Below, piece after piece: positions 1 to 64,000 of a stretch of DNA of 64,000 nt. The DNA comes from an uncultured Clostridium sp. GTDB lineage: Bacteria; Bacillota_I; Bacilli_A; RF39; UBA660. The stretch is from assembly GCA_905199855.1 (NCBI GenBank), contig CAJKHY010000004.1:2449-66448 (forward strand). The letters are read 5' to 3'. Numbering within the stretch: position 1 is the stretch's first letter; every line of letters starts with the position of its first letter. Position numbers and translations under genes: made by a program. The notes beneath the pieces were generated by a model. That model saw only the letters and a list, made by a program, of their open reading frames with translations. It had not been told where the DNA came from and ran no database searches.

Positions 1-2719
1 ACATATTGATCTGCAATTGCTAAAGGTTGTTCTGCACTTGTTACTTCAAGTACACCATTTACATGTGTTCCCATTGTATAGTTAGAAGTAATATCTTCAC
101 CATTTCTCACTACTTTAACATTGCTTACAACATTATTTGAAGAACCTACAAATTTTTGGCTACCAGTAATTGTAACTTCTAACATATCACCAGATAATAA
201 TACACCATCAGTATATGTATAAGTATTTTTTGTTAATTCAGTATCATCAAATGCTTTACTATCTGAACCAGCTGTTACAACTATTGGTGTTGTAATTGGG
301 TTTACTGTTAATTTACCTGCATAATTTTTAATATTATCGTAACAATTAGTTACATCAACACCCTCAGCATTTGTTATAGTAATTTTTCCAATTGTGTTAT
401 TTCCATCAGCTGTATCTTTAACATCTCTTACTTTACCAGTAATTTCTGCAGTGACTTTATCACCATTAGGTAATTTATTATCAGTTACTGCACTTGCATT
501 ATTTGCCCATAAAACATCATAAGCATTTTTTGTGTGTTCTGAACCATTATATGTAAATGTTTCATCATAACTTTTTACTTTTACTTCAGTATTAATTGGT
601 TTGATTTCAAAATTAACACTAGCTTCACTTGCTGTATAATTTGGATTTGTAATACTTAAAGTAGCTTTATATTTACCTACTAATATAGGCATTATTTTAC
701 CATAGTTTTCAGAATCATCTTTCTTAGAATAAGTAATTGCATAGTCATCAGGTGTTAAACCTTCAACTCCTATTAGAGTTGGTGTTTTAGTTTCTTTATA
801 AACCCATGTACTAGCTAAATCAATTCCTAATCCTGTTAATTGTTTTGGTTCAACTTTTAATGTAACTGTTGCTGTATATGTTTTACCATTTTCATCAGTT
901 ACAGTAATTGTTGGTGTGTATGTTCCAGCAGATAGACCAGATTTTGCTTTAATTTTAAAATCAGTATTTGTTACACCAATACCTATTGTTGGTGTTGTTG
1001 ATCCAATGATTTCAAATTTATCTGTATCAGATACTGTTACATTAGTAATTTTTAACTCAGCAGCACCAATATTAGCAATATTAATTATTGCTTCTGGTCC
1101 ATCAGTATATCCAAATATAACATTTGGTAATGTTACATTATCTACACTTAAACCTGTTTCTTTAGCAAGTTTAATATATTGTGGTTGACTAGCACTTGTA
1201 CCAGTTTTAACATGCATAACTAATGTTGCTTTATCTTCTAGTTCAATTACTTGGTTACCATAAGTATAATATACTTTTGTATCAGTTGGTATTACTTCAT
1301 TAATTCTTTTTTTACCTAAAATATTAAATCCTAGTATAACACCTTGACCTTTTACCATAAGTGTTTCAAAATTGAAGTTTGCTGTCATATTAGTATCAGG
1401 GAAATGAAATATTCCACCATCTACTTTTCCAACTTCAAAAATACCTTTTTTAACATTAACATTTAAAGTAATGTTTTGCTTATTAGGTTCTGAATCAGAA
1501 AATACATCAAATATATATTCATCCCATGAATCTGTTCCGGTAACGGCATAAGTTCCACCATCAATAGTAAAACCATAAGCCTTAGGTAAATTTTTTAATT
1601 CTTCAGCCATATCTATAGTAGATATTCTTACCCTACCATCAAATCCTTTTCCAATTATTTTACCATTATTACCATTGCCACTATCTTTAATGGTTAAATT
1701 ACTTCTAAAATTATAATTATTTTCATCTTTATAACCATAATAGAATATTAAACTGCCTTTTGTTACATCTAGAGTATTACCTGCTAAATCTAAGGTAACA
1801 TTACCTAAAACATAAAATTCAAGAAAATTTGTCAACTTAATATCATCGCTTAATTTAATAACAGTGTCTTTGCTATTATTAATTTGATTAACAGCATCTC
1901 TTAATGTTGCTTCATTATTAGCCATTATTGTTTGAACTTCTTTTTTCTTAACTGTAATTGGACCCCAATAAGCATCAATTGTAGCAAGTGTTGCTGTTCT
2001 ATTTGCTATTTTAGTGCCTTCTCTATCATGATACTCTATAATAGAATCAGCATCAATTACATCATCAACAGTTAAAGTAGAACTATTTATCAAAAATGTT
2101 TTATCAGGTGCATTTTTGCTTTCTTTAGTAACATTTGAAAATTTTACGCTTTCATATGCTCTAGTATCTACTATTTCATGAAATCCAGTAACTTTTAGAT
2201 TTTTAAAAACTACATTATTAAAACTATAATCACCAGCGGTTTGCCAAAAACTGTCAAAATCTTTTATATATTCAACATCTATACCATCCATTTCAAAATT
2301 AACAATAGACTCAGCTTTCTTAATTTCGTTATAAATTGGTGTGTAGCCAACATCAGTTAAAAGATTAAGTTTTGCTCTTTCAGAACTATTTGAATTAATG
2401 AATTTTAAATCCAAAGTATTATAATAAATTAATTTTAACTTATATTGTTGTGGTATAGTTAATGTAAAGCCATTAAAATCCAAAGTTTTAGACATTTCAA
2501 GAGAGAAAGTTGTATCTAAATCTTCTCTTAATGTAATGTCACTAGTAAGTCTAACTATATCTGTTGTTTTATCATTCATTGCGGTTTCCAAAGAATCTTT
2601 ATCCACAACATCTACAGTTTTTGTTTCTGCATTTACATTAGTTAATCCCACACCGAAGATTGCTACTAATGTAAATAATATCGTAGTTAATTTTTTAACT
2701 ACATTTTTAGATTTGCTCA
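1..2719 (-). CDS. Large secreted surface protein with repeated Ig-like beta domains; partial, C-terminus lies beyond the window start. N-terminus MSKSKNVVKKLTTILFTLVAIFGVGLTNVNA-ETK is a signal peptide.
   Basis: Reverse-complement reading is open from ATG at 2719..2717 down to position 1. RBS AGGAAGGAGGAAG sits upstream. The + strand ORFs 916..1188 and 2536..2796 are antisense shadows of it. Thr/Gly/Val-rich repeats (TVTDENGKTYTATVTLKV) look like adhesins. Confidence 0.6.
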
Positions 2720-2733
2720 TCAAATCTTCCTCC

Positions 2734-2766
2734 TTCCTATTACATTATATCATATTATTTTTAATT
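2734..2766 (-). promoter_or_regulatory. Probable sigma-A-type promoter for the surface protein gene (TTTACA-16-TATAAT on minus strand)
   Basis: Minus-strand reading tattttacaattaaaaataatatgaTATAATgtaataggaaggaggaagatttgATG. It ends about 40 bp from IS copy A. Confidence 0.4.
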
Positions 2767-2808
2767 GTAAAATATATTTTAAACAATTGGGATTAAAAAT
2801 TATTCTCA

Positions 2809-4487
2809 GGTAAAGTGAAAAGTTAAATTCCACTTTCCCTATATTTGGCTGGAATTTAGTCTTACAGTAAATTCCACTTGAAATCTTGCAAGACTTAATT
2901 CCTTTTTATATAATAGTTATCCAAGGGTGTTTCTTAATGAAAGGATGGTAAAAATGAATAAGAAACAAACTTGTGATAACAAACACTTATCACTTGAGGA
3001 AAGAAAAATAATTCAAACAGGAATTGAAAACAGGTGTAATAAAGTTGATATTGCTAGAACATTAGGTAAAGATCCCACTACTATTGCTAAAGAGATTAGA
3101 AAGCATCGTGAATTTAAACCTAGAAACGTCAGATTATATCCTAATATTTGTATTCATCGAAAGGAATGTGGGACTTGCTTTAAAAAATGTGAACTTTATG
3201 AAGAACCAATTTGTAAAATGAGAGATAGATCCCCTGGCGCTTGTAATAAATGTCCTAAAATTACTAACTGTCATTTGGATAAATATTTTTATTATGCTAC
3301 TAAAGCTAATCAAGAATATTTAGATGAATTAGTTGATTCTAGAGTTGGTATTAATTTAACTGTTTCAGAAAAGAAACAAATTGGACAAATTATGGCCCCT
3401 TTATTAAAGCAAGGTCAATCAGTTTATCAAATTTTATCTTCACATAACGAAATTTCTCAATGTGAAAAGACTATTTATAATTATATTGAAATGGGAGTTT
3501 TCAAAGAAGAAGGTATTGACGTTTTCTCTTTAAAGGAACAAGTATCTAGAAAGCAATTTAAAAATAAATACAAAAAAAGAAAAAGCATTGCTAACTATGA
3601 TGGTAGAAAATATGAAGACTATCTTAAATTTAAAGAACAAAATCAAAATGTTATAACTATAGAAATGGACACCGTTTATAATGAGCAATCTGGTCCTTAT
3701 ATTCAAACTTTCTTATTTCAAAATACTATGTTTATGTTTGGAATATTGAAAAAAGATAAAACTTCATTATCAATGGCTGAATCCTTAGAATATTTAGAGT
3801 CAACTTTAGGTCACGATTTATATAGAAAATATTTTTCTTTAATTCTTACTGATAGAGGTGTTGAATTCCAAAAACATAACTTATTCGAATTTAATATTGA
3901 AACCGGTGAGTTTAGAACAAATATTTTTTATTGTGATCCAATGCAGTCAAGTCAAAAAGCAAGAGTTGAAAACAACCACAACTATGTCAGAGATATAATT
4001 ACTAATGAATTAAGTCTTAAAAATATTACACAAGAAGATTTAAATTTAGTATTCTCACATATTAATTCTACTCCAAGAGAATCATTAAATGGAAAGACTC
4101 CGTATGAAATAATGGAATTCCTATATGGAAAAGAACTATTGGATTTATTAGATATAAAACAAATAAAAAGAGATGAGGTAGTATTAAAACCTTATCTCAT
4201 AAAACATATTTATAAGAAATAATCACCACAAAATTTCTTATATTTATGAATAGAAACACCCTTAAATTGAACTTTAACTATCAAAACGGAATTTAGTCTT
4301 ACAGAAAAATTTATTTGACCTAATTTCGTCTTTTCGTCGTGGTTAAATTTCCATTCATTTATGTATTTTACACTACTTTTTTATAAAAATCAACTACCTA
4401 TATGACGATAAAAAGCCCATAAAATGGACTTTTCTTCTACAAATTTAAATCGGCTTAGGAAAGTGGAATTTAACTTTTCACTTTACC
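2809..4487 (+). mobile_element. IS30-family insertion sequence, copy A (1679 bp), perfect 30-bp terminal inverted repeats GGTAAAGTGAAAAGTTAAATTCCACTTTCC
   Basis: Identical over its full length to 24013..25691. Left end 2809..2838 is the reverse complement of right end 4458..4487. Encodes a single DDE transposase. Confidence 0.85.
2927..4222 (+). CDS. IS30-family DDE transposase (431 aa; probable true start MNKKQ at 2954 behind RBS AAAGGATGG)
   Basis: N-terminal HTH with IAKEIRKHRE (IS30 ISREIxRN-like). DDE region: MDTV, LTDRGVEF, FYCDPMQSSQKARVENNHNYVRDII (IS30 FCDPxSPWQRGxNENxNGLIR signature). C-terminal STPRESLNGKTPYEI (IS30 NxRPRKxLxFKTPxE). Confidence 0.85.
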   Translation: MFLNERMVKMNKKQTCDNKHLSLEERKIIQTGIENRCNKVDIARTLGKDPTTIAKEIRKHREFKPRNVRLYPNICIHRKECGTCFKKCELYEEPICKMRDRSPGACNKCPKITNCHLDKYFYYATKANQEYLDELVDSRVGINLTVSEKKQIGQIMAPLLKQGQSVYQILSSHNEISQCEKTIYNYIEMGVFKEEGIDVFSLKEQVSRKQFKNKYKKRKSIANYDGRKYEDYLKFKEQNQNVITIEMDTVYNEQSGPYIQTFLFQNTMFMFGILKKDKTSLSMAESLEYLESTLGHDLYRKYFSLILTDRGVEFQKHNLFEFNIETGEFRTNIFYCDPMQSSQKARVENNHNYVRDIITNELSLKNITQEDLNLVFSHINSTPRESLNGKTPYEIMEFLYGKELLDLLDIKQIKRDEVVLKPYLIKHIYKK

Positions 4488-4642
4488 ATAGGTATTTTTT
4501 TATTGAATTGTTATAAATTTTTAATGTTTTATAGTTTGATATTGCAGAGTATCTAAAAGTCACTGAAAGAAAATATTTAAGTTATTAAATGAGAAATAGA
4601 AATGATTCCTTTCTTATATTGATAACATCGTGCAAAAGAAAA

Positions 4643-4660
4643 AAAGTGAATAATCACTTT
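4643..4660 (-). terminator. Rho-independent terminator downstream of the TasA-like gene
   Basis: Minus strand stem AAAGTGA-ttat-TCACTTT followed by TTTTCTTTTG. Confidence 0.45.
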
Positions 4661-4664
4661 TAGT

Positions 4665-5430
4665 TTAGCTTTGTGTTGCTGATGCTGAAATATAGCCAGT
4701 TACTTTGGATCCTGAATACTCATCTTCGGCGTTAGCATCTAACCAAACGTAGATATAATATCTTGTTGATGTTTCGGTTAAAGGTATTCCACTCATGAGA
4801 ATTATTTCTCCGCCTGATACCGCGCCTTCTAATGTCCCTTCTGTGCCTACTAATTCAGTAGGAGTCCATGTTTCATTTGCTGCTTCGCAACTAGTTGGGG
4901 TGTCATATGTTGTGTTTGAGCATGATCCGCCAGTGTATACCGCAAAGTGAAATTTGTTAGGGTTAGCTGCTGTCCATGTTCCGCTTGCACTTTCACATGC
5001 TGTTTGTGTCTCGTGGGCAGTTATTGAACAAGTGCCACCCATGGTTAGTTCAGTTATGTGTAATTTTAATGTTGCATTGCCAGATACACTAGTTGAGGTT
5101 CTACTGATATTTACCCATGTGCTTAGTCCTCCTGTTTTATCTTCGGTTGGGGATAGAGTTCCTTGTAAAGCTGCACCTGAACCTGTATCATTGTTATATT
5201 GAACATCAAAAATACCTGTTTTAGTTTCTACATCTGCATTTCTAATCCATGTGTACCATGCGTATGTGGCTCCAACTATTAGGAGAATAAAGGCAACTAC
5301 TCCTAAAATAGTTCCCCATATCTTTTTACTTTTTATATATTTTTGTTCATAACTAGTTGGCTTGTAGGTAACTGATTGTGTTTCGTTTCTAATAATCTTT
5401 TTTTCATTATTTTTATTCTTATTTTCCATG
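4665..5430 (-). CDS. Secreted Thr/Ser/Gly-rich protein with TasA/CalY-like SipW-cognate-type signal peptide (motif GATYAWYTW)
   Basis: ORF is open to 5516 (TTG). Probable start is ATG at 5430 (MENKNKNN) behind RBS AAGGTGGA. Hydrophobic segment ILGVVAFILLIVGATYAWYTW resembles the TasA/camelysin GGGT(F/W)A(A/Y)F signal-cleavage region. Confidence 0.45.
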
Positions 5431-5509
5431 TTCCACCTTCTCTTATGATACAAGTATATCATATATTTAAAGTTTTTTGCAACTTTTTTAATTTTTTTTT
5501 GTTTTTTTA

Positions 5510-5538
5510 TTGACAAAAGTCAAACTTGCGGTTATTAT
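5510..5538 (+). promoter_or_regulatory. Near-consensus sigma-A promoter TTGACA-17-TATTAT facing + strand, driving a candidate about 100-nt small transcript
   Basis: TTGACA at 5510..5515, TATTAT at 5533..5538. Structured region and intrinsic terminator lie downstream (see findings). Confidence 0.35.
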
Positions 5539-5610
5539 ATATATCACCAATTCAAATTTTTAGGCGAATTGGTGCTAGTATCACACTAGCCAACCCCTTT
5601 TTATTCTTTT

Positions 5611-5646
5611 TGGGAGATCGGCCTCAGGGGGACGGTCTCTTTTTTT
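5611..5646 (+). terminator. Intrinsic terminator-like hairpin GAGATCGGCC-tcaggg-GGACGGTCTC followed by TTTTTTT, + strand
   Basis: GC-rich stem with 7-U tail, read directly. No + strand ORF ends here. Confidence 0.4.
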
Positions 5647-5660
5647 ATAATAAATTGATT

Positions 5661-5707
5661 TAAAAAAAGAAAGAAATACTATTTGTTTCTACTATCGTAT
5701 TTCTTTC
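5661..5707 (-). terminator. typA terminator
   Basis: Perfect 11-bp stem GAAAGAAATAC / GTATTTCTTTC overlapping the TAG stop, followed on the minus strand by TTTTTTT (5661..5667). Confidence 0.6.
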
Positions 5708-7499
5708 TTGTTTCTGTATTTAATATTTTTTTTCTTAACCTTAAATGATTAGGAGTTATTTCCACTAGTTCATCTCTGTTGATATAGTCTAAGCAACCTT
5801 CTAATGTTAATTTTCTTGGTCTTTTTAGGACTACTGTGTGATCTGAACCTGCTGCACGCATATTGGTTAATTGTTTCCCCTTAACTACATTTACCGCTAA
5901 ATCGTTTTCTCGGTTACATTCTCCTACTATCATTCCTTCATATATTTCTTCACCTGGTTCTATGAACATAATACCTCTGTCCTCTAATAGTCCAATGGCA
6001 TATGATGTTGATTTACCATTTTCCATAGAGACCAAGACACCTAGTTTTCTTTCGCCAATGTTAACATTTTCTTGTTTTTCATAACATTTGAAAGTGTGAT
6101 TTAAGATGCCATATCCTTTTGTCATTGTCATAAATTCTGTTGTGAAACCTATTAAACCACGTGATGGAATGGTATAGTTTAATCTTACCATGTCAACAAA
6201 GTTAGTCATGTTTTCCATTTTGGCTCCACGAAGTCCTAAGGCTTCAATAACATTTCCAACGCTTTCTTCTTTCACTTCTATTTGGACATCTTCATATGGT
6301 TCACAGATAACACCATTTATTTCTTTCAAGATAACTTCAGGTTTTGATACTTGTAATTCAAATCCTTCACGGCGCATATTCTCAATTAATATTGATAAGT
6401 GTAATTCGCCACGACCTGAAACAAGCCACGAATCATTTGATGATTGTTCTACTTTTAAGCTGACATCTTTTTGGGTTTCTTTGAACAGTCGTTCTTCTAT
6501 TTTTCTTGCCGTTAATAACTTACCATCACGGCCAACGAATGGACTATCATTAACCATGAAGGTCATTTGTAAGGTTGGCTCATCAATCCTTAATATTGGT
6601 AGGGCTTTTTCATGTCCAATGTTACATACTGTTTCTCCTACTGAAATATCTTCTAAACCAGCTATGGCAATAATCTCACCGGCGTGGGCTTCTTTTACTT
6701 CTATTCTTTTTAATCCTAGGTACCCAAATAGTTTTTGTATTCTAAACTGTTTTATGCTACCATCTAATCTCACACAACTTACCATTTCATTTTCATGTAT
6801 AGTGCCTGATTGGATGCGTCCAATACCAATTCTTCCTACGTAATCATTATAATCTAATAATGCTGGTTGAAATTGTAAATAACCATTTATATCTACTTTA
6901 GGTGCTGGAATTTCATTTATAATTAGTTTAAAGATATCATCATAGTTTTCTGTTTGGGTTGATAAATCAGAATCTAAACTGGCCGTGCCATTTAAAGCTG
7001 AAACATAGCAAGTTTTGAAATCCAATTGCGAATCGTCGGCACCAAGTTCAATAAATAAGTCAATGACCTCGTCAATTACTTGATTAATACGTGCTGTTGG
7101 CTTATCCACTTTATTTATTACAACGATTGGTTTTACTTTGGCTTCGAGGGCCTTCTTTAAAACGAATCTTGTTTGTGGCATAGTGCCTTCATAAGCATCG
7201 ACGAGTAGCATAACACCATCTACCATGTTCATAATTCTTTCCACTTCGCCACCGAAATCGGCATGGCCTGGTGTGTCTAGAATATTTATACGGTATCCAT
7301 CATAGTTGATGGCTGTAGTTTTAGATAGTATGGTGATTCCTCGTTCTCTTTCAATGTCGTTAGAATCCATGACTCTTTCGTTTATTTGCTCATTTTCTCT
7401 AAATGTGCCTGATTTTTGTAATAATCTATCTACAAACGTTGTTTTGCCATGATCTACGTGAGCTATAATAGCAATGTTTCTTATTTTATCTGTATTCAT
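5679..7499 (-). CDS. typA: Translational GTPase TypA/BipA
   Basis: G1 AHVDHGKTT, DTPGH, NKVD; EF-G-like domains; about 607 aa. Probable start MNTDKIRNIAII behind RBS AAGGGAAGTGG. Confidence 0.93.
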   Translation of the reverse strand: MNTDKIRNIAIIAHVDHGKTTFVDRLLQKSGTFRENEQINERVMDSNDIERERGITILSKTTAINYDGYRINILDTPGHADFGGEVERIMNMVDGVMLLVDAYEGTMPQTRFVLKKALEAKVKPIVVINKVDKPTARINQVIDEVIDLFIELGADDSQLDFKTCYVSALNGTASLDSDLSTQTENYDDIFKLIINEIPAPKVDINGYLQFQPALLDYNDYVGRIGIGRIQSGTIHENEMVSCVRLDGSIKQFRIQKLFGYLGLKRIEVKEAHAGEIIAIAGLEDISVGETVCNIGHEKALPILRIDEPTLQMTFMVNDSPFVGRDGKLLTARKIEERLFKETQKDVSLKVEQSSNDSWLVSGRGELHLSILIENMRREGFELQVSKPEVILKEINGVICEPYEDVQIEVKEESVGNVIEALGLRGAKMENMTNFVDMVRLNYTIPSRGLIGFTTEFMTMTKGYGILNHTFKCYEKQENVNIGERKLGVLVSMENGKSTSYAIGLLEDRGIMFIEPGEEIYEGMIVGECNRENDLAVNVVKGKQLTNMRAAGSDHTVVLKRPRKLTLEGCLDYINRDELVEITPNHLRLRKKILNTETRKKYDSRNK

Positions 7500-7529
7500 A
7501 ATCCACTTCCCTTTTTTAAATACCGAAGT

Positions 7530-7558
7530 ATTATAGCACATATATTTGTACTTGGCAA
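7530..7558 (-). promoter_or_regulatory. typA promoter TTGCCA-17-TATAAT
   Basis: Minus-strand reading cTTGCCAagtacaaatatatgtgcTATAATacttcgg. Confidence 0.5.
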
Positions 7559-7834
7559 GTTTTTTTTATAAAATGATTTTTAAGAATTATGCTGTTATCT
7601 TAACACTTGTGACATTTGATATTTTGAACTTTTCTAATAATAAAGATTAAAAGTATTCTTTATTTTAGACATAAACTCCGACAGTAGCTGCCGTACTCAT
7701 TTTTTGTTGCTATAAAATCAATGGTTTGTTTATTATGGTGGATATGATTTTATTATTTGTGATATGTGCATAAGTACACCTCCTTTTGTGTTTTCAATAT
7801 ACTATGAGCGGGTATTTTTGTCAATGTTGCTATT

Positions 7835-7917
7835 TTTTAAAAACTGTATGGGTGTTTTTGAAATTCTGTATGAAATTTGCTCGGTTTTTAAAAAACTGCA
7901 TGGGCGTTTTTGAAAAA
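7835..7917. repeat. Two imperfect 29-bp direct repeats (TTTTAAAAACTGTATGGGTGTTTTTGAAA / TTTTTAAAAAACTGCATGGGCGTTTTTGAAAAA), each internally dyad-symmetric (AAAAAC-N9-GTTTTT)
   Basis: Seen directly at 7835..7863 and 7885..7917, about 51 bp centre to centre. Confidence 0.5.
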
Positions 7918-8026
7918 TGGGAAGGTGAAATTTTTTTGTGAAAACGTAAAATTTTTGAAGAATGTGTCAAGTGAATTAGAACGGCGTAGCAAAGGCAGAT
8001 AGATGGGTGATAATTTTTGTAAAAAA

Positions 8027-8052
8027 AAGACCGATACTTTCGGTTATTTGGT
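8027..8052 (-). terminator. Terminator downstream of VanZ-like gene
   Basis: Minus strand ACCGA-aagta-TCGGT followed by CTTTTTTTT. Confidence 0.5.
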
Positions 8053-8061
8053 ATCAGTTTC

Positions 8062-9156
8062 TTATTCTGTTTTTATGGTGCTTTGAAATTCTACTTTGGT
8101 TAGTTTGTCATAGAATACTTTTTGGTTGAATAGGATTTTGAATGTTGTTACAATGTATGTGATGAAGAGGATAATAAATATGACTAGGTAAAGGACGAGG
8201 CTTATTTGAGTATTTAAATTTAGTGTCTTATTTAGTTTTATGCTTCCTTCAATTATTAGAATGGGTACTTTTACATAGTATAAATAAATAATGATGGTTC
8301 TTATAAGTGATGATAGAAATGGGTACTTTGGAAATGTGTGTTTGATATTTAGAAATTTGCCCCCTAGAGTTTGGTTGTTCCAAATGTAAGGTAATACTAC
8401 GTAATAGATTGGAATGGTTATATATTTAATCCATGAATAGTTGATGATAAAGATAGTGATGGTATGAAATGTTAGGTAAATGGTGAGGTCTAGGAAGAAT
8501 AAGGTGATTCTTCTTAAGCCTGATACTTTTTGTCCAACGAGGAGAGATTTTTTGTCTATTTCATCTCTTGATGGTAGGATTTTTTCTACTAAAAGGGCTA
8601 GATAGTAACCGATGATTCCTCCTAGGGTGTTCATGATAAGGTCGTCAACATCAAATAAACGATAGGCTCTTGGGTAGATGAAATATAATCCTGTAACTTG
8701 CGTTATTTCAAAAAATAATGATAAGAGGAATGAGAAGGTTGCTACTTTTTTGAAGCTATATTTGTAATAATATTTTAGGTAAATGCCAAAGGGGATGGTC
8801 ATTAGTATATTAAATATTACGGTATAGAAACTTGGATGTAATATGGCTTTTAGGTGGGTGTTTGGTTTGTTTATGATAAATGGCGATTCTTTTATGAGGT
8901 TGTTGATGAAGTTGAATGGGATGAGGTTTGGTTTTAATGGTTTCATATTTAGTAATTGTTCTTTGGTTGGAAGTGGGAGAATGACTAGGAAGTAAATGGT
9001 TATTAGGTATAGAATAAATGAATATATGATTAGGGTTCTTAATTTGTTTATAGATCCGTATTTGTGGTATTGTTTTAGGATGAATGGGATGGTGAATAAA
9101 AATGAGATGAGAGGAAAAATTAAGATTGCTGTTTTTATAGCTTCAGTGTATGTCAT
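8062..9156 (-). CDS. VanZ-family polytopic membrane protein with C-terminal multi-TM extension
   Basis: Motif RLFDVDDLIMNTLGGIIGYYLA (VanZ D..D..N..G...G). Start taken at MTYTEAIK (9156) behind RBS AAAGGAGGAAAAAC. The longer ORF to 9252 overlaps the PAP2 gene. Confidence 0.55.
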   Translation of the reverse strand: MTYTEAIKTAILIFPLISFLFTIPFILKQYHKYGSINKLRTLIIYSFILYLITIYFLVILPLPTKEQLLNMKPLKPNLIPFNFINNLIKESPFIINKPNTHLKAILHPSFYTVIFNILMTIPFGIYLKYYYKYSFKKVATFSFLLSLFFEITQVTGLYFIYPRAYRLFDVDDLIMNTLGGIIGYYLALLVEKILPSRDEIDKKSLLVGQKVSGLRRITLFFLDLTIYLTFHTITIFIINYSWIKYITIPIYYVVLPYIWNNQTLGGKFLNIKHTFPKYPFLSSLIRTIIIYLYYVKVPILIIEGSIKLNKTLNLNTQISLVLYLVIFIILFITYIVTTFKILFNQKVFYDKLTKVEFQSTIKTE

Positions 9157-9827
9157 TGTTTTTCCTCCTTTTTTTCTTTGTTCATTATAATTTTGTTTGC
9201 AAAATTTATATATATTATTAGATAGGATATTGATACTAAAAAGCCTGCACAAACATCACTTGTATAATGAACGCCTAAATAGATTCTACTGATGCCAATC
9301 ATTACTATTAATAATGATAATATGCTGATTAGAGCTGTTTTTAAATATTTGTTTTTGATATTATTATAGATTAGATAGATTATATATCCGTAAAAAGCCA
9401 TGCTTATCATGGAATGACCAGATGGAAAACTATATCCGGTTTCATTGATAATTTTAAATTCTATTGGGCGTGGCCTTTGTAAAATGAATTTTAACATTTG
9501 GTTTAGTATGGTAATGATAATTAGGTTTGCCCCGATTTGTAAGCCTGTTTTTTTGTCTTTTATTGCTATAAGTAGGATTAGTGTTAAGGGTAATAAGCAG
9601 GTGGCACTTCCAAACCAAGTTATGATTTTAATAATTGGTGTTAATGAATCATTGATTAAATATGTTGATATGAATTTATAACCAATGATGTCGCCTTTCA
9701 TTATTTCGTGGTTAAATACATCTTCTGCTAAGGCGAGGAATAATACTAAACAGATAAAGCAAAGTATCCACTTATAGTTGTTGATAATCGTTTTTTTTAT
9801 TTTTTTATACATTGTTTCACTTCCCAA
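9153..9827 (-). CDS. PAP2-family phosphatase (phosphatidic acid / undecaprenyl-PP phosphatase-like)
   Basis: PAP2 motifs KxxxxxxRP (QRPRP), PSGHS, SRIYLGVHYTSDV; several TM segments. Confidence 0.7.
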   Translation of the reverse strand: MGSETMYKKIKKTIINNYKWILCFICLVLFLALAEDVFNHEIMKGDIIGYKFISTYLINDSLTPIIKIITWFGSATCLLPLTLILLIAIKDKKTGLQIGANLIIITILNQMLKFILQRPRPIEFKIINETGYSFPSGHSMISMAFYGYIIYLIYNNIKNKYLKTALISILSLLIVMIGISRIYLGVHYTSDVCAGFLVSISYLIIYINFANKIIMNKEKKEEKQ

Positions 9828-10004
9828 ACTATCAGTATTGAATATTGTTTTTTATTTTCTTTATAGTTATATTATACAATATAAAAATGATATTCGGTTG
9901 AAAAAATTGTGAATATATATCTTTTTACATTGAAATTTTATGAAATAGAAAAAAGAACTGAATAGAAAATTATTTCTACTTAGTTTCTTTTTGGGTAAAT
10001 GGAT

Positions 10005-11162
10005 TTAGAAATCAATGCTACCACTTAGGATGTTTTTTAAGTTTCTTAGATACATCTTAATTAGGGTTGCTTTTTTTACATTTTCTTTGACGGTAACATC
10101 TATTTTATCAATTGTTTTTCCATTTTCTATGACGTTTAGTTTTCCAACGATTTCTCCTTTTTTTACTGGGGCTTTAATTGTTTTGATGTCAAGTGTGTAT
10201 GTTACATTTCTTTTTTCTTTGTTTTTATTGTTTAATATGCTTACATCTTTTAATGGTTGTAAGGTAACGTATTCATTTTCTCCTTGATAAACTTTTGCAT
10301 TGCCTAGATTACTACTGGTTGTAAGCATTTTTTCTAAGCTGTACATGCTGAAACCATAGTTAATTAGGCCTGTGGTTTCGCTACTGCGTGTTGTGGCTTC
10401 TGGTTCACCCATTACTACACTGATGAGTCGCATACCATCTTTTTCTATTGTGGCGGTTAGGCAATATCCGGCAGTATCTGTATAACCCGTTTTTAATCCA
10501 TCAACGCCTTTGAAAAATCTGACTAGTTTATTGGTATTTACTAACCAAAATTCTTTTGATGTTCCTTTTCTTAGGTAATCTTCGTATATACCTGTATATT
10601 CTAATACTTTTTTATGTTTGACTAATTCTTTTCCTATCATTGCCATGTCGTGTGCACTTGAGTAATGGTTTTCTTCATCTAGTCCGTGAGGATTTTTAAA
10701 ATTTGTTTCGGTTAGGCCTAATTCTTTAGCTCTGTCGTTCATCATTTTCACAAACATTTCCTCACTGCCCCCGATGGCTTCTCCTAAGGCTACGACTGCA
10801 TCATTGCCTGATGCTACCGCTACACCTTTAAATAAATCTTCTACACTCATTTGCTCTCCTGTTTCAAGGAGTATTTGGCTACCACCCATTTTGCTGGCGT
10901 TTTCTGATACGGTTATCATTTGATCCCATTTTAGGTTGCCTTTGTCAATGCTTTCTACTACTAGTAACATACTCATCATTTTGGTCATGGAAGCGGGTGC
11001 TAATTTTTCGTGGGCATTTTTTTCCCACATGATTTCTCCTGTTGATGCTTCAATTAATATTGCACTTTTTGCATTTTTTGCTAGGTCAACTTCATCGGCC
11101 TTTACTACTGTGATAACTGAAAAAAACATAATAAAAAGCATAAATTTTATTTTTAGTTTCAT
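10005..11162 (-). CDS. D-alanyl-D-alanine carboxypeptidase (peptidase S11, PBP5/DacF-like)
   Basis: Signal peptide; SMTK (SxxK), SGN, KTG motifs; C-terminal PBP5 domain. Confidence 0.8.
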   Translation of the reverse strand: MKLKIKFMLFIMFFSVITVVKADEVDLAKNAKSAILIEASTGEIMWEKNAHEKLAPASMTKMMSMLLVVESIDKGNLKWDQMITVSENASKMGGSQILLETGEQMSVEDLFKGVAVASGNDAVVALGEAIGGSEEMFVKMMNDRAKELGLTETNFKNPHGLDEENHYSSAHDMAMIGKELVKHKKVLEYTGIYEDYLRKGTSKEFWLVNTNKLVRFFKGVDGLKTGYTDTAGYCLTATIEKDGMRLISVVMGEPEATTRSSETTGLINYGFSMYSLEKMLTTSSNLGNAKVYQGENEYVTLQPLKDVSILNNKNKEKRNVTYTLDIKTIKAPVKKGEIVGKLNVIENGKTIDKIDVTVKENVKKATLIKMYLRNLKNILSGSIDF

Positions 11163-11208
11163 GTTATATCCTCCTAGTAAAATTTATGCTTTAATATTTG
11201 ATTTATTA

Positions 11209-12225
11209 TTATTTTATGGTTATGGCGTATTTGGTATTTAAATCATCCTCGTAAGCGATGTAATAAGTTCCATTTTTGACATATTTGCTTTTGCTCACTA
11301 GTAAGTAATCACCGTCTTTGTGAATTTGCCACTTTTGGACTAGGCTTGTTTGATTGCTTGTATATAGATTATAATTATTTAGAATTTTATCGTTATCATA
11401 AGCAATGAATTTATAATTAGTTGTCCCTTGCTTTTCCATTGTGTATTTGTATGTTGAAGCGGGAATAGTTACGTTTACTGATTTTTTAGCGTTAGCACTT
11501 CCACATTTGATATTTGCAACAATGGTTACCTTTTTATCAGTTGTGTCTCTTGTAACTGTGCTGAAGTCAGCATCGGTCCATGTAATTTGACATTTACCAC
11601 TTACGGCAGTTGATTTTAATGTTTGATTGGCTTGTACAACAGCAAAGTCTTTTACTTCTTCTCTTGCTACAGATAAATATGTTTGGTCATCAGTTAGGGC
11701 AACTTCCCAACTTGCTACAAGTTTGATATCTTTGGTTACTGGTGTATTAAAATCATAATCAATACCATCTAACTTCCACCCTGTAAATACGTGTCCATTT
11801 TTGGTAGGAGTTTTTGGAATAGTCGCAGTTTTACCACTTTCAATGGTTTGATAGTCTACGGTGCTTCCTCCGTTTGAGTCAAATGATACAACATAACTAA
11901 ATATGTAATCGCTGTTAATTTCCCATTTGGCATAGATTATGGTATCACTTTTTATTTTTTTACTAAAATCATATTTAGTATTGTCAAAGTACCAGCCAAG
12001 AAATTTGTATCCTTCTCTTCTTGGTTCTGCAGGTTCTATGACAGAATTTCCTGTTCTTACCTTTCTTATTTCAATTATAGTGTTGTCTTCATTCATAAAT
12101 GTTACTGTATATTCAGTGGTGTATATTTTTATTATGAAAAATGCTATAAGGAATACTAATACAATGCCTAAACACAAAACAATACTTTTTACTATTTTTC
12201 CTTTTGTTTCTAAAGATACATTCAT
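11209..12225 (-). CDS. Signal-anchored surface protein with Listeria-Bacteroides-type repeats (YKFLGWY, GHVFTGWKLDG) and a C-terminal beta domain
   Basis: N-terminal TM (IVLCLGIVLVFLIAFFII) and two Gly-Trp repeats typical of PF09479-like repeats. Confidence 0.5.
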   Translation of the reverse strand: MNVSLETKGKIVKSIVLCLGIVLVFLIAFFIIKIYTTEYTVTFMNEDNTIIEIRKVRTGNSVIEPAEPRREGYKFLGWYFDNTKYDFSKKIKSDTIIYAKWEINSDYIFSYVVSFDSNGGSTVDYQTIESGKTATIPKTPTKNGHVFTGWKLDGIDYDFNTPVTKDIKLVASWEVALTDDQTYLSVAREEVKDFAVVQANQTLKSTAVSGKCQITWTDADFSTVTRDTTDKKVTIVANIKCGSANAKKSVNVTIPASTYKYTMEKQGTTNYKFIAYDNDKILNNYNLYTSNQTSLVQKWQIHKDGDYLLVSKSKYVKNGTYYIAYEDDLNTKYAITIK

Positions 12226-12326
12226 TTTATTATCACACCTTTATTTTTATCTAAGATAATTTTATCATATTAAAAAAATATTGTCTATATAAAAAGAGAA
12301 AAACTTTGTTTTCTCTTTGAGTAACT

Positions 12327-12887
12327 TTAATAAGATAAGAATGTCTTTATTGCAACCGTAGCCAAAAATGGTTTGTCCATCAATTCGTTTTGTACTTCAC
12401 CTGTTTCATGAAGCCATACTATTAATTCATAGTTATCAGCATCAGTAGCATTTAATACTAAACTAGTAGTATATAAATCAAGAGTTGTACTATCACCAAT
12501 ATTTGCGAAATCACCATTTGCGACACTTGTGTCATCTTTTAATAATTGCCACTTGAAACTGCTATTTTTTAGATTTTCATCAATGGTAATATCTTGCAGA
12601 AGGACTGTATATTTAGCAGTCATACTCATGCTTGAATTAGCTTTTACAGTAAATATAGTCTTATCTGCTTTTGTTGGAACTTCTGCTTCGGTTAAGGGAA
12701 TACCTGTTGTTGTACTTATATATTTACTTGTTGCGAATTCTACAACAATTTTATCACTAGTAGGGGTTTTTATATCAAAACTAGTAGATGTTGCTGTGGC
12801 ATACCAAGCATAACTAAAACCAAGTAATAAAGAGAACATTACCATTGTTGTTAAACATAAGACCAATAATAATTTTTTAAAGTTCAT
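12327..12887 (-). CDS. Small secreted protein with TasA/CalY-like SipW-cognate-type signal peptide (LLLGFSYAWYATATS)
   Basis: N-terminus MNFKKLLLVLCLTTMVMFSLLLGFSYAWYA, then a 150-aa Thr/Ser-rich beta-type domain. Confidence 0.45.
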   Translation of the reverse strand: MNFKKLLLVLCLTTMVMFSLLLGFSYAWYATATSTSFDIKTPTSDKIVVEFATSKYISTTTGIPLTEAEVPTKADKTIFTVKANSSMSMTAKYTVLLQDITIDENLKNSSFKWQLLKDDTSVANGDFANIGDSTTLDLYTTSLVLNATDADNYELIVWLHETGEVQNELMDKPFLATVAIKTFLSY

Positions 12888-12972
12888 ATAAAATCACCTA
12901 ATCACTCTACCATACATATAAAGAATAACATATTTTTTAAACTTAATCAATAAGAATAATTAAATATTTTTT

Positions 12973-13695
12973 CTAAATTTTGTTATTTTTTTTATTTTTT
13001 AATTTTATAACTCTATAGATTATGTATCCAAGGAGCGATAAACCTATTATATATAAGATATATTTAATAATTTTAAGATAATCTATACCTGTTTTAAATA
13101 TTCTATTTTTATCAAACTCTAAATTGATTCTTTTAGAGTAGTCATGGAAATCATATGTCCATGTATATGTATTTGTTTTGTTATCTACTTGATCAGCATT
13201 ATTTTTTGTAACTACGTATGGTACTTTTATTTTAACTTCTAATTTTGTTACAATAGGTTCTTCTTCCATACCATCAACAAATAACCAAAAATTATCTAAG
13301 TTGTTATCACTTGATATGGTAATTAAATTTTTTTCTTTTGCTATTTTTAAGCCATCAACATATATCTTTTTTATATATTTGGATTGGGCAAAATCTTCTA
13401 AATTTTTATATGTTTTATTACTAGATATGGCCATGTTACCTGAACTAGAATATTTTTTAATATTATTTAAATCCTCATCTTGGTGTAATTCGGAATATGT
13501 TTCTTTTAGGGTTTCATACATGGTATCTACTGTGTATTCATTTCCTATTTTAAAACGATCATCACCTAGTATTTCCATGTTTTCAACAACTGTTAGGTCT
13601 TTGTTAATTGTTACATCGTAATTAATAGTACATCCTGTTAAAAGAAATAAACTTAGTATTAAAGTTATTGTTTTTTTATTCATAATAATTATCAC
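12973..13695 (-). CDS. Bitopic lipoprotein, paralog 1 (lipobox LTGC; C-terminal TM plus basic tail)
   Basis: LTGCTINYDVTIN lipobox; C-terminus ILYIIGLSLLGYIIYRVIKLKNKKNNKI; shares NADxV..TYTW motif with paralogs. Confidence 0.5.
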   Translation of the reverse strand: MIIIMNKKTITLILSLFLLTGCTINYDVTINKDLTVVENMEILGDDRFKIGNEYTVDTMYETLKETYSELHQDEDLNNIKKYSSSGNMAISSNKTYKNLEDFAQSKYIKKIYVDGLKIAKEKNLITISSDNNLDNFWLFVDGMEEEPIVTKLEVKIKVPYVVTKNNADQVDNKTNTYTWTYDFHDYSKRINLEFDKNRIFKTGIDYLKIIKYILYIIGLSLLGYIIYRVIKLKNKKNNKI

Positions 13696-13700
13696 CTACC

Positions 13701-14465
13701 TTATACATTATCATTACTTCTCATTTTCTTTAAGATAAAGATCCCTATAATTATTATAACGCTAAATACTATGCCCAAAAAAATATATTTGTTTACTGAA
13801 TTATTAGATTTTTGAGTGGTGTTATTTGTTTGATTATTTTCTTTGTTACTTTCATTTTCTTTATTGTTATCAATTACTATGTTATTACTATCATTTGTAT
13901 CATATGAAATGGTTAAAACTTTATCTGCGTTATCTTTATTGTATATCCAAGTGTATGTATCTCCTTCTACTTTATCAGCGTTGCTACTTGTTACTTTAAA
14001 AGGTAATACTATGTTTATGTTCAGTTGATTTACTGGTGCTTTTATATAGTTTACATCTTTTAAAATGTTTTGTAACTCAGTTTTAGGAGTTGCCTTGATG
14101 ATAACTAGTTTTTTATTTTGATTTATTTTAATCTCTCCAAAAAAGTCTTTTATGGCTTTTGATTCACGGTATTTGTAATAATCAGTATAGACTGTCGATG
14201 CTGAAAAAATGTTGTCAATATAGGTTGGACAATTATCTTCAAAGCATTCTTCTGGATCAGAATCGTAGTAAATAGAATAATAATTTCCATAATCATCTTT
14301 TATTGTATTTAATGTTTCATCAGTAATTTCAATATTTTCATTGATTAAGGTTATTTTTTCTGTTATTTCATTATTATCGATAATTAAATTATAATTAATG
14401 GTGCATCCTGTTAACAAAAATAAACTTAATATTAAAAATATAATTTTTTTATGATTTAAAATCAT
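13701..14465 (-). CDS. Bitopic lipoprotein, paralog 2
   Basis: LTGCTINYNLIID lipobox; VTSSNADKVEGDTYTWIYN; C-terminal TM FLGIVFSVIIIIGIFILKK. Confidence 0.5.
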   Translation of the reverse strand: MILNHKKIIFLILSLFLLTGCTINYNLIIDNNEITEKITLINENIEITDETLNTIKDDYGNYYSIYYDSDPEECFEDNCPTYIDNIFSASTVYTDYYKYRESKAIKDFFGEIKINQNKKLVIIKATPKTELQNILKDVNYIKAPVNQLNINIVLPFKVTSSNADKVEGDTYTWIYNKDNADKVLTISYDTNDSNNIVIDNNKENESNKENNQTNNTTQKSNNSVNKYIFLGIVFSVIIIIGIFILKKMRSNDNV

Positions 14466-14478
14466 ATTCTCACCTCAA

Positions 14479-15645
14479 CTATCTTGTGGTAGTATTTTTA
14501 CATTGTAATTTTTGAATAGCATCTAATATTTTATTACAGTTTTTCCTGTCTTTATTTTGACAAGCGCCTCCATAAGAAGATAAAAAATAGTTAGTTAAAT
14601 CAACATATTTATTGTTTCTTTTGACAATATAGACAAACTTGCTGTTTCCAATGGTTCCTATCATTGTACCCATTTCTATATTACTACCTATTTGATATGT
14701 TGTGTATACATTTTCTAAGTTGCAATAACTATGAAATTCGCCATGATTAGTAAATATAGTTACACCGTTTCTGCAGTTAGTGGTTGTTTCATTTACTACT
14801 TTGCCTCCTTCTAAGGCATAAACGTTAACTATGTCATTGATATCTTTTTTATCCAATTCAATACCTTGATTAAATTTATTATTAATTGAACCTACGCAAT
14901 TACCAATGTTAGGCTGATATCTCCTTCCTGTGGCATCTTTTAATAGTGATGAAACTGTAATTATATTTGTTAATGGTTTGTTTGGTGCACTTTCGGTTAC
15001 ACCTCCACAAGCGTATGATGTCTTGTCAGTGAAATATGGGGTAATATATATAGGTTTTCCTGCGTAGTTGTTTATTTGAAAATGTAAGTGTGTTCCTGTT
15101 GAACAACCTGTATTTCCAATTTTACCTAGTAATTGTCCCTGTTTTACTATATCTCCTACTTTGACTGTTTTGCTTGACATATGCATATAGTGTACTTGAT
15201 ATCCAGCAAATCTTGAATCAGTAACTTCCAGTGTAACGGAAACACCACGACTACTTGGGCATGTTACTGGTGAACATATTAAACTTTCTCCTGGCGCACA
15301 ATTTTTAGTATTATTGGTTGTGGCAATTATTTTACCATCAAATACAGCATAGATATTACCATCGCCAGTGCCTTTTGTTAAGTCCATACCTTTATGATAT
15401 ACTCCGCCTCCACGATTTCCACATACTACATCGGTAACACGATAATTTTTGATTGGGTCAACCATGTGGCACATAACATTGTAACCACTTTCACAACAGT
15501 TAGATACTCCGGGACAATATCCTTCTTCATTATCATCCATTTTAATTAAAGATTCGGTTCTAATAGAAAAAGATTTGTTGTTATTAAAGCTATAGTAAAA
15601 ACTAAATGAACATATAACAATTAATAAATATAAAGTTTTTTTCAA
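14479..15645 (-). CDS. Secreted Cys-rich M23 (LytM-type) metallopeptidase with a second, degenerate M23-like domain
   Basis: YHKGMD (HxxxD) and GTHLHFQI (HxH) in domain 1; residues about 230-388 repeat the fold without the His ligands. Confidence 0.7.
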   Translation of the reverse strand: MKKTLYLLIVICSFSFYYSFNNNKSFSIRTESLIKMDDNEEGYCPGVSNCCESGYNVMCHMVDPIKNYRVTDVVCGNRGGGVYHKGMDLTKGTGDGNIYAVFDGKIIATTNNTKNCAPGESLICSPVTCPSSRGVSVTLEVTDSRFAGYQVHYMHMSSKTVKVGDIVKQGQLLGKIGNTGCSTGTHLHFQINNYAGKPIYITPYFTDKTSYACGGVTESAPNKPLTNIITVSSLLKDATGRRYQPNIGNCVGSINNKFNQGIELDKKDINDIVNVYALEGGKVVNETTTNCRNGVTIFTNHGEFHSYCNLENVYTTYQIGSNIEMGTMIGTIGNSKFVYIVKRNNKYVDLTNYFLSSYGGACQNKDRKNCNKILDAIQKLQCKNTTTR

Positions 15646-15657
15646 TTTTAATCACCT

Positions 15658-16509
15658 CTATATTCTATTGGTTTTTTCTATTTTCTTTTTAATAAAGAGT
15701 ACTATTACCAATATAATTGTTAGTACTATTCCTATAAGAATTATTGGTACTATTTTGTTGTTTTTTACAAATTCAGTCCCATTTACTTTACCAAATGATA
15801 CTTTTTCAACAATATTTCCTGTTATTTTTTCAATAACATTTGGCTCACTTTTTTCGTTGTATGTATATTTATTTTTTTTAGAATATGTTAGTTTTAACTC
15901 AAAATTGGATGCATTGTTTTCATTTACAACCCAATAATGTGTGTTGGTTTTTTTGTCTATTTTGGTGGCATTACTATCAATAATATCATAATATGACTGT
16001 ATTTTTATAACTATGTTATCTACATCAAAAGTATATTTATATGAAGTCGTTAATTTTTTTACATTATCATAGTTAAATTTATTGCCATAAATGGTGTAGG
16101 TGGCACTGTCATTTGTTATTTTAGATGTTTCAAAATAATAATTAAAGAATAATGATTTTGAAAAATCTTGAATGTTATCTATATTCTTTTTTAATTTATA
16201 TGTTGCTGATTGTCCATTATTGTTTTTAAAGTTTGCTTTATTTGCTACAATAATTTGGGGTTCTATATCATTTTCACCCGACAAATAAAACTCTTTTATA
16301 TTATTAACTGCTGTACTTATTGGTTCACCATATTTTGACAATACTTCGTTTGTTTCAGTAAAATATATTGTTTCGTCTAAAGTGTTATTGTTATTTATTA
16401 TAAGTTCATAATCAACAGAACATCCAGTTAACAAGCATAGTGTTAATATTATTAATATTTTTTTCACTATATCACCTCTTAATATGGTCTTACAAAACCA
16501 GCAATCCAT
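15658..16509 (-). CDS. Bitopic lipoprotein, paralog 3
   Basis: LTGCSVDYELIIN lipobox (probable start VKKILIIL); C-terminal TM IVPIILIGIVLTIILVIVLFIKKK. Confidence 0.5.
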   Translation of the reverse strand: MDCWFCKTILRGDIVKKILIILTLCLLTGCSVDYELIINNNNTLDETIYFTETNEVLSKYGEPISTAVNNIKEFYLSGENDIEPQIIVANKANFKNNNGQSATYKLKKNIDNIQDFSKSLFFNYYFETSKITNDSATYTIYGNKFNYDNVKKLTTSYKYTFDVDNIVIKIQSYYDIIDSNATKIDKKTNTHYWVVNENNASNFELKLTYSKKNKYTYNEKSEPNVIEKITGNIVEKVSFGKVNGTEFVKNNKIVPIILIGIVLTIILVIVLFIKKKIEKTNRI

Positions 16510-18536
16510 GCAGAACCTTTTGCATTTGGAGCATACCTATTGTCGTATGCATCATAAATGGTAGTGGTATAAGCTGGTTCGCCTTCAGTAGTAATATGAG
16601 TTATCTCAATAGCACCATCAGGATGAACAGCAGTAACAACACCTACGTGCCCAATACAACCAAATCTATTACTTCTTCCATGACTTAATTTACAATTACC
16701 ATTACTGTCTAATCGGCTAGTAAAAAATAAATCTCCTGGCATTACACTGTTTACATCAACACAATTATCTCTTTTTCCTCTAAACATTTCGGCGGCAGAT
16801 GCACCATAATTAACACCACCCAATTTTAAGGCTGCACTGGCAAATTTATTGCAATCCCAACCACCATAATGATATGTCTTTTGCATTAGGGATGCATTTG
16901 TTTTAATGCTAGCAATTTTATCCCCAATTGATTTATTATAGCTACTACTATCTACATAATTGGTGCAAAAATCTGTATCTACTTCTTCTGGGTTTGGTTT
17001 TGGCTGTGGTTCATAATCTATTTCTTCATAATAATTATTATTGTAATATCTTGATTTTCTTCTTCCGGCACAGCTTAAATCACGATAACTTATTATATCT
17101 ACATCTTTATCACTACAAACATTGTATATCATTGTAGCATTTTCATAATATGAATACAAACTATATGTTTCAAATACTATTTGGCTAATATCTCGTCTTT
17201 TTTGTTTAACATCAGTTTTATCTACGTATTGATGGTAATATGATTCAATAAATCTATCACAGTAACATTTGTCTTTTCCTGTTTCTTCATCTTTTCCACA
17301 AAACATTTCAACATCAGCATCAGTTGGTAAATTACCTAATAAATATTCATTATATCCTTCACAGTCTAATTCATAACTTAAGTCATCAAGCCCAATGTCA
17401 CCAGAACCAGAAAAAGGCTTAGAGTATTTGACAGCATTTGTTTCTTTACAACCATATATACCTTGGGCATCAGAAGAATCAGTTAATTCATTATCAAAGC
17501 AATATAAATCATCATCATAAGAAGATAAATCATATGTTTCCATACAAGATTTACATGTAGAATCTTTATTAGGATCGCAATCCCAATAGTAACCTTCAGT
17601 TTGAATAACCCTATTATAATACTCAGTTGGTCCCAAAACCATACCATAATTCCCTACACGACTAATGCATTGTCCTTCCATTCCAACATCAACAATATTA
17701 ATTTCTATATGTCTAGTTGTATCAGTATAGGTTCCCACATATTCTGGATGTATTGTTAAATATGTCTCAATTCTTTTAATTTGATATTTTGACAATACCT
17801 CTACTCCTTCAATTGCTTTCCTCAATTTAGACAAATGATATTTTGAATCTATAGATTGTTTTGCATCATATAAAAAATTATTTTCTACAAAATCACGATA
17901 TGATCCAGTATGAAGGTCATATCCTTTTCCTTCTTCCACAAAATAACTATACTCTTTTTCAAATTCGTCATTTCTTGTCATTTCAGACTGATATCTACTA
18001 TTATATAATGTTGCTGTAATTAAAGTAGTATCTATTTGTACACCATACATTTTAGTATTAGCATTATCTGGATATAAAGGAGCATGTTGTGTTCTTTTTG
18101 AACGAAATATTTTTCTAAAAAAACTTCCTATTGATTGCCAAATAGACCCACCATTTTTATCTTCTTTATAAAATTCATAGGCATCATATAAAGCATCAAA
18201 ATATTTATCATTATTTTCTTTTAATTTTTCATCTTTACTATCAAAATATTGAGTGAAATTTAAAAATTCGTCTCTTTCTATTATCTTTCTTTCATAATCA
18301 GTTTCACCTTTAAGGCGCTCTGCTCCTGCACGTTCTACAGAGTTTAAGGTGGCAAGAGAGGCAAATATTTTTAGAACAACATAAATAAATACAGCAATAA
18401 AAAGAACGAAGGCAAAGCCAATAGCAATGATGCTTATTATTTTTGCTGTCTTTAGATTTTTTAGCATTTTTATAATGCCATTTATTTTTGAATTATTTTC
18501 TTTGTTGTTATTATTTATAAAATTTAAAAACTTCAT
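16479..18536 (-). CDS. Membrane-anchored cell-wall hydrolase: N-terminal TM, large Cys/Tyr-rich central region, C-terminal NlpC/P60 peptidase domain (T4SS VirB1/CwlT/TcpG-type role)
   Basis: C-terminal GGWDCNKFASAALKLGG (Cys nucleophile) ... CIGHVGVV (His) ... H, the NlpC/P60 arrangement; TM at residues 30-55. Confidence 0.6.
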   Translation of the reverse strand: MKFLNFINNNNKENNSKINGIIKMLKNLKTAKIISIIAIGFAFVLFIAVFIYVVLKIFASLATLNSVERAGAERLKGETDYERKIIERDEFLNFTQYFDSKDEKLKENNDKYFDALYDAYEFYKEDKNGGSIWQSIGSFFRKIFRSKRTQHAPLYPDNANTKMYGVQIDTTLITATLYNSRYQSEMTRNDEFEKEYSYFVEEGKGYDLHTGSYRDFVENNFLYDAKQSIDSKYHLSKLRKAIEGVEVLSKYQIKRIETYLTIHPEYVGTYTDTTRHIEINIVDVGMEGQCISRVGNYGMVLGPTEYYNRVIQTEGYYWDCDPNKDSTCKSCMETYDLSSYDDDLYCFDNELTDSSDAQGIYGCKETNAVKYSKPFSGSGDIGLDDLSYELDCEGYNEYLLGNLPTDADVEMFCGKDEETGKDKCYCDRFIESYYHQYVDKTDVKQKRRDISQIVFETYSLYSYYENATMIYNVCSDKDVDIISYRDLSCAGRRKSRYYNNNYYEEIDYEPQPKPNPEEVDTDFCTNYVDSSSYNKSIGDKIASIKTNASLMQKTYHYGGWDCNKFASAALKLGGVNYGASAAEMFRGKRDNCVDVNSVMPGDLFFTSRLDSNGNCKLSHGRSNRFGCIGHVGVVTAVHPDGAIEITHITTEGEPAYTTTIYDAYDNRYAPNAKGSAWIAGFVRPY

Positions 18537-18568
18537 TCTTTCACCACCATACTAATTTAGTTTGAATT

Positions 18569-27490: not shown

Positions 27491-28861
27491 TTAGTACTCA
27501 CAATTTCCTGGAGTTCTAGGATATGGGATGACGTCTCTTATGTTTTCAACACCTGTTAGGTAGATTAGTAATCTTTCAAAGCCCATACCAAAGCCTGAGT
27601 GAACGCATCCACCAAATTTTCTTAGGTTCATATACCATTCCATACCTTCTTTTTGCATGTTTAATTCTTCCATACGTTTTGCTAGTTTATCATAGTTTTC
27701 TTCTCTTTGAGAGCCACCCATTAATTCTCCAGCACCAGGTACTTCTAGGTCTACTGCGGCAACAGTTTTGCCGTCTTCATTTTGTTTCATATAAAATGCT
27801 TTGATATCTTTAGGCCAATTTTTGATAAATACAGGCCCATTAAAGTATTCTGTGATATATTTTTCATGTTCTTTGGCAATATCTTCTCCATACTCTGGTT
27901 CAAATTCCCATTTGATGTTAGCTTTTTTTAGGATAGAGATTACTTCTTCGTGGTCAATTCTTGTAAATTTAGAATTAATCAATTTAGTTAGTTTGTCTAT
28001 TAATCCTTTTTCAACATACGTGTCTAAGAATTTCATTTCATATGAAGCATGCTCTAGAACATATGATGTAACGTATTTTAACATTTCTTCCATGATATCC
28101 ATGTCTTTTTCTAAATCACAAAAGGCAATTTCTGGTTCGATCATCCAAAATTCGGCAGCGTGAGTTTTGGTATTTGAGTTTTCGGCTCTAAATGTTGGAC
28201 CAAATGTGTAAATCTTTTTATATGCTAGAGCGAATGTTTCTCCTTGTAGTTGACCCGATACTGTTAATGATGTTTTTTTGCCAAAGAAATCTTTGCTATA
28301 ATCTACTTTGCCTAAAGATGCTACTTTGTCTAAATCAAGGGTTGTTACTTGAAACATTTCCCCTGCTCCTTCACAGTCTGCTCCCGTTATAATTGGGGCA
28401 TGAAAGTAAACATATCCTCTTTCTTGGAAGTATTTATGTATTGCATAAGCCGCTACGCTTCTTACTCTAAATACAGCTTGAAATAGGTTTGTTCTTGGTC
28501 TTAGGTAAGCTTGATCTCTTAAAAATTCTCTTGTATGTCTTTTTGGTTGAATAGGATAATCATCTGGACAATCTCCTAATAAAGTAATGTTTGTAAGTTG
28601 TAGTTCAAAAGCTTGTCCTTCTTTTGGTGAGGTATTAACGATTCCTTCAACTTTAATTGCTGAACCTATTTTAAATTTTGTTATTTTATCAAAATTAGAT
28701 AAATTATTGTCATAAACAACTTGCAAGGTATTAATGATTGTACCATCATACATATCAATAAAGCAAATATTAGCTTGTTTGCGGTGGTTCTTTATCCAAC
28801 CACATATTTCTACTTTTTTTCCTAAATAATCTTTTTCGTATAAATCTTTAATATCTAACAT
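27491..28861 (-). CDS. asnS: Asparagine--tRNA ligase
   Basis: N-terminal OB-fold, class II motifs (FRAE, GGSQREE, GFGMGFERL); about 456 aa from MLDIKDLYEK. Confidence 0.85.
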   Translation of the reverse strand: MLDIKDLYEKDYLGKKVEICGWIKNHRKQANICFIDMYDGTIINTLQVVYDNNLSNFDKITKFKIGSAIKVEGIVNTSPKEGQAFELQLTNITLLGDCPDDYPIQPKRHTREFLRDQAYLRPRTNLFQAVFRVRSVAAYAIHKYFQERGYVYFHAPIITGADCEGAGEMFQVTTLDLDKVASLGKVDYSKDFFGKKTSLTVSGQLQGETFALAYKKIYTFGPTFRAENSNTKTHAAEFWMIEPEIAFCDLEKDMDIMEEMLKYVTSYVLEHASYEMKFLDTYVEKGLIDKLTKLINSKFTRIDHEEVISILKKANIKWEFEPEYGEDIAKEHEKYITEYFNGPVFIKNWPKDIKAFYMKQNEDGKTVAAVDLEVPGAGELMGGSQREENYDKLAKRMEELNMQKEGMEWYMNLRKFGGCVHSGFGMGFERLLIYLTGVENIRDVIPYPRTPGNCEY

Positions 28862-28943
28862 ATTATCAGTCCCTTCGTATAAGATATATCTATTATAAAA
28901 CAAAAATAGAAAAAAACAAATAATTTTTTGTTTATTTGTTTCA

Positions 28944-29315
28944 TTATTTGCTTTTTTTAATCATTTGCATTTTTTTATTAATTAAACTAACCGTTCTTTT
29001 AGGATCTTGAATTAATTGATTATATAATTCTGTATGTTTTCTTAGTTCTTTTTGAATTTTAATATCATCTTGTGATATTGAACCAACATATTCACCTTCG
29101 CCTTCATGAATAACTGAAACTTCTCTACCTAAAAAGTAATCGGTGGTTACTCCAAAGAAGTCCGCTAGCATAACAAATGTTTCTAGACTTGGTATTCTCG
29201 TACCATTTTCGTAACCGCATATTGATACTTTCGTGATACCTAGAGCATCTCCTAATGCTTGCTGTGATAAGTTCTTTTCTTTTCTCAATGCTTTTAGTCT
29301 TTGTCCTACGAACAT
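28944..29315 (-). CDS. XRE-family HTH transcriptional regulator
   Basis: LSQQALGDALGITKVSICGYENG helix-turn-helix. Confidence 0.7.
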   Translation of the reverse strand: MFVGQRLKALRKEKNLSQQALGDALGITKVSICGYENGTRIPSLETFVMLADFFGVTTDYFLGREVSVIHEGEGEYVGSISQDDIKIQKELRKHTELYNQLIQDPKRTVSLINKKMQMIKKSK

Positions 29316-29503
29316 AATATATTACCTTCCTTTGCTACTTAGCAGTAAGTACGTTACCGCTTTGTTAATGCTATTGTAATATATTATTTTGGTTAATTTC
29401 TTAATGTTAACTAATAAGAAATCAAAATAGGCTATTTTTGGCACATATTTTGATTATTTTATTTTTTTATGCTTTTTTATATGTAAGTATGAATACGTAT
29501 TAA

Positions 29504-30742
29504 TTATTTGCTAGCAATGTAGTAATTCTTCTTACCTCTTTTAATGATTAGGTAATTATAGATAAACATATCATCGTTTATGCTAGTAAGTACATCAGTA
29601 TATTTTTCATCATTTATGGTTATAGCTCCATTTGTGATAAATTCTTTGGCTTCTCTTTTGCTTTGTGAAGCTCCAATGCGAATTAACAAGTCTACTAGTG
29701 GTTCGCCTATTTCTACTTTTTTAATGTCAAAATCCTGAAATGCTTCCGCGATTTGTTTTGCATTTAATTTTTTTATTTCATTATTGAATAAGGCTTCTGT
29801 TATTTTAACAGCATCTTCATAATCTTCTTTGCTATGAATAAAAGTGATTATCGACTCTGCTAAGGCTTTTTGGGCAAGTCTTTGTTCTGGATGTTCTTTT
29901 AGACTTGTTTCTAATTCATCTATTTGGGATGGGCTTAAGAATGTTAATTTTTTTAAATATTCTATTACTTTGCTATCTTCGGTGTTTATAAAGAATTGAT
30001 ACATTTCATAAGGGCTTGTTTTGGATGCATCAAGCCAAACTGATTTGCCACTTTCACTTTTTCCAAACTTAGTGCCATCGGCTCTAGTGATAAGGGGCAT
30101 GGTCATGCCGTAACATTTGGTATCAATGCCATGTATTTTTCTAATTAGTTCTAATCCTGATGTGATGTTTCCCCATTGATCTTGGCCTCCAATTTGTAGT
30201 GTTACTCCGTATTTTTCATATAGTTTTAGAAAATCTATTGACTGAAGTATCATGTATGAAAATTCGGTATAGGTGATTCCTAGGTCTAGTCTTCTTTTAA
30301 CGGTGTCTTTACTTAGCATATAGTTAATATTGAAATGTTTTCCATAATCTCTTAAGAAGTCAATGGCATTCATTTGTAATAACCAATCGGCATTGTTGAT
30401 AATTTTGATATCAGTTCCTAGAATTTTATCTAGTTGTTTTTTGATTCCTTCTATATTTTTTAAAACTGCTTCTTTAGATATCATTGGTCTTTCTAAATTT
30501 GGTTTTGGATCACCGATTAGACCAGTTCCGCCACCTGCGATAATGATAGGATGATGTCCAGCATCAAGTAATCTTTTGGTCATGGCAATGACACTTGAGT
30601 AATGTCCAATATGAAGGCTGTCTGCAGTTGGGTCTATGCCAATATAAAAGGTTAATCCTCCTTCATTAATTTTATCAATGAGTTCTTCACTGGTGATGTT
30701 ATCTACTAAGCCTCTCCATTTTAATTCGTCAAATAATTTCAT
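29504..30742 (-). CDS. tyrS: Tyrosine--tRNA ligase
   Basis: HIGH (SLHIGH), KMSKS-type KFGKS, C-terminal S4 domain; start MKLFDELKWRG behind RBS AAGGAGGAG. Confidence 0.9.
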   Translation of the reverse strand: MKLFDELKWRGLVDNITSEELIDKINEGGLTFYIGIDPTADSLHIGHYSSVIAMTKRLLDAGHHPIIIAGGGTGLIGDPKPNLERPMISKEAVLKNIEGIKKQLDKILGTDIKIINNADWLLQMNAIDFLRDYGKHFNINYMLSKDTVKRRLDLGITYTEFSYMILQSIDFLKLYEKYGVTLQIGGQDQWGNITSGLELIRKIHGIDTKCYGMTMPLITRADGTKFGKSESGKSVWLDASKTSPYEMYQFFINTEDSKVIEYLKKLTFLSPSQIDELETSLKEHPEQRLAQKALAESIITFIHSKEDYEDAVKITEALFNNEIKKLNAKQIAEAFQDFDIKKVEIGEPLVDLLIRIGASQSKREAKEFITNGAITINDEKYTDVLTSINDDMFIYNYLIIKRGKKNYYIASK

Positions 30743-30957
30743 TTTTTTCTCCTCCTTAATATAAAAAGATGCTACCAAAGGACGAAAATCTCGTGGTACC
30801 ACCTTATTTGTTTCTTATTTTTTTAACGGTTTTAACCGATTAGCTAGAAATGTGTAATTCGTAAGATAAATATTTGTTTATTTCCACCACACATAAACTC
30901 TCTATAAGAATATTTTATTTACTACTTGGTCATTTCAAATACTAATAACTGTAAAAT
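30743..30957 (-). promoter_or_regulatory. T-box riboswitch leader of tyrS (promoter TTGCAA-16-TATAAT at 30965..30992)
   Basis: Leader contains F-box AACCGTTA, T-box sequence AAGGTGGTACCACGAG (variable base U fits an A discriminator such as tRNA-Tyr), and a terminator helix with U-run before the RBS. Confidence 0.7.
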
Positions 30958-31037
30958 TAAGTTAATTATATCATAATTTTTGTTATTTGCAAGTATTTTT
31001 TTATGTTTTAGTGTATAATATTTGTGAGGATGGTGCT

Positions 31038-32138
31038 ATGAAGATAAAAAGAATTATTATTAGTTTTTTTATGTTACTTGCTATTTCTATTTTAATTATA
31101 TTAATTAATTTTCAAGATGGTGATAAAAAGTTAGAAAAACTTAATTATAGTGATAAGGTTATTTCTATATTTCGAGATAAAGATATCTATAAGGATGTCT
31201 TAAAAGCAAATAAATATTCCAAGACTTTAGAGGTTGCTCTTACTGATAATTACTATGTTTCAAATTATTTAGATGATTATTTAGAAATTGATTATGTTGA
31301 TAATAAGGATTTTATTTTAGATGTTAATGCTTTGTTGGATTTGGGTTATTCTAGTAATCAGGTTAATACTTTGTTTAAATCTCTTAGCAATGATAGTGTT
31401 AAGTTAATTTTAAAAGAGGGTTATAATAATGATATATTTGATTATTTGAAGTTATCTTATTTTAACGAGAATTATTTGCCTAGATATATTGATTATAGGA
31501 AAAAGCATGATAATTTAATTATTGAGGATGTTGTTACTTATGTAAATGTTAATTTGGATTATGATTTTTATACTAATACTTCATTGATTAGTAATGGTAA
31601 TGATATGTTAGTTTTGGTAAATAAGTATAATTATTTAGATAAGGACTTTGTGCCTAGTGATTTGGAGTTGATTAGTAGTAATTATTCTACTAAGAAGTTG
31701 TATCTTAAGGATTATGCGGTTAATCCATTTGAGGAGATGTGTGCTGAGGCGATGGCACTTGGTATTACTATTAAGGCTGGGTCTACTTACCGCAGTTATA
31801 ATTATCAAAATAATTTATATAATTATTACGTGAAAAAGGATGGTGTAGATAAAGCTGATTCTTATTCGGCTAGGCCTGGTTATAGTGAACATCAGTTGGG
31901 ACTGGCTATTGATGTTAGTAATGGTTATGATTTTATAGATGAAGGTAGTGATGAGTATAATTATATTATTAATAATTCATATAAGTATGGTTTTGTTTTA
32001 AGGTATCCTAAGGGGAAGGAAAATATTACTGGTTATATGTTTGAGCCCTGGCATATTAGGTATTTGGGTGTGGATACGGCTACATACTTGCATGATCATA
32101 ATTTGGTATATGAGGAATATATAGGAAAAAAGAACTGA
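31038..32138 (+). CDS. Membrane-anchored M15B (VanY-type) D-alanyl-D-alanine carboxypeptidase
   Basis: SEHQLGLAIDV and EPWHIRY motifs; N-terminal TM. ORF is open from 30987 but likely starts MKIKR at 31038. Confidence 0.75.
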   Translation: MKIKRIIISFFMLLAISILIILINFQDGDKKLEKLNYSDKVISIFRDKDIYKDVLKANKYSKTLEVALTDNYYVSNYLDDYLEIDYVDNKDFILDVNALLDLGYSSNQVNTLFKSLSNDSVKLILKEGYNNDIFDYLKLSYFNENYLPRYIDYRKKHDNLIIEDVVTYVNVNLDYDFYTNTSLISNGNDMLVLVNKYNYLDKDFVPSDLELISSNYSTKKLYLKDYAVNPFEEMCAEAMALGITIKAGSTYRSYNYQNNLYNYYVKKDGVDKADSYSARPGYSEHQLGLAIDVSNGYDFIDEGSDEYNYIINNSYKYGFVLRYPKGKENITGYMFEPWHIRYLGVDTATYLHDHNLVYEEYIGKKN

Positions 32139-32149
32139 GTTGTTCTTTT

Positions 32150-34606
32150 TTAAGTACTTAATATTCTTTTTTTAATTAATTCTAGTTCTTTAACAAGGGT
32201 GGTAATATCTTTTCCACCTCCTTGAGCAAAGTATTTGCTACCATTTCCATTACCTCCAGTTTTAACAGAGATGCTGTTTACTATTTCTCCGCAGTGAATA
32301 AGTTCGCTTGTCGAGTTGGTAGAGCATAGGAAGTTAACAGAGTTATTATCAACATTTGCTAATAGGATAAAGTAATTATCTAGTCTATTCGCTAGGGCGT
32401 CGATAATGATTCTTAATATTTCTTTATCATATCCTTCAGTAATGGCTATGATGATGTTTAAATCTTTGTAAGTAATTTTTTCATTTAGGAATAGATCAAT
32501 ATTATTTAGAGCATTTTCTTTTTGAGCTAAAAAGAATGCTTTTTCTAATAATAATGTTTTTTCTTGAATTAAAGATAATTCATTTTTGTTGAATACGATA
32601 TCTGCATAACTAGTGGGTTTAGAGTTATCAATGTTAATGTTATAATCTAGTTTAATATTCATTAGTTTTGCTTTATCTAGGATGGTTTTGGCTTTGGATA
32701 ATAGTTTTACCATTTCACTATTATATGGTCTTATTTTGGAAAATAAGATAGGATAAATGTTATTATCAACGGCTCCTTCAATACGATATGTGTTTAGGCC
32801 TTTGTTTTCCACTAGTGAAAGGGCTACTTTTGATATTTCACTTGTATTATTTACAAATGTACCATCACATATTATTTTTGTATCACCAATAGTTATGAGT
32901 TTTACTTCATCAGTAGTATACAAACCATCTTTATTAAGATTTTTGATTTTAGATAGTTCTTTTTGGTTGATAATTGTTCTTTTTATGTCATAGTCTTTTT
33001 TTATTTCTTCATTTATTTTTTGTTCTATTTTAATGATTATTTCATCACTTAGTTTACCTTTATATTCAAAGTCGTATCTAAATGTTTTTGACGTTACTTT
33101 TGTCATTTTTGAAGTGATACTGTTACCTAGCATGGTGGTTATGACATGTTCAAGTAAATGTAAGGCAGTATGGTTTTTGTTTATGTTTTTTCTTTTGGAA
33201 TTTAGGACATGGGTTAAAACAGTATCTTTGTTATATAATGTTCCTTCTAGGATACGAATTTTAATAATACTTTGATTATTTATTGATTTGATGACGTCTA
33301 ATACTTCTATTTTAACATGATCATTTTTGATGTATCCTGTGTCTGATTCTTGGGTTCCACTGCTAACATAAAAGGGATTTTCTTCTAGGATAATATAGCC
33401 ATCGCTTTCTAGTTTATTTACTTTTTTGTTATCTTTAAAAATGGCTATTACTTTGGTTTCTAAACCTAATTTATCATAACCTACAAAGGTATCTTTGGTT
33501 TTAAATGATGCTATTTCAGGTGCAAAAAGGTCAATATCTTCGTTGTTGTTTTTAATGTTTTTAAGGCGATTAAATTCATCAATGTTTACTACTATATTAT
33601 TTTCTTTAGCACATTCATAGATTAATTCAATAGGCATATCGTATTTGTTATAAAGTGTAAAAAGAATTGCTTTATCTAAGATTTTTTTGCCTTTTTGGGC
33701 TTTAATCTCGGTAATTCCTTCTAAGATGTTTTTTTGTGATTTTGCTTCGATGTTATTTATTTTATGTTTTATTTTTGTGTTATTTATTTTGATAAGGGGA
33801 TATATTTTTTTGCTGTTTCCCACAGATATGTTGATAAGTTCTTGTAAGAATGGATGGTTAATGCAAAGTGCTATGCCATCTTTGAGAGCCTGTTTGATGA
33901 GTAAATCCACTTCTTCTTCATAATTCATAGCGATTAGGAAGGGAATTGTTTTAGCATTTTTTGTAATGCGTTTGAATTCTTTTTGTCCTAGATATGGTCT
34001 TTTGCATATATTTTCTAGTTTGTTTATAAGTGGACCATATATTTCGCTTTGATAAGTGTCATCTATTTTATTCATGACTATAGATATTTTATTTAGATAT
34101 AGATAAATTAAATCTTGGTTTGTTTCTCCTAAAATGATGTATCTTTGATTTTCTTCTATTTTGTGTTTGTCAAAAACATTGCCATATTTTTCTCCACGGT
34201 CATAATAAATAATCGTGTTTTTTAAATCTTTTTTTAGGATAAAGTTTTTCTTGTTTCTTACCTCTTGTAATAAGGCATTGGAACTATTGTATAATAATTC
34301 ATCAATGTGAAATATTAATCTATCTGGGTCTAAATCAAAATATTCATCATTGGTTAAAATGTCATATATGCTTGATAGTTGTTCATGATTGTTAGAAATT
34401 ATTAGTAAATCATTATATTCATAATCAGTTTCTTTTTTTATGATTACAGGCATTAGGGTAATACTGTTTATTTTTAGGTTATTATCTAGTTCTTTGACGT
34501 TTGTAACAAGGTTTACTTTATTATCATAAGGGATGCTAAAATAATGATTATTTGTTTGATTTTTGATGTATTCATTGCAGATGTTATAAATATTTATTTT
34601 TTCCAT
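32150..34606 (-). CDS. AlaRS-derived paralog: unknown 450-aa N-terminal region plus AlaRS-type editing domain plus C-Ala/DHHA1-type domain; no aminoacylation domain
   Basis: HTALHLLEH (HxxxH), FRYDF, ICDGTFVNNTSEI (CxxxH with H replaced by F), C-terminal GNGNGSKYFAQGGGKD. Confidence 0.55.
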   Translation of the reverse strand: MEKINIYNICNEYIKNQTNNHYFSIPYDNKVNLVTNVKELDNNLKINSITLMPVIIKKETDYEYNDLLIISNNHEQLSSIYDILTNDEYFDLDPDRLIFHIDELLYNSSNALLQEVRNKKNFILKKDLKNTIIYYDRGEKYGNVFDKHKIEENQRYIILGETNQDLIYLYLNKISIVMNKIDDTYQSEIYGPLINKLENICKRPYLGQKEFKRITKNAKTIPFLIAMNYEEEVDLLIKQALKDGIALCINHPFLQELINISVGNSKKIYPLIKINNTKIKHKINNIEAKSQKNILEGITEIKAQKGKKILDKAILFTLYNKYDMPIELIYECAKENNIVVNIDEFNRLKNIKNNNEDIDLFAPEIASFKTKDTFVGYDKLGLETKVIAIFKDNKKVNKLESDGYIILEENPFYVSSGTQESDTGYIKNDHVKIEVLDVIKSINNQSIIKIRILEGTLYNKDTVLTHVLNSKRKNINKNHTALHLLEHVITTMLGNSITSKMTKVTSKTFRYDFEYKGKLSDEIIIKIEQKINEEIKKDYDIKRTIINQKELSKIKNLNKDGLYTTDEVKLITIGDTKIICDGTFVNNTSEISKVALSLVENKGLNTYRIEGAVDNNIYPILFSKIRPYNSEMVKLLSKAKTILDKAKLMNIKLDYNINIDNSKPTSYADIVFNKNELSLIQEKTLLLEKAFFLAQKENALNNIDLFLNEKITYKDLNIIIAITEGYDKEILRIIIDALANRLDNYFILLANVDNNSVNFLCSTNSTSELIHCGEIVNSISVKTGGNGNGSKYFAQGGGKDITTLVKELELIKKRILST

Positions 34607-35154
34607 TTATTTTCCACCTCTATACATATTCTTTTTGTTTCTTTTTCTAAGTTTTCTAAGTTATTATTTACTATTTTATAATTATAGTCAGTATAATTAT
34701 CTAAATCTATTTCACTGATATCATTTTGTTCTTGCTCTGTTAAATCGGTTTGAAAATTAGGCCTTGTGATGTGAATTGTTATTACTTTTGAAAAATGTTT
34801 TTTTAAATGAGTGATTTCTTTTTTAAAACGAACATCACCAATTATAATAATGTTAGCATAATGAGCATAGATATTAATGTCTTCAATTAATCTATCTATT
34901 AAGAAGAATTCTTTATTCATATCAATACGAATATAATTACCTAGCTCTTGTAAAAATGAGCGATTTTTATCACTGTCGGTAATGTTATAGTCTTTAATTT
35001 CTTTGGCATAATATTTTAAGTATTTTGCAAACGAAGTGTTAACTACTTTAAGATTATGTTCTTGATAATATGAAGCAATTAGGTTACTTAGTGTTGTTTT
35101 GCCTTGTCTAGCTTTGCCACATATTAAAAATATTATTGGTTCAATACATTTCAT
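34594..35154 (-). CDS. P-loop NTPase (putative small nucleotide kinase-like), overlaps and is co-transcribed with the AlaRS paralog
   Basis: Walker A ICGKARQGKTTL near N-terminus; 186 aa. Confidence 0.45.
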   Translation of the reverse strand: MKCIEPIIFLICGKARQGKTTLSNLIASYYQEHNLKVVNTSFAKYLKYYAKEIKDYNITDSDKNRSFLQELGNYIRIDMNKEFFLIDRLIEDINIYAHYANIIIIGDVRFKKEITHLKKHFSKVITIHITRPNFQTDLTEQEQNDISEIDLDNYTDYNYKIVNNNLENLEKETKRICIEVENKWKK

Positions 35155-35218
35155 AATACCACTATCCTAATAACATTCTATCATATTTTTTTTTATTAAA
35201 CAAGAAAAACAAGCAAAA

Positions 35219-35683
35219 TTATTGCCTATTTGCTTTAGTTAGGACTTTAAAATCACTTGTTATTTCTTCAATATATATTTCTTTATTTAATTCAATATTT
35301 TTTAATTCTAAATCAATAATTGTAATGATATCTATTTTTTCTTCGATCGAATCTACTAATTCATGAAGTATATCATTTTCAGTAATTACTTTTTCTACAA
35401 TAATTGTTTTTAATTGTTCTACTTTGAATGGTTCTCCATTTATAAAACGATATAATGTATCAAGGTTACTGATTTTGTCTCTTAAGTTATTTATATCTAC
35501 TTCAATTGATTTAATTTTATTTTTTTTGTTTCTTATAATTTGTTTATTAATCTTATTTTTTTGTTCTATTCCAAGTCGGTATATTGCTTTATAATAAATA
35601 AGTAATCTTTCTATTTCTATTTTATATACTTCTTTATTTGTTTGAAAGTGTTTTAGTTTCATAATGTTATTCCTTAATTTCAA
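35219..35683 (-). CDS. Coiled-coil hypothetical protein
   Basis: Lys/Glu/Ile-rich heptad-like sequence; no recognisable motif. Confidence 0.3.
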   Translation of the reverse strand: MKLRNNIMKLKHFQTNKEVYKIEIERLLIYYKAIYRLGIEQKNKINKQIIRNKKNKIKSIEVDINNLRDKISNLDTLYRFINGEPFKVEQLKTIIVEKVITENDILHELVDSIEEKIDIITIIDLELKNIELNKEIYIEEITSDFKVLTKANRQ

Positions 35684-36824
35684 TTAATTTATATTTTTCA
35701 TTTATAAAGACAAAGAGTACTTTAAATAATGAAATGATCGGAGTAGAGATAATCATTCCTAATATGCCAAAGAAATAGCCAAATACTAATAAACCGACAA
35801 TGATGATTACTGGATGTAATTTCATGGTTTTGCTCATTACAAGCGGTTGAATAAAATTGCCTTCAATTCCTTGGATAATGATGTTTACTATTAAGACTGC
35901 AGTGCCTACTAGTGGTCCTTGGGCATATCCCACTAAAACAGCCGGAGTTGCACCGATGTAAGGTCCAATATAAGGAATGATATTAGTAACTGCACAGAAC
36001 AAAGCAAATAGTAATGGTGCTTTTAGTCCTGCAAACCAGAATCCTATGGCACAAGAGAAGAAAATAATTGATGCGTCAATAAGGGTTCCCTGTACAAAGT
36101 TTTTTAAGGTTGTATCCATTTTTGAACAAATATCATCTATTGTTTTTTGATATTTTTTTGGAATAAATGAAATAATCTTTTTAATTGAGTTATCAAAGTC
36201 AAATAATAAATATAAACCAATAATCATACCAATTACAAAACTCCATAGAGTTGAGAAAAATGTTTTAATAGTATTAACTAACATTTCAGGTAATTTTGCT
36301 GTGAAGTTAGTTACTAGAGTTTCTATTTGTTTGTAGAAATCTAATTTGGTTGAGGTTATATCAAAGTTAGGAGAAGAAAGTTTGTCAAAAATATTATCAG
36401 TGTATCCTTTTAAACTATCTAGATAACTAGGAACACTTTTAACAAATGAATTAAGTTCATCTAGTAAAATAGGGATTAGTGAAGACATGACAAGATAAAC
36501 TATTACTAAGAAGACAATGTAGGTAAATATTGTTCCTAGAACACGGTTAACTCCTTTTTTGTTTAGTTTATTTACTATTGGGTTTAATAACCAGGCGACA
36601 AAAACACCTATAAAAAGTGGCGATATAACAGCTAAGATATTACTAATAAATTTAAATATGCCCCACTCGGCTAAAACTTTAGTAGATACATACAAAACAA
36701 GAACAATTACTAGAACAAAAACTATTTTTAACATAACATTTAATATTTTAATGATTTCGTTTAGTTTTTCGTAGTTAATTTTTTCTTTATCATCATTTTT
36801 AAAAATCTTTAACACGTTAATCAC
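35667..36824 (-). CDS. AI-2E family transporter (UPF0118/PerM-like)
   Basis: 8 TM helices, size and conserved G/P pattern of the family. Confidence 0.65.
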   Translation of the reverse strand: MINVLKIFKNDDKEKINYEKLNEIIKILNVMLKIVFVLVIVLVLYVSTKVLAEWGIFKFISNILAVISPLFIGVFVAWLLNPIVNKLNKKGVNRVLGTIFTYIVFLVIVYLVMSSLIPILLDELNSFVKSVPSYLDSLKGYTDNIFDKLSSPNFDITSTKLDFYKQIETLVTNFTAKLPEMLVNTIKTFFSTLWSFVIGMIIGLYLLFDFDNSIKKIISFIPKKYQKTIDDICSKMDTTLKNFVQGTLIDASIIFFSCAIGFWFAGLKAPLLFALFCAVTNIIPYIGPYIGATPAVLVGYAQGPLVGTAVLIVNIIIQGIEGNFIQPLVMSKTMKLHPVIIIVGLLVFGYFFGILGMIISTPIISLFKVLFVFINEKYKLIEIKE

Positions 36825-36899
36825 CTCATATAATTATAATTCTATCATAGTTTTCCCTATTTTATTATAATAATTTATTATTTTTGTAAAATTTGTCAT

Positions 36900-36925
36900 T
36901 TTTTATAGAAAATAAGAAGTATAGG
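36900..36925 (-). terminator. Terminator of the cadherin-like surface protein gene
   Basis: Minus strand AAGAAGT-gaaccccta-tACTTCTT followed by ATTTTCT. Confidence 0.45.
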
Positions 36926-36928
36926 GGT

Positions 36929-39703
36929 TCACTTCTTATTTTTCTTTTTATTATTTATATTATCATTGTTATTATTATTCTGTTGTTTAGTATCTTTTTT
37001 AGTTTCTTTTTCTTTTAGATTATATTTTGGTTCTTTATCATTATCTTCGAAGATTAAATATAGTAAGAAACTAATCGTGGCTATAATTAAGATGATTAGG
37101 AGTAATCTTGAATTATTGCTTGTTTCTTCTTCATTTTTGGTAATATCTTTTTTTGCTTCACTTTTTCTAGTAACATTTAGAATATAATCTTTGGTATCAC
37201 CATTCTCAGCTTTTACTTTAATGATTATTTTGTTTTGTCCTACTTCTAAGTTAGAATCTTCGATGGTCACTACTGATTTTACGTGTTCTGCGATAGCATT
37301 AATATCTAGTCTTTTTACTGAATAATCTACTTCTATGTTATATTCTAGTTTGTCTTTATCAAATTCAATATCTATGCCTTCAATAGTAAGTTCTTTTAAG
37401 TTAGTATTGTTACTTCTTCTATCTATTTTAATTACTTCAATAGTATATGTTTTAATATTACCGTTTTCGGCAATTACTGTGATAGGAATAATTGTTTTGT
37501 TACTATTTAATTTATACTCTTTAAATCCACTGGTAGTAGCATGAATGCTTTCTAACACGCCATTTATGTTTAGTGTATCCTCAAAATAATCAACATATAA
37601 AATGTAATTAGTGATGTCTTTATTGAATGTTTTATCTAAAGTTCCTTTATCAAACTTAAGTTCTTTGATACTAGCATCAGTATCTAAAGGTCTAGCAATA
37701 TTAATTAATACTGAATTGGTTTCTTCATTTTCTAATTCTTTGGAATTTCCATTTAAGGCCATGAGTAAGTCAGTTACTTTAATGTTTGCACTTCCCTCTT
37801 TTAATGTTTCAAAGGTAAATGTTATAAAGTTACCATCAGTACTAGTAAAATCTCCAAGATACATAAATTTTCCATAGTTATCTTCATTAATAACATTGAT
37901 ATTTCCTAACCAGTTATCATTGATGCTTACTGATTTGCATTTTATTAAATTATTATTGAATGTTAGGATACCTTGAATACCATTGATAGAATTTTCTGTT
38001 AGATTTTCTATTTCTAGAGTTATTTTAAATGTATCTCCTACTCTTAAATTGTTTTTGTTACTTGTAATTTTTGTAATTATTTTGTTTTCAGTTTGATAAG
38101 TTGGCTTTTCGTAATCATTAAATGTGTCCACATTATCTTGATTTTTTAAAATATAATAAGTCTCAGTCGCATCTAAGATATCAACTTTATTGTCTTGGTT
38201 AACATCACTAGCAAGGTAATACTCATCACCTAGAGTAGATATTTCTAGTCCAAGAGAAATCATTTCTCTTATGTCTTCTATATTTATCATACCATTTTCG
38301 CTGATAACATTACCGCGTACGATAAGGTAATATTCCCCAATGAGACTGTTATAGTTTGTTAAAACTTTCATACCTGTTTCTAAGTAGTCATCAGAACTGG
38401 CTAGTTCACCATTTTTTCTATAAACAGATATTATGGTGTTAGGAAATTTTTCTTTAAACTCACTTACTAGGACTTGGTTACTGATAAGTAAATCTTTATC
38501 AAACGTGCCATCTAATCCATAGATAATACTTATTTTATTATCTTTTACTTGGTAATATGAATTAGCATTTAATCCATTTCTGTTGATGTTTAAATATTCA
38601 TCTAAAGATAAATTATTAATTTTATCTATGTATGATTCTAGTTCTTTTTTTATTTCTTCATTGAGTGTATTTTTATCTTCTTCATTTAAAGCTTTATAAT
38701 TAATTAATTTTGTTCTTAACTTATTAATATCATTTAATGTTTCTTCATCTAAGATAAAATAGTCATTTAAATTAGTTACACTAGAGTTTTTAGAACTTAT
38801 TTCGATGGTATCATTTTCTACTAAATTATCTTTACTATCATATAATTTTAGTTCAATGTTATAATTACCATTTATTAAATTATCTATGTTTACTATGTTA
38901 TTAGTTTTAATAATTTGTGTAGTTAAATGGGAATAAGTGTCTATAAGATAACCATTTACATAAAGATTAAAATGATATGTTTCTTTTTCATTTAAATTGC
39001 CTACTTCATAATGAAATTTAATATCAATATTTGAGGCAATAGTATTATCTATTTCATAGATGTTTTCGTTCTTATATACTTCTTCACCGCTTGGATATGT
39101 TACTTTATCAAAGATTAGTCCACTTCTAAAATTGGTAACTTCAATTTTAAAGCTATTGTTTGTAACTTTTTGATATCCACTCATATCTAGAGCCATTAAT
39201 TGTTCTTTTAATATTTCTAGTTCAATATCAGTTTTGGTATTTAAATTTTCTCCATTCAAGGTAATATCACTTACTTTGTAGATGGATAAGTTAACTTCAT
39301 ATATACCATTTGCAGAAGAAATATAATCATATGGTATTATTTTGTTAATTTCTTGGTTAAGAGATAATCCTTTTTTGAAATCAACTATTTTTTTTGTTTC
39401 GTGAACATTATCTTTATCCCACTCTCCATGGAAATTAATATCTGTTTTTATTAAATAGTTTTCACTTTCTTCAAATGAATTACCATTTAATTTAAAGTAG
39501 TAATTATCTATATTAGTACTTTGATCAAACGTGTAAGTGGTATTATTTTGTATTTCATCATATTCACCTTCTAGTGAAGTAGATGCTTTTATGGTTAAAA
39601 TAGGATTCATATCGGCAAATACTTTGACTAAGGGTGCAATGTCTGAGAATAATAAAATAAATGTTAACAACAATTTTGTAAACTTATTAAAAATTTTTTT
39701 CAT
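36929..39703 (-). CDS. Large secreted surface protein with two cadherin-like beta-sandwich domains, a dockerin/EF-hand-like DVNQDNKVDILD motif, C-terminal TM and Lys-rich tail
   Basis: Signal peptide; LKELKFDKGTLDKTFNKDITNYILYV...NGNIKTYTIEV and LKELTIEGIDIEFDKDKLEYNIEV...NGDTKDYILNV (PF12733-like). Confidence 0.55.
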   Translation of the reverse strand: MKKIFNKFTKLLLTFILLFSDIAPLVKVFADMNPILTIKASTSLEGEYDEIQNNTTYTFDQSTNIDNYYFKLNGNSFEESENYLIKTDINFHGEWDKDNVHETKKIVDFKKGLSLNQEINKIIPYDYISSANGIYEVNLSIYKVSDITLNGENLNTKTDIELEILKEQLMALDMSGYQKVTNNSFKIEVTNFRSGLIFDKVTYPSGEEVYKNENIYEIDNTIASNIDIKFHYEVGNLNEKETYHFNLYVNGYLIDTYSHLTTQIIKTNNIVNIDNLINGNYNIELKLYDSKDNLVENDTIEISSKNSSVTNLNDYFILDEETLNDINKLRTKLINYKALNEEDKNTLNEEIKKELESYIDKINNLSLDEYLNINRNGLNANSYYQVKDNKISIIYGLDGTFDKDLLISNQVLVSEFKEKFPNTIISVYRKNGELASSDDYLETGMKVLTNYNSLIGEYYLIVRGNVISENGMINIEDIREMISLGLEISTLGDEYYLASDVNQDNKVDILDATETYYILKNQDNVDTFNDYEKPTYQTENKIITKITSNKNNLRVGDTFKITLEIENLTENSINGIQGILTFNNNLIKCKSVSINDNWLGNINVINEDNYGKFMYLGDFTSTDGNFITFTFETLKEGSANIKVTDLLMALNGNSKELENEETNSVLINIARPLDTDASIKELKFDKGTLDKTFNKDITNYILYVDYFEDTLNINGVLESIHATTSGFKEYKLNSNKTIIPITVIAENGNIKTYTIEVIKIDRRSNNTNLKELTIEGIDIEFDKDKLEYNIEVDYSVKRLDINAIAEHVKSVVTIEDSNLEVGQNKIIIKVKAENGDTKDYILNVTRKSEAKKDITKNEEETSNNSRLLLIILIIATISFLLYLIFEDNDKEPKYNLKEKETKKDTKQQNNNNNDNINNKKKNKK

Positions 39704-39893
39704 TTAAACCTCCTTATATTTAATGTAAAGTTTTTTAGAATTGATATTTGGTTTCGTTTATCAATTCTGTAATCATAATTAGGTGTTGTCTACACTCATG
39801 TTATGTTGTACTAAGTATAGCATATTATTTTGACATTTTTTTGCATTTTACACAAATTTTACATTTTTTTGCCAAAAAAAAGATAGTTATTAT

Positions 39894-39939
39894 AAACCAA
39901 ACCTCGTTTCTTTGACAAAGTAGAAACGAGGTTTGGTTT
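39894..39939. repeat. Perfect 18-bp inverted repeat (AAACCAAACCTCGTTTCT / AGAAACGAGGTTTGGTTT) with 10-nt loop TTGACAAAGT
   Basis: Seen directly; no adjacent T-run on + strand, T-run 12 nt away on minus strand. Confidence 0.6.
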
Positions 39940-40493
39940 AGATAACCACTAAGGGTTTTAACATTGTAATAATAATTTCTTTTCTTCCACTTAAATTTTG
40001 GCATTTGTTAATGGTTAAATTATCATATATATTGTGTACTTCCACCATCTTTGTATTTTACTTCTTTATTTGTATACTTATATATTTCATTTATATAAAT
40101 CTTGTTATTGGTAAGTACTTCTTTTAATTTATTTTTTATTTGTTAAGATATCATCAACGCAAATAGATAGATATCTATCCTGTTCTCTTTAGCAAAGAAA
40201 TATTCTTGCTTATCGCAGTGCTCTTTATAAATGGCATAACTTGATTTTCTTTTTTTATTTTTCGTGAAAAAAATTAAGGTAATTAAAATAATTAGGATAA
40301 AGGCTTATGATAAGATGATAATTGTTTTTTGGTTTTCGATTTCATAGTTCCTCCTACTTGTATTCTACTACAAATAATAGATAAATAAACAATATGGCGT
40401 TATAATTAAAATCATTTATTTTTAACGTAAAAATCTAGGAATTATAACGGCAATAGCAAAAGCATATAATAAAATATTTGTTTAAACTATCTT

Positions 40494-40522
40494 ATCCACA
40501 TAACTGTGGATTCTTTTTTTTC
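40494..40522 (+). terminator. Intrinsic terminator ATCCACA-taac-TGTGGAT followed by TCTTTTTTTTC, + strand, just upstream of the rpsD promoter
   Basis: Seen directly. Confidence 0.5.
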
Positions 40523-40541
40523 TAAATTAAACATATTTTTG

Positions 40542-40570
40542 TTGACAACTTCATAATTATTTTATATAAT
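40542..40570 (+). promoter_or_regulatory. rpsD promoter, consensus TTGACA-17-TATAAT, followed by an about 137-nt leader (probable S4 autoregulatory site)
   Basis: TTGACA 40542..40547, TATAAT 40565..40570; RBS AAAGGAGGA before ATG 40715. Confidence 0.6.
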
Positions 40571-40714
40571 ACTTATGCATTTGGCAGCGTTTCTTTAAAT
40601 AAAGTAATGTGTTATGATACAAGTAATTTGTAGCTGCACAAAGGAAAGTACAAGAATAAACACCCTACTATTATTGAAGAAATCTCTAAATAGTATTTTA
40701 AAAGGAGGAAGACT

Positions 40715-41320
40715 ATGGCTAGATACACAGGCCCAAATAACAAAAGAGCTCGTCGTGTTAATTTCTCTATCTTAGAAAGTGGTAAAGATATTGCTAAGAG
40801 ACCTTATGGTCCTGGTCAACACGGAAAAGATAGAAAAAGAAAACCATCTAACTATTCACTTCAACTTCAAGAAAAGCAAAAAGTTAAATTTATTTATGGT
40901 TTAACTGAAAAGCAATTCAAAAGAACTTTTGATGATGCTGGTAAGCTTAAGGGAGTTCATGGTGAAGATTTACTTAAATTATTAGAGAGTAGACTTGATA
41001 ATTTAGTATATCGTATTGGTTTTGCTAGTACTAGAAGAGGTGCTAGACAATTAGTTAATCACGGACATATTACTGTTAATGGTAAGAAGGTTGATATTCC
41101 ATCTTATAGAGTTCATGTTGGTGATGTAATTGGTTTAAAAGATAATTCTACAAATCATGGCGGTGTTGAAATAGCTCTTGCTAATGCTCCAAAGAGAGTT
41201 GACTTTATTTCTTATGATGAAGCTAAGAAGCAAGGTACTTATTTAAGACATCCAGAACGTAGTGAGTTAAATGCTGATATTAACGAAGCATTAATCGTAG
41301 AATTTTATAGTAGGGTTTAG
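40715..41320 (+). CDS. rpsD: 30S ribosomal protein S4
   Basis: MARYTGPNNKRARR...S4 domain, 201 aa. Confidence 0.95.
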   Translation: MARYTGPNNKRARRVNFSILESGKDIAKRPYGPGQHGKDRKRKPSNYSLQLQEKQKVKFIYGLTEKQFKRTFDDAGKLKGVHGEDLLKLLESRLDNLVYRIGFASTRRGARQLVNHGHITVNGKKVDIPSYRVHVGDVIGLKDNSTNHGGVEIALANAPKRVDFISYDEAKKQGTYLRHPERSELNADINEALIVEFYSRV

Positions 41321-41351
41321 TAATAAGCTCTACTTTTTTTAAAAAAAAAAA

Positions 41352-41371
41352 GAATAGATAAGGCTCTATTC
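41352..41371. terminator. Bidirectional terminator between rpsD and the SASP gene
   Basis: GAATAGA-taaggc-TCTATTC flanked by an A-run (41338..41351) and T-rich 3' side. Confidence 0.55.
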
Positions 41372-41386
41372 TTAATTTATTTAAGC

Positions 41387-41590
41387 TTACTTAGATTGAG
41401 TATAATTACTACCACTTAATTGATTTTGTCCTAATCTAACTAAACGTTTAGTAATTTCTCCACCAACTGAACCATTAGCTCTTGCAGTTGTATCTGGTCC
41501 TAAGTTAACACCAAATTCGTTAGCTATTTCGTATTTCATTCTTTCGATAGCATTTTTTGCTCCTGGAACATTTAATTTACTATTGTTCAT
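41387..41590 (-). CDS. Alpha/beta-type small acid-soluble spore protein
   Basis: KLEIASEFGVNLG-like [29 protein letters not shown] signature, 67 aa. Confidence 0.85.
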
Positions 41591-41668
41591 CGTTTTTCAC
41601 CTCCTACATTAATAGAATGTGAAAATTTTAACAAATCATACTATATATATGTTGGTAATTTTTGCATG

Positions 41669-42850
41669 TTATAAGTCAAGTATTTCAATATGATTGTCTA
41701 ATTTTATTGTTTCCATGTTATCAATGGCTTCATCAATTAATTTTTCATAGTCAAATGTTTTTTCATATTTTAAACATTTTTCTAATTTAGGATTGATGAC
41801 AGGATGTTTTGGTAAAAAAATGGTACAGCAGTCTTCATATGGTAATATCGATGTTTCATATGTTCCAATTCGTTTTGATAATTCGATTATTTCTAGTTTA
41901 TCCATGCAGGCTACTGGTCTTATGATAGGATACGTAGTTACATTATTTATAACATTCATGCTTGTTAATGTTTGGCTCGCTACTTGTCCAACACTTTCGC
42001 CATTGATAATAGCTAAGCACTTATTTTTTCTAGCAACTTTTTCACTGATTCGGTACATCATTCTTCGCATAATGGTTATCATATAACTAGGATCTATATT
42101 TTTATATATTTCTTCTTGTATTTCAGTAAATTTTACAATATGTAATTTAATGTGTGGATGATATTCTGTTAATATTTCAACTAATTTTTTAACTTTATTT
42201 TTTGCTTGAAGACTAGTATGGGGTGGTGATTCAAAATAAATACATTCTACTTTAATGCCTCGTTTTAAGGCTAGATATAAGGCCACGGGGGAATCAATAC
42301 CACCAGATAACATGAGTAATCCTTTGCCTTGTACTCCAACAGGATAGCCTCCAATTCCTTTTATTTCTTTACTATATAAGTATGTGTAATCGTTTCTAAT
42401 TTCAATTTTTAATTCATAGTCAGGATTATGCACGGAAACGCTGATGCCATCCATATTTTTTAAGATATGAGCACCAACTTCTTTACTTACTTCTAAACTT
42501 GTTAAAGGAAATTCTTTATAACTTCTGTTTGTTTCAATTTTAAATGTTTGAAAATCAGTATTTTTGGCTAAAGTTAAGGCATTTTCTTTGATGCTTTCAA
42601 TATTAGTATTAACTTTATAACAAATTACTATGCTATGTATACCAAATATTTTGGTTAATTTATTTATTATTAATTCAAAGTCATAATCACTTTTTGGGGT
42701 GATAAACATTCTTACTCTATTTTTTGTTATTTTACAGTCAATGCCTTTTAGGCTGTTTTTAATATTTTCATATAGGATGTTAATGAACATATTACGATTT
42801 TCTTTTTTGGTCGTTAATTCACCATATTTAATTAAGATAATTTTTTCCAT
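41669..42850 (-). CDS. thiI: tRNA 4-thiouridine(8) synthase
   Basis: THUMP-like N-terminus, PP-loop SGGIDSPVA, 393 aa. Confidence 0.85.
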   Translation of the reverse strand: MEKIILIKYGELTTKKENRNMFINILYENIKNSLKGIDCKITKNRVRMFITPKSDYDFELIINKLTKIFGIHSIVICYKVNTNIESIKENALTLAKNTDFQTFKIETNRSYKEFPLTSLEVSKEVGAHILKNMDGISVSVHNPDYELKIEIRNDYTYLYSKEIKGIGGYPVGVQGKGLLMLSGGIDSPVALYLALKRGIKVECIYFESPPHTSLQAKNKVKKLVEILTEYHPHIKLHIVKFTEIQEEIYKNIDPSYMITIMRRMMYRISEKVARKNKCLAIINGESVGQVASQTLTSMNVINNVTTYPIIRPVACMDKLEIIELSKRIGTYETSILPYEDCCTIFLPKHPVINPKLEKCLKYEKTFDYEKLIDEAIDNMETIKLDNHIEILDL

Positions 42851-42859
42851 GTTAAAACC

Positions 42860-44356
42860 TCACTTTGTATTTATATCATTAATGGTTATTTTGCTATTGT
42901 GTGGTACTGGTTTCCATTCTATTTTTTTAAATAGGGCTATGTAGGTTGTGTATCTGCCTACGATATCGAAGATTGGCCAAAGAATTGAGAAACTTATTAT
43001 TTTGTGAAATGGTACTTTTTTTATTCTTTTTCGTTCTAATAATAAAATGTAATATGGGGTAATTATGTTTTTTAGATACAAGCCAATGCGGAAGAATAGT
43101 CTAGCCCATATGCCTATTAGGAATGTTTGCCAAAGTGCAGAGATTCCTGGGGTTATATTTATTCTTATATCAAAGAAATGTCTTAATACTTGTGCTAAGA
43201 CTGTGCCTCCGGCAAAAAAATTGATATTAGTAAGTCCATATGTGTAGGTGTAACATGAACGAAGTATTAGGACTACTAAAATCCATCTAAATAGGTTGAT
43301 TACGTTTGTGGGTAGTAAGTGCATGAAGGTATCGTACATGATGAATCTATCTTTGATGCCAATTAGAATTTTTTCCCACCAGGATCTTTTTTGTTCTTCT
43401 TCTTTGCTCCATTTTACTTTAGTGAATTTTCTGCCAAAGAAGATATTTATAAATAGTTTAAGTCCTGATTCTTTGAAATTGATAAGTAGACCTTTAGACC
43501 AACGAAGTTTTTGGTTGTAGGCAACTTTCCAGTTAGGACTTTGTTCATCATAAAATTCGGCAGCATCTTGGTAACTGATACGGTATCCTTGACTAACAGC
43601 ATCGGCCGTTAAACCGCGGTCTTCAGTTAATGAAGTGTAATGCCATCCATCTTGTACTACTTCATTGGCAAATAGGTAACCTGTTCCTTGAATGTTTGTT
43701 GCTAAACGAAGGAATGATCTGGCACGATGGTTCATTCTAATCGAACGATACCAGTGCAAGGCGAAGCTCATGGTAATCCAGTTTTCGTCAAAGTTTTTGG
43801 TATTACGGTATGATGTTACCATTTTCTCTCCTGAATCAAAGGCGTCATTCATTTTGGAAATGTAATCTTTTTTTAACAAGTTATCTGCATCAAAGACAAA
43901 ATATCCTTCATAACTCATTCGACCATAGTCTCTTTCGATGCAGTCAAAAAGATATTCTAAGGCAAAACCTTTAGTTTTATGGAGATTATCAAATCTCTCA
44001 TAGACAATTGCTCCTTTGTTGCGTGCAATTTCGGCTGTGTTATCAGTGCAGTTATCCGCTACTACGAAAACAGTTAATAAATCACTAGGATAATCTTGCA
44101 TATGAATACTATCAAGTAAGTTACCAATTACATTTTTTTCATTACGCGCTGCAATGACAATTGCATATTTATGTTTTTTCTTTGCCGGTTTAAATTTCCT
44201 TGTAAAGAATATTCCTATAATAACGTATGCTACACGATATGCTACCATAGCCCCGAGTAATGTGCCTACGGTATTATTAATGCTCCTAAAAAATGGATAT
44301 ATACTTCCAAGCATTTTTATAAAAGTTTCAAAAAAACTACTAATCACTTTTTTCAC
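42860..44356 (-). CDS. Membrane glycosyltransferase family 2 (IcaA/BcsA-like processive GT topology)
   Basis: VVADNCTDNTAEIA, DAD, QxxRW-like NQKLRWSKG; TM helices at both ends. Confidence 0.65.
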   Translation of the reverse strand: MKKVISSFFETFIKMLGSIYPFFRSINNTVGTLLGAMVAYRVAYVIIGIFFTRKFKPAKKKHKYAIVIAARNEKNVIGNLLDSIHMQDYPSDLLTVFVVADNCTDNTAEIARNKGAIVYERFDNLHKTKGFALEYLFDCIERDYGRMSYEGYFVFDADNLLKKDYISKMNDAFDSGEKMVTSYRNTKNFDENWITMSFALHWYRSIRMNHRARSFLRLATNIQGTGYLFANEVVQDGWHYTSLTEDRGLTADAVSQGYRISYQDAAEFYDEQSPNWKVAYNQKLRWSKGLLINFKESGLKLFINIFFGRKFTKVKWSKEEEQKRSWWEKILIGIKDRFIMYDTFMHLLPTNVINLFRWILVVLILRSCYTYTYGLTNINFFAGGTVLAQVLRHFFDIRINITPGISALWQTFLIGIWARLFFRIGLYLKNIITPYYILLLERKRIKKVPFHKIISFSILWPIFDIVGRYTTYIALFKKIEWKPVPHNSKITINDINTK

Positions 44357-44567
44357 AATTCCCTTCCAAGTAAAACAATTATATCATAAAAGTGAGTTAA
44401 TATCTATTGTTTTAAGGTTTTAATAAAAAAATGTTTTTTGAAGTGTATTTTAAGGTTGGTTCTTCTTTAATATATAAATATCTAAAACTAAGTTTAAAAC
44501 ATGACATATGTTTTTGTTGTTGTCAACAATTAAAATAAATGTTATACTTAAAAAGAAGGAGGATCTT

Positions 44568-45716
44568 ATGAGAGTTATTGGTATTATTTGTGAATATAAT
44601 CCTTTTCATCTGGGTCACCTTTATCAAATAAAAAAAATTAAGGAAACAATTCCTGATAGTTTAATTATTTGTATATTTAATGGAACTTTTATGCAAAGAG
44701 GAGAAGTTTCTATTATTAATAAGTGGGATAAAACTCGTATTTGTTTGGAATATGGTATAGATATGGTTGTTGAGCTTCCTTTTGTTTTTGCTACTCAATC
44801 CAGTGATATTTTTGCTCATGGTGCACTTAAAATATTAAATAATTTACATGTTGATACTTTAGTTTTTGGAAGTGAATCTAATAATGTTGAAATTTTGAAA
44901 ACTCTTGCTATGACTCAAATAAATAATGAGGCTTTCGATAATAAGGTGCGTGAGTATTTAGATAAGGGTGTTAATTATCCTACTGCTTTGAGCAAGACAC
45001 TTGAGGTTATTACTAAATATAGAATAAAAGAGCCTAATGATATTTTAGCGGTTTCTTATATTAAGGAGATTATTAAAAATAATTATTCTATTGAACCTGT
45101 TGCTATTAAGAGAACTAATGACTATCATGGTGAAATTATAAGTGGTGATATTATTAATGCTTCTTTGATTAGGAAAATGTTAACAAATGGTAATGATGTT
45201 TCTAAGTATGTTCCTAGGGCTACTTTGAAATATTTAAATGATATTCCTTCTAAGGATAAATACTATAGTTTATTAAAATATCAAATAATTAATAATATTG
45301 ATAATTTAGATAGTTTTCAAACTGTGGATGAGGGGTTAAATAATTTAATTAAAAAGAATATTTATAATGCTAATAATTTAGACGAATTAATAAGTTCTAT
45401 CAAAACTAAAAGATATACTTATAATAGATTAAATAGGATGTTTACTCATATTTTGACTAATTTTAAGAAAGAGGATAATAGAGGGCTAGAGATTAATTAT
45501 GTAAGGTTACTTGGTTTTAATAAGAAGGGAAGAAGTTATTTAAATAAGATTAAAAAGGATATGGAGATATCTGTTGTTACTGGTTATAAGGGAATTAATG
45601 ATAAGATTTTTAATATCGAAAAAAGAGTATCTTATATTTATTCTTTATTAATAGTTAATAGTGATTCTTATTTGGAAGAGGATAATAAAAATAAACCTAT
45701 CATTTTTGGTGATTAG
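44568..45716 (+). CDS. tmcAL: tRNA(Met) cytidine acetate ligase (YlbM family nucleotidyltransferase)
   Basis: MRVIGIICEYNPFHLGH nucleotidyltransferase motif; RBS AAGGAGGA. Confidence 0.7.
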   Translation: MRVIGIICEYNPFHLGHLYQIKKIKETIPDSLIICIFNGTFMQRGEVSIINKWDKTRICLEYGIDMVVELPFVFATQSSDIFAHGALKILNNLHVDTLVFGSESNNVEILKTLAMTQINNEAFDNKVREYLDKGVNYPTALSKTLEVITKYRIKEPNDILAVSYIKEIIKNNYSIEPVAIKRTNDYHGEIISGDIINASLIRKMLTNGNDVSKYVPRATLKYLNDIPSKDKYYSLLKYQIINNIDNLDSFQTVDEGLNNLIKKNIYNANNLDELISSIKTKRYTYNRLNRMFTHILTNFKKEDNRGLEINYVRLLGFNKKGRSYLNKIKKDMEISVVTGYKGINDKIFNIEKRVSYIYSLLIVNSDSYLEEDNKNKPIIFGD

Positions 45717-45719
45717 GTT

Positions 45720-46541
45720 TTATTTTTGGCAATGTGGACAGTAGTAAGTACCACGGCCTCCAACTTTAATTTTTTTTATTTGATTTTGACATATAGGACA
45801 ATGTTCTTTTTCTTTGTTGTGCACGAATAATGAATCTTGATATGTGCCTATTACACCATCTACTGAGGTGTAACTATGAATTGTGGTACCGCCTTTGGCA
45901 ATAGCTTTATTTAATACTTCTTTTGTATATTTGATAATGTTATTTAATTCTTTTTCTTTTAATGTATTTGACTTTTTTAATGGGTTGATGTGTGATAGAA
46001 AAAGTATTTCGTCAGCATAAATATTGCCTATTCCAGTGATAATGCTTTGGTCTAGTAATACTGTTTTTATGGGTATTATTTTATTCTTTAATTTTTCTTT
46101 TAAGTAATTAGATGTCAGGTCATTATCAAACGGTTCTAGTCCTAATTCTTTTAAAGGTCCAATAGTATCAATATTTTCTTTTTTTATAAGATACATTTTC
46201 CCAAACTTTCTTGTATCCATATATCTTAATTCTTGATTGTTATCTAGGTTAAATATAACGTGTTCATGTTTATTAATTTTGTCATTTTTATTTTTAAAGA
46301 AGTATTTTCCTTCCATTCTTAGATGTGATAATAAGTAATAATCTTCTAAGTCAAAGATTAGAAATTTGCCTCTTCTAGTGATGTTTTTTACTGTTCTGTT
46401 TTTTAATATTTTTTCAAATGTGTTAGTATCTGGATAGGCAATGATATTATTATATAAAACTTTTACATCATTAATTTTTTTGTTTATTAATCTTTTCTTT
46501 AGATTTTCTTTAACAGTTTCTACTTCTGGTAACTCAGGCAT
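45720..46541 (-). CDS. mutM: Formamidopyrimidine-DNA glycosylase
   Basis: MPELPEVETV N-terminus, C-terminal zinc finger CPICQ...CPHCQK. Confidence 0.85.
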   Translation of the reverse strand: MPELPEVETVKENLKKRLINKKINDVKVLYNNIIAYPDTNTFEKILKNRTVKNITRRGKFLIFDLEDYYLLSHLRMEGKYFFKNKNDKINKHEHVIFNLDNNQELRYMDTRKFGKMYLIKKENIDTIGPLKELGLEPFDNDLTSNYLKEKLKNKIIPIKTVLLDQSIITGIGNIYADEILFLSHINPLKKSNTLKEKELNNIIKYTKEVLNKAIAKGGTTIHSYTSVDGVIGTYQDSLFVHNKEKEHCPICQNQIKKIKVGGRGTYYCPHCQK

Positions 46542-47415
46542 TTTCTTCACCTCCATAAGGATTTACGCTTATTTTTACATAAGATATTTTGATATTACTA
46601 TTGATTAGTCTTTGTTTTAAATTGTTGGTAATGCTATTTCCTTCTTTAATGGTTAGGTTATCTTTGATGGATATGTCAATATTAACTTGGTAATAAGAGC
46701 CATATTTCATTATTTCTAATTCGTCTATTTTCTTAATGCGTTCATCACTTAAAATTATCTCTTTAATTAGATTTATGTATTCTTGATTTGTTTCTTTTTC
46801 TCCAATGATGCTAATGATGTTTTCTTTTAGAATATTAATGCCAGTATTGAGAATGAAAAGGGCGACAATGATCGTGGCTAAAGAGTCTGCATAATTGAAT
46901 AGATGGTTATATTTAGTTAGTTTGGTTAAGAAAAAGGCAATGATTACTACAAATGTTGATAGGACATCGGTTTTACTTTCTTTTCCTGATGCGATTAGGA
47001 TATTGTTTTTATATTGATAACCTTTTTTCAAAATGTAAGAAGCTAGGATACATTTTAGAATTACCGTTATGAAGGAGACATAGATAACTATATTGGAAGG
47101 TTTAGTGCTGTTTCCTATTAATGAACTTGTAATTAAAATTAATGATAAGGCACTTATAATAAGTCCAATGATAATGCTAGTTAAATATTCGATTTTGCCG
47201 TGGCCAAAAGGATGTTTACTATCTGCCGGTTTTAGAGCCATATGGTTACCAAAAATTGCGATAATATCAGTCGTTAAATCACTTAATGAATGTATACCAT
47301 CGGCTATTAAGGATTTGAAGTTGCCAAGAAAACCAAATGTTATTTTGGAGGCGACTAAAAAGGTATTTGTGAGAAGGCTTTTTAGTAACACTTTATTTGT
47401 TTTATTCATATTCAC
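46534..47415 (-). CDS. Cation diffusion facilitator family transporter
   Basis: 6 TM, HSLSD-type motif (IHSLSDLTTD), C-terminal cytoplasmic domain. Confidence 0.75.
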   Translation of the reverse strand: MNMNKTNKVLLKSLLTNTFLVASKITFGFLGNFKSLIADGIHSLSDLTTDIIAIFGNHMALKPADSKHPFGHGKIEYLTSIIIGLIISALSLILITSSLIGNSTKPSNIVIYVSFITVILKCILASYILKKGYQYKNNILIASGKESKTDVLSTFVVIIAFFLTKLTKYNHLFNYADSLATIIVALFILNTGINILKENIISIIGEKETNQEYINLIKEIILSDERIKKIDELEIMKYGSYYQVNIDISIKDNLTIKEGNSITNNLKQRLINSNIKISYVKISVNPYGGEENA

Positions 47416-49983
47416 TCACTTTGCTTCATACCAATTGTTTCCAAATGAAACGTCTACAACAAGAGGTACATTTAATTTATATGCACTATCCATAATATCA
47501 GTTACTAATTTTTCCATTATTTCTTTTTCTTCTTTTGGTACATTGAAGATTAATTCATCGTGTACTTGTAATAACATTTTGCTTTTTAGTTTTCTTCTTT
47601 CTATTTCTTTATCTATTTTTATCATGGCTATTTTTAGGATGTCTGCCGCGGTGCCTTGAATTGGTGTATTTAATGCCATTCTTTCACCCATGCTTCTTAT
47701 CATGTAGTTTTTGTTGTTTAGTTCTTCAATAATCCTTTTGCGGTTGGTAATGGTTTTAACATATCCTTTTTCATGAGCTTCGGCAATGACTTTATTCATA
47801 TAGTCTTTAACTCCTGGATATGTGTTAAAATAATCTTCTATAAACATTTTGGCTTCTGTTGGTGATATTCTTAAATCCTCAGATAGACCAAAACTACTGA
47901 TACCATAGATAATTCCAAAGTTAACGGCTTTAGCTTTTCTTCGCATATCTTTCGTTACAAGTTCAATAGGAACATGGTTTATATCGGCTGCGGTTTTTGT
48001 ATGAATGTCATATCCTTTTTTGAAGGCGTCAATTAATTCGCTGACATTTGACATATGAGCAAAGACACGAAGTTCAATTTGAGAATAATCCGAAGACATC
48101 ATAACGGAATTTTTTTCTGGTATAAAGGCTTTTCTTATTTGTTTTCCTATCTCATTTCTTACTGGAATGTTTTGAAGGTTAGGTTCAACTGAAGATAGTC
48201 TACCTGTTCTTGTTTGGGTTTGGGTATAAATGGTATGTATTTTGTCATCACTAGAGATAATTGATAGTAATGATTCTACATAAGTATAATATAGTTTGCT
48301 TAGGGTACGATATTCTAATATTTTATCAATGATAGGATGTTTTCCTACTAGTTTATTTAAGACAGTAGAATCGGTTACATAACCTATTTTATTTTTTTTA
48401 GCAAATGGTAAACCTAATTTTTCAAAGAGGATGGTTCCAAGTTGTTTAGAAGAGGAGATATTGAATTCACAACCAGCATGGTTATATATGTCTTGGCTTA
48501 TTAATTCAAGTTTTATTTTGATATCTTCTTTCATTTCAAGTAGGACATTTCTATCTATTCTAACTCCTTCAAGTTCCATTTTGGCTAAAACTTCGCTTAG
48601 TGGTAATTCGATATCTTCATATAAATTAGTGATGTTTTCAACATTCATTTTATTTACGAAGGAATCTTTGTTTTTATAAATGAATCTAGCTTTTTCTATG
48701 CTATCTTGGGCTAATGTGGAAATATCATTATAATTTTTATTAAGGGAAATTTCACTGCCAAGGCTATTTACTAAATATGTGATGTCTTCTTTAACATTAT
48801 AGTTTAATAAATAAGCTGAGAGCATAAGATCAAATGTAAAGTTAGAAAATGCTATTTCATGTTTGGTAAGGCTGGCATATACTTTTTTATAATCATAGGT
48901 GTACTTTTCTGTACTTAGTAGAAATGTTGGATTATTTTTTAATATTTCATATGGGATAAATAAGCTGTTTTCTTCGTTATAAACGGAAGCTCCAATAATG
49001 TTGGCTAGGTGATAGTTACTGTTATCTAGTTCTAAGTAAAAAGCACACGGACTAGTAATATTAATTTCTTTGATGTCTTTTACTATTTTAACATTGTTTT
49101 CTGTTTTTTTTGTTTCTACTTTGTTTTGTTGTTTTTTTAAGAAAGAATAAAATTCTAAATCGCTATAAATGGTAATTAATTCATCGGTATTTTCTTTTTG
49201 TATTACTATATCTTCTAGCGTTAGGCCAAGTGGGACATCTTTATAAATCGTGGCTAACTTTTTACTGGCAAAAGCGCTTTCTTTATCTGCCACTAATTTT
49301 TCATGAGTGCTTCCTTTTATTTTGTCAATATTGGCATATAGGTTTTCGATGCTGTCATATTCTTTTAGCAATTTAATAGCTGTTTTTTCTCCAATACCTT
49401 TGACACCTTTGATATTATCACTGACATCTCCTTCTAAGCCCTTTAAATCAATCATTCTAATTGGTTCAATGCCATAGTTCTCATAGAAGACATCACGATT
49501 CATGCGAATATAATCTTTGCTTTTTAATAGTTTTACATCAACTTTGTCACTAATTAGTTGAAGTAAATCTTTATCACTGCTGATGATAGTGCCAATGTAA
49601 TTAGGATTATTATCTATCATTTTAACAAATGTTCCTATGATGTCGTCGGCTTCATAATTATCTATTTCATAATGTTTTACTCCCATGGCATCAAGTATTT
49701 TTTTGGCAACAGGGAACTGCATTTTTAATTCATCAGGTGTTTCGGCACGTCCACCTTTATAATCAGCATAGCTTTCGTGTCTAAATGTTTTGCCCTTGTC
49801 AAAAGCTACCACGATGTATTCTGGTTTTTCTTCGTTAATAATTTTATTCATCATGTTGATAAATCCAAAAAGTCCATTTGTAGGAAAACCTTTAGAATTT
49901 CTCATATTGCTTCCTGAATAAGCCGTGGCATAGTAACTCCTAAATAATAGATTGTTGCCATCTACTAATATTACTTTTTTCAT
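47416..49983 (-). CDS. polA: DNA polymerase I
   Basis: 5'-3' exonuclease N-terminus, polymerase motifs A DYSQIELR and B RRKAKAVNFGIIYG, 855 aa. Confidence 0.95.
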   Translation of the reverse strand: MKKVILVDGNNLLFRSYYATAYSGSNMRNSKGFPTNGLFGFINMMNKIINEEKPEYIVVAFDKGKTFRHESYADYKGGRAETPDELKMQFPVAKKILDAMGVKHYEIDNYEADDIIGTFVKMIDNNPNYIGTIISSDKDLLQLISDKVDVKLLKSKDYIRMNRDVFYENYGIEPIRMIDLKGLEGDVSDNIKGVKGIGEKTAIKLLKEYDSIENLYANIDKIKGSTHEKLVADKESAFASKKLATIYKDVPLGLTLEDIVIQKENTDELITIYSDLEFYSFLKKQQNKVETKKTENNVKIVKDIKEINITSPCAFYLELDNSNYHLANIIGASVYNEENSLFIPYEILKNNPTFLLSTEKYTYDYKKVYASLTKHEIAFSNFTFDLMLSAYLLNYNVKEDITYLVNSLGSEISLNKNYNDISTLAQDSIEKARFIYKNKDSFVNKMNVENITNLYEDIELPLSEVLAKMELEGVRIDRNVLLEMKEDIKIKLELISQDIYNHAGCEFNISSSKQLGTILFEKLGLPFAKKNKIGYVTDSTVLNKLVGKHPIIDKILEYRTLSKLYYTYVESLLSIISSDDKIHTIYTQTQTRTGRLSSVEPNLQNIPVRNEIGKQIRKAFIPEKNSVMMSSDYSQIELRVFAHMSNVSELIDAFKKGYDIHTKTAADINHVPIELVTKDMRRKAKAVNFGIIYGISSFGLSEDLRISPTEAKMFIEDYFNTYPGVKDYMNKVIAEAHEKGYVKTITNRKRIIEELNNKNYMIRSMGERMALNTPIQGTAADILKIAMIKIDKEIERRKLKSKMLLQVHDELIFNVPKEEKEIMEKLVTDIMDSAYKLNVPLVVDVSFGNNWYEAK

Positions 49984-50216
49984 ATAATTACCTCACTTTT
50001 ATATTGATTTATCACAAAATTCCTGCGTTTTTTGATTTAAAAAGAACATTTTTCTTTTTTTACTTTTATGTTTTGTTTTTTATCTGTATATTTATTATAA
50101 TATATTAGAATAATAATGTCAACATTGTTTCATACAATTGTTTGAGTGTTTGGTGACAGATATGCACTAAAACAGCGTAGCAAATGTATAAAAAGAAAAA
50201 GTACTATCTACTTTTC

Positions 50217-50711
50217 CTATTTTAATACTAAATACAAGATTAGAGCTAAACTTACTAGAGTTAGAAATAAGATCCCCGTTAGTTTAACATAGCCTTGTTT
50301 TCTTAAAGAATCTAGTAAGTTTATTTTAAAGATATCTTTATCTGCATGGGTTTTTGATATTAAGACACCTTTATATGTTTTTAATTCACTTTGATGTCCT
50401 TCGTCAAGTATATCTTCAGGAGAAATTGTATTTAACATGACTATTTTTTGATTTTCATAAACAGTATAATGTAAGACAATATCTCCATATACTTTTGAAA
50501 ATGTTCTATCTGTTGGTAATTTTAAATCATATTTGGTAATTCCTTCGGCTTTATTTGTGGATGTTATGACTCCCATGAAATTACCTTCTTTTAGTGCAGG
50601 ATAGTATTCAAACATTAATTTTTTGTATGCCAGCATATTATATTTTTTTATTGATTTCTCTTTTTTGCGAAATTCATTTTCATTAACATAATCAATAATA
50701 AAATTTTGCAT
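50217..50711 (-). CDS. Hypothetical C-tail-anchored membrane protein
   Basis: Single C-terminal TM LTGILFLTLVSLALILYLVL. Confidence 0.3.
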   Translation of the reverse strand: MQNFIIDYVNENEFRKKEKSIKKYNMLAYKKLMFEYYPALKEGNFMGVITSTNKAEGITKYDLKLPTDRTFSKVYGDIVLHYTVYENQKIVMLNTISPEDILDEGHQSELKTYKGVLISKTHADKDIFKINLLDSLRKQGYVKLTGILFLTLVSLALILYLVLK

Positions 50712-50722
50712 TAATAATCACC

Positions 50723-51046
50723 TTATTTTTTTAAAATTAAATATAATACGAGGAATACACCTACGGCAATTAACGATCCAAGTCCTGCCATTCTTGTAAA
50801 TCCTGCACGGGTACTATTGATTTCAGTGAAAGATCCATATTTATTAAATGGTTTTCTTACTCTGGTATAAGGCTTCATCATTTTTAGATTGCTTCCTTGA
50901 TTAAAGCTACTTGGGTCATAATTGTTACTAGTTTTGATAATTTCAATATCGGTGTTCTCATCTATTTGTCTTTTGTTTACTAGTTCTTCTTTTACAATTT
51001 CTTCATTTTCATTCATTTTTATTTCCATCCTTTCTTTTGTTAGCAC
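50723..51046 (-). CDS. Hypothetical C-tail-anchored membrane protein
   Basis: Single C-terminal TM GLGSLIAVGVFLVLYLIL; start may be internal (MNENEE) because the ORF overlaps dnaI. Confidence 0.3.
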   Translation of the reverse strand: MLTKERMEIKMNENEEIVKEELVNKRQIDENTDIEIIKTSNNYDPSSFNQGSNLKMMKPYTRVRKPFNKYGSFTEINSTRAGFTRMAGLGSLIAVGVFLVLYLILKK

Positions 51047-51944
51047 TAATCAAATGGATTTGATCAGTCATAAACTTAATTCTTTCAATTATTCTTCTTG
51101 ATTTTACTTTGTCTACTCGATTACCGACTATGCTTAGGTTTTCTTCTAATTCTTCAATGGTTAGGTTTGAGGTGAAGAATGTTTTTAAGTTTTCTTCCAT
51201 TCGATATTGAAGTATTGTTCCCAAGATTTCGTCTCTACTCCATGCCGTTGTGGTTTCAGCCCCAATATCATCAATTAATAATAGTTCTACGTTTCTAATA
51301 TATTCAAACTGTCTATTATAGTCTTCGTCTCCAAAGTTTGATTTTAATGTTCTTAGGAAGTCTGGAAAGAAGATGATGGCTACTTTGTGTCCGTTTTTGG
51401 CTAGTTCATTTAGCATGGCACTTAGTAGATAGGTTTTCCCACTTCCAAAGTTACCTGTTAGGTAGAGTCCTTTAATTTTTTTGTCTTTTTCATAATTGTC
51501 AAGGAAATGCTTCATCCATTTTATGGTTTCTAAGCGGTTTTTATCATCGGTATAGATATCTTTCATTTTGGCATTTTTAATTTCTGTAGGCATTTCAAAT
51601 AAACTGATATTTTCTTTGAATTTATTTTCTTTTTCTAATTTTTTTTGATATTTGCAAGGGATGTAGTCAAATATTAAGTTGTTACCATTTGCGGTTGGAT
51701 AATAAATATATCCTCCTACTTCATGATTACATTCTAACACATTTTTACAGTTTTGGCAATGGCTTAATTCACTTGCTGTTTTTTGTAATTTTGATGTATA
51801 TTTCATTAAATCTTTATTGGGCATATTTAGTCTAGCAACAAGTTTTTTGAAATTAGCATCTTCCATGGATTCGTTGAAATATCTTTCTAATTTAAGGTGG
51901 ATGTTTTTATCAAACTTGCTAATTACTTTACTTAAGTTTTCCAT
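51009..51944 (-). CDS. dnaI: Primosomal helicase loader DnaI
   Basis: N-terminal zinc-binding CQNCKN...C, AAA+ Walker A GNFGSGKTYLLSA, Walker B LLLIDDIG. Confidence 0.8.
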   Translation of the reverse strand: MENLSKVISKFDKNIHLKLERYFNESMEDANFKKLVARLNMPNKDLMKYTSKLQKTASELSHCQNCKNVLECNHEVGGYIYYPTANGNNLIFDYIPCKYQKKLEKENKFKENISLFEMPTEIKNAKMKDIYTDDKNRLETIKWMKHFLDNYEKDKKIKGLYLTGNFGSGKTYLLSAMLNELAKNGHKVAIIFFPDFLRTLKSNFGDEDYNRQFEYIRNVELLLIDDIGAETTTAWSRDEILGTILQYRMEENLKTFFTSNLTIEELEENLSIVGNRVDKVKSRRIIERIKFMTDQIHLISANKRKDGNKNE

Positions 51945-51945
51945 A

Positions 51946-53229
51946 TTATCTATACTCCTTTAATAAATCCGCCATTTCTTCTTTTTCTTCTTGGCTTACT
52001 TCTTTTTTGGATATTTCCTTATCAAACCATTCTGGTAGTTTGGTTTCAATTTGTTTTTGTTTGACTTCATTTTTTTTGTGATATTTTTTATGTTCTTTTT
52101 CGGCCAAGGTCATGGCTTCATCAACGGTTTCAATGTGAAGGCGCTGCCACTGGCCTGCGATGGTTTCAATAAAGCTGCGATTTAGTTTTTTGTTGTTTAC
52201 TTTTAAGGTATAATCTAATAGGACATTAACTACGCCTGGTTTTAATTTGAAATCAACAAGTAAATCTTCGATTAGCTTTAAGTCTCTTCTTGATGGTTCT
52301 ATTTTGTTATTTCTGTTTTTAAGTAGATCTTTAGGTGATATTCTTTCAAAGTCATAGATGATTTTGCTTCTGTTCGAACTATCTCCAATAGGTTTTCTTA
52401 AGTATTCTGGTTGAGTTGCATCGATTAGGCTAGGTAGTAATCCCCCATTTTCAAACTGGTAATAGTTTCTACAATTTTTTCTTAATTCTTCTTTGTTGAT
52501 TAAGCCTCGTTCATTAATGCAACCTTTGATGATATTTGCCATTTTCATGACATCAAGGTCATATATGTAAGATAAGTTTATGATCAGTTCTTTGGTTTCT
52601 TTATTTAGTGCTTTGTCGCTGATAATGTTTTTTGGTAAGGATGAGGTTAGAAAATCAAAGTCAAAGTTACTGTTAATATTTAATTTTAATTTATTATACT
52701 TTCTTACGTTATCATTAATTACTTCGTAGGATGTTAGGGGTATTGAGCCAAATATTTCATTGAATGATGAGGTGATGTTTTGGTAATTACTTGTATTTAT
52801 TTTTGGCATTTTAAAATAATTTACTAAATGTTCATACTCGTTTTTACCAATATTATTGTAAAGTACAATGTTTAAAATGGGGTGATTGAATAGTTCGCTT
52901 GGACTTATTGGCGAATATAGTTCATAGATATAGTTATTTATACTGCCATCACTAAAATAGGTTTTTAGTAGTCCTATGGCCTCTAGTTTTTTTCTTGCAT
53001 TTACTATTTCGCTCATGGTAATGTGCATGTTGGTTAGTAAATGATGGTGGGTATATTCTTTACTCATTAATTCTTCTTTATCAAGGTCTACTAAGAATAG
53101 TTTATATAAGATTATGGGAATGGGTCCAATTATTGGTAGATATAACATATCTAGGACTTTTTTGTCATAATCAGTTATGATACTTTTATTTACGACAATA
53201 TAAGTATCTGCTGGAAGAATTTCGCACAT
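51946..53229 (-). CDS. dnaB: Replication initiation and membrane attachment protein DnaB (Bacillus-type)
   Basis: Position immediately upstream of dnaI, size and DnaB_2/DnaD-like C-terminal region. Confidence 0.65.
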   Translation of the reverse strand: MCEILPADTYIVVNKSIITDYDKKVLDMLYLPIIGPIPIILYKLFLVDLDKEELMSKEYTHHHLLTNMHITMSEIVNARKKLEAIGLLKTYFSDGSINNYIYELYSPISPSELFNHPILNIVLYNNIGKNEYEHLVNYFKMPKINTSNYQNITSSFNEIFGSIPLTSYEVINDNVRKYNKLKLNINSNFDFDFLTSSLPKNIISDKALNKETKELIINLSYIYDLDVMKMANIIKGCINERGLINKEELRKNCRNYYQFENGGLLPSLIDATQPEYLRKPIGDSSNRSKIIYDFERISPKDLLKNRNNKIEPSRRDLKLIEDLLVDFKLKPGVVNVLLDYTLKVNNKKLNRSFIETIAGQWQRLHIETVDEAMTLAEKEHKKYHKKNEVKQKQIETKLPEWFDKEISKKEVSQEEKEEMADLLKEYR

Positions 53230-53344
53230 ATTATCACCATCTTTATCAATATTGTACCTTAAAATGTTGTTAAAGTCTATATTTTTTACAGTAAATTATG
53301 TTAAACTTAACATAAAGAAAAAAAGAAGTAATTTTTTTACTTAT

Positions 53345-54328
53345 TTAATTGTTTTTTAAGTAGTTAATTACTTCATCAAAGGTGTGAACTTTGATTATTT
53401 TCATGTTGTAGTTATACTCATTTTTTACTTGGATTGCTTCTTCGTAGTTTTCTTCTGGTACAAAGATTAAATCAATATTTTTTTTGCTTGCTCCGATTAT
53501 TTTGTATTTGACTCCGCCTATTTCTCCAATGGTCCCATCTTTTTCTATCGTACCTGTGCCAGCGATGGATTTTCCTTTTATTAAATCTTCGTTTGTTATA
53601 TTTTCATAAATGCTTAGGGTTAACATCATACCACCTGAGCTACCACTTTCACTTTGTTTGAATTTTAAGGTTATGGCAGGGTCTAAATCATAGTCATAGT
53701 CTGTTACAATGACCACGCCAATTTTACCGTCTTTGCCAACCTTGCAATTGGCATCTTTATTTGTTCCATCACGGTCGATTACAAAATTTATGGTATCATT
53801 ATAATTACTTGAGGATACGATGTCATTTATTTCTTTGGAATGTTTGATATCATTATCATTTGCTTTTAATATTTTGTCTCCTACTTTGAAATCACAAGTG
53901 GATTCTTCAGTGATTCCTAGTATGTAGTGGGTTTCTCCAGTTATTTTTATTTCTTTGTTGGCATGGGTATAGGCAACATATATGGCTGTATCTATGGAAT
54001 TATTTAACATTATTTTGTTTCTTAATTCGATTTCTTTTGTACTTTCATGGCTTATTTGTCTTTCACTATTATCAAATAAGTCCCATTTGTTTGAAAATTT
54101 TGTTATAAGATAAGTTGGGATGGTGGCTTTTATTTCTGTTGCATACATTAGGTAGAGGTTGCCATTAACTTTATTTCTTGTGTCTACGTTTACTCGATCA
54201 CTTATATCAATTGTACCTCCCGGGGCTAAAATATAAAATGGGAGTTCATAGTTGAAGATAAAATAAATTAGTATTAAGATAAAAATTGTAAGGGTGTTTT
54301 CTTTTAACCACTTTTTTATTTTGTTCAT
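53345..54328 (-). CDS. YlbL/SepM-type PDZ-containing Lon-like (S16) serine protease
   Basis: N-terminal TM, PDZ domain, C-terminal Lon proteolytic domain with GGSSGGMM (Ser) and K dyad. Confidence 0.7.
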   Translation of the reverse strand: MNKIKKWLKENTLTIFILILIYFIFNYELPFYILAPGGTIDISDRVNVDTRNKVNGNLYLMYATEIKATIPTYLITKFSNKWDLFDNSERQISHESTKEIELRNKIMLNNSIDTAIYVAYTHANKEIKITGETHYILGITEESTCDFKVGDKILKANDNDIKHSKEINDIVSSSNYNDTINFVIDRDGTNKDANCKVGKDGKIGVVIVTDYDYDLDPAITLKFKQSESGSSGGMMLTLSIYENITNEDLIKGKSIAGTGTIEKDGTIGEIGGVKYKIIGASKKNIDLIFVPEENYEEAIQVKNEYNYNMKIIKVHTFDEVINYLKNN

Positions 54329-54393
54329 TTGCTCACCTACTTTAATTTATGTTTTTTTCATGCAATTTATTTCATATAATGAAGTGTGATATT

Positions 54394-55329
54394 ATGAAAA
54401 AAAAAGATATTTTTATTATTGTTTTATTTATTTATTTACTTGTTCAAATAGTTGAATTTAAGGAAGTTGTCTTTGAAGCAGGAACTTTGGCTATTAATAT
54501 TTGGAAGAATAATTTGGTTCCTTCTTTGTTGCCTTTTTTTATTATATCTAATATTTTGATTAATTATAATATAGGTTTTTATTTGTCTAAGTTAATAGAT
54601 CCTATTTTTAGAAAAATATATAAGATTAATAGTAACTCTACTGTTATTTTAATGCTTAGTATGGTTTCTGGTTTTCCTAGTAATGCTAAGTATACAAGGG
54701 AAATGTATGAGAATGGTATTTTGAGTAAGAAGGAGGCTGAAAAGATACTTATTTTCTCGCATTTTTCTAATCCTTTATTTGTTTTGGGGACTTTGGCTGG
54801 GATGTTTCTTAAGAATGAGAAACTGGGTTTTATTATTTTGATTAGTCATGTGTTTGGTAATTTTATTTTGGGGTTTATTTTTAGGAATTATGCTGTTAGT
54901 GGAGAAGTAAATGGAGATAATAGTTTTAATGATAAGAAGTTCAGTAAGATTTTTGTTAATTCTGTTAAAAAGGGAATGGATAGTTTGATATTAATTCTTG
55001 GTACTTTAATATCTTTTTTGGTAATATCTAAGGTTGTTGTAACTAAAATTAATACTAGTGTTTATAATGAGATGTTAATTACAGGGTTATTTGAGGTTAC
55101 TAGTGGGTTAAAGTATTTGGCTAGTTTGAATTTGAGTGATATTTATAAAACAGTAATATCTACATTCTTTTTATCCTTTGGGGGATTATGTGTACAAATG
55201 CAAGTTATTAGTAGTTTAGATGGTACTGGTATTTCTTGTGGGCCCTACATGATGGGGAGAGTTTTACACGGAATAATTTCTAGTATTTTAGCTTATTTGC
55301 TATATATGTTTTATTTTTGCCTGTTTTGA
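54394..55329 (+). CDS. Sporulation integral membrane protein YlbJ-like (nucleoside-recognition/Gate domain)
   Basis: Polytopic, Gate-domain pattern; start taken at MKKKDIFIIV. Confidence 0.55.
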   Translation: MKKKDIFIIVLFIYLLVQIVEFKEVVFEAGTLAINIWKNNLVPSLLPFFIISNILINYNIGFYLSKLIDPIFRKIYKINSNSTVILMLSMVSGFPSNAKYTREMYENGILSKKEAEKILIFSHFSNPLFVLGTLAGMFLKNEKLGFIILISHVFGNFILGFIFRNYAVSGEVNGDNSFNDKKFSKIFVNSVKKGMDSLILILGTLISFLVISKVVVTKINTSVYNEMLITGLFEVTSGLKYLASLNLSDIYKTVISTFFLSFGGLCVQMQVISSLDGTGISCGPYMMGRVLHGIISSILAYLLYMFYFCLF

Positions 55330-55959
55330 TAGGGCTTCTTTAGCAGCCTGTTGTTCGGCACCTTTTTTGGAAGATGCTTTACCTTTTCCATAGATAATTC
55401 CATCTACTTTGACAATGCATTCAAATGTTTTTTGATGGGCTGGGCCATATTCATTAATTATTTCATATTCAACGCTTTTTTTGACGGTTTGAACTAGTTC
55501 TTGCAACTCTGATTTGTAATCGTTCATGAATTTTGTGCCCGCTTCTAAGTAGGGAACGATTTTATCTAAGACAAATTTTTTAGTGGCTTCTAAGCCTTTA
55601 TCTAGGTATAGGGCTCCAGTAAAGGCTTCAAAGACATCTGCCATGATAGTTTCGTTTGCTTTTATGGTATCACCACTTCCAAGAAGTATATATTTATCAA
55701 AGTTTAAGTCGCTGGCATATGTATATAAGGCTTGTTCACATACGTAAGCGGCACGGGTTTTGGTCATATCTCCTTCTTCAAAGGCTTTTTCTTTATAAAG
55801 ATAGTCACTCATGATTAGTTCAATGACGGCATCTCCTAAAAATTCTAATCTTTCATAACTGGATACATCGTGCTCATTACTATAAGAAGTGTGAGTGAGA
55901 GCTGTTTGATATAAATATTCTTTATCTGTATTGATATTTAGGTTATCTAATAGTTCCAT
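55300..55959 (-). CDS. rnc: Ribonuclease III
   Basis: ERLEFLGDAV signature, C-terminal dsRBD. Confidence 0.9.
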   Translation of the reverse strand: MELLDNLNINTDKEYLYQTALTHTSYSNEHDVSSYERLEFLGDAVIELIMSDYLYKEKAFEEGDMTKTRAAYVCEQALYTYASDLNFDKYILLGSGDTIKANETIMADVFEAFTGALYLDKGLEATKKFVLDKIVPYLEAGTKFMNDYKSELQELVQTVKKSVEYEIINEYGPAHQKTFECIVKVDGIIYGKGKASSKKGAEQQAAKEALSKQAKIKHI

Positions 55960-56100
55960 GATAAAACCGCCTTTCTTATTAATTATATCACAGATATCTG
56001 TAAATATTTATTTTTTTTAGTTAATATTTTTATATGTAAAGAGAAATAAAAGTTATTTGCATATTTTATTTGGCATGTTATAATTATGGAGAGGTGAATT

Positions 56101-56601
56101 ATGACAGAGACGTTGGCTAATTATTTTGTAGAATTATTTAAATGTTTAGATAAGAATTTAGTTGTTTTTATTATTTCTTTGTTGCCAATACTGGAACTTA
56201 GAGGTGGATTAATCGCTGCAAGTTTGCTTAAGCTTCCTTTTGTTAGTTCATTTATTATATGTTTTATTGGTAATATTTTGCCAATTCCTTTAATTCTTTT
56301 GTTTTTGGATAAGGTTTTTGGTATGTTAAAGAGGAATGATACTATAAAGAAGTGGATCGATAAGTTAGAGAAGAGATCTTTAGATAAGAGTGAGCAGATA
56401 AAGAAATATCAATATTTGGGGTTGTTTCTTTTTGTAGCTATTCCACTTCCTGGGACCGGAGCATGGACAGGATCGATGATTGCTTCTTTGATGGGGATGG
56501 ACCGCAAAAAAGCATTTGTGGCTATTGCACTTGGTATTTTAGGTGCTGGAATAATTATGAGTATTTTCTCTTATGGAATTTTATCTAATATAATAAAATA
56601 A
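56101..56601 (+). CDS. Small polytopic membrane protein (COG2426-like)
   Basis: Four TM helices, 166 aa; no catalytic motif. Confidence 0.4.
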   Translation: MTETLANYFVELFKCLDKNLVVFIISLLPILELRGGLIAASLLKLPFVSSFIICFIGNILPIPLILLFLDKVFGMLKRNDTIKKWIDKLEKRSLDKSEQIKKYQYLGLFLFVAIPLPGTGAWTGSMIASLMGMDRKKAFVAIALGILGAGIIMSIFSYGILSNIIK

Positions 56602-56667
56602 TGAGACTTGATTTTTTTAGCACTATTTTGTTTGCTATGTTGTTTAATTTGGTAGATTAGTATTAAA

Positions 56668-56696
56668 AAAGATACATTTTGTATCTTTATTTTTTT
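56668..56696. terminator. Bidirectional terminator between the membrane protein gene and the pseudouridine synthase gene
   Basis: AAGATACA-tt-TGTATCTT with A-run 5' and T-run 3'. Confidence 0.5.
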
Positions 56697-57403
56697 AAGT
56701 TATATAGTTTTTTTACTTCTTTGATAGTTAGAGGACGATATTCACCAGTTTTAACTCCATCTAGGGTAAGAAAGGAATATTTTTCTCTTTTTAGTTTTAT
56801 CACTTCATGACCTAGAGATTCAAACATTTTTCTTACTTGTTTGTTGTGTCCTTCATGAATTGTTATTTCTATAATGCTATTATTTTCTTTTTTATTTATT
56901 TTTATTAGTTTGACTTTGGCTTTGCTGGTTTTGTAGTTATCTATGAGGATGCCGTTTCTTAATTTTTTTATTTCATAGCCTGTTACGAGGCCTTTTACTT
57001 TAGCAACATAGGTTTTGTCGATGTTATATGATGGGTGCATTAACATATTGGCAAGGTTGCCATCGTTGGTTAAAAGTATTAGTCCTGTGGTATCATAATC
57101 CAGTCTGCCTATTGGGTATATTCTAGCATTTGTTTTAACAATATCTGTAACTGTTTTCCTGTGTTTATCATCTGTTACGGCGGAGATTACTTCTCTTGGT
57201 TTGTTTAGTAAGTAATATTCATAACTTTTTTTATTGTCTATAACGGTTCCTTCCACTAATATTTCATCATTATTTTTGACTTTGGTACCTAGTGTTGTAA
57301 TAATGTTACCATTGACTGAAACCTTGCCGTTTGTAATTAGTTCTTCGGCTTTTCTTCTTGAACAATATCCTGAAGTGGCTATAACTTTTTGTAATCTTTC
57401 CAT
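56687..57403 (-). CDS. RsuA/RluB-family pseudouridine synthase with N-terminal S4 domain
   Basis: S4 domain MERLQKVIATSGYCSRRKAEELI; catalytic GRLDYDTTGLIL. Confidence 0.8.
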   Translation of the reverse strand: MERLQKVIATSGYCSRRKAEELITNGKVSVNGNIITTLGTKVKNNDEILVEGTVIDNKKSYEYYLLNKPREVISAVTDDKHRKTVTDIVKTNARIYPIGRLDYDTTGLILLTNDGNLANMLMHPSYNIDKTYVAKVKGLVTGYEIKKLRNGILIDNYKTSKAKVKLIKINKKENNSIIEITIHEGHNKQVRKMFESLGHEVIKLKREKYSFLTLDGVKTGEYRPLTIKEVKKLYNLKK

Positions 57404-57480
57404 AATAACCCCTTTCTATTTATAATTTATCATATATTGTTATTAACAAAATTATTTTTTGTTGTTTTTATTTTATTTGA

Positions 57481-64000: not shown

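Follow-up and report, generated by a model that had tools for sequence, protein, structure and literature searches.

Introduction

VirB8-like subunits of Gram-positive T4SSs are encoded beside a VirB1-like hydrolase in the transfer operon; in pCF10 and Tn916, their genes (prgL and orf13, respectively) likewise come after a hydrolase gene. Pairs of a hydrolase effector and a lipoprotein immunity protein are known from Xanthomonas (X-Tfe/X-Tfi) and from the T6SS (Tae/Tai), and TraT of the F plasmid serves as an analogue for exclusion. Gram-positive T4SSs are little understood beyond the cytoplasmic membrane; components of their wall-spanning and signalling parts are still missing, monoderm T4SSs are still without an identified VirB10-like relay, and the Mycoplasma ICEs have no VirB1-like hydrolases (PMC12857230).

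A further described protein of relevance is LppM, which carries a lipobox signal peptide and a C-terminal TM helix (PMC5217060). The LppM fold is a beta-rich pseudo-barrel closed by a helix, and the protein binds an acylated glycolipid (PIM) in a hydrophobic cavity (PMC6151718). Neither of these two papers mentions a link of LppM to hydrolases or T4SSs.

Results and Discussion

The window analyzed here is the whole stretch of 64,000 nucleotides from a contig of an uncultured Clostridium sp., and all the genes described below lie on its minus strand. The first gene of the cluster encodes a protein of 267 aa (23088–23891), with a weak match to the MMCAP2_0566 and pilin-like conjugal-transfer families. 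It is followed by a polytopic membrane protein of 609 aa (21242–23071), a VirB6-like candidate (its homologues at other loci match either TrbL_4 or the Mbov_0396 family of ICE membrane proteins), and by a small VirB3-like membrane protein of 113 aa (20882–21223), which stands where the fused VirB4 profile of Mycoplasma has its N-terminus. The N-terminal (TraC-like) domain of VirB4 forms a separate ORF of 192 aa (20350–20928) that overlaps the next ORF by 4 nt, the latter encoding the C-terminal P-loop ATPase, VirB4C, of 594 aa (18569–20353). The VirB4 (T4SS-type) setting proposed for the lipoproteins in a sequence-only reading of this DNA was borne out by these ORFs. Translation table 4 was rejected as the cause of the split VirB4, since the ORFs are in different frames and share that overlap.

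Next come a membrane-anchored hydrolase of 685 aa (16479–18536), which takes the VirB1 position and carries an NlpC/P60-CHAP papain-like domain at its C-terminus, and LipC (15658–16467). An M23 (lysostaphin-type) peptidoglycan endopeptidase of 388 aa with an N-terminal signal/anchor (14479–15645) was found, as had been claimed, between LipC and LipB (13701–14465), and LipA (12973–13683) is the last of the triplet. In other lineages VirD4 comes at this point. VirD4 is absent from the window, and its place is occupied by two co-oriented genes (11209–12887) for a 186-aa secreted/anchored protein and a 338-aa Flg_new-repeat protein, which are 90–95% conserved in the species and may or may not belong to the system.

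All cluster genes have strong Shine-Dalgarno sites, the intergenic gaps are 5–32 nt, and no minus-strand terminator was predicted in the cluster. An Rfam search of the window found nothing, and a promoter scan was uninformative (98 sites observed, 89 expected). Housekeeping genes flank the cluster, and no relaxase or integrase was recognized beside it among the Pfam-annotated genes of several long contigs.

The three lipoproteins had been described as proteins of 240, 254, and 283 aa. All three ORFs exist, but two of the lengths did not hold: LipA has 236 aa from an ATG start and LipC 269 aa from a GTG start, with 254 aa retained for LipB. The starts were corrected from the N-termini of homologues and from Shine-Dalgarno sites (GAGGTGA/AGGTGAT), and the 283-aa ORF of LipC would overlap the hydrolase gene upstream. 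LipC lies directly 3' of the NlpC/P60-CHAP hydrolase gene and LipB directly 3' of the M23 gene. Each of the three proteins has an LLTGC lipobox (Cys18 in the corrected LipA), an NAD..V..TY.W hairpin, a C-terminal TM helix, and a basic tail (KLKNKKNNKI in LipA). In LipB, the TM helix is preceded by a linker of ~30 N/K-rich, disordered residues (pLDDT is low at 195–222), and LipC has ~33 alignment columns inserted between domain and TM.

The claim that the three are true paralogues agrees with BLASTP (24–28% identity; E = 3e-10, 5e-7, and 1e-4), and their pairwise identity in the MAFFT alignment is 30–35%. On sequence comparison, LipA, LipB, and LipC are old paralogues. They form three deep clades in an NJ tree, of which the deep branching, without bootstrap support, is only suggestive, and a divergent locus (L005) holds one orthologue of each at 31–46% identity. 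The triplet is, as had been proposed, non-random in the sense that it is not a recent duplication.

The lipoproteins belong to an unnamed family without a passing Pfam or NCBIfam match, which comprises at least 3,177 representative clusters (50% identity) at E ≤ 1e-3 and 2,026 at E ≤ 1e-10 with the A2 profile. By these profile searches the conservation of the family is far beyond chance. An NCBIfam scan of 102 members returned solely matches driven by the signal peptide or TM, three members had no tblastn match in 72,556 plasmids, and Foldseek against viral structures gave nothing meaningful. Tyr at Cys+4, Ile at Cys+8, Glu at Cys+16, and the motif N-A-D..V....(N)TY.W, which forms the hairpin, are near-invariant.

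The double-anchor topology predicted by the sequence-only reading (lipobox, C-terminal TM, and basic tail) was found in all three proteins and in essentially all of the 217 full-length members, whose tails have a median of 10 residues and a median net charge of +3 and are net positive in 98%. Anchoring at both ends is unusual, as had been stated, but not new, since it is the described LppM architecture (PMC5217060). An LPXTG-type motif is present in none of the three and in 1 of 217 family members, and a sortase-anchored surface protein with a sortase-signal C-terminus was rejected on that count. The lipoprotein would be exported, with predicted lipidation of the lipobox Cys directly ahead of the first beta-strand, the C-terminal TM helix as second anchor, and a basic tail of ~10 residues in the cytoplasm. 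Tied by lipid at one end and TM at the other, the beta-rich ectodomain would thus be held flat against the outer face of the membrane, under the wall.

The strongest regularity of the family, which the sequence-only reading had missed, is its pairing with cell-wall hydrolase genes. In ~30 distinct loci, a PG hydrolase gene or another copy stands immediately upstream of each lipoprotein gene, and these hydrolases are of four unrelated families (NlpC/CHAP, M23, SpoIID, or C39-like); the loci were recovered with a 15-sequence sub-alignment and are biased towards LipA-like members. The genes usually come in the order VirB6-like, VirB3-like, split VirB4, hydrolase, lipoprotein, VirD4, and where a locus has two hydrolases (the window, L005, L017, and L039) one lipoprotein follows each. 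The pair occurs without a T4SS nearby in L040 and in L019; in the latter, the CHAP assignment of the flanking genes comes solely from a C-terminal motif. The lipoproteins that come after CHAP hydrolases are grouped in NJ trees, which are without bootstrap and only suggestive. The host loci are mostly T4SS clusters of uncultured gut Bacilli, and the T4SS association of the subfamily is robust across the ~30 loci. Much of the conserved gene order could reflect vertical inheritance of one operon. On balance, the lipoproteins are probably cognate membrane-tethered partners or regulators of the T4SS wall hydrolases.

Two independent AlphaFold models (pLDDT 82.4 and 81.8) both had M. tuberculosis LppM (2NC8) as their top Foldseek PDB match (E 3e-7 and 2.3e-6, probability 1.00, TM 0.58 and 0.56, target-normalised), and by Foldseek both show the beta-rich pseudo-barrel closed by a helix. 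Sequence identity to LppM is only 12–13%. With the Pfam LppM HMM (PF21946), LipA scored 18.4 bits (E 0.0028, profile 3–139 of 153) against a gathering score of 27 bits, and LipB and LipC gave no match; this was nevertheless the commonest domain family matched, by 26 of 102 members at E ≤ 0.05 (best E 1.6e-5), all sub-threshold. HMMER profiles of the family (A1, A2, and A4) found neither 2NC8/LppM nor any other meaningful match among PDB sequences, so the LppM link rests on the fold and the sub-threshold Pfam matches. A word-indexed search with the 102-sequence profile gave no PF21946-annotated proteins bridging to LppM. On this reading, all three lipoproteins fall in a large branch of the LppM fold family that is distant from LppM itself. 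A match to an unrelated family without T4SS association had been counted in advance against the structural role suggested for the triplet, and LppM is formally such a match, but the T4SS link itself stood in the loci surveyed.

The suggestion of a VirB8/TcpC-like protein was not sustained, since both models match LppM best and VirB8, TraM, PrgL, OrfG, and TcpC structures are not among the best 50 Foldseek PDB matches of either. Neither model has an NTF2-like fold, the arrangement of an N-terminal TM with the C-terminal domain outside is not that of these proteins, and no match to Pfam VirB8 or TcpC was obtained. The family could still be a structural T4SS subunit that replaces VirB8, an extracytoplasmic channel scaffold placed next to the hydrolase by operon order alone; almost every T4SS locus has it between the hydrolase and VirD4, and no VirB8-like gene was recognized in the cluster. 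We regard this as unlikely, given a fold that is LppM-like and not NTF2-like, an anchoring that is the reverse of VirB8, pairs that occur away from a VirB4 gene (L019 and L040), and a copy number that tracks hydrolase genes, not channels.

Within the species, VirB4C is 99–100% identical among strains (dN/dS ~0.01), and dN/dS was <1 throughout the values computed. LipA is the conserved copy with 90–92% identity among strains, LipB ranges over 48–75%, and LipC, the most variable, over 30–74%. Residues 1 to ~500 of the 685-aa hydrolase are mostly 63–96% identical per 30-residue window, and its last ~190 residues consist of catalytic-domain alleles, 13–30% identical, in which Cys and His are kept. 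The C-terminal half of M23 and the N-terminal part of LipB vary in concert, and the variable blocks straddle the hydrolase-lipoprotein junctions. Variation that spans these junctions could be due to physical linkage in recombination blocks instead of co-evolution. Two alleles were also seen at residues 31–150 of the 267-aa protein.

The 685-aa hydrolase has the pattern of a polymorphic toxin, with a constant N-terminal region of ~500 residues, swapped catalytic alleles at the C-terminus, and a co-varying next gene. The hydrolases might accordingly be antibacterial effectors, or effectors that degrade the wall of target cells, and the lipoproteins their cognate immunity proteins, which would shield the wall of the producer from the outer face of the membrane, as the presence of one lipoprotein per hydrolase gene and the stand-alone cassettes (L019 and L040) would also allow. 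This seems improbable to us, because a single lipoprotein family comes after NlpC/CHAP, M23, SpoIID, and C39-like (C39_2) enzymes, not restricted to one toxin domain family and atypical of specific immunity, because the hydrolases sit in the VirB1 position with an N-terminal membrane anchor like machine components, and because LipA is conserved and without a hydrolase. A delivery domain or secretion signal was not identified. Somewhat more doubtful again is the wider idea that the system does not serve conjugation and is a chromosomal, vertically kept T4SS with which reduced-genome gut Bacilli deliver or deploy polymorphic wall hydrolases against neighbours, the lipoproteins being a new, doubly anchored class of immunity proteins. 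Such a T4SS could serve contact-dependent antagonism or an epibiotic lifestyle of the kind proposed for Patescibacteria. This antagonism would be compatible with the lack of a recognized relaxase or integrase, the housekeeping flanks, a window without VirD4, and allelic catalytic domains with co-varying lipoproteins, and if it is true, a Gram-positive T4SS would for the first time be tied to an arsenal of hydrolase effectors and immunity proteins.

The hypervariability of LipB and LipC beside a VirB4 that is invariant in the species might also suggest a surface recognition or exclusion lipoprotein, like TraT or CDS14, with specificity for the mating pair, or for self against non-self, determined by its variable alleles. 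In the related Mycoplasma ICE, conjugation depends on the surface lipoprotein CDS14 (PMC6030558). We give this very little weight. A domain tied to the membrane at both ends under a peptidoglycan wall is badly placed for cell-cell contact, LipA and the family-wide motifs are conserved, and none of the NCBIfam models of Mycoplasma ICE lipoproteins matched the family, the NCBIfam matches being solely driven by the signal peptide or TM.

The reading that we favour, that of hydrolase partners, would make the family a dedicated genetic partner of membrane-anchored peptidoglycan hydrolases, most commonly of the VirB1-position hydrolase of T4SSs distantly related to the Mycoplasma ICE systems. The hydrolase function would here be divided between two genes, NlpC/CHAP followed by LipC and M23 followed by LipB, with LipA as the conserved last copy. 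We infer a physical binding of lipoprotein to hydrolase, with an effect that may be either regulation or inhibition: the variable part of the ectodomain would bind the catalytic domain of the cognate hydrolase and position or restrain it at the membrane-wall interface, and wall cutting would so be confined to the assembly site of the secretion channel. That the same family comes after four unrelated hydrolase families is easier to reconcile with a generic scaffold than with a specific inhibitor. The conserved Tyr at Cys+4, Glu at Cys+16, NAD..TY.W hairpin, and C-terminal N-x-[ILV] tail would serve a function common to all members, which may be docking to the membrane core or the lipid binding known from LppM. 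LipA lacks a hydrolase partner and shows no hypervariability, and one copy or more may therefore have a different role.

For this large family, the analysis supplies the LppM fold, a fixed topology, and the wall hydrolase of a secretion cluster as its strict genetic partner, which together provide a directly testable hypothesis for the control of wall cutting at the channel. The orphan LppM fold gains its first functional context outside mycobacteria, with possible consequences for the biology of LppM, such as an envelope-remodelling partner. In population-genetic terms, the hypervariable hydrolase-lipoprotein block stands out clearly from an operon that is otherwise invariant.

Comparison with Known Systems

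The conjugation module of the Mycoplasma ICEs is one of the nearest known counterparts of this cluster. VirB4 matches the Mbov_0397 (VirB4) profile best (E 7e-104), and its neighbours weakly match Mbov_0396 (membrane protein), Mbov_0395 (pilin-like), and MMCAP2_0566, with all the ICE-family scores below NCBIfam cut-offs. The Mycoplasma module also needs a lipoprotein, CDS14 (PMC6030558), but VirB4 is here in three ORFs, unlike in the Mycoplasma ICE. No plasmid VirB4 exceeds 29% identity to VirB4C. The nearest plasmid (L042, from a Mycoplasmatota bacterium) has the same three-part VirB3/VirB4 split, followed by a different lipoprotein that is without a C-terminal TM and does not match the family.

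Like the VirB8-like subunits PrgL, TraM, Orf13, and TcpC, the lipoproteins are small bitopic extracytoplasmic proteins and candidates for wall-spanning or scaffold roles; those subunits have an N-terminal TM and NTF2-like domains, whereas the family is lipid-anchored at the N-terminus, has its TM at the C-terminus, and folds like LppM. With X-Tfe/X-Tfi and Tae/Tai they share a hydrolase gene followed by a small lipoprotein gene and polymorphic catalytic domains with a co-varying downstream gene. X-Tfi and Tai immunity proteins are, however, soluble in the periplasm or singly anchored and serve one enzyme family each, while the family here is associated with four, and its hydrolase is a membrane-anchored operon component.

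LppM (Rv2171; 2NC8; PF21946) is alike in its lipobox signal peptide, beta-rich pseudo-barrel of ~160 residues, and C-terminal TM helix. It differs in being actinobacterial and linked to glycolipid (PIM) binding and macrophage interaction, whereas the family described here is found in low-GC Bacilli and is tied to PG hydrolases and T4SSs. The fold family and the double-anchor topology are thus known from LppM, and what is new is the distant branch and its pairing with hydrolase genes, mostly in T4SS clusters.

Lipoprotein Genes and Their Cluster

Three co-oriented ORFs on the minus strand (12973-16467) encode the lipoproteins LipA, LipB, and LipC, with the gene of a 388-aa M23 peptidase (14479-15645) interleaved among them. 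From the N-termini of homologues and from ribosome-binding sites, LipA was assigned an ATG start at 13683 (236 aa), LipB an ATG start at 14465 (254 aa), and LipC a GTG start at 16467 (269 aa); a 283-aa ORF for LipC would run into the gene upstream. In each protein a short, basic N-region leads through a hydrophobic core to an LLTGC lipobox, after which come a beta-rich domain of ~180 residues and a C-terminal hydrophobic helix with a Lys/Asn-rich tail. Pairwise identity is 24-28% by BLASTP (E = 3e-10, 5e-7, and 1e-4) and 30-35% in a MAFFT alignment, confirming the sequence-only reading, which had described three paralogues with a lipobox and a C-terminal TM segment. Judged from their sequences, they are genuine, old paralogues. 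In NJ trees (without bootstrap support), LipA, LipB, and LipC separated into a deep clade apiece, every one of which includes an orthologue from the related locus L005, the duplicates of loci L017, L030, and L036 paired inside their own locus, and the two copies of L039 fell in separate clades.

On the minus strand, the cluster extends between 23891 and about 11209. In transcription order it encodes a 267-aa protein (23088-23891) with a weak match to MMCAP2_0566 and pilin-like families, a VirB6-like polytopic protein (609 aa), a VirB3-like protein (113 aa), a VirB4 N-domain (192 aa), a VirB4 P-loop domain (594 aa), a membrane-anchored NlpC/P60-CHAP hydrolase of 685 aa (16479-18536), LipC, the M23 hydrolase, LipB, LipA, a 186-aa protein, and a 338-aa Flg_new-repeat protein. 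The cluster is consistent with a single operon, since neighbouring genes between the VirB4 C-terminal ORF and LipA lie 5-32 nt apart and no minus-strand terminator was predicted anywhere across it. The flanks are housekeeping genes: PBP5, PAP2, VanZ, and BipA lie at one end of the cluster, and MurC, together with a 470-aa ORF, lies at the other. Contigs of this species from human-gut metagenomes show identical order and flanks.

VirB4 is split over three overlapping ORFs in different frames (18569-21223, minus strand), a VirB3-like piece of ~110 aa, a TraC-like N-domain of ~190 aa, and a P-loop domain of ~595 aa, all three of which are spanned by the one-protein Mycoplasma ICE VirB4 profile. 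This split is kept in every related locus (L006-L018, L030-L041) and in a Mycoplasmatota plasmid (L042) and is thus ancestral rather than a sign of a pseudogene. No VirD4 coupling protein was detected by tblastn across the 64-kb window; the slot after the lipoprotein, filled by VirD4 in nearly all other lineages, holds the 186-aa and Flg_new-repeat proteins here.

Two insertion sequences of 1,679 bp, 100% identical and in direct orientation (2809-4487 and 24013-25691, plus strand), enclose 19.5 kb containing BipA, VanZ, PAP2, PBP5, and the entire T4SS-like cluster, an arrangement like that of a composite transposon. Each has ~30-bp terminal inverted repeats and encodes a transposase of 431 aa that contains an HTH_38 domain and is probably IS30-like. 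The upstream site carries no IS gene in the related strains L001-L004. In the same strains MurC, a single 597-aa ORF in the window (25708-27501, minus strand), is found as two ORFs of ~455 and 161 aa, which may reflect a frameshift difference or a misassembly in one of the sources. The GC skew spikes to +0.355 at 8001-10000, over VanZ/PAP2, with neighbouring bins at about -0.05 to -0.2.

Family Size and Membrane Topology

A profile built from LipA, LipB, and LipC matched 78 clusters at 90% identity, and Pfam annotation was absent from all 78. With a 42-sequence profile and no word index, 3,177 representative clusters (50% identity) were matched at E<=1e-3, including 2,026 at E<=1e-10; the 150 cluster matches listed were end-to-end, and most of the proteins in them had 215-270 residues. 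Essentially all of 217 full-length members combine a lipobox that closes with Gly-Cys and a TM segment at the C-terminus. The tail beyond the TM segment (median 10 residues, median net charge +3) is net positive in 98% of the 217 and, by the positive-inside rule, is therefore predicted to be cytoplasmic. It ends in N-x-[ILVMF] in 130 of these members. The C-terminus as a sortase signal was ruled out because an LPXTG-like motif occurs in only one of the 217. Near-invariant positions are a Tyr at Cys+4, an Ile at Cys+8, a Glu at Cys+16, and a hairpin with the pattern N-A-D..V....TY.W.

Predicted Fold and Relation to LppM

AlphaFold2 models were made from family alignments for LipA (pLDDT 82.4, pTM 0.73) and LipB (pLDDT 81.8, pTM 0.69). 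For both, the best PDB match was LppM of M. tuberculosis (2NC8, NMR), with E 3e-7 for LipA and 2.3e-6 for LipB, probability 1.00 in both cases, and TM-scores normalised to LppM of 0.58 and 0.56, respectively. The next-best matches were generic beta-sandwich domains, those of OST ribophorin/Ost1 and the N-domains of M1 aminopeptidases. LppM (PF21946) was also the only Pfam domain family that recurred among members: LipA matched positions 3-139 of the 153 in the profile, with E 0.0028 and a score of 18.4 bits (cut-off 27 bits), and matches also came from 4 of 42 members in a smaller scan and from 26 of 102 in another, where the best E was 1.6e-5. When searched against PDB sequences, HMMER profiles of the family did not reach 2NC8. 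From the predicted structures and these profile matches, we assign the family to the LppM superfamily, as a distant branch that scores below threshold.

A signal peptide, the lipobox ATGC, and a TM domain at the C-terminus are reported for LppM (PMC5217060), and its fold was described as new, with 11 strands in a pseudo-barrel closed by a helix; it binds phosphatidylinositol mannosides (PMC6151718). Like the LipA/LipB/LipC family it thus combines a lipobox with a C-terminal TM segment, so the double-anchor topology is real but a known hallmark of the LppM fold. According to the models, the ectodomain must rest on the membrane's outer face, since the first strand is predicted to begin at the lipidated Cys itself and the last strand of LipA passes almost directly into the TM helix. 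The LipB model has a disordered linker of ~30 residues ahead of the TM segment, and LipC has ~33 alignment columns inserted there relative to LipA.

A structural role, for example as a VirB8/TcpC-like spacer, had been proposed from the unusual topology and the position in a secretion-type cluster. The cluster membership and the argument against random duplication stand; the novelty of the topology does not, and the VirB8/TcpC analogy is wrong, LppM being the best match and no VirB8, TraM, PrgL, or TcpC structure appearing among the 50 best PDB matches of either model.

Context of the Family in Other Loci

About 30 distinct contexts were assembled from GTDB genomes (mostly MAGs titled 'uncultured Bacilli'), metagenomes, and exact-protein look-ups. 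Directly upstream of every family member lies a peptidoglycan hydrolase (NlpC/P60-CHAP, M23, SpoIID, Peptidase_C39_2, or combinations of these) or another copy, with no exception among these contexts. The common module order is VirB6-like, VirB3-like, VirB4-N, VirB4-C, hydrolase, lipoprotein, and VirD4 coupling protein, the latter matching Pfam T4SS-DNA_transf with E 1e-55 to 1e-60 in related loci.

Copy number tracks the number of hydrolase genes: where there are two, a lipoprotein stands behind each (window, L005, L017, L039). In the window and L005, NlpC is followed by LipC, and M23 by LipB and then LipA; in L017, a SpoIID hydrolase and a presumed second one, a 423-aa gene with a near-identical start, each precede a lipoprotein; in L039, CHAP precedes a 242-aa copy and SpoIID+C39_2 a 244-aa copy. 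Tandem copies behind a single hydrolase were found in L030 and L036. In L017, from a MAG titled Clostridium sp., two genes whose products have type IV prepilin-like N-termini (815-2069, KGFTLIELL...) lie directly upstream of the T4SS module.

Two loci have a hydrolase-lipoprotein pair with no VirB4 within 8-9 kb: L040, where a CHAP hydrolase (weak Pfam match) precedes the lipoprotein, and L019, with the order hydrolase, lipoprotein, hydrolase, its putative hydrolases being CHAP-like by C-terminal motif only, without a Pfam match. The N-terminal membrane segment of these enzymes (L019, 6773-8272 and 9001-10341; L040, 8057-8986) weakly resembles the T4SS pilin-like/267-aa proteins, which hints at fusion of stand-alone hydrolases to a pilin-like anchor.

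Since such pairs occur without VirB4 nearby, the tightest linkage of the family is to the hydrolase and not to the ATPases. This bears on the alternative that the lipoprotein is a scaffold replacing VirB8 and that its place behind the hydrolase is merely operon order, which the regular position in T4SS modules would accommodate; with the stand-alone pairs, we consider it unlikely.

In five long contigs (L018, L038, L039, L014, L016) the T4SS module lies amid housekeeping genes (LeuS, FtsW, DivIVA, SerS, RNase R, SmpB, FtsY/Ffh, HU), and no relaxase or integrase was found among the Pfam-annotated genes within ~9-10 kb in their flanks. This suggests that the module is chromosomal and possibly vertically inherited, rather than an ICE.

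Variation among Strains

Amino-acid identities between strains of one species and the window proteins were 99-100% for the VirB4 P-loop protein (dN/dS about 0.01), 95-98% for PBP5 and MurC, 69-81% for the 685-aa hydrolase, 30-74% for LipC, 63-89% for M23, 48-75% for LipB, and 90-92% for LipA; contig L024 is the window's own haplotype (98-100%). The hydrolase and lipoprotein genes vary together, in blocks that run along them. The catalytic domain of the 685-aa hydrolase (last ~190 residues) is only 13-30% identical between haplotypes, and the papain-like Cys and His are kept in all three alleles. In haplotype L004 the N-terminal half of LipC also belongs to this variable block; in L022 the block takes in LipC entirely, M23 at both ends, and LipB over its first two-thirds. 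Because dS is raised in the variable blocks (0.45-1.2 against about 0.2 in VirB4), the pattern points to recombinational import of divergent alleles rather than point substitution alone. dN/dS is below 1 in all genes. For the 267-aa first gene of the cluster (23088-23891, minus strand; L002, L003), two classes of allele likewise occur in the species; identity between them is 10-33% over residues 31-150 and 83-100% over the C-terminal membrane part.

The pattern places the variable parts extracellularly, under diversifying or allele-sorting pressure, and fits the swapping of hydrolase domains and lipoproteins as matched sets, a picture that physical linkage alone could also yield. Matched sets would suit true effector-immunity pairs as well, a reading to which we give rather little credence; it overlaps with our preferred model, as does the VirB8-replacing scaffold, in the site of action, and both differ from it in the binding target and the reason for binding. 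A lipoprotein for recognition or exclusion could likewise carry variable extracellular parts, but we regard this reading as very improbable.

Proposed Role

We lean towards a model in which the lipoprotein ectodomain binds, and positions or restrains, its cognate hydrolase. The variable part of the ectodomain would bind the catalytic domain of that enzyme, which would thereby be positioned or restrained at the membrane-wall interface, and the conserved residues and cytoplasmic tail may do a job shared by all members, which could be to bind lipid, like LppM, or to dock to the membrane core of the T4SS.

Comparison with Known Systems

No homologue of the three family members searched was detectable by tblastn in 72,556 plasmids, whose VirB4s are at most 29% identical to the VirB4 P-loop protein. 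We found no description of a coupling between LppM-fold lipoproteins and hydrolases in literature and library searches. Mycoplasma ICEs are without VirB1-like hydrolases, and in monoderm systems a VirB10-equivalent relay is still to be identified (PMC12857230). The hydrolase and the lipoprotein co-occur in related loci that carry peptidoglycan-synthesis genes, an argument, built partly on negative evidence, that their pairing serves a wall-related job.

The secretion genes resemble those of the Mycoplasma ICE. The best NCBIfam match of VirB4 was the Mbov_0397 family (E 7e-104, 348 bits, under the 590-bit cut-off), with the N-terminal part of the profile covered by the two ORFs upstream of the P-loop ORF; in related loci the VirB6-like proteins match Mbov_0396 (E 1.6e-11), and small upstream proteins weakly match the pilin-like family Mbov_0395. 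Beside these ICE-like components stands an unnamed, hydrolase-coupled family of LppM fold, most examined members of which lie inside T4SS clusters.

What the first reader, a model, noticed from the sequence alone, without database searches (positions are those of the whole stretch)
32150..35154. AlaRS-derived editing/C-Ala paralog lacking the aminoacylation domain, with a mutated CxxxH zinc site, co-encoded with a P-loop NTPase
The C-terminal 360 aa align motif by motif with the AlaRS editing (HxxxH present, CxxxH changed to CDGTF) and C-Ala/DHHA1-like region (GNGNGSKYFAQGGGKD). The N-terminal 450 aa show no class II synthetase motifs. The 3' end overlaps a 186-aa Walker-A protein by 13 bp, and upstream are a coiled-coil protein and an AI-2E transporter. 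This is not a standard AlaX. It may be a tRNA-binding protein repurposed for non-translational RNA handling, a regulator, or a nucleotide-modifying role together with the P-loop partner.
Basis: partly seen in the sequence, partly recalled or inferred. Interest (0 to 1): 0.6.

Follow-up and report, generated by a model that had tools for sequence, protein, structure and literature searches.

The report
Conserved dead alaS ortholog (pseudo-AlaRS)
This gene sits where related gut bacteria keep their alanyl-tRNA synthetase gene, but it has lost the parts needed to charge tRNA while selection has kept the rest intact, so it probably does a different, still unknown, tRNA-related job.

Summary
The 818-aa protein (32150-34606, minus strand) is homologous to AlaRS along its whole length, so it does not lack the aminoacylation domain. 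It carries a shrunken remnant of that domain: 81 residues are missing, motifs 2 and 3 are gone, and the G3:U70-reading Asp is Asn. In this lineage the editing core is also eroded (CxxxH to CDGTF, QAGS lost). The beta-barrel and C-Ala regions are conserved about as well as in working AlaRS.

It is not a paralog in a new context. AI-2E transporter / small protein / P-loop kinase / alaS is a conserved four-gene cluster in related uncultured gut Bacilli, which carry a canonical alaS at that position. One MAG has the kinase fused to a canonical AlaRS, so the P-loop partner is inherited.

The dead form occurs in at least four lineages (five with a 177-aa fragment), is monophyletic, and has dN/dS of about 0.10, so it is a selected protein. 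A deep-branching member still has intact editing motifs, so charging was lost first.

Most likely it is a non-charging tRNA-docking or dimerising AlaRS derivative. Whether a working alaS exists elsewhere in the genome could not be checked.

The parts
32150..34606 (-). Pseudo-AlaRS, 818 aa: full-length AlaRS derivative at the ancestral alaS position. A strong Shine-Dalgarno (AGAGGTGG) lies upstream of the ATG.
34073..34606 (-). aa 1-178: remnant of the class II aminoacylation domain. Motif 2 (CxRTxDIE..RHHTFFEMLGNFSxGDYF), FWEIGxGPxGP, EIWNNVFSQ and motif 3 (NIDTGMGLER) are deleted or replaced. Only 12-13% of canonical-invariant columns are kept.
33491..34072 (-). aa 179-372: helical tRNA-recognition domain remnant. 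GRGYVLRRLLRR is replaced by EEEVDLLIKQALKDG. YDTYG is YNKYD (Asp400 E. coli / Asp450 A. fulgidus becomes Asn320; Gly403 becomes Asp323).
33203..33490 (-). aa 373-468: beta-barrel subdomain of the editing domain, conserved at the canonical level (73-93% of canonical invariants kept; 61% identity to canonical L092).
32768..33202 (-). aa 469-613: editing core, partly eroded. HxxxH (H479, H483) and C580 are kept. H584 is Phe, QAGS is SKMT, and the GAMALFxxKYGD loop is replaced. (GGQ is GTQ at aa 417-419, in the adjacent beta-barrel part.)
32150..32767 (-). aa 614-818 plus stop: C-Ala (helical coiled-coil arm plus DHHA1-like globular domain with GGNGNGSKYFAQGGG), conserved at the canonical level.
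34594..35154 (-). 186-aa P-loop small-molecule kinase of the T4 dNMP-kinase / phosphomevalonate-kinase type (Walker A GKARQGKT). It overlaps the pseudo-AlaRS start by 13 bp. It is an inherited operon partner of alaS in this clade.
35219..35683 (-). Small protein 'X' (147-154 aa, no Pfam family), weakly conserved third member of the cluster. The orthologs next to canonical alaS are about 200 aa and carry a hydrophobic segment that is absent here.
35667..36824 (-). AI-2E family transporter, first gene of the conserved AI-2E / X / kinase / alaS cluster.

Best explanation
The gene is the resident alaS of this lineage (positional ortholog), converted into a non-charging pseudo-enzyme. Its aminoacylation site and its G3:U70 acceptor-stem reader are destroyed, so it cannot make Ala-tRNA(Ala). 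That activity must come from another AlaRS gene not visible in this window (inferred). Selection has nevertheless kept the whole protein. It has kept best the half that in real AlaRS docks tRNA and dimerises: the beta-barrel, the frame of the editing domain, and C-Ala. The most likely mode of action is therefore non-catalytic. It would be a dimeric protein that binds tRNA, most plausibly tRNA(Ala), through C-Ala and the beta-barrel, and/or pairs with the working AlaRS through the C-Ala arm. It would act as a tRNA-holding or regulatory subunit rather than an enzyme. The order of events is shown: charging was lost first (member P0132 still has intact editing motifs), and the editing pocket was remodelled later in the window's sub-lineage. 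The P-loop kinase is an ancestral operon partner of alaS, not a newly recruited one. Shown: homology, motif loss, synteny, selection, order of loss. Inferred: tRNA binding or dimerisation as the retained activity, and the existence of a second alaS.
For: Loss of charging:
- The NCBIfam alaS equivalog scores 234.5 against a cutoff of 457 and matches only model positions 218-847.
- Pfam tRNA-synt_2c matches only profile positions 199-547.
- phmmer of aa 1-372 against 1.84 billion representatives aligns canonical AlaRS only from about aa 135-170 onward.
- Alignments show motifs 2 and 3 deleted or replaced, with 81 residues missing before FVGY.
- The Asp that reads G3:U70 is Asn320. D400N cuts E. 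coli kcat/Km 25-fold (PMC6055181).

Positional orthology:
- The AI-2E / X / kinase / alaS cluster carries canonical alaS in L092, L008, L014 and others.
- The dead clade is sister to these canonical AlaRS with 92-93% bootstrap.

Selection:
- dN/dS for window versus L087 is 0.10. By domain: 0.127 remnant, 0.09 tRNA-recognition, 0.073 editing, 0.086 C-Ala. TyrRS is 0.06.
- Intact ORFs with the same deletions occur in four or five lineages down to 36% identity.
- The exact protein is found in 35 collection blocks and at least 23 contigs.

Differential retention (share of canonical-invariant columns kept):
- Catalytic 12-13%, tRNA-recognition 23-33%, editing core 40-50%.
- Beta-barrel 73-93%, C-Ala 59-83%.
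- C-Ala is the main tRNA-elbow binder, and bacterial AlaRS dimerises through it (abstracts and text of PMC10036535, PMC4649089, PMC6055181).

Order of loss: P0132 keeps 82% of editing-core invariants, including CGGTH, but only 16% of catalytic ones.

Fold: the AlphaFold model has pLDDT 85 and AlaRS architecture.
Against: - No second alaS was seen. There is none in the 64-kb window, and the organism's genome could not be retrieved.
- There is no direct evidence of tRNA or AlaRS binding.
- The editing region has the lowest dN/dS (0.073) and keeps three of four zinc ligands, so a catalytic role there is not excluded.
- The Arg-rich helix of the tRNA-recognition domain is lost, so overall tRNA affinity may be much lower.
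- The AlphaFold model was built with canonical AlaRS in the alignment and may be biased toward the canonical fold.
Confidence: 0.6

Rival explanations
1. It is a trans-editing factor: an AlaX-like deacylase of Ser- or Gly-tRNA(Ala) carrying a dead N-terminal half. It would use a three-ligand zinc site (H479, H483, C580) plus C-Ala for tRNA docking.
For: HxxxH and the essential Cys (E. coli C666; review PMC8583063) are kept. The beta-barrel and C-Ala are conserved. The editing region has the lowest dN/dS, 0.073. The deep member P0132 has fully canonical editing motifs, so the family probably passed through such a stage.
Against: In the window lineage the editing core keeps only 40-50% of canonical invariants. 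The fourth zinc ligand is Phe in all three sequences of this sub-lineage that cover the editing core (window, L087, L001). QAGS is SKMT/IRNS, GGQ is GTQ/GIQ, and the GAMALFxxKYGD loop is replaced. tRNA_SAD scores below the Pfam cutoff (22.7 versus 24), and AlaXM scores 100 versus a cutoff of 300.
Confidence: 0.2
2. The dead AlaRS and the DNMK-like kinase form a functional two-protein module. This would be a kinase-linked second function of AlaRS that alone survives here, for example acting on a nucleotide or on tRNA or aminoacyl-tRNA.
For: The kinase gene overlaps the AlaRS gene by 4-23 bp wherever both ends were read, in the four pseudo pairs and five of the canonical pairs. It is fused to AlaRS in P0027. 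The kinase is intact and strongly constrained in the pseudo lineage (dN/dS 0.057, Walker A and invariant Asp/Glu kept). Its rate is unchanged: 61.8% identity versus 63.3% at equal AI-2E divergence.
Against: The linkage can be plain operon inheritance. In other relatives the gene upstream of alaS is an unrelated AAA_18 kinase or true Cmk, so the link to this kinase family is not obligatory. No interaction data exist. The fold points only to a generic small-molecule kinase.
Confidence: 0.12
3. It is a decaying pseudogene, or an annotation or assembly artefact of a normal alaS.
For: It evolves about twice as fast as canonical AlaRS at equal divergence (53% versus 73% identity).
Against: dN/dS is 0.10 in every domain. 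The reading frame is uninterrupted in the three full-length lineages and in the partial L102 sequence, all with shared deletions. An identical protein occurs on at least 23 independent contigs. A strong SD is present.
Confidence: 0.03
4. It is still the cell's only alanyl-tRNA synthetase, with a radically re-built active site.
For: It sits at the ancestral alaS locus, and no other alaS was found in the window.
Against: The motif-2 and motif-3 segments, and the beta-strands carrying them, are deleted. The acceptor-stem reader is mutated, and D400N alone cripples E. coli AlaRS. The score is half the equivalog cutoff.
Confidence: 0.02

Closest known systems
Canonical bacterial AlaRS (alaS; TIGR00344; Pfam tRNA-synt_2c + tRNA_SAD + DHHA1)
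   Same: Same four-domain order, same locus and operon partners as alaS of sister genomes. The beta-barrel and C-Ala are conserved at canonical level, and the fold matches 3WQY and 9A7X.
   Different: Class II motifs are deleted, 81 residues are missing, the G3:U70 reader is lost, the editing pocket is eroded, and the score is half the equivalog cutoff.
AlaX / AlaXp free-standing editing proteins (AlaX-S, -M, -L)
   Same: AlaRS-derived, no aminoacylation, editing-domain fold (Foldseek TM 0.81-0.87 to AlaX-type structures 3KEW/2E1B/9IUW, normalised to target length). Member P0132 has intact HxxxH and CxxxH like AlaX.
   Different: [quoted passage not shown] It arose recently from the resident alaS, not from the ancient AlaX lineage. 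In the window lineage CxxxH is CxxxF and Q-x-G-S is lost. The AlaXM model scores 100 against a cutoff of 300.
SLIMP (insect mitochondrial SerRS-like protein) and similar aaRS-derived pseudo-enzymes such as HisZ
   Same: Full-length aaRS derivative without aminoacylation activity, kept by selection. SLIMP still binds tRNA and heterodimerises with the canonical enzyme (PMC9437257). This is the working model proposed here.
   Different: Different aaRS family and kingdom. Here the dead copy occupies the ancestral locus. The partner enzyme and any binding remain unobserved.
Naturally occurring mini-AlaRS (catalytic + tRNA-recognition only; PMC10036535)
   Same: Shows that AlaRS can be split functionally into a charging half and an editing/C-Ala half.
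   Different: It is the mirror image. Mini-AlaRS keeps what this protein has lost and lacks what this protein keeps.
T4 gp1 dNMP kinase / animal phosphomevalonate kinase family (Pfam DNMK PF21448, P-mevalo_kinase)
   Same: The P-loop partner matches DNMK (28.0 bits versus cutoff 27.1). Its model is closest to phosphomevalonate kinases 7XND and 3CH4 (TM 0.70-0.76).
   Different: Substrate unknown. A conserved, sometimes fused, partnership with alaS was not found described in the papers searched.

Membership tests
Alanine--tRNA ligase (functional AlaRS, TIGR00344 equivalog) | Whole-protein score above the curated equivalog cutoff | tested here: not met
   234.5 bits versus cutoff 457; only model positions 218-847 aligned
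Alanine--tRNA ligase (functional AlaRS, TIGR00344 equivalog) | Class II active site: motif 2 (Arg of CxRTxD, RHHTFFEMLGNFSFGDYF), FWExGPCGP, WNxVF, motif 3 (IDTGMGLER) | tested here: not met
   The segments are deleted or replaced in alignments A1 and A4. No canonical AlaRS aligns to aa 1-135 in a search of 1.84 billion representatives.
Alanine--tRNA ligase (functional AlaRS, TIGR00344 equivalog) | G3:U70 recognition pair Asn303/Asp400 (E. coli numbering) with Tyr399 and Gly403 | tested here: not met
   Asp becomes Asn320 and Gly becomes Asp323 (YNKYD). The Asn303 segment is deleted. Residue roles are from PMC6055181.
Alanine--tRNA ligase (functional AlaRS, TIGR00344 equivalog) | Editing domain zinc motifs HxxxH and CxxxH plus QxGS | tested here: not met
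   HxxxH and Cys are present, but CxxxH is CDGTF and QAGS is SKMT
Alanine--tRNA ligase (functional AlaRS, TIGR00344 equivalog) | C-Ala (DHHA1-like) domain with Gly-rich motif | tested here: met
   Pfam DHHA1 39.2 bits versus 25.9. GGNGNGSKYFAQGGG present. 59-83% of canonical invariants kept.
Alanine--tRNA ligase (functional AlaRS, TIGR00344 equivalog) | Alanylation of tRNA(Ala) | not testable with these tools
   Needs an enzyme assay or complementation
AlaX / AlaXp trans-editing proteins | Free-standing editing domain without aminoacylation-domain remnant | tested here: not met
   A 373-aa homologous N-terminal remnant is present and under selection
AlaX / AlaXp trans-editing proteins | Intact HxxxH + CxxxH zinc site; family model score | tested here: not met
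   CDGTF. NF040865 AlaXM scores 100.2 versus cutoff 300. tRNA_SAD scores 22.7 versus 24.
AlaX / AlaXp trans-editing proteins | Deacylation of Ser/Gly-tRNA(Ala) | not testable with these tools
   Needs a biochemical assay
aaRS-derived pseudo-enzymes (SLIMP/HisZ type) | aaRS homolog lacking catalytic residues yet under purifying selection | tested here: met
   Motif loss. dN/dS 0.10. Four or five lineages.
aaRS-derived pseudo-enzymes (SLIMP/HisZ type) | Coexists with a functional enzyme of the same specificity in the same genome | not testable with these tools
   No genome or MAG of this organism could be retrieved. None in the window.
aaRS-derived pseudo-enzymes (SLIMP/HisZ type) | Binds tRNA and/or the canonical enzyme | not testable with these tools
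   Only inferred from conserved C-Ala and beta-barrel
DNMK / NMP-kinase-fold small-molecule kinases (P-loop partner) | Pfam DNMK above gathering score; Walker A; NMP-kinase fold | tested here: met
   28.0 bits versus 27.1 (marginal). GKARQGKT present. Foldseek best hits are phosphomevalonate, APS and adenylate-type kinases.

The most novel reading that the evidence does not exclude
In this clade AlaRS has an unrecognised second function carried out together with the DNMK-like kinase, which is translationally coupled to it and in one genome fused to it. In the window's lineage that second function alone has been retained. The dead AlaRS would serve as a tRNA(Ala) or Ala-tRNA(Ala) docking scaffold for a kinase-linked process, for example coupling tRNA(Ala) status to nucleotide or cell-wall metabolism. 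An even more extreme reading, that the organism has no other AlaRS, is not formally excluded but is very unlikely.
Probability: 0.12. Interest if true: 0.8.

Novelty: new variant of a known kind. Interest (0 to 1): 0.6.

Why it matters
aaRS-derived pseudo-enzymes are known (HisZ, SLIMP), and AlaRS has spawned AlaX. A full-length AlaRS that died in place at the alaS locus and was then kept under purifying selection through speciation was not listed in the aaRS-duplication review read here (PMC9437257), and none turned up in my literature searches.

It implies that these common gut Bacilli replaced their native alaS function from elsewhere. It also gives a natural dissection of AlaRS: what the beta-barrel and C-Ala half is good for on its own.

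The family also supplies an ordered series (canonical, then charging-dead but editing-intact, then both eroded) that can be tested directly. It exposes a conserved and unexplained kinase-alaS operon and fusion.

Tried and rejected
Finding the second alaS:
- tblastn of three canonical AlaRS against the window found only the target locus.
- Exact-sequence look-ups showed the protein only in ENA and Logan metagenome contigs.
- Cluster listings gave no accessions.
- I tested whether the most frequently sampled clade-B AlaRS (P0012/P0222) is the co-resident enzyme. The samples do not overlap, and its L19-LepB...cmk-alaS context looks like a native ortholog of another species. Rejected as unsupported.
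- P0009 (canonical, T-box) and the dead P0132 come from adjacent SRA runs but never from the same run. Inconclusive.
- Tetranucleotide signatures did not discriminate genomes.

Other checks:
- T-box or other RNA leader in front of the pair: none, even at E of 1 or less. L092 also has none, so its absence is not informative.
- PDB sequence search for the kinase was uninformative.
- The promoter/terminator scan was no better than shuffles in this AT-rich DNA.
- P0269 (807 aa) looked like another short form but is an N-truncated canonical AlaRS.
- The idea that the window pair is a duplicated paralog in a new context was rejected by synteny and the tree.
Full report
WHAT IS THERE

The window is low-GC (about 29%) chromosomal DNA of an uncultured member of the Bacilli. 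It carries GyrA, Lon, PolA, Fpg, DnaB/DnaI-like proteins, TmcAL-like, ThiI, S4, TyrRS, AsnRS and Mur ligase.

On the minus strand lies an 818-aa ORF (32150-34606). Its start overlaps by 13 bp the end of a 186-aa Walker-A ORF (34594-35154). Upstream of these are a 154-aa ORF and an AI-2E transporter.

Family matches:
- Pfam finds tRNA-synt_2c (E 2.7e-34), but only profile positions 199-547 on aa 141-466.
- Pfam finds DHHA1 (aa 717-809) and a sub-threshold tRNA_SAD.
- The NCBIfam alaS equivalog scores 234.5 against a cutoff of 457. AlaXM scores 100 against 300.

THE N-TERMINAL HALF IS A REMNANT, NOT AN ABSENCE

Alignment with the closest canonical AlaRS (33-39% identity; 895-901 aa) shows homology from the first residues. 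Shared stretches include LTNDEYFDLDPDRL, YYDRGEKYG, RYI, ICKRPY..QKEFKRI and PIEL.

Internal deletions remove NAGVTPL, RHHTFFEMLGNFSIGDYF, FWEIGxGPSGP and EIWNNVFSQ... The motifs NIDTGMGVER and GRGYVLRRLLRR are replaced. The protein is 81 residues shorter than its relatives before the FVGY motif and equal in length after it.

A phmmer search of aa 1-372 against 1.84 billion representative proteins aligned canonical AlaRS only from about aa 135-170 onward. Only other dead forms matched over the full length.

The Asp that reads G3:U70 (A. fulgidus D450, E. coli D400) is Asn320, and Gly403 is Asp. In E. coli, D400N alone lowers kcat/Km 25-fold (PMC6055181).

The AlphaFold model (pLDDT 85) retains AlaRS architecture. 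Its best Foldseek hits are full-length AlaRS structures. The alignment used for the model contained canonical sequences, which may bias it.

IT IS THE POSITIONAL ORTHOLOG OF alaS

The closest canonical AlaRS, P0005 (locus L092), lies in AI-2E / about 200-aa protein / DNMK-like kinase / alaS, with the kinase overlapping alaS by 17 bp. The same arrangement occurs in GTDB MAGs L008, L014, L015-L018, L021-L024 and L029.

The small middle protein is a weak ortholog of the window's 154-aa ORF (shared C-terminal IYIEE..SDFK motif). The AI-2E proteins are 60-62% identical to the window's.

An NJ tree on the un-accelerated regions, and one on the whole C-terminal half, both make the dead forms monophyletic (67-100% bootstrap). 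Both place them as sister to exactly this AI-2E/DNMK group (92-93%). The gene is therefore the resident alaS that degenerated in place, not a paralog in a new context.

THE KINASE PARTNER IS INHERITED

The kinase (Pfam DNMK 28.0 bits against 27.1; fold closest to phosphomevalonate, APS and adenylate-type kinases) sits directly upstream of canonical alaS in at least 15 genomes. It overlaps alaS wherever I read both gene ends. It is fused to a canonical AlaRS in MAG protein P0027.

In other relatives the upstream gene is an unrelated AAA_18 kinase, or genuine Cmk (L100, L104). In L004 an Ala-specific T-box with a GCU specifier precedes the AAA_18 kinase gene. No T-box precedes the window pair.

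In the dead lineage the kinase evolves at an unchanged rate. It is 61.8% identical between window and L001, against 63.3% between L008 and L092, at equal AI-2E divergence of 76.5%. Its dN/dS is 0.057.

IT IS A SELECTED PROTEIN, AND THE LOSS WAS ORDERED

Members found:
- The window/P0001/P0002 group: 92% identity, a 409-member cluster, and the exact window protein in 35 blocks and at least 23 contigs.
- L102: 72% identity over the first 425 aa.
- P0003/L001: 53% identity, with the same synteny through VanY, TyrRS, HTH and AsnRS.
- P0132/L103: 36% identity in the N-terminal half, with the kinase overlapping by 17 bp.
- Fragment P0210.

All cover the N-terminal region and share its degeneration.

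dN/dS for window versus L087 is 0.10 overall. [quoted passage not shown] TyrRS gives 0.06 and VanY 0.23. At equal divergence the dead form keeps 53% identity where canonical AlaRS keeps 73%.

Share of columns invariant in canonical AlaRS that are retained:

| Domain | Retained |
|---|---|
| Catalytic | 12-13% |
| tRNA-recognition | 23-33% |
| Editing core | 40-50% |
| Beta-barrel | 73-93% |
| C-Ala | 59-83% |

P0132 has an equally dead catalytic remnant (16%) but keeps 82% of editing-core invariants, including GGQ, HxxxH and CGGTH. Aminoacylation was therefore lost first. The editing pocket was remodelled later, on the branch leading to the window.

HOW IT MOST LIKELY WORKS

Shown: it cannot charge tRNA; it is maintained by selection; and the best-kept parts are those that in AlaRS bind the tRNA elbow and mediate dimerisation (C-Ala; PMC10036535, PMC4649089, PMC6055181), together with the beta-barrel.

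Inferred: it acts non-catalytically as a tRNA-docking and/or AlaRS-pairing subunit. This resembles SLIMP, the SerRS-like protein that binds tRNA, does not charge it, and heterodimerises with SerRS (PMC9437257). Also inferred: a second AlaRS supplies Ala-tRNA.

The main rival is residual or altered trans-editing on a three-ligand zinc site. This is supported by the low dN/dS of the editing region and by P0132. It is opposed by the loss of His584, QAGS, GGQ and the MALF loop.

WHAT COULD NOT BE SETTLED

No complete genome or MAG of this organism could be retrieved, so the existence and origin of a working alaS remain untested.

COMPARISON AND NOVELTY

The protein fails the membership tests for functional AlaRS and for AlaX. 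It fits the general class of aaRS-derived pseudo-enzymes. A full-length dead AlaRS was not listed in the aaRS-duplication review read here, and none turned up in my literature searches. I rate it a new variant of a known kind, of moderate to high interest.

Noticed in passing
window 2809-4487 and 24013-25691: Two 100% identical copies of a roughly 1.68-kb element, each encoding a 431-aa protein with an HTH_38 domain (IS30-like transposase). The related 41-kb contig behind L089 ends about where the second copy begins, as expected for an assembly break at a repeat.
   Followed up: partly
window about 14479-23891 (M23 peptidase 14479-15645; TraG-like P-loop 18569-20353; TraC-like 20350-20928): Conjugation/type IV secretion-like gene block. 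Two of its proteins are 91-95% identical to those on L001, although housekeeping neighbours (TyrRS, AsnRS) are only 83-85% identical. This suggests a recently shared mobile element.
   Followed up: partly
L092 8973-12198; L008 5150-8391; L007 5126-8388; P0027; about ten further loci: A DNMK-like P-loop kinase gene sits directly upstream of canonical alaS across a clade of gut Bacilli MAGs, overlapping it by 4-23 bp in the five loci where both ends were read. It is fused to AlaRS in one MAG protein. I found no description of this link.
   Followed up: partly
L004 9223-9402 (T-box), 9441-10004 (AAA_18 kinase), 10001-12694 (alaS); L091; L100/L104: In other relatives the gene just upstream of alaS is a different kinase: an AAA_18 type (67% identical between L004 and L091) or true cytidylate kinase. 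In L004 an Ala-specific T-box (GCU specifier) precedes the kinase-alaS pair, so the kinase is probably co-regulated by tRNA(Ala) charging.
   Followed up: partly
window 35219-35683 versus L008 4493-5119 and L092 8170-8778: The small protein between the AI-2E transporter and the kinase is about 50 aa shorter in the dead-AlaRS lineage. It lacks the hydrophobic, probably membrane-spanning, segment present in the orthologs next to canonical alaS. It evolves fast (dN/dS 0.36).
   Followed up: no
window 27491-30802: tyrS and asnS are separated by a small HTH_3/XRE regulator. No T-box leader reaches the Rfam gathering score anywhere in the 64-kb window, which is unusual for aaRS genes in Firmicutes.
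   Followed up: no
window 25708-27501: The Mur-ligase ORF reads as 597 aa here. On the near-identical contig L089 it was called as two genes (440 + 161 aa). The difference may lie in start or stop choice, or it may be a real fusion. The ORF also overlaps the asnS start.
   Followed up: no
window 30987-32138 (+): The VanY-type D-Ala-D-Ala carboxypeptidase converges on the pseudo-AlaRS with only 11 bp between the stop codons. This adjacency is conserved in the window, L087 and L001 lineages but not next to P0132. Other cell-wall genes (PBP5-type carboxypeptidase, VanZ, PAP2, Mur ligase) are scattered through the window.
   Followed up: no
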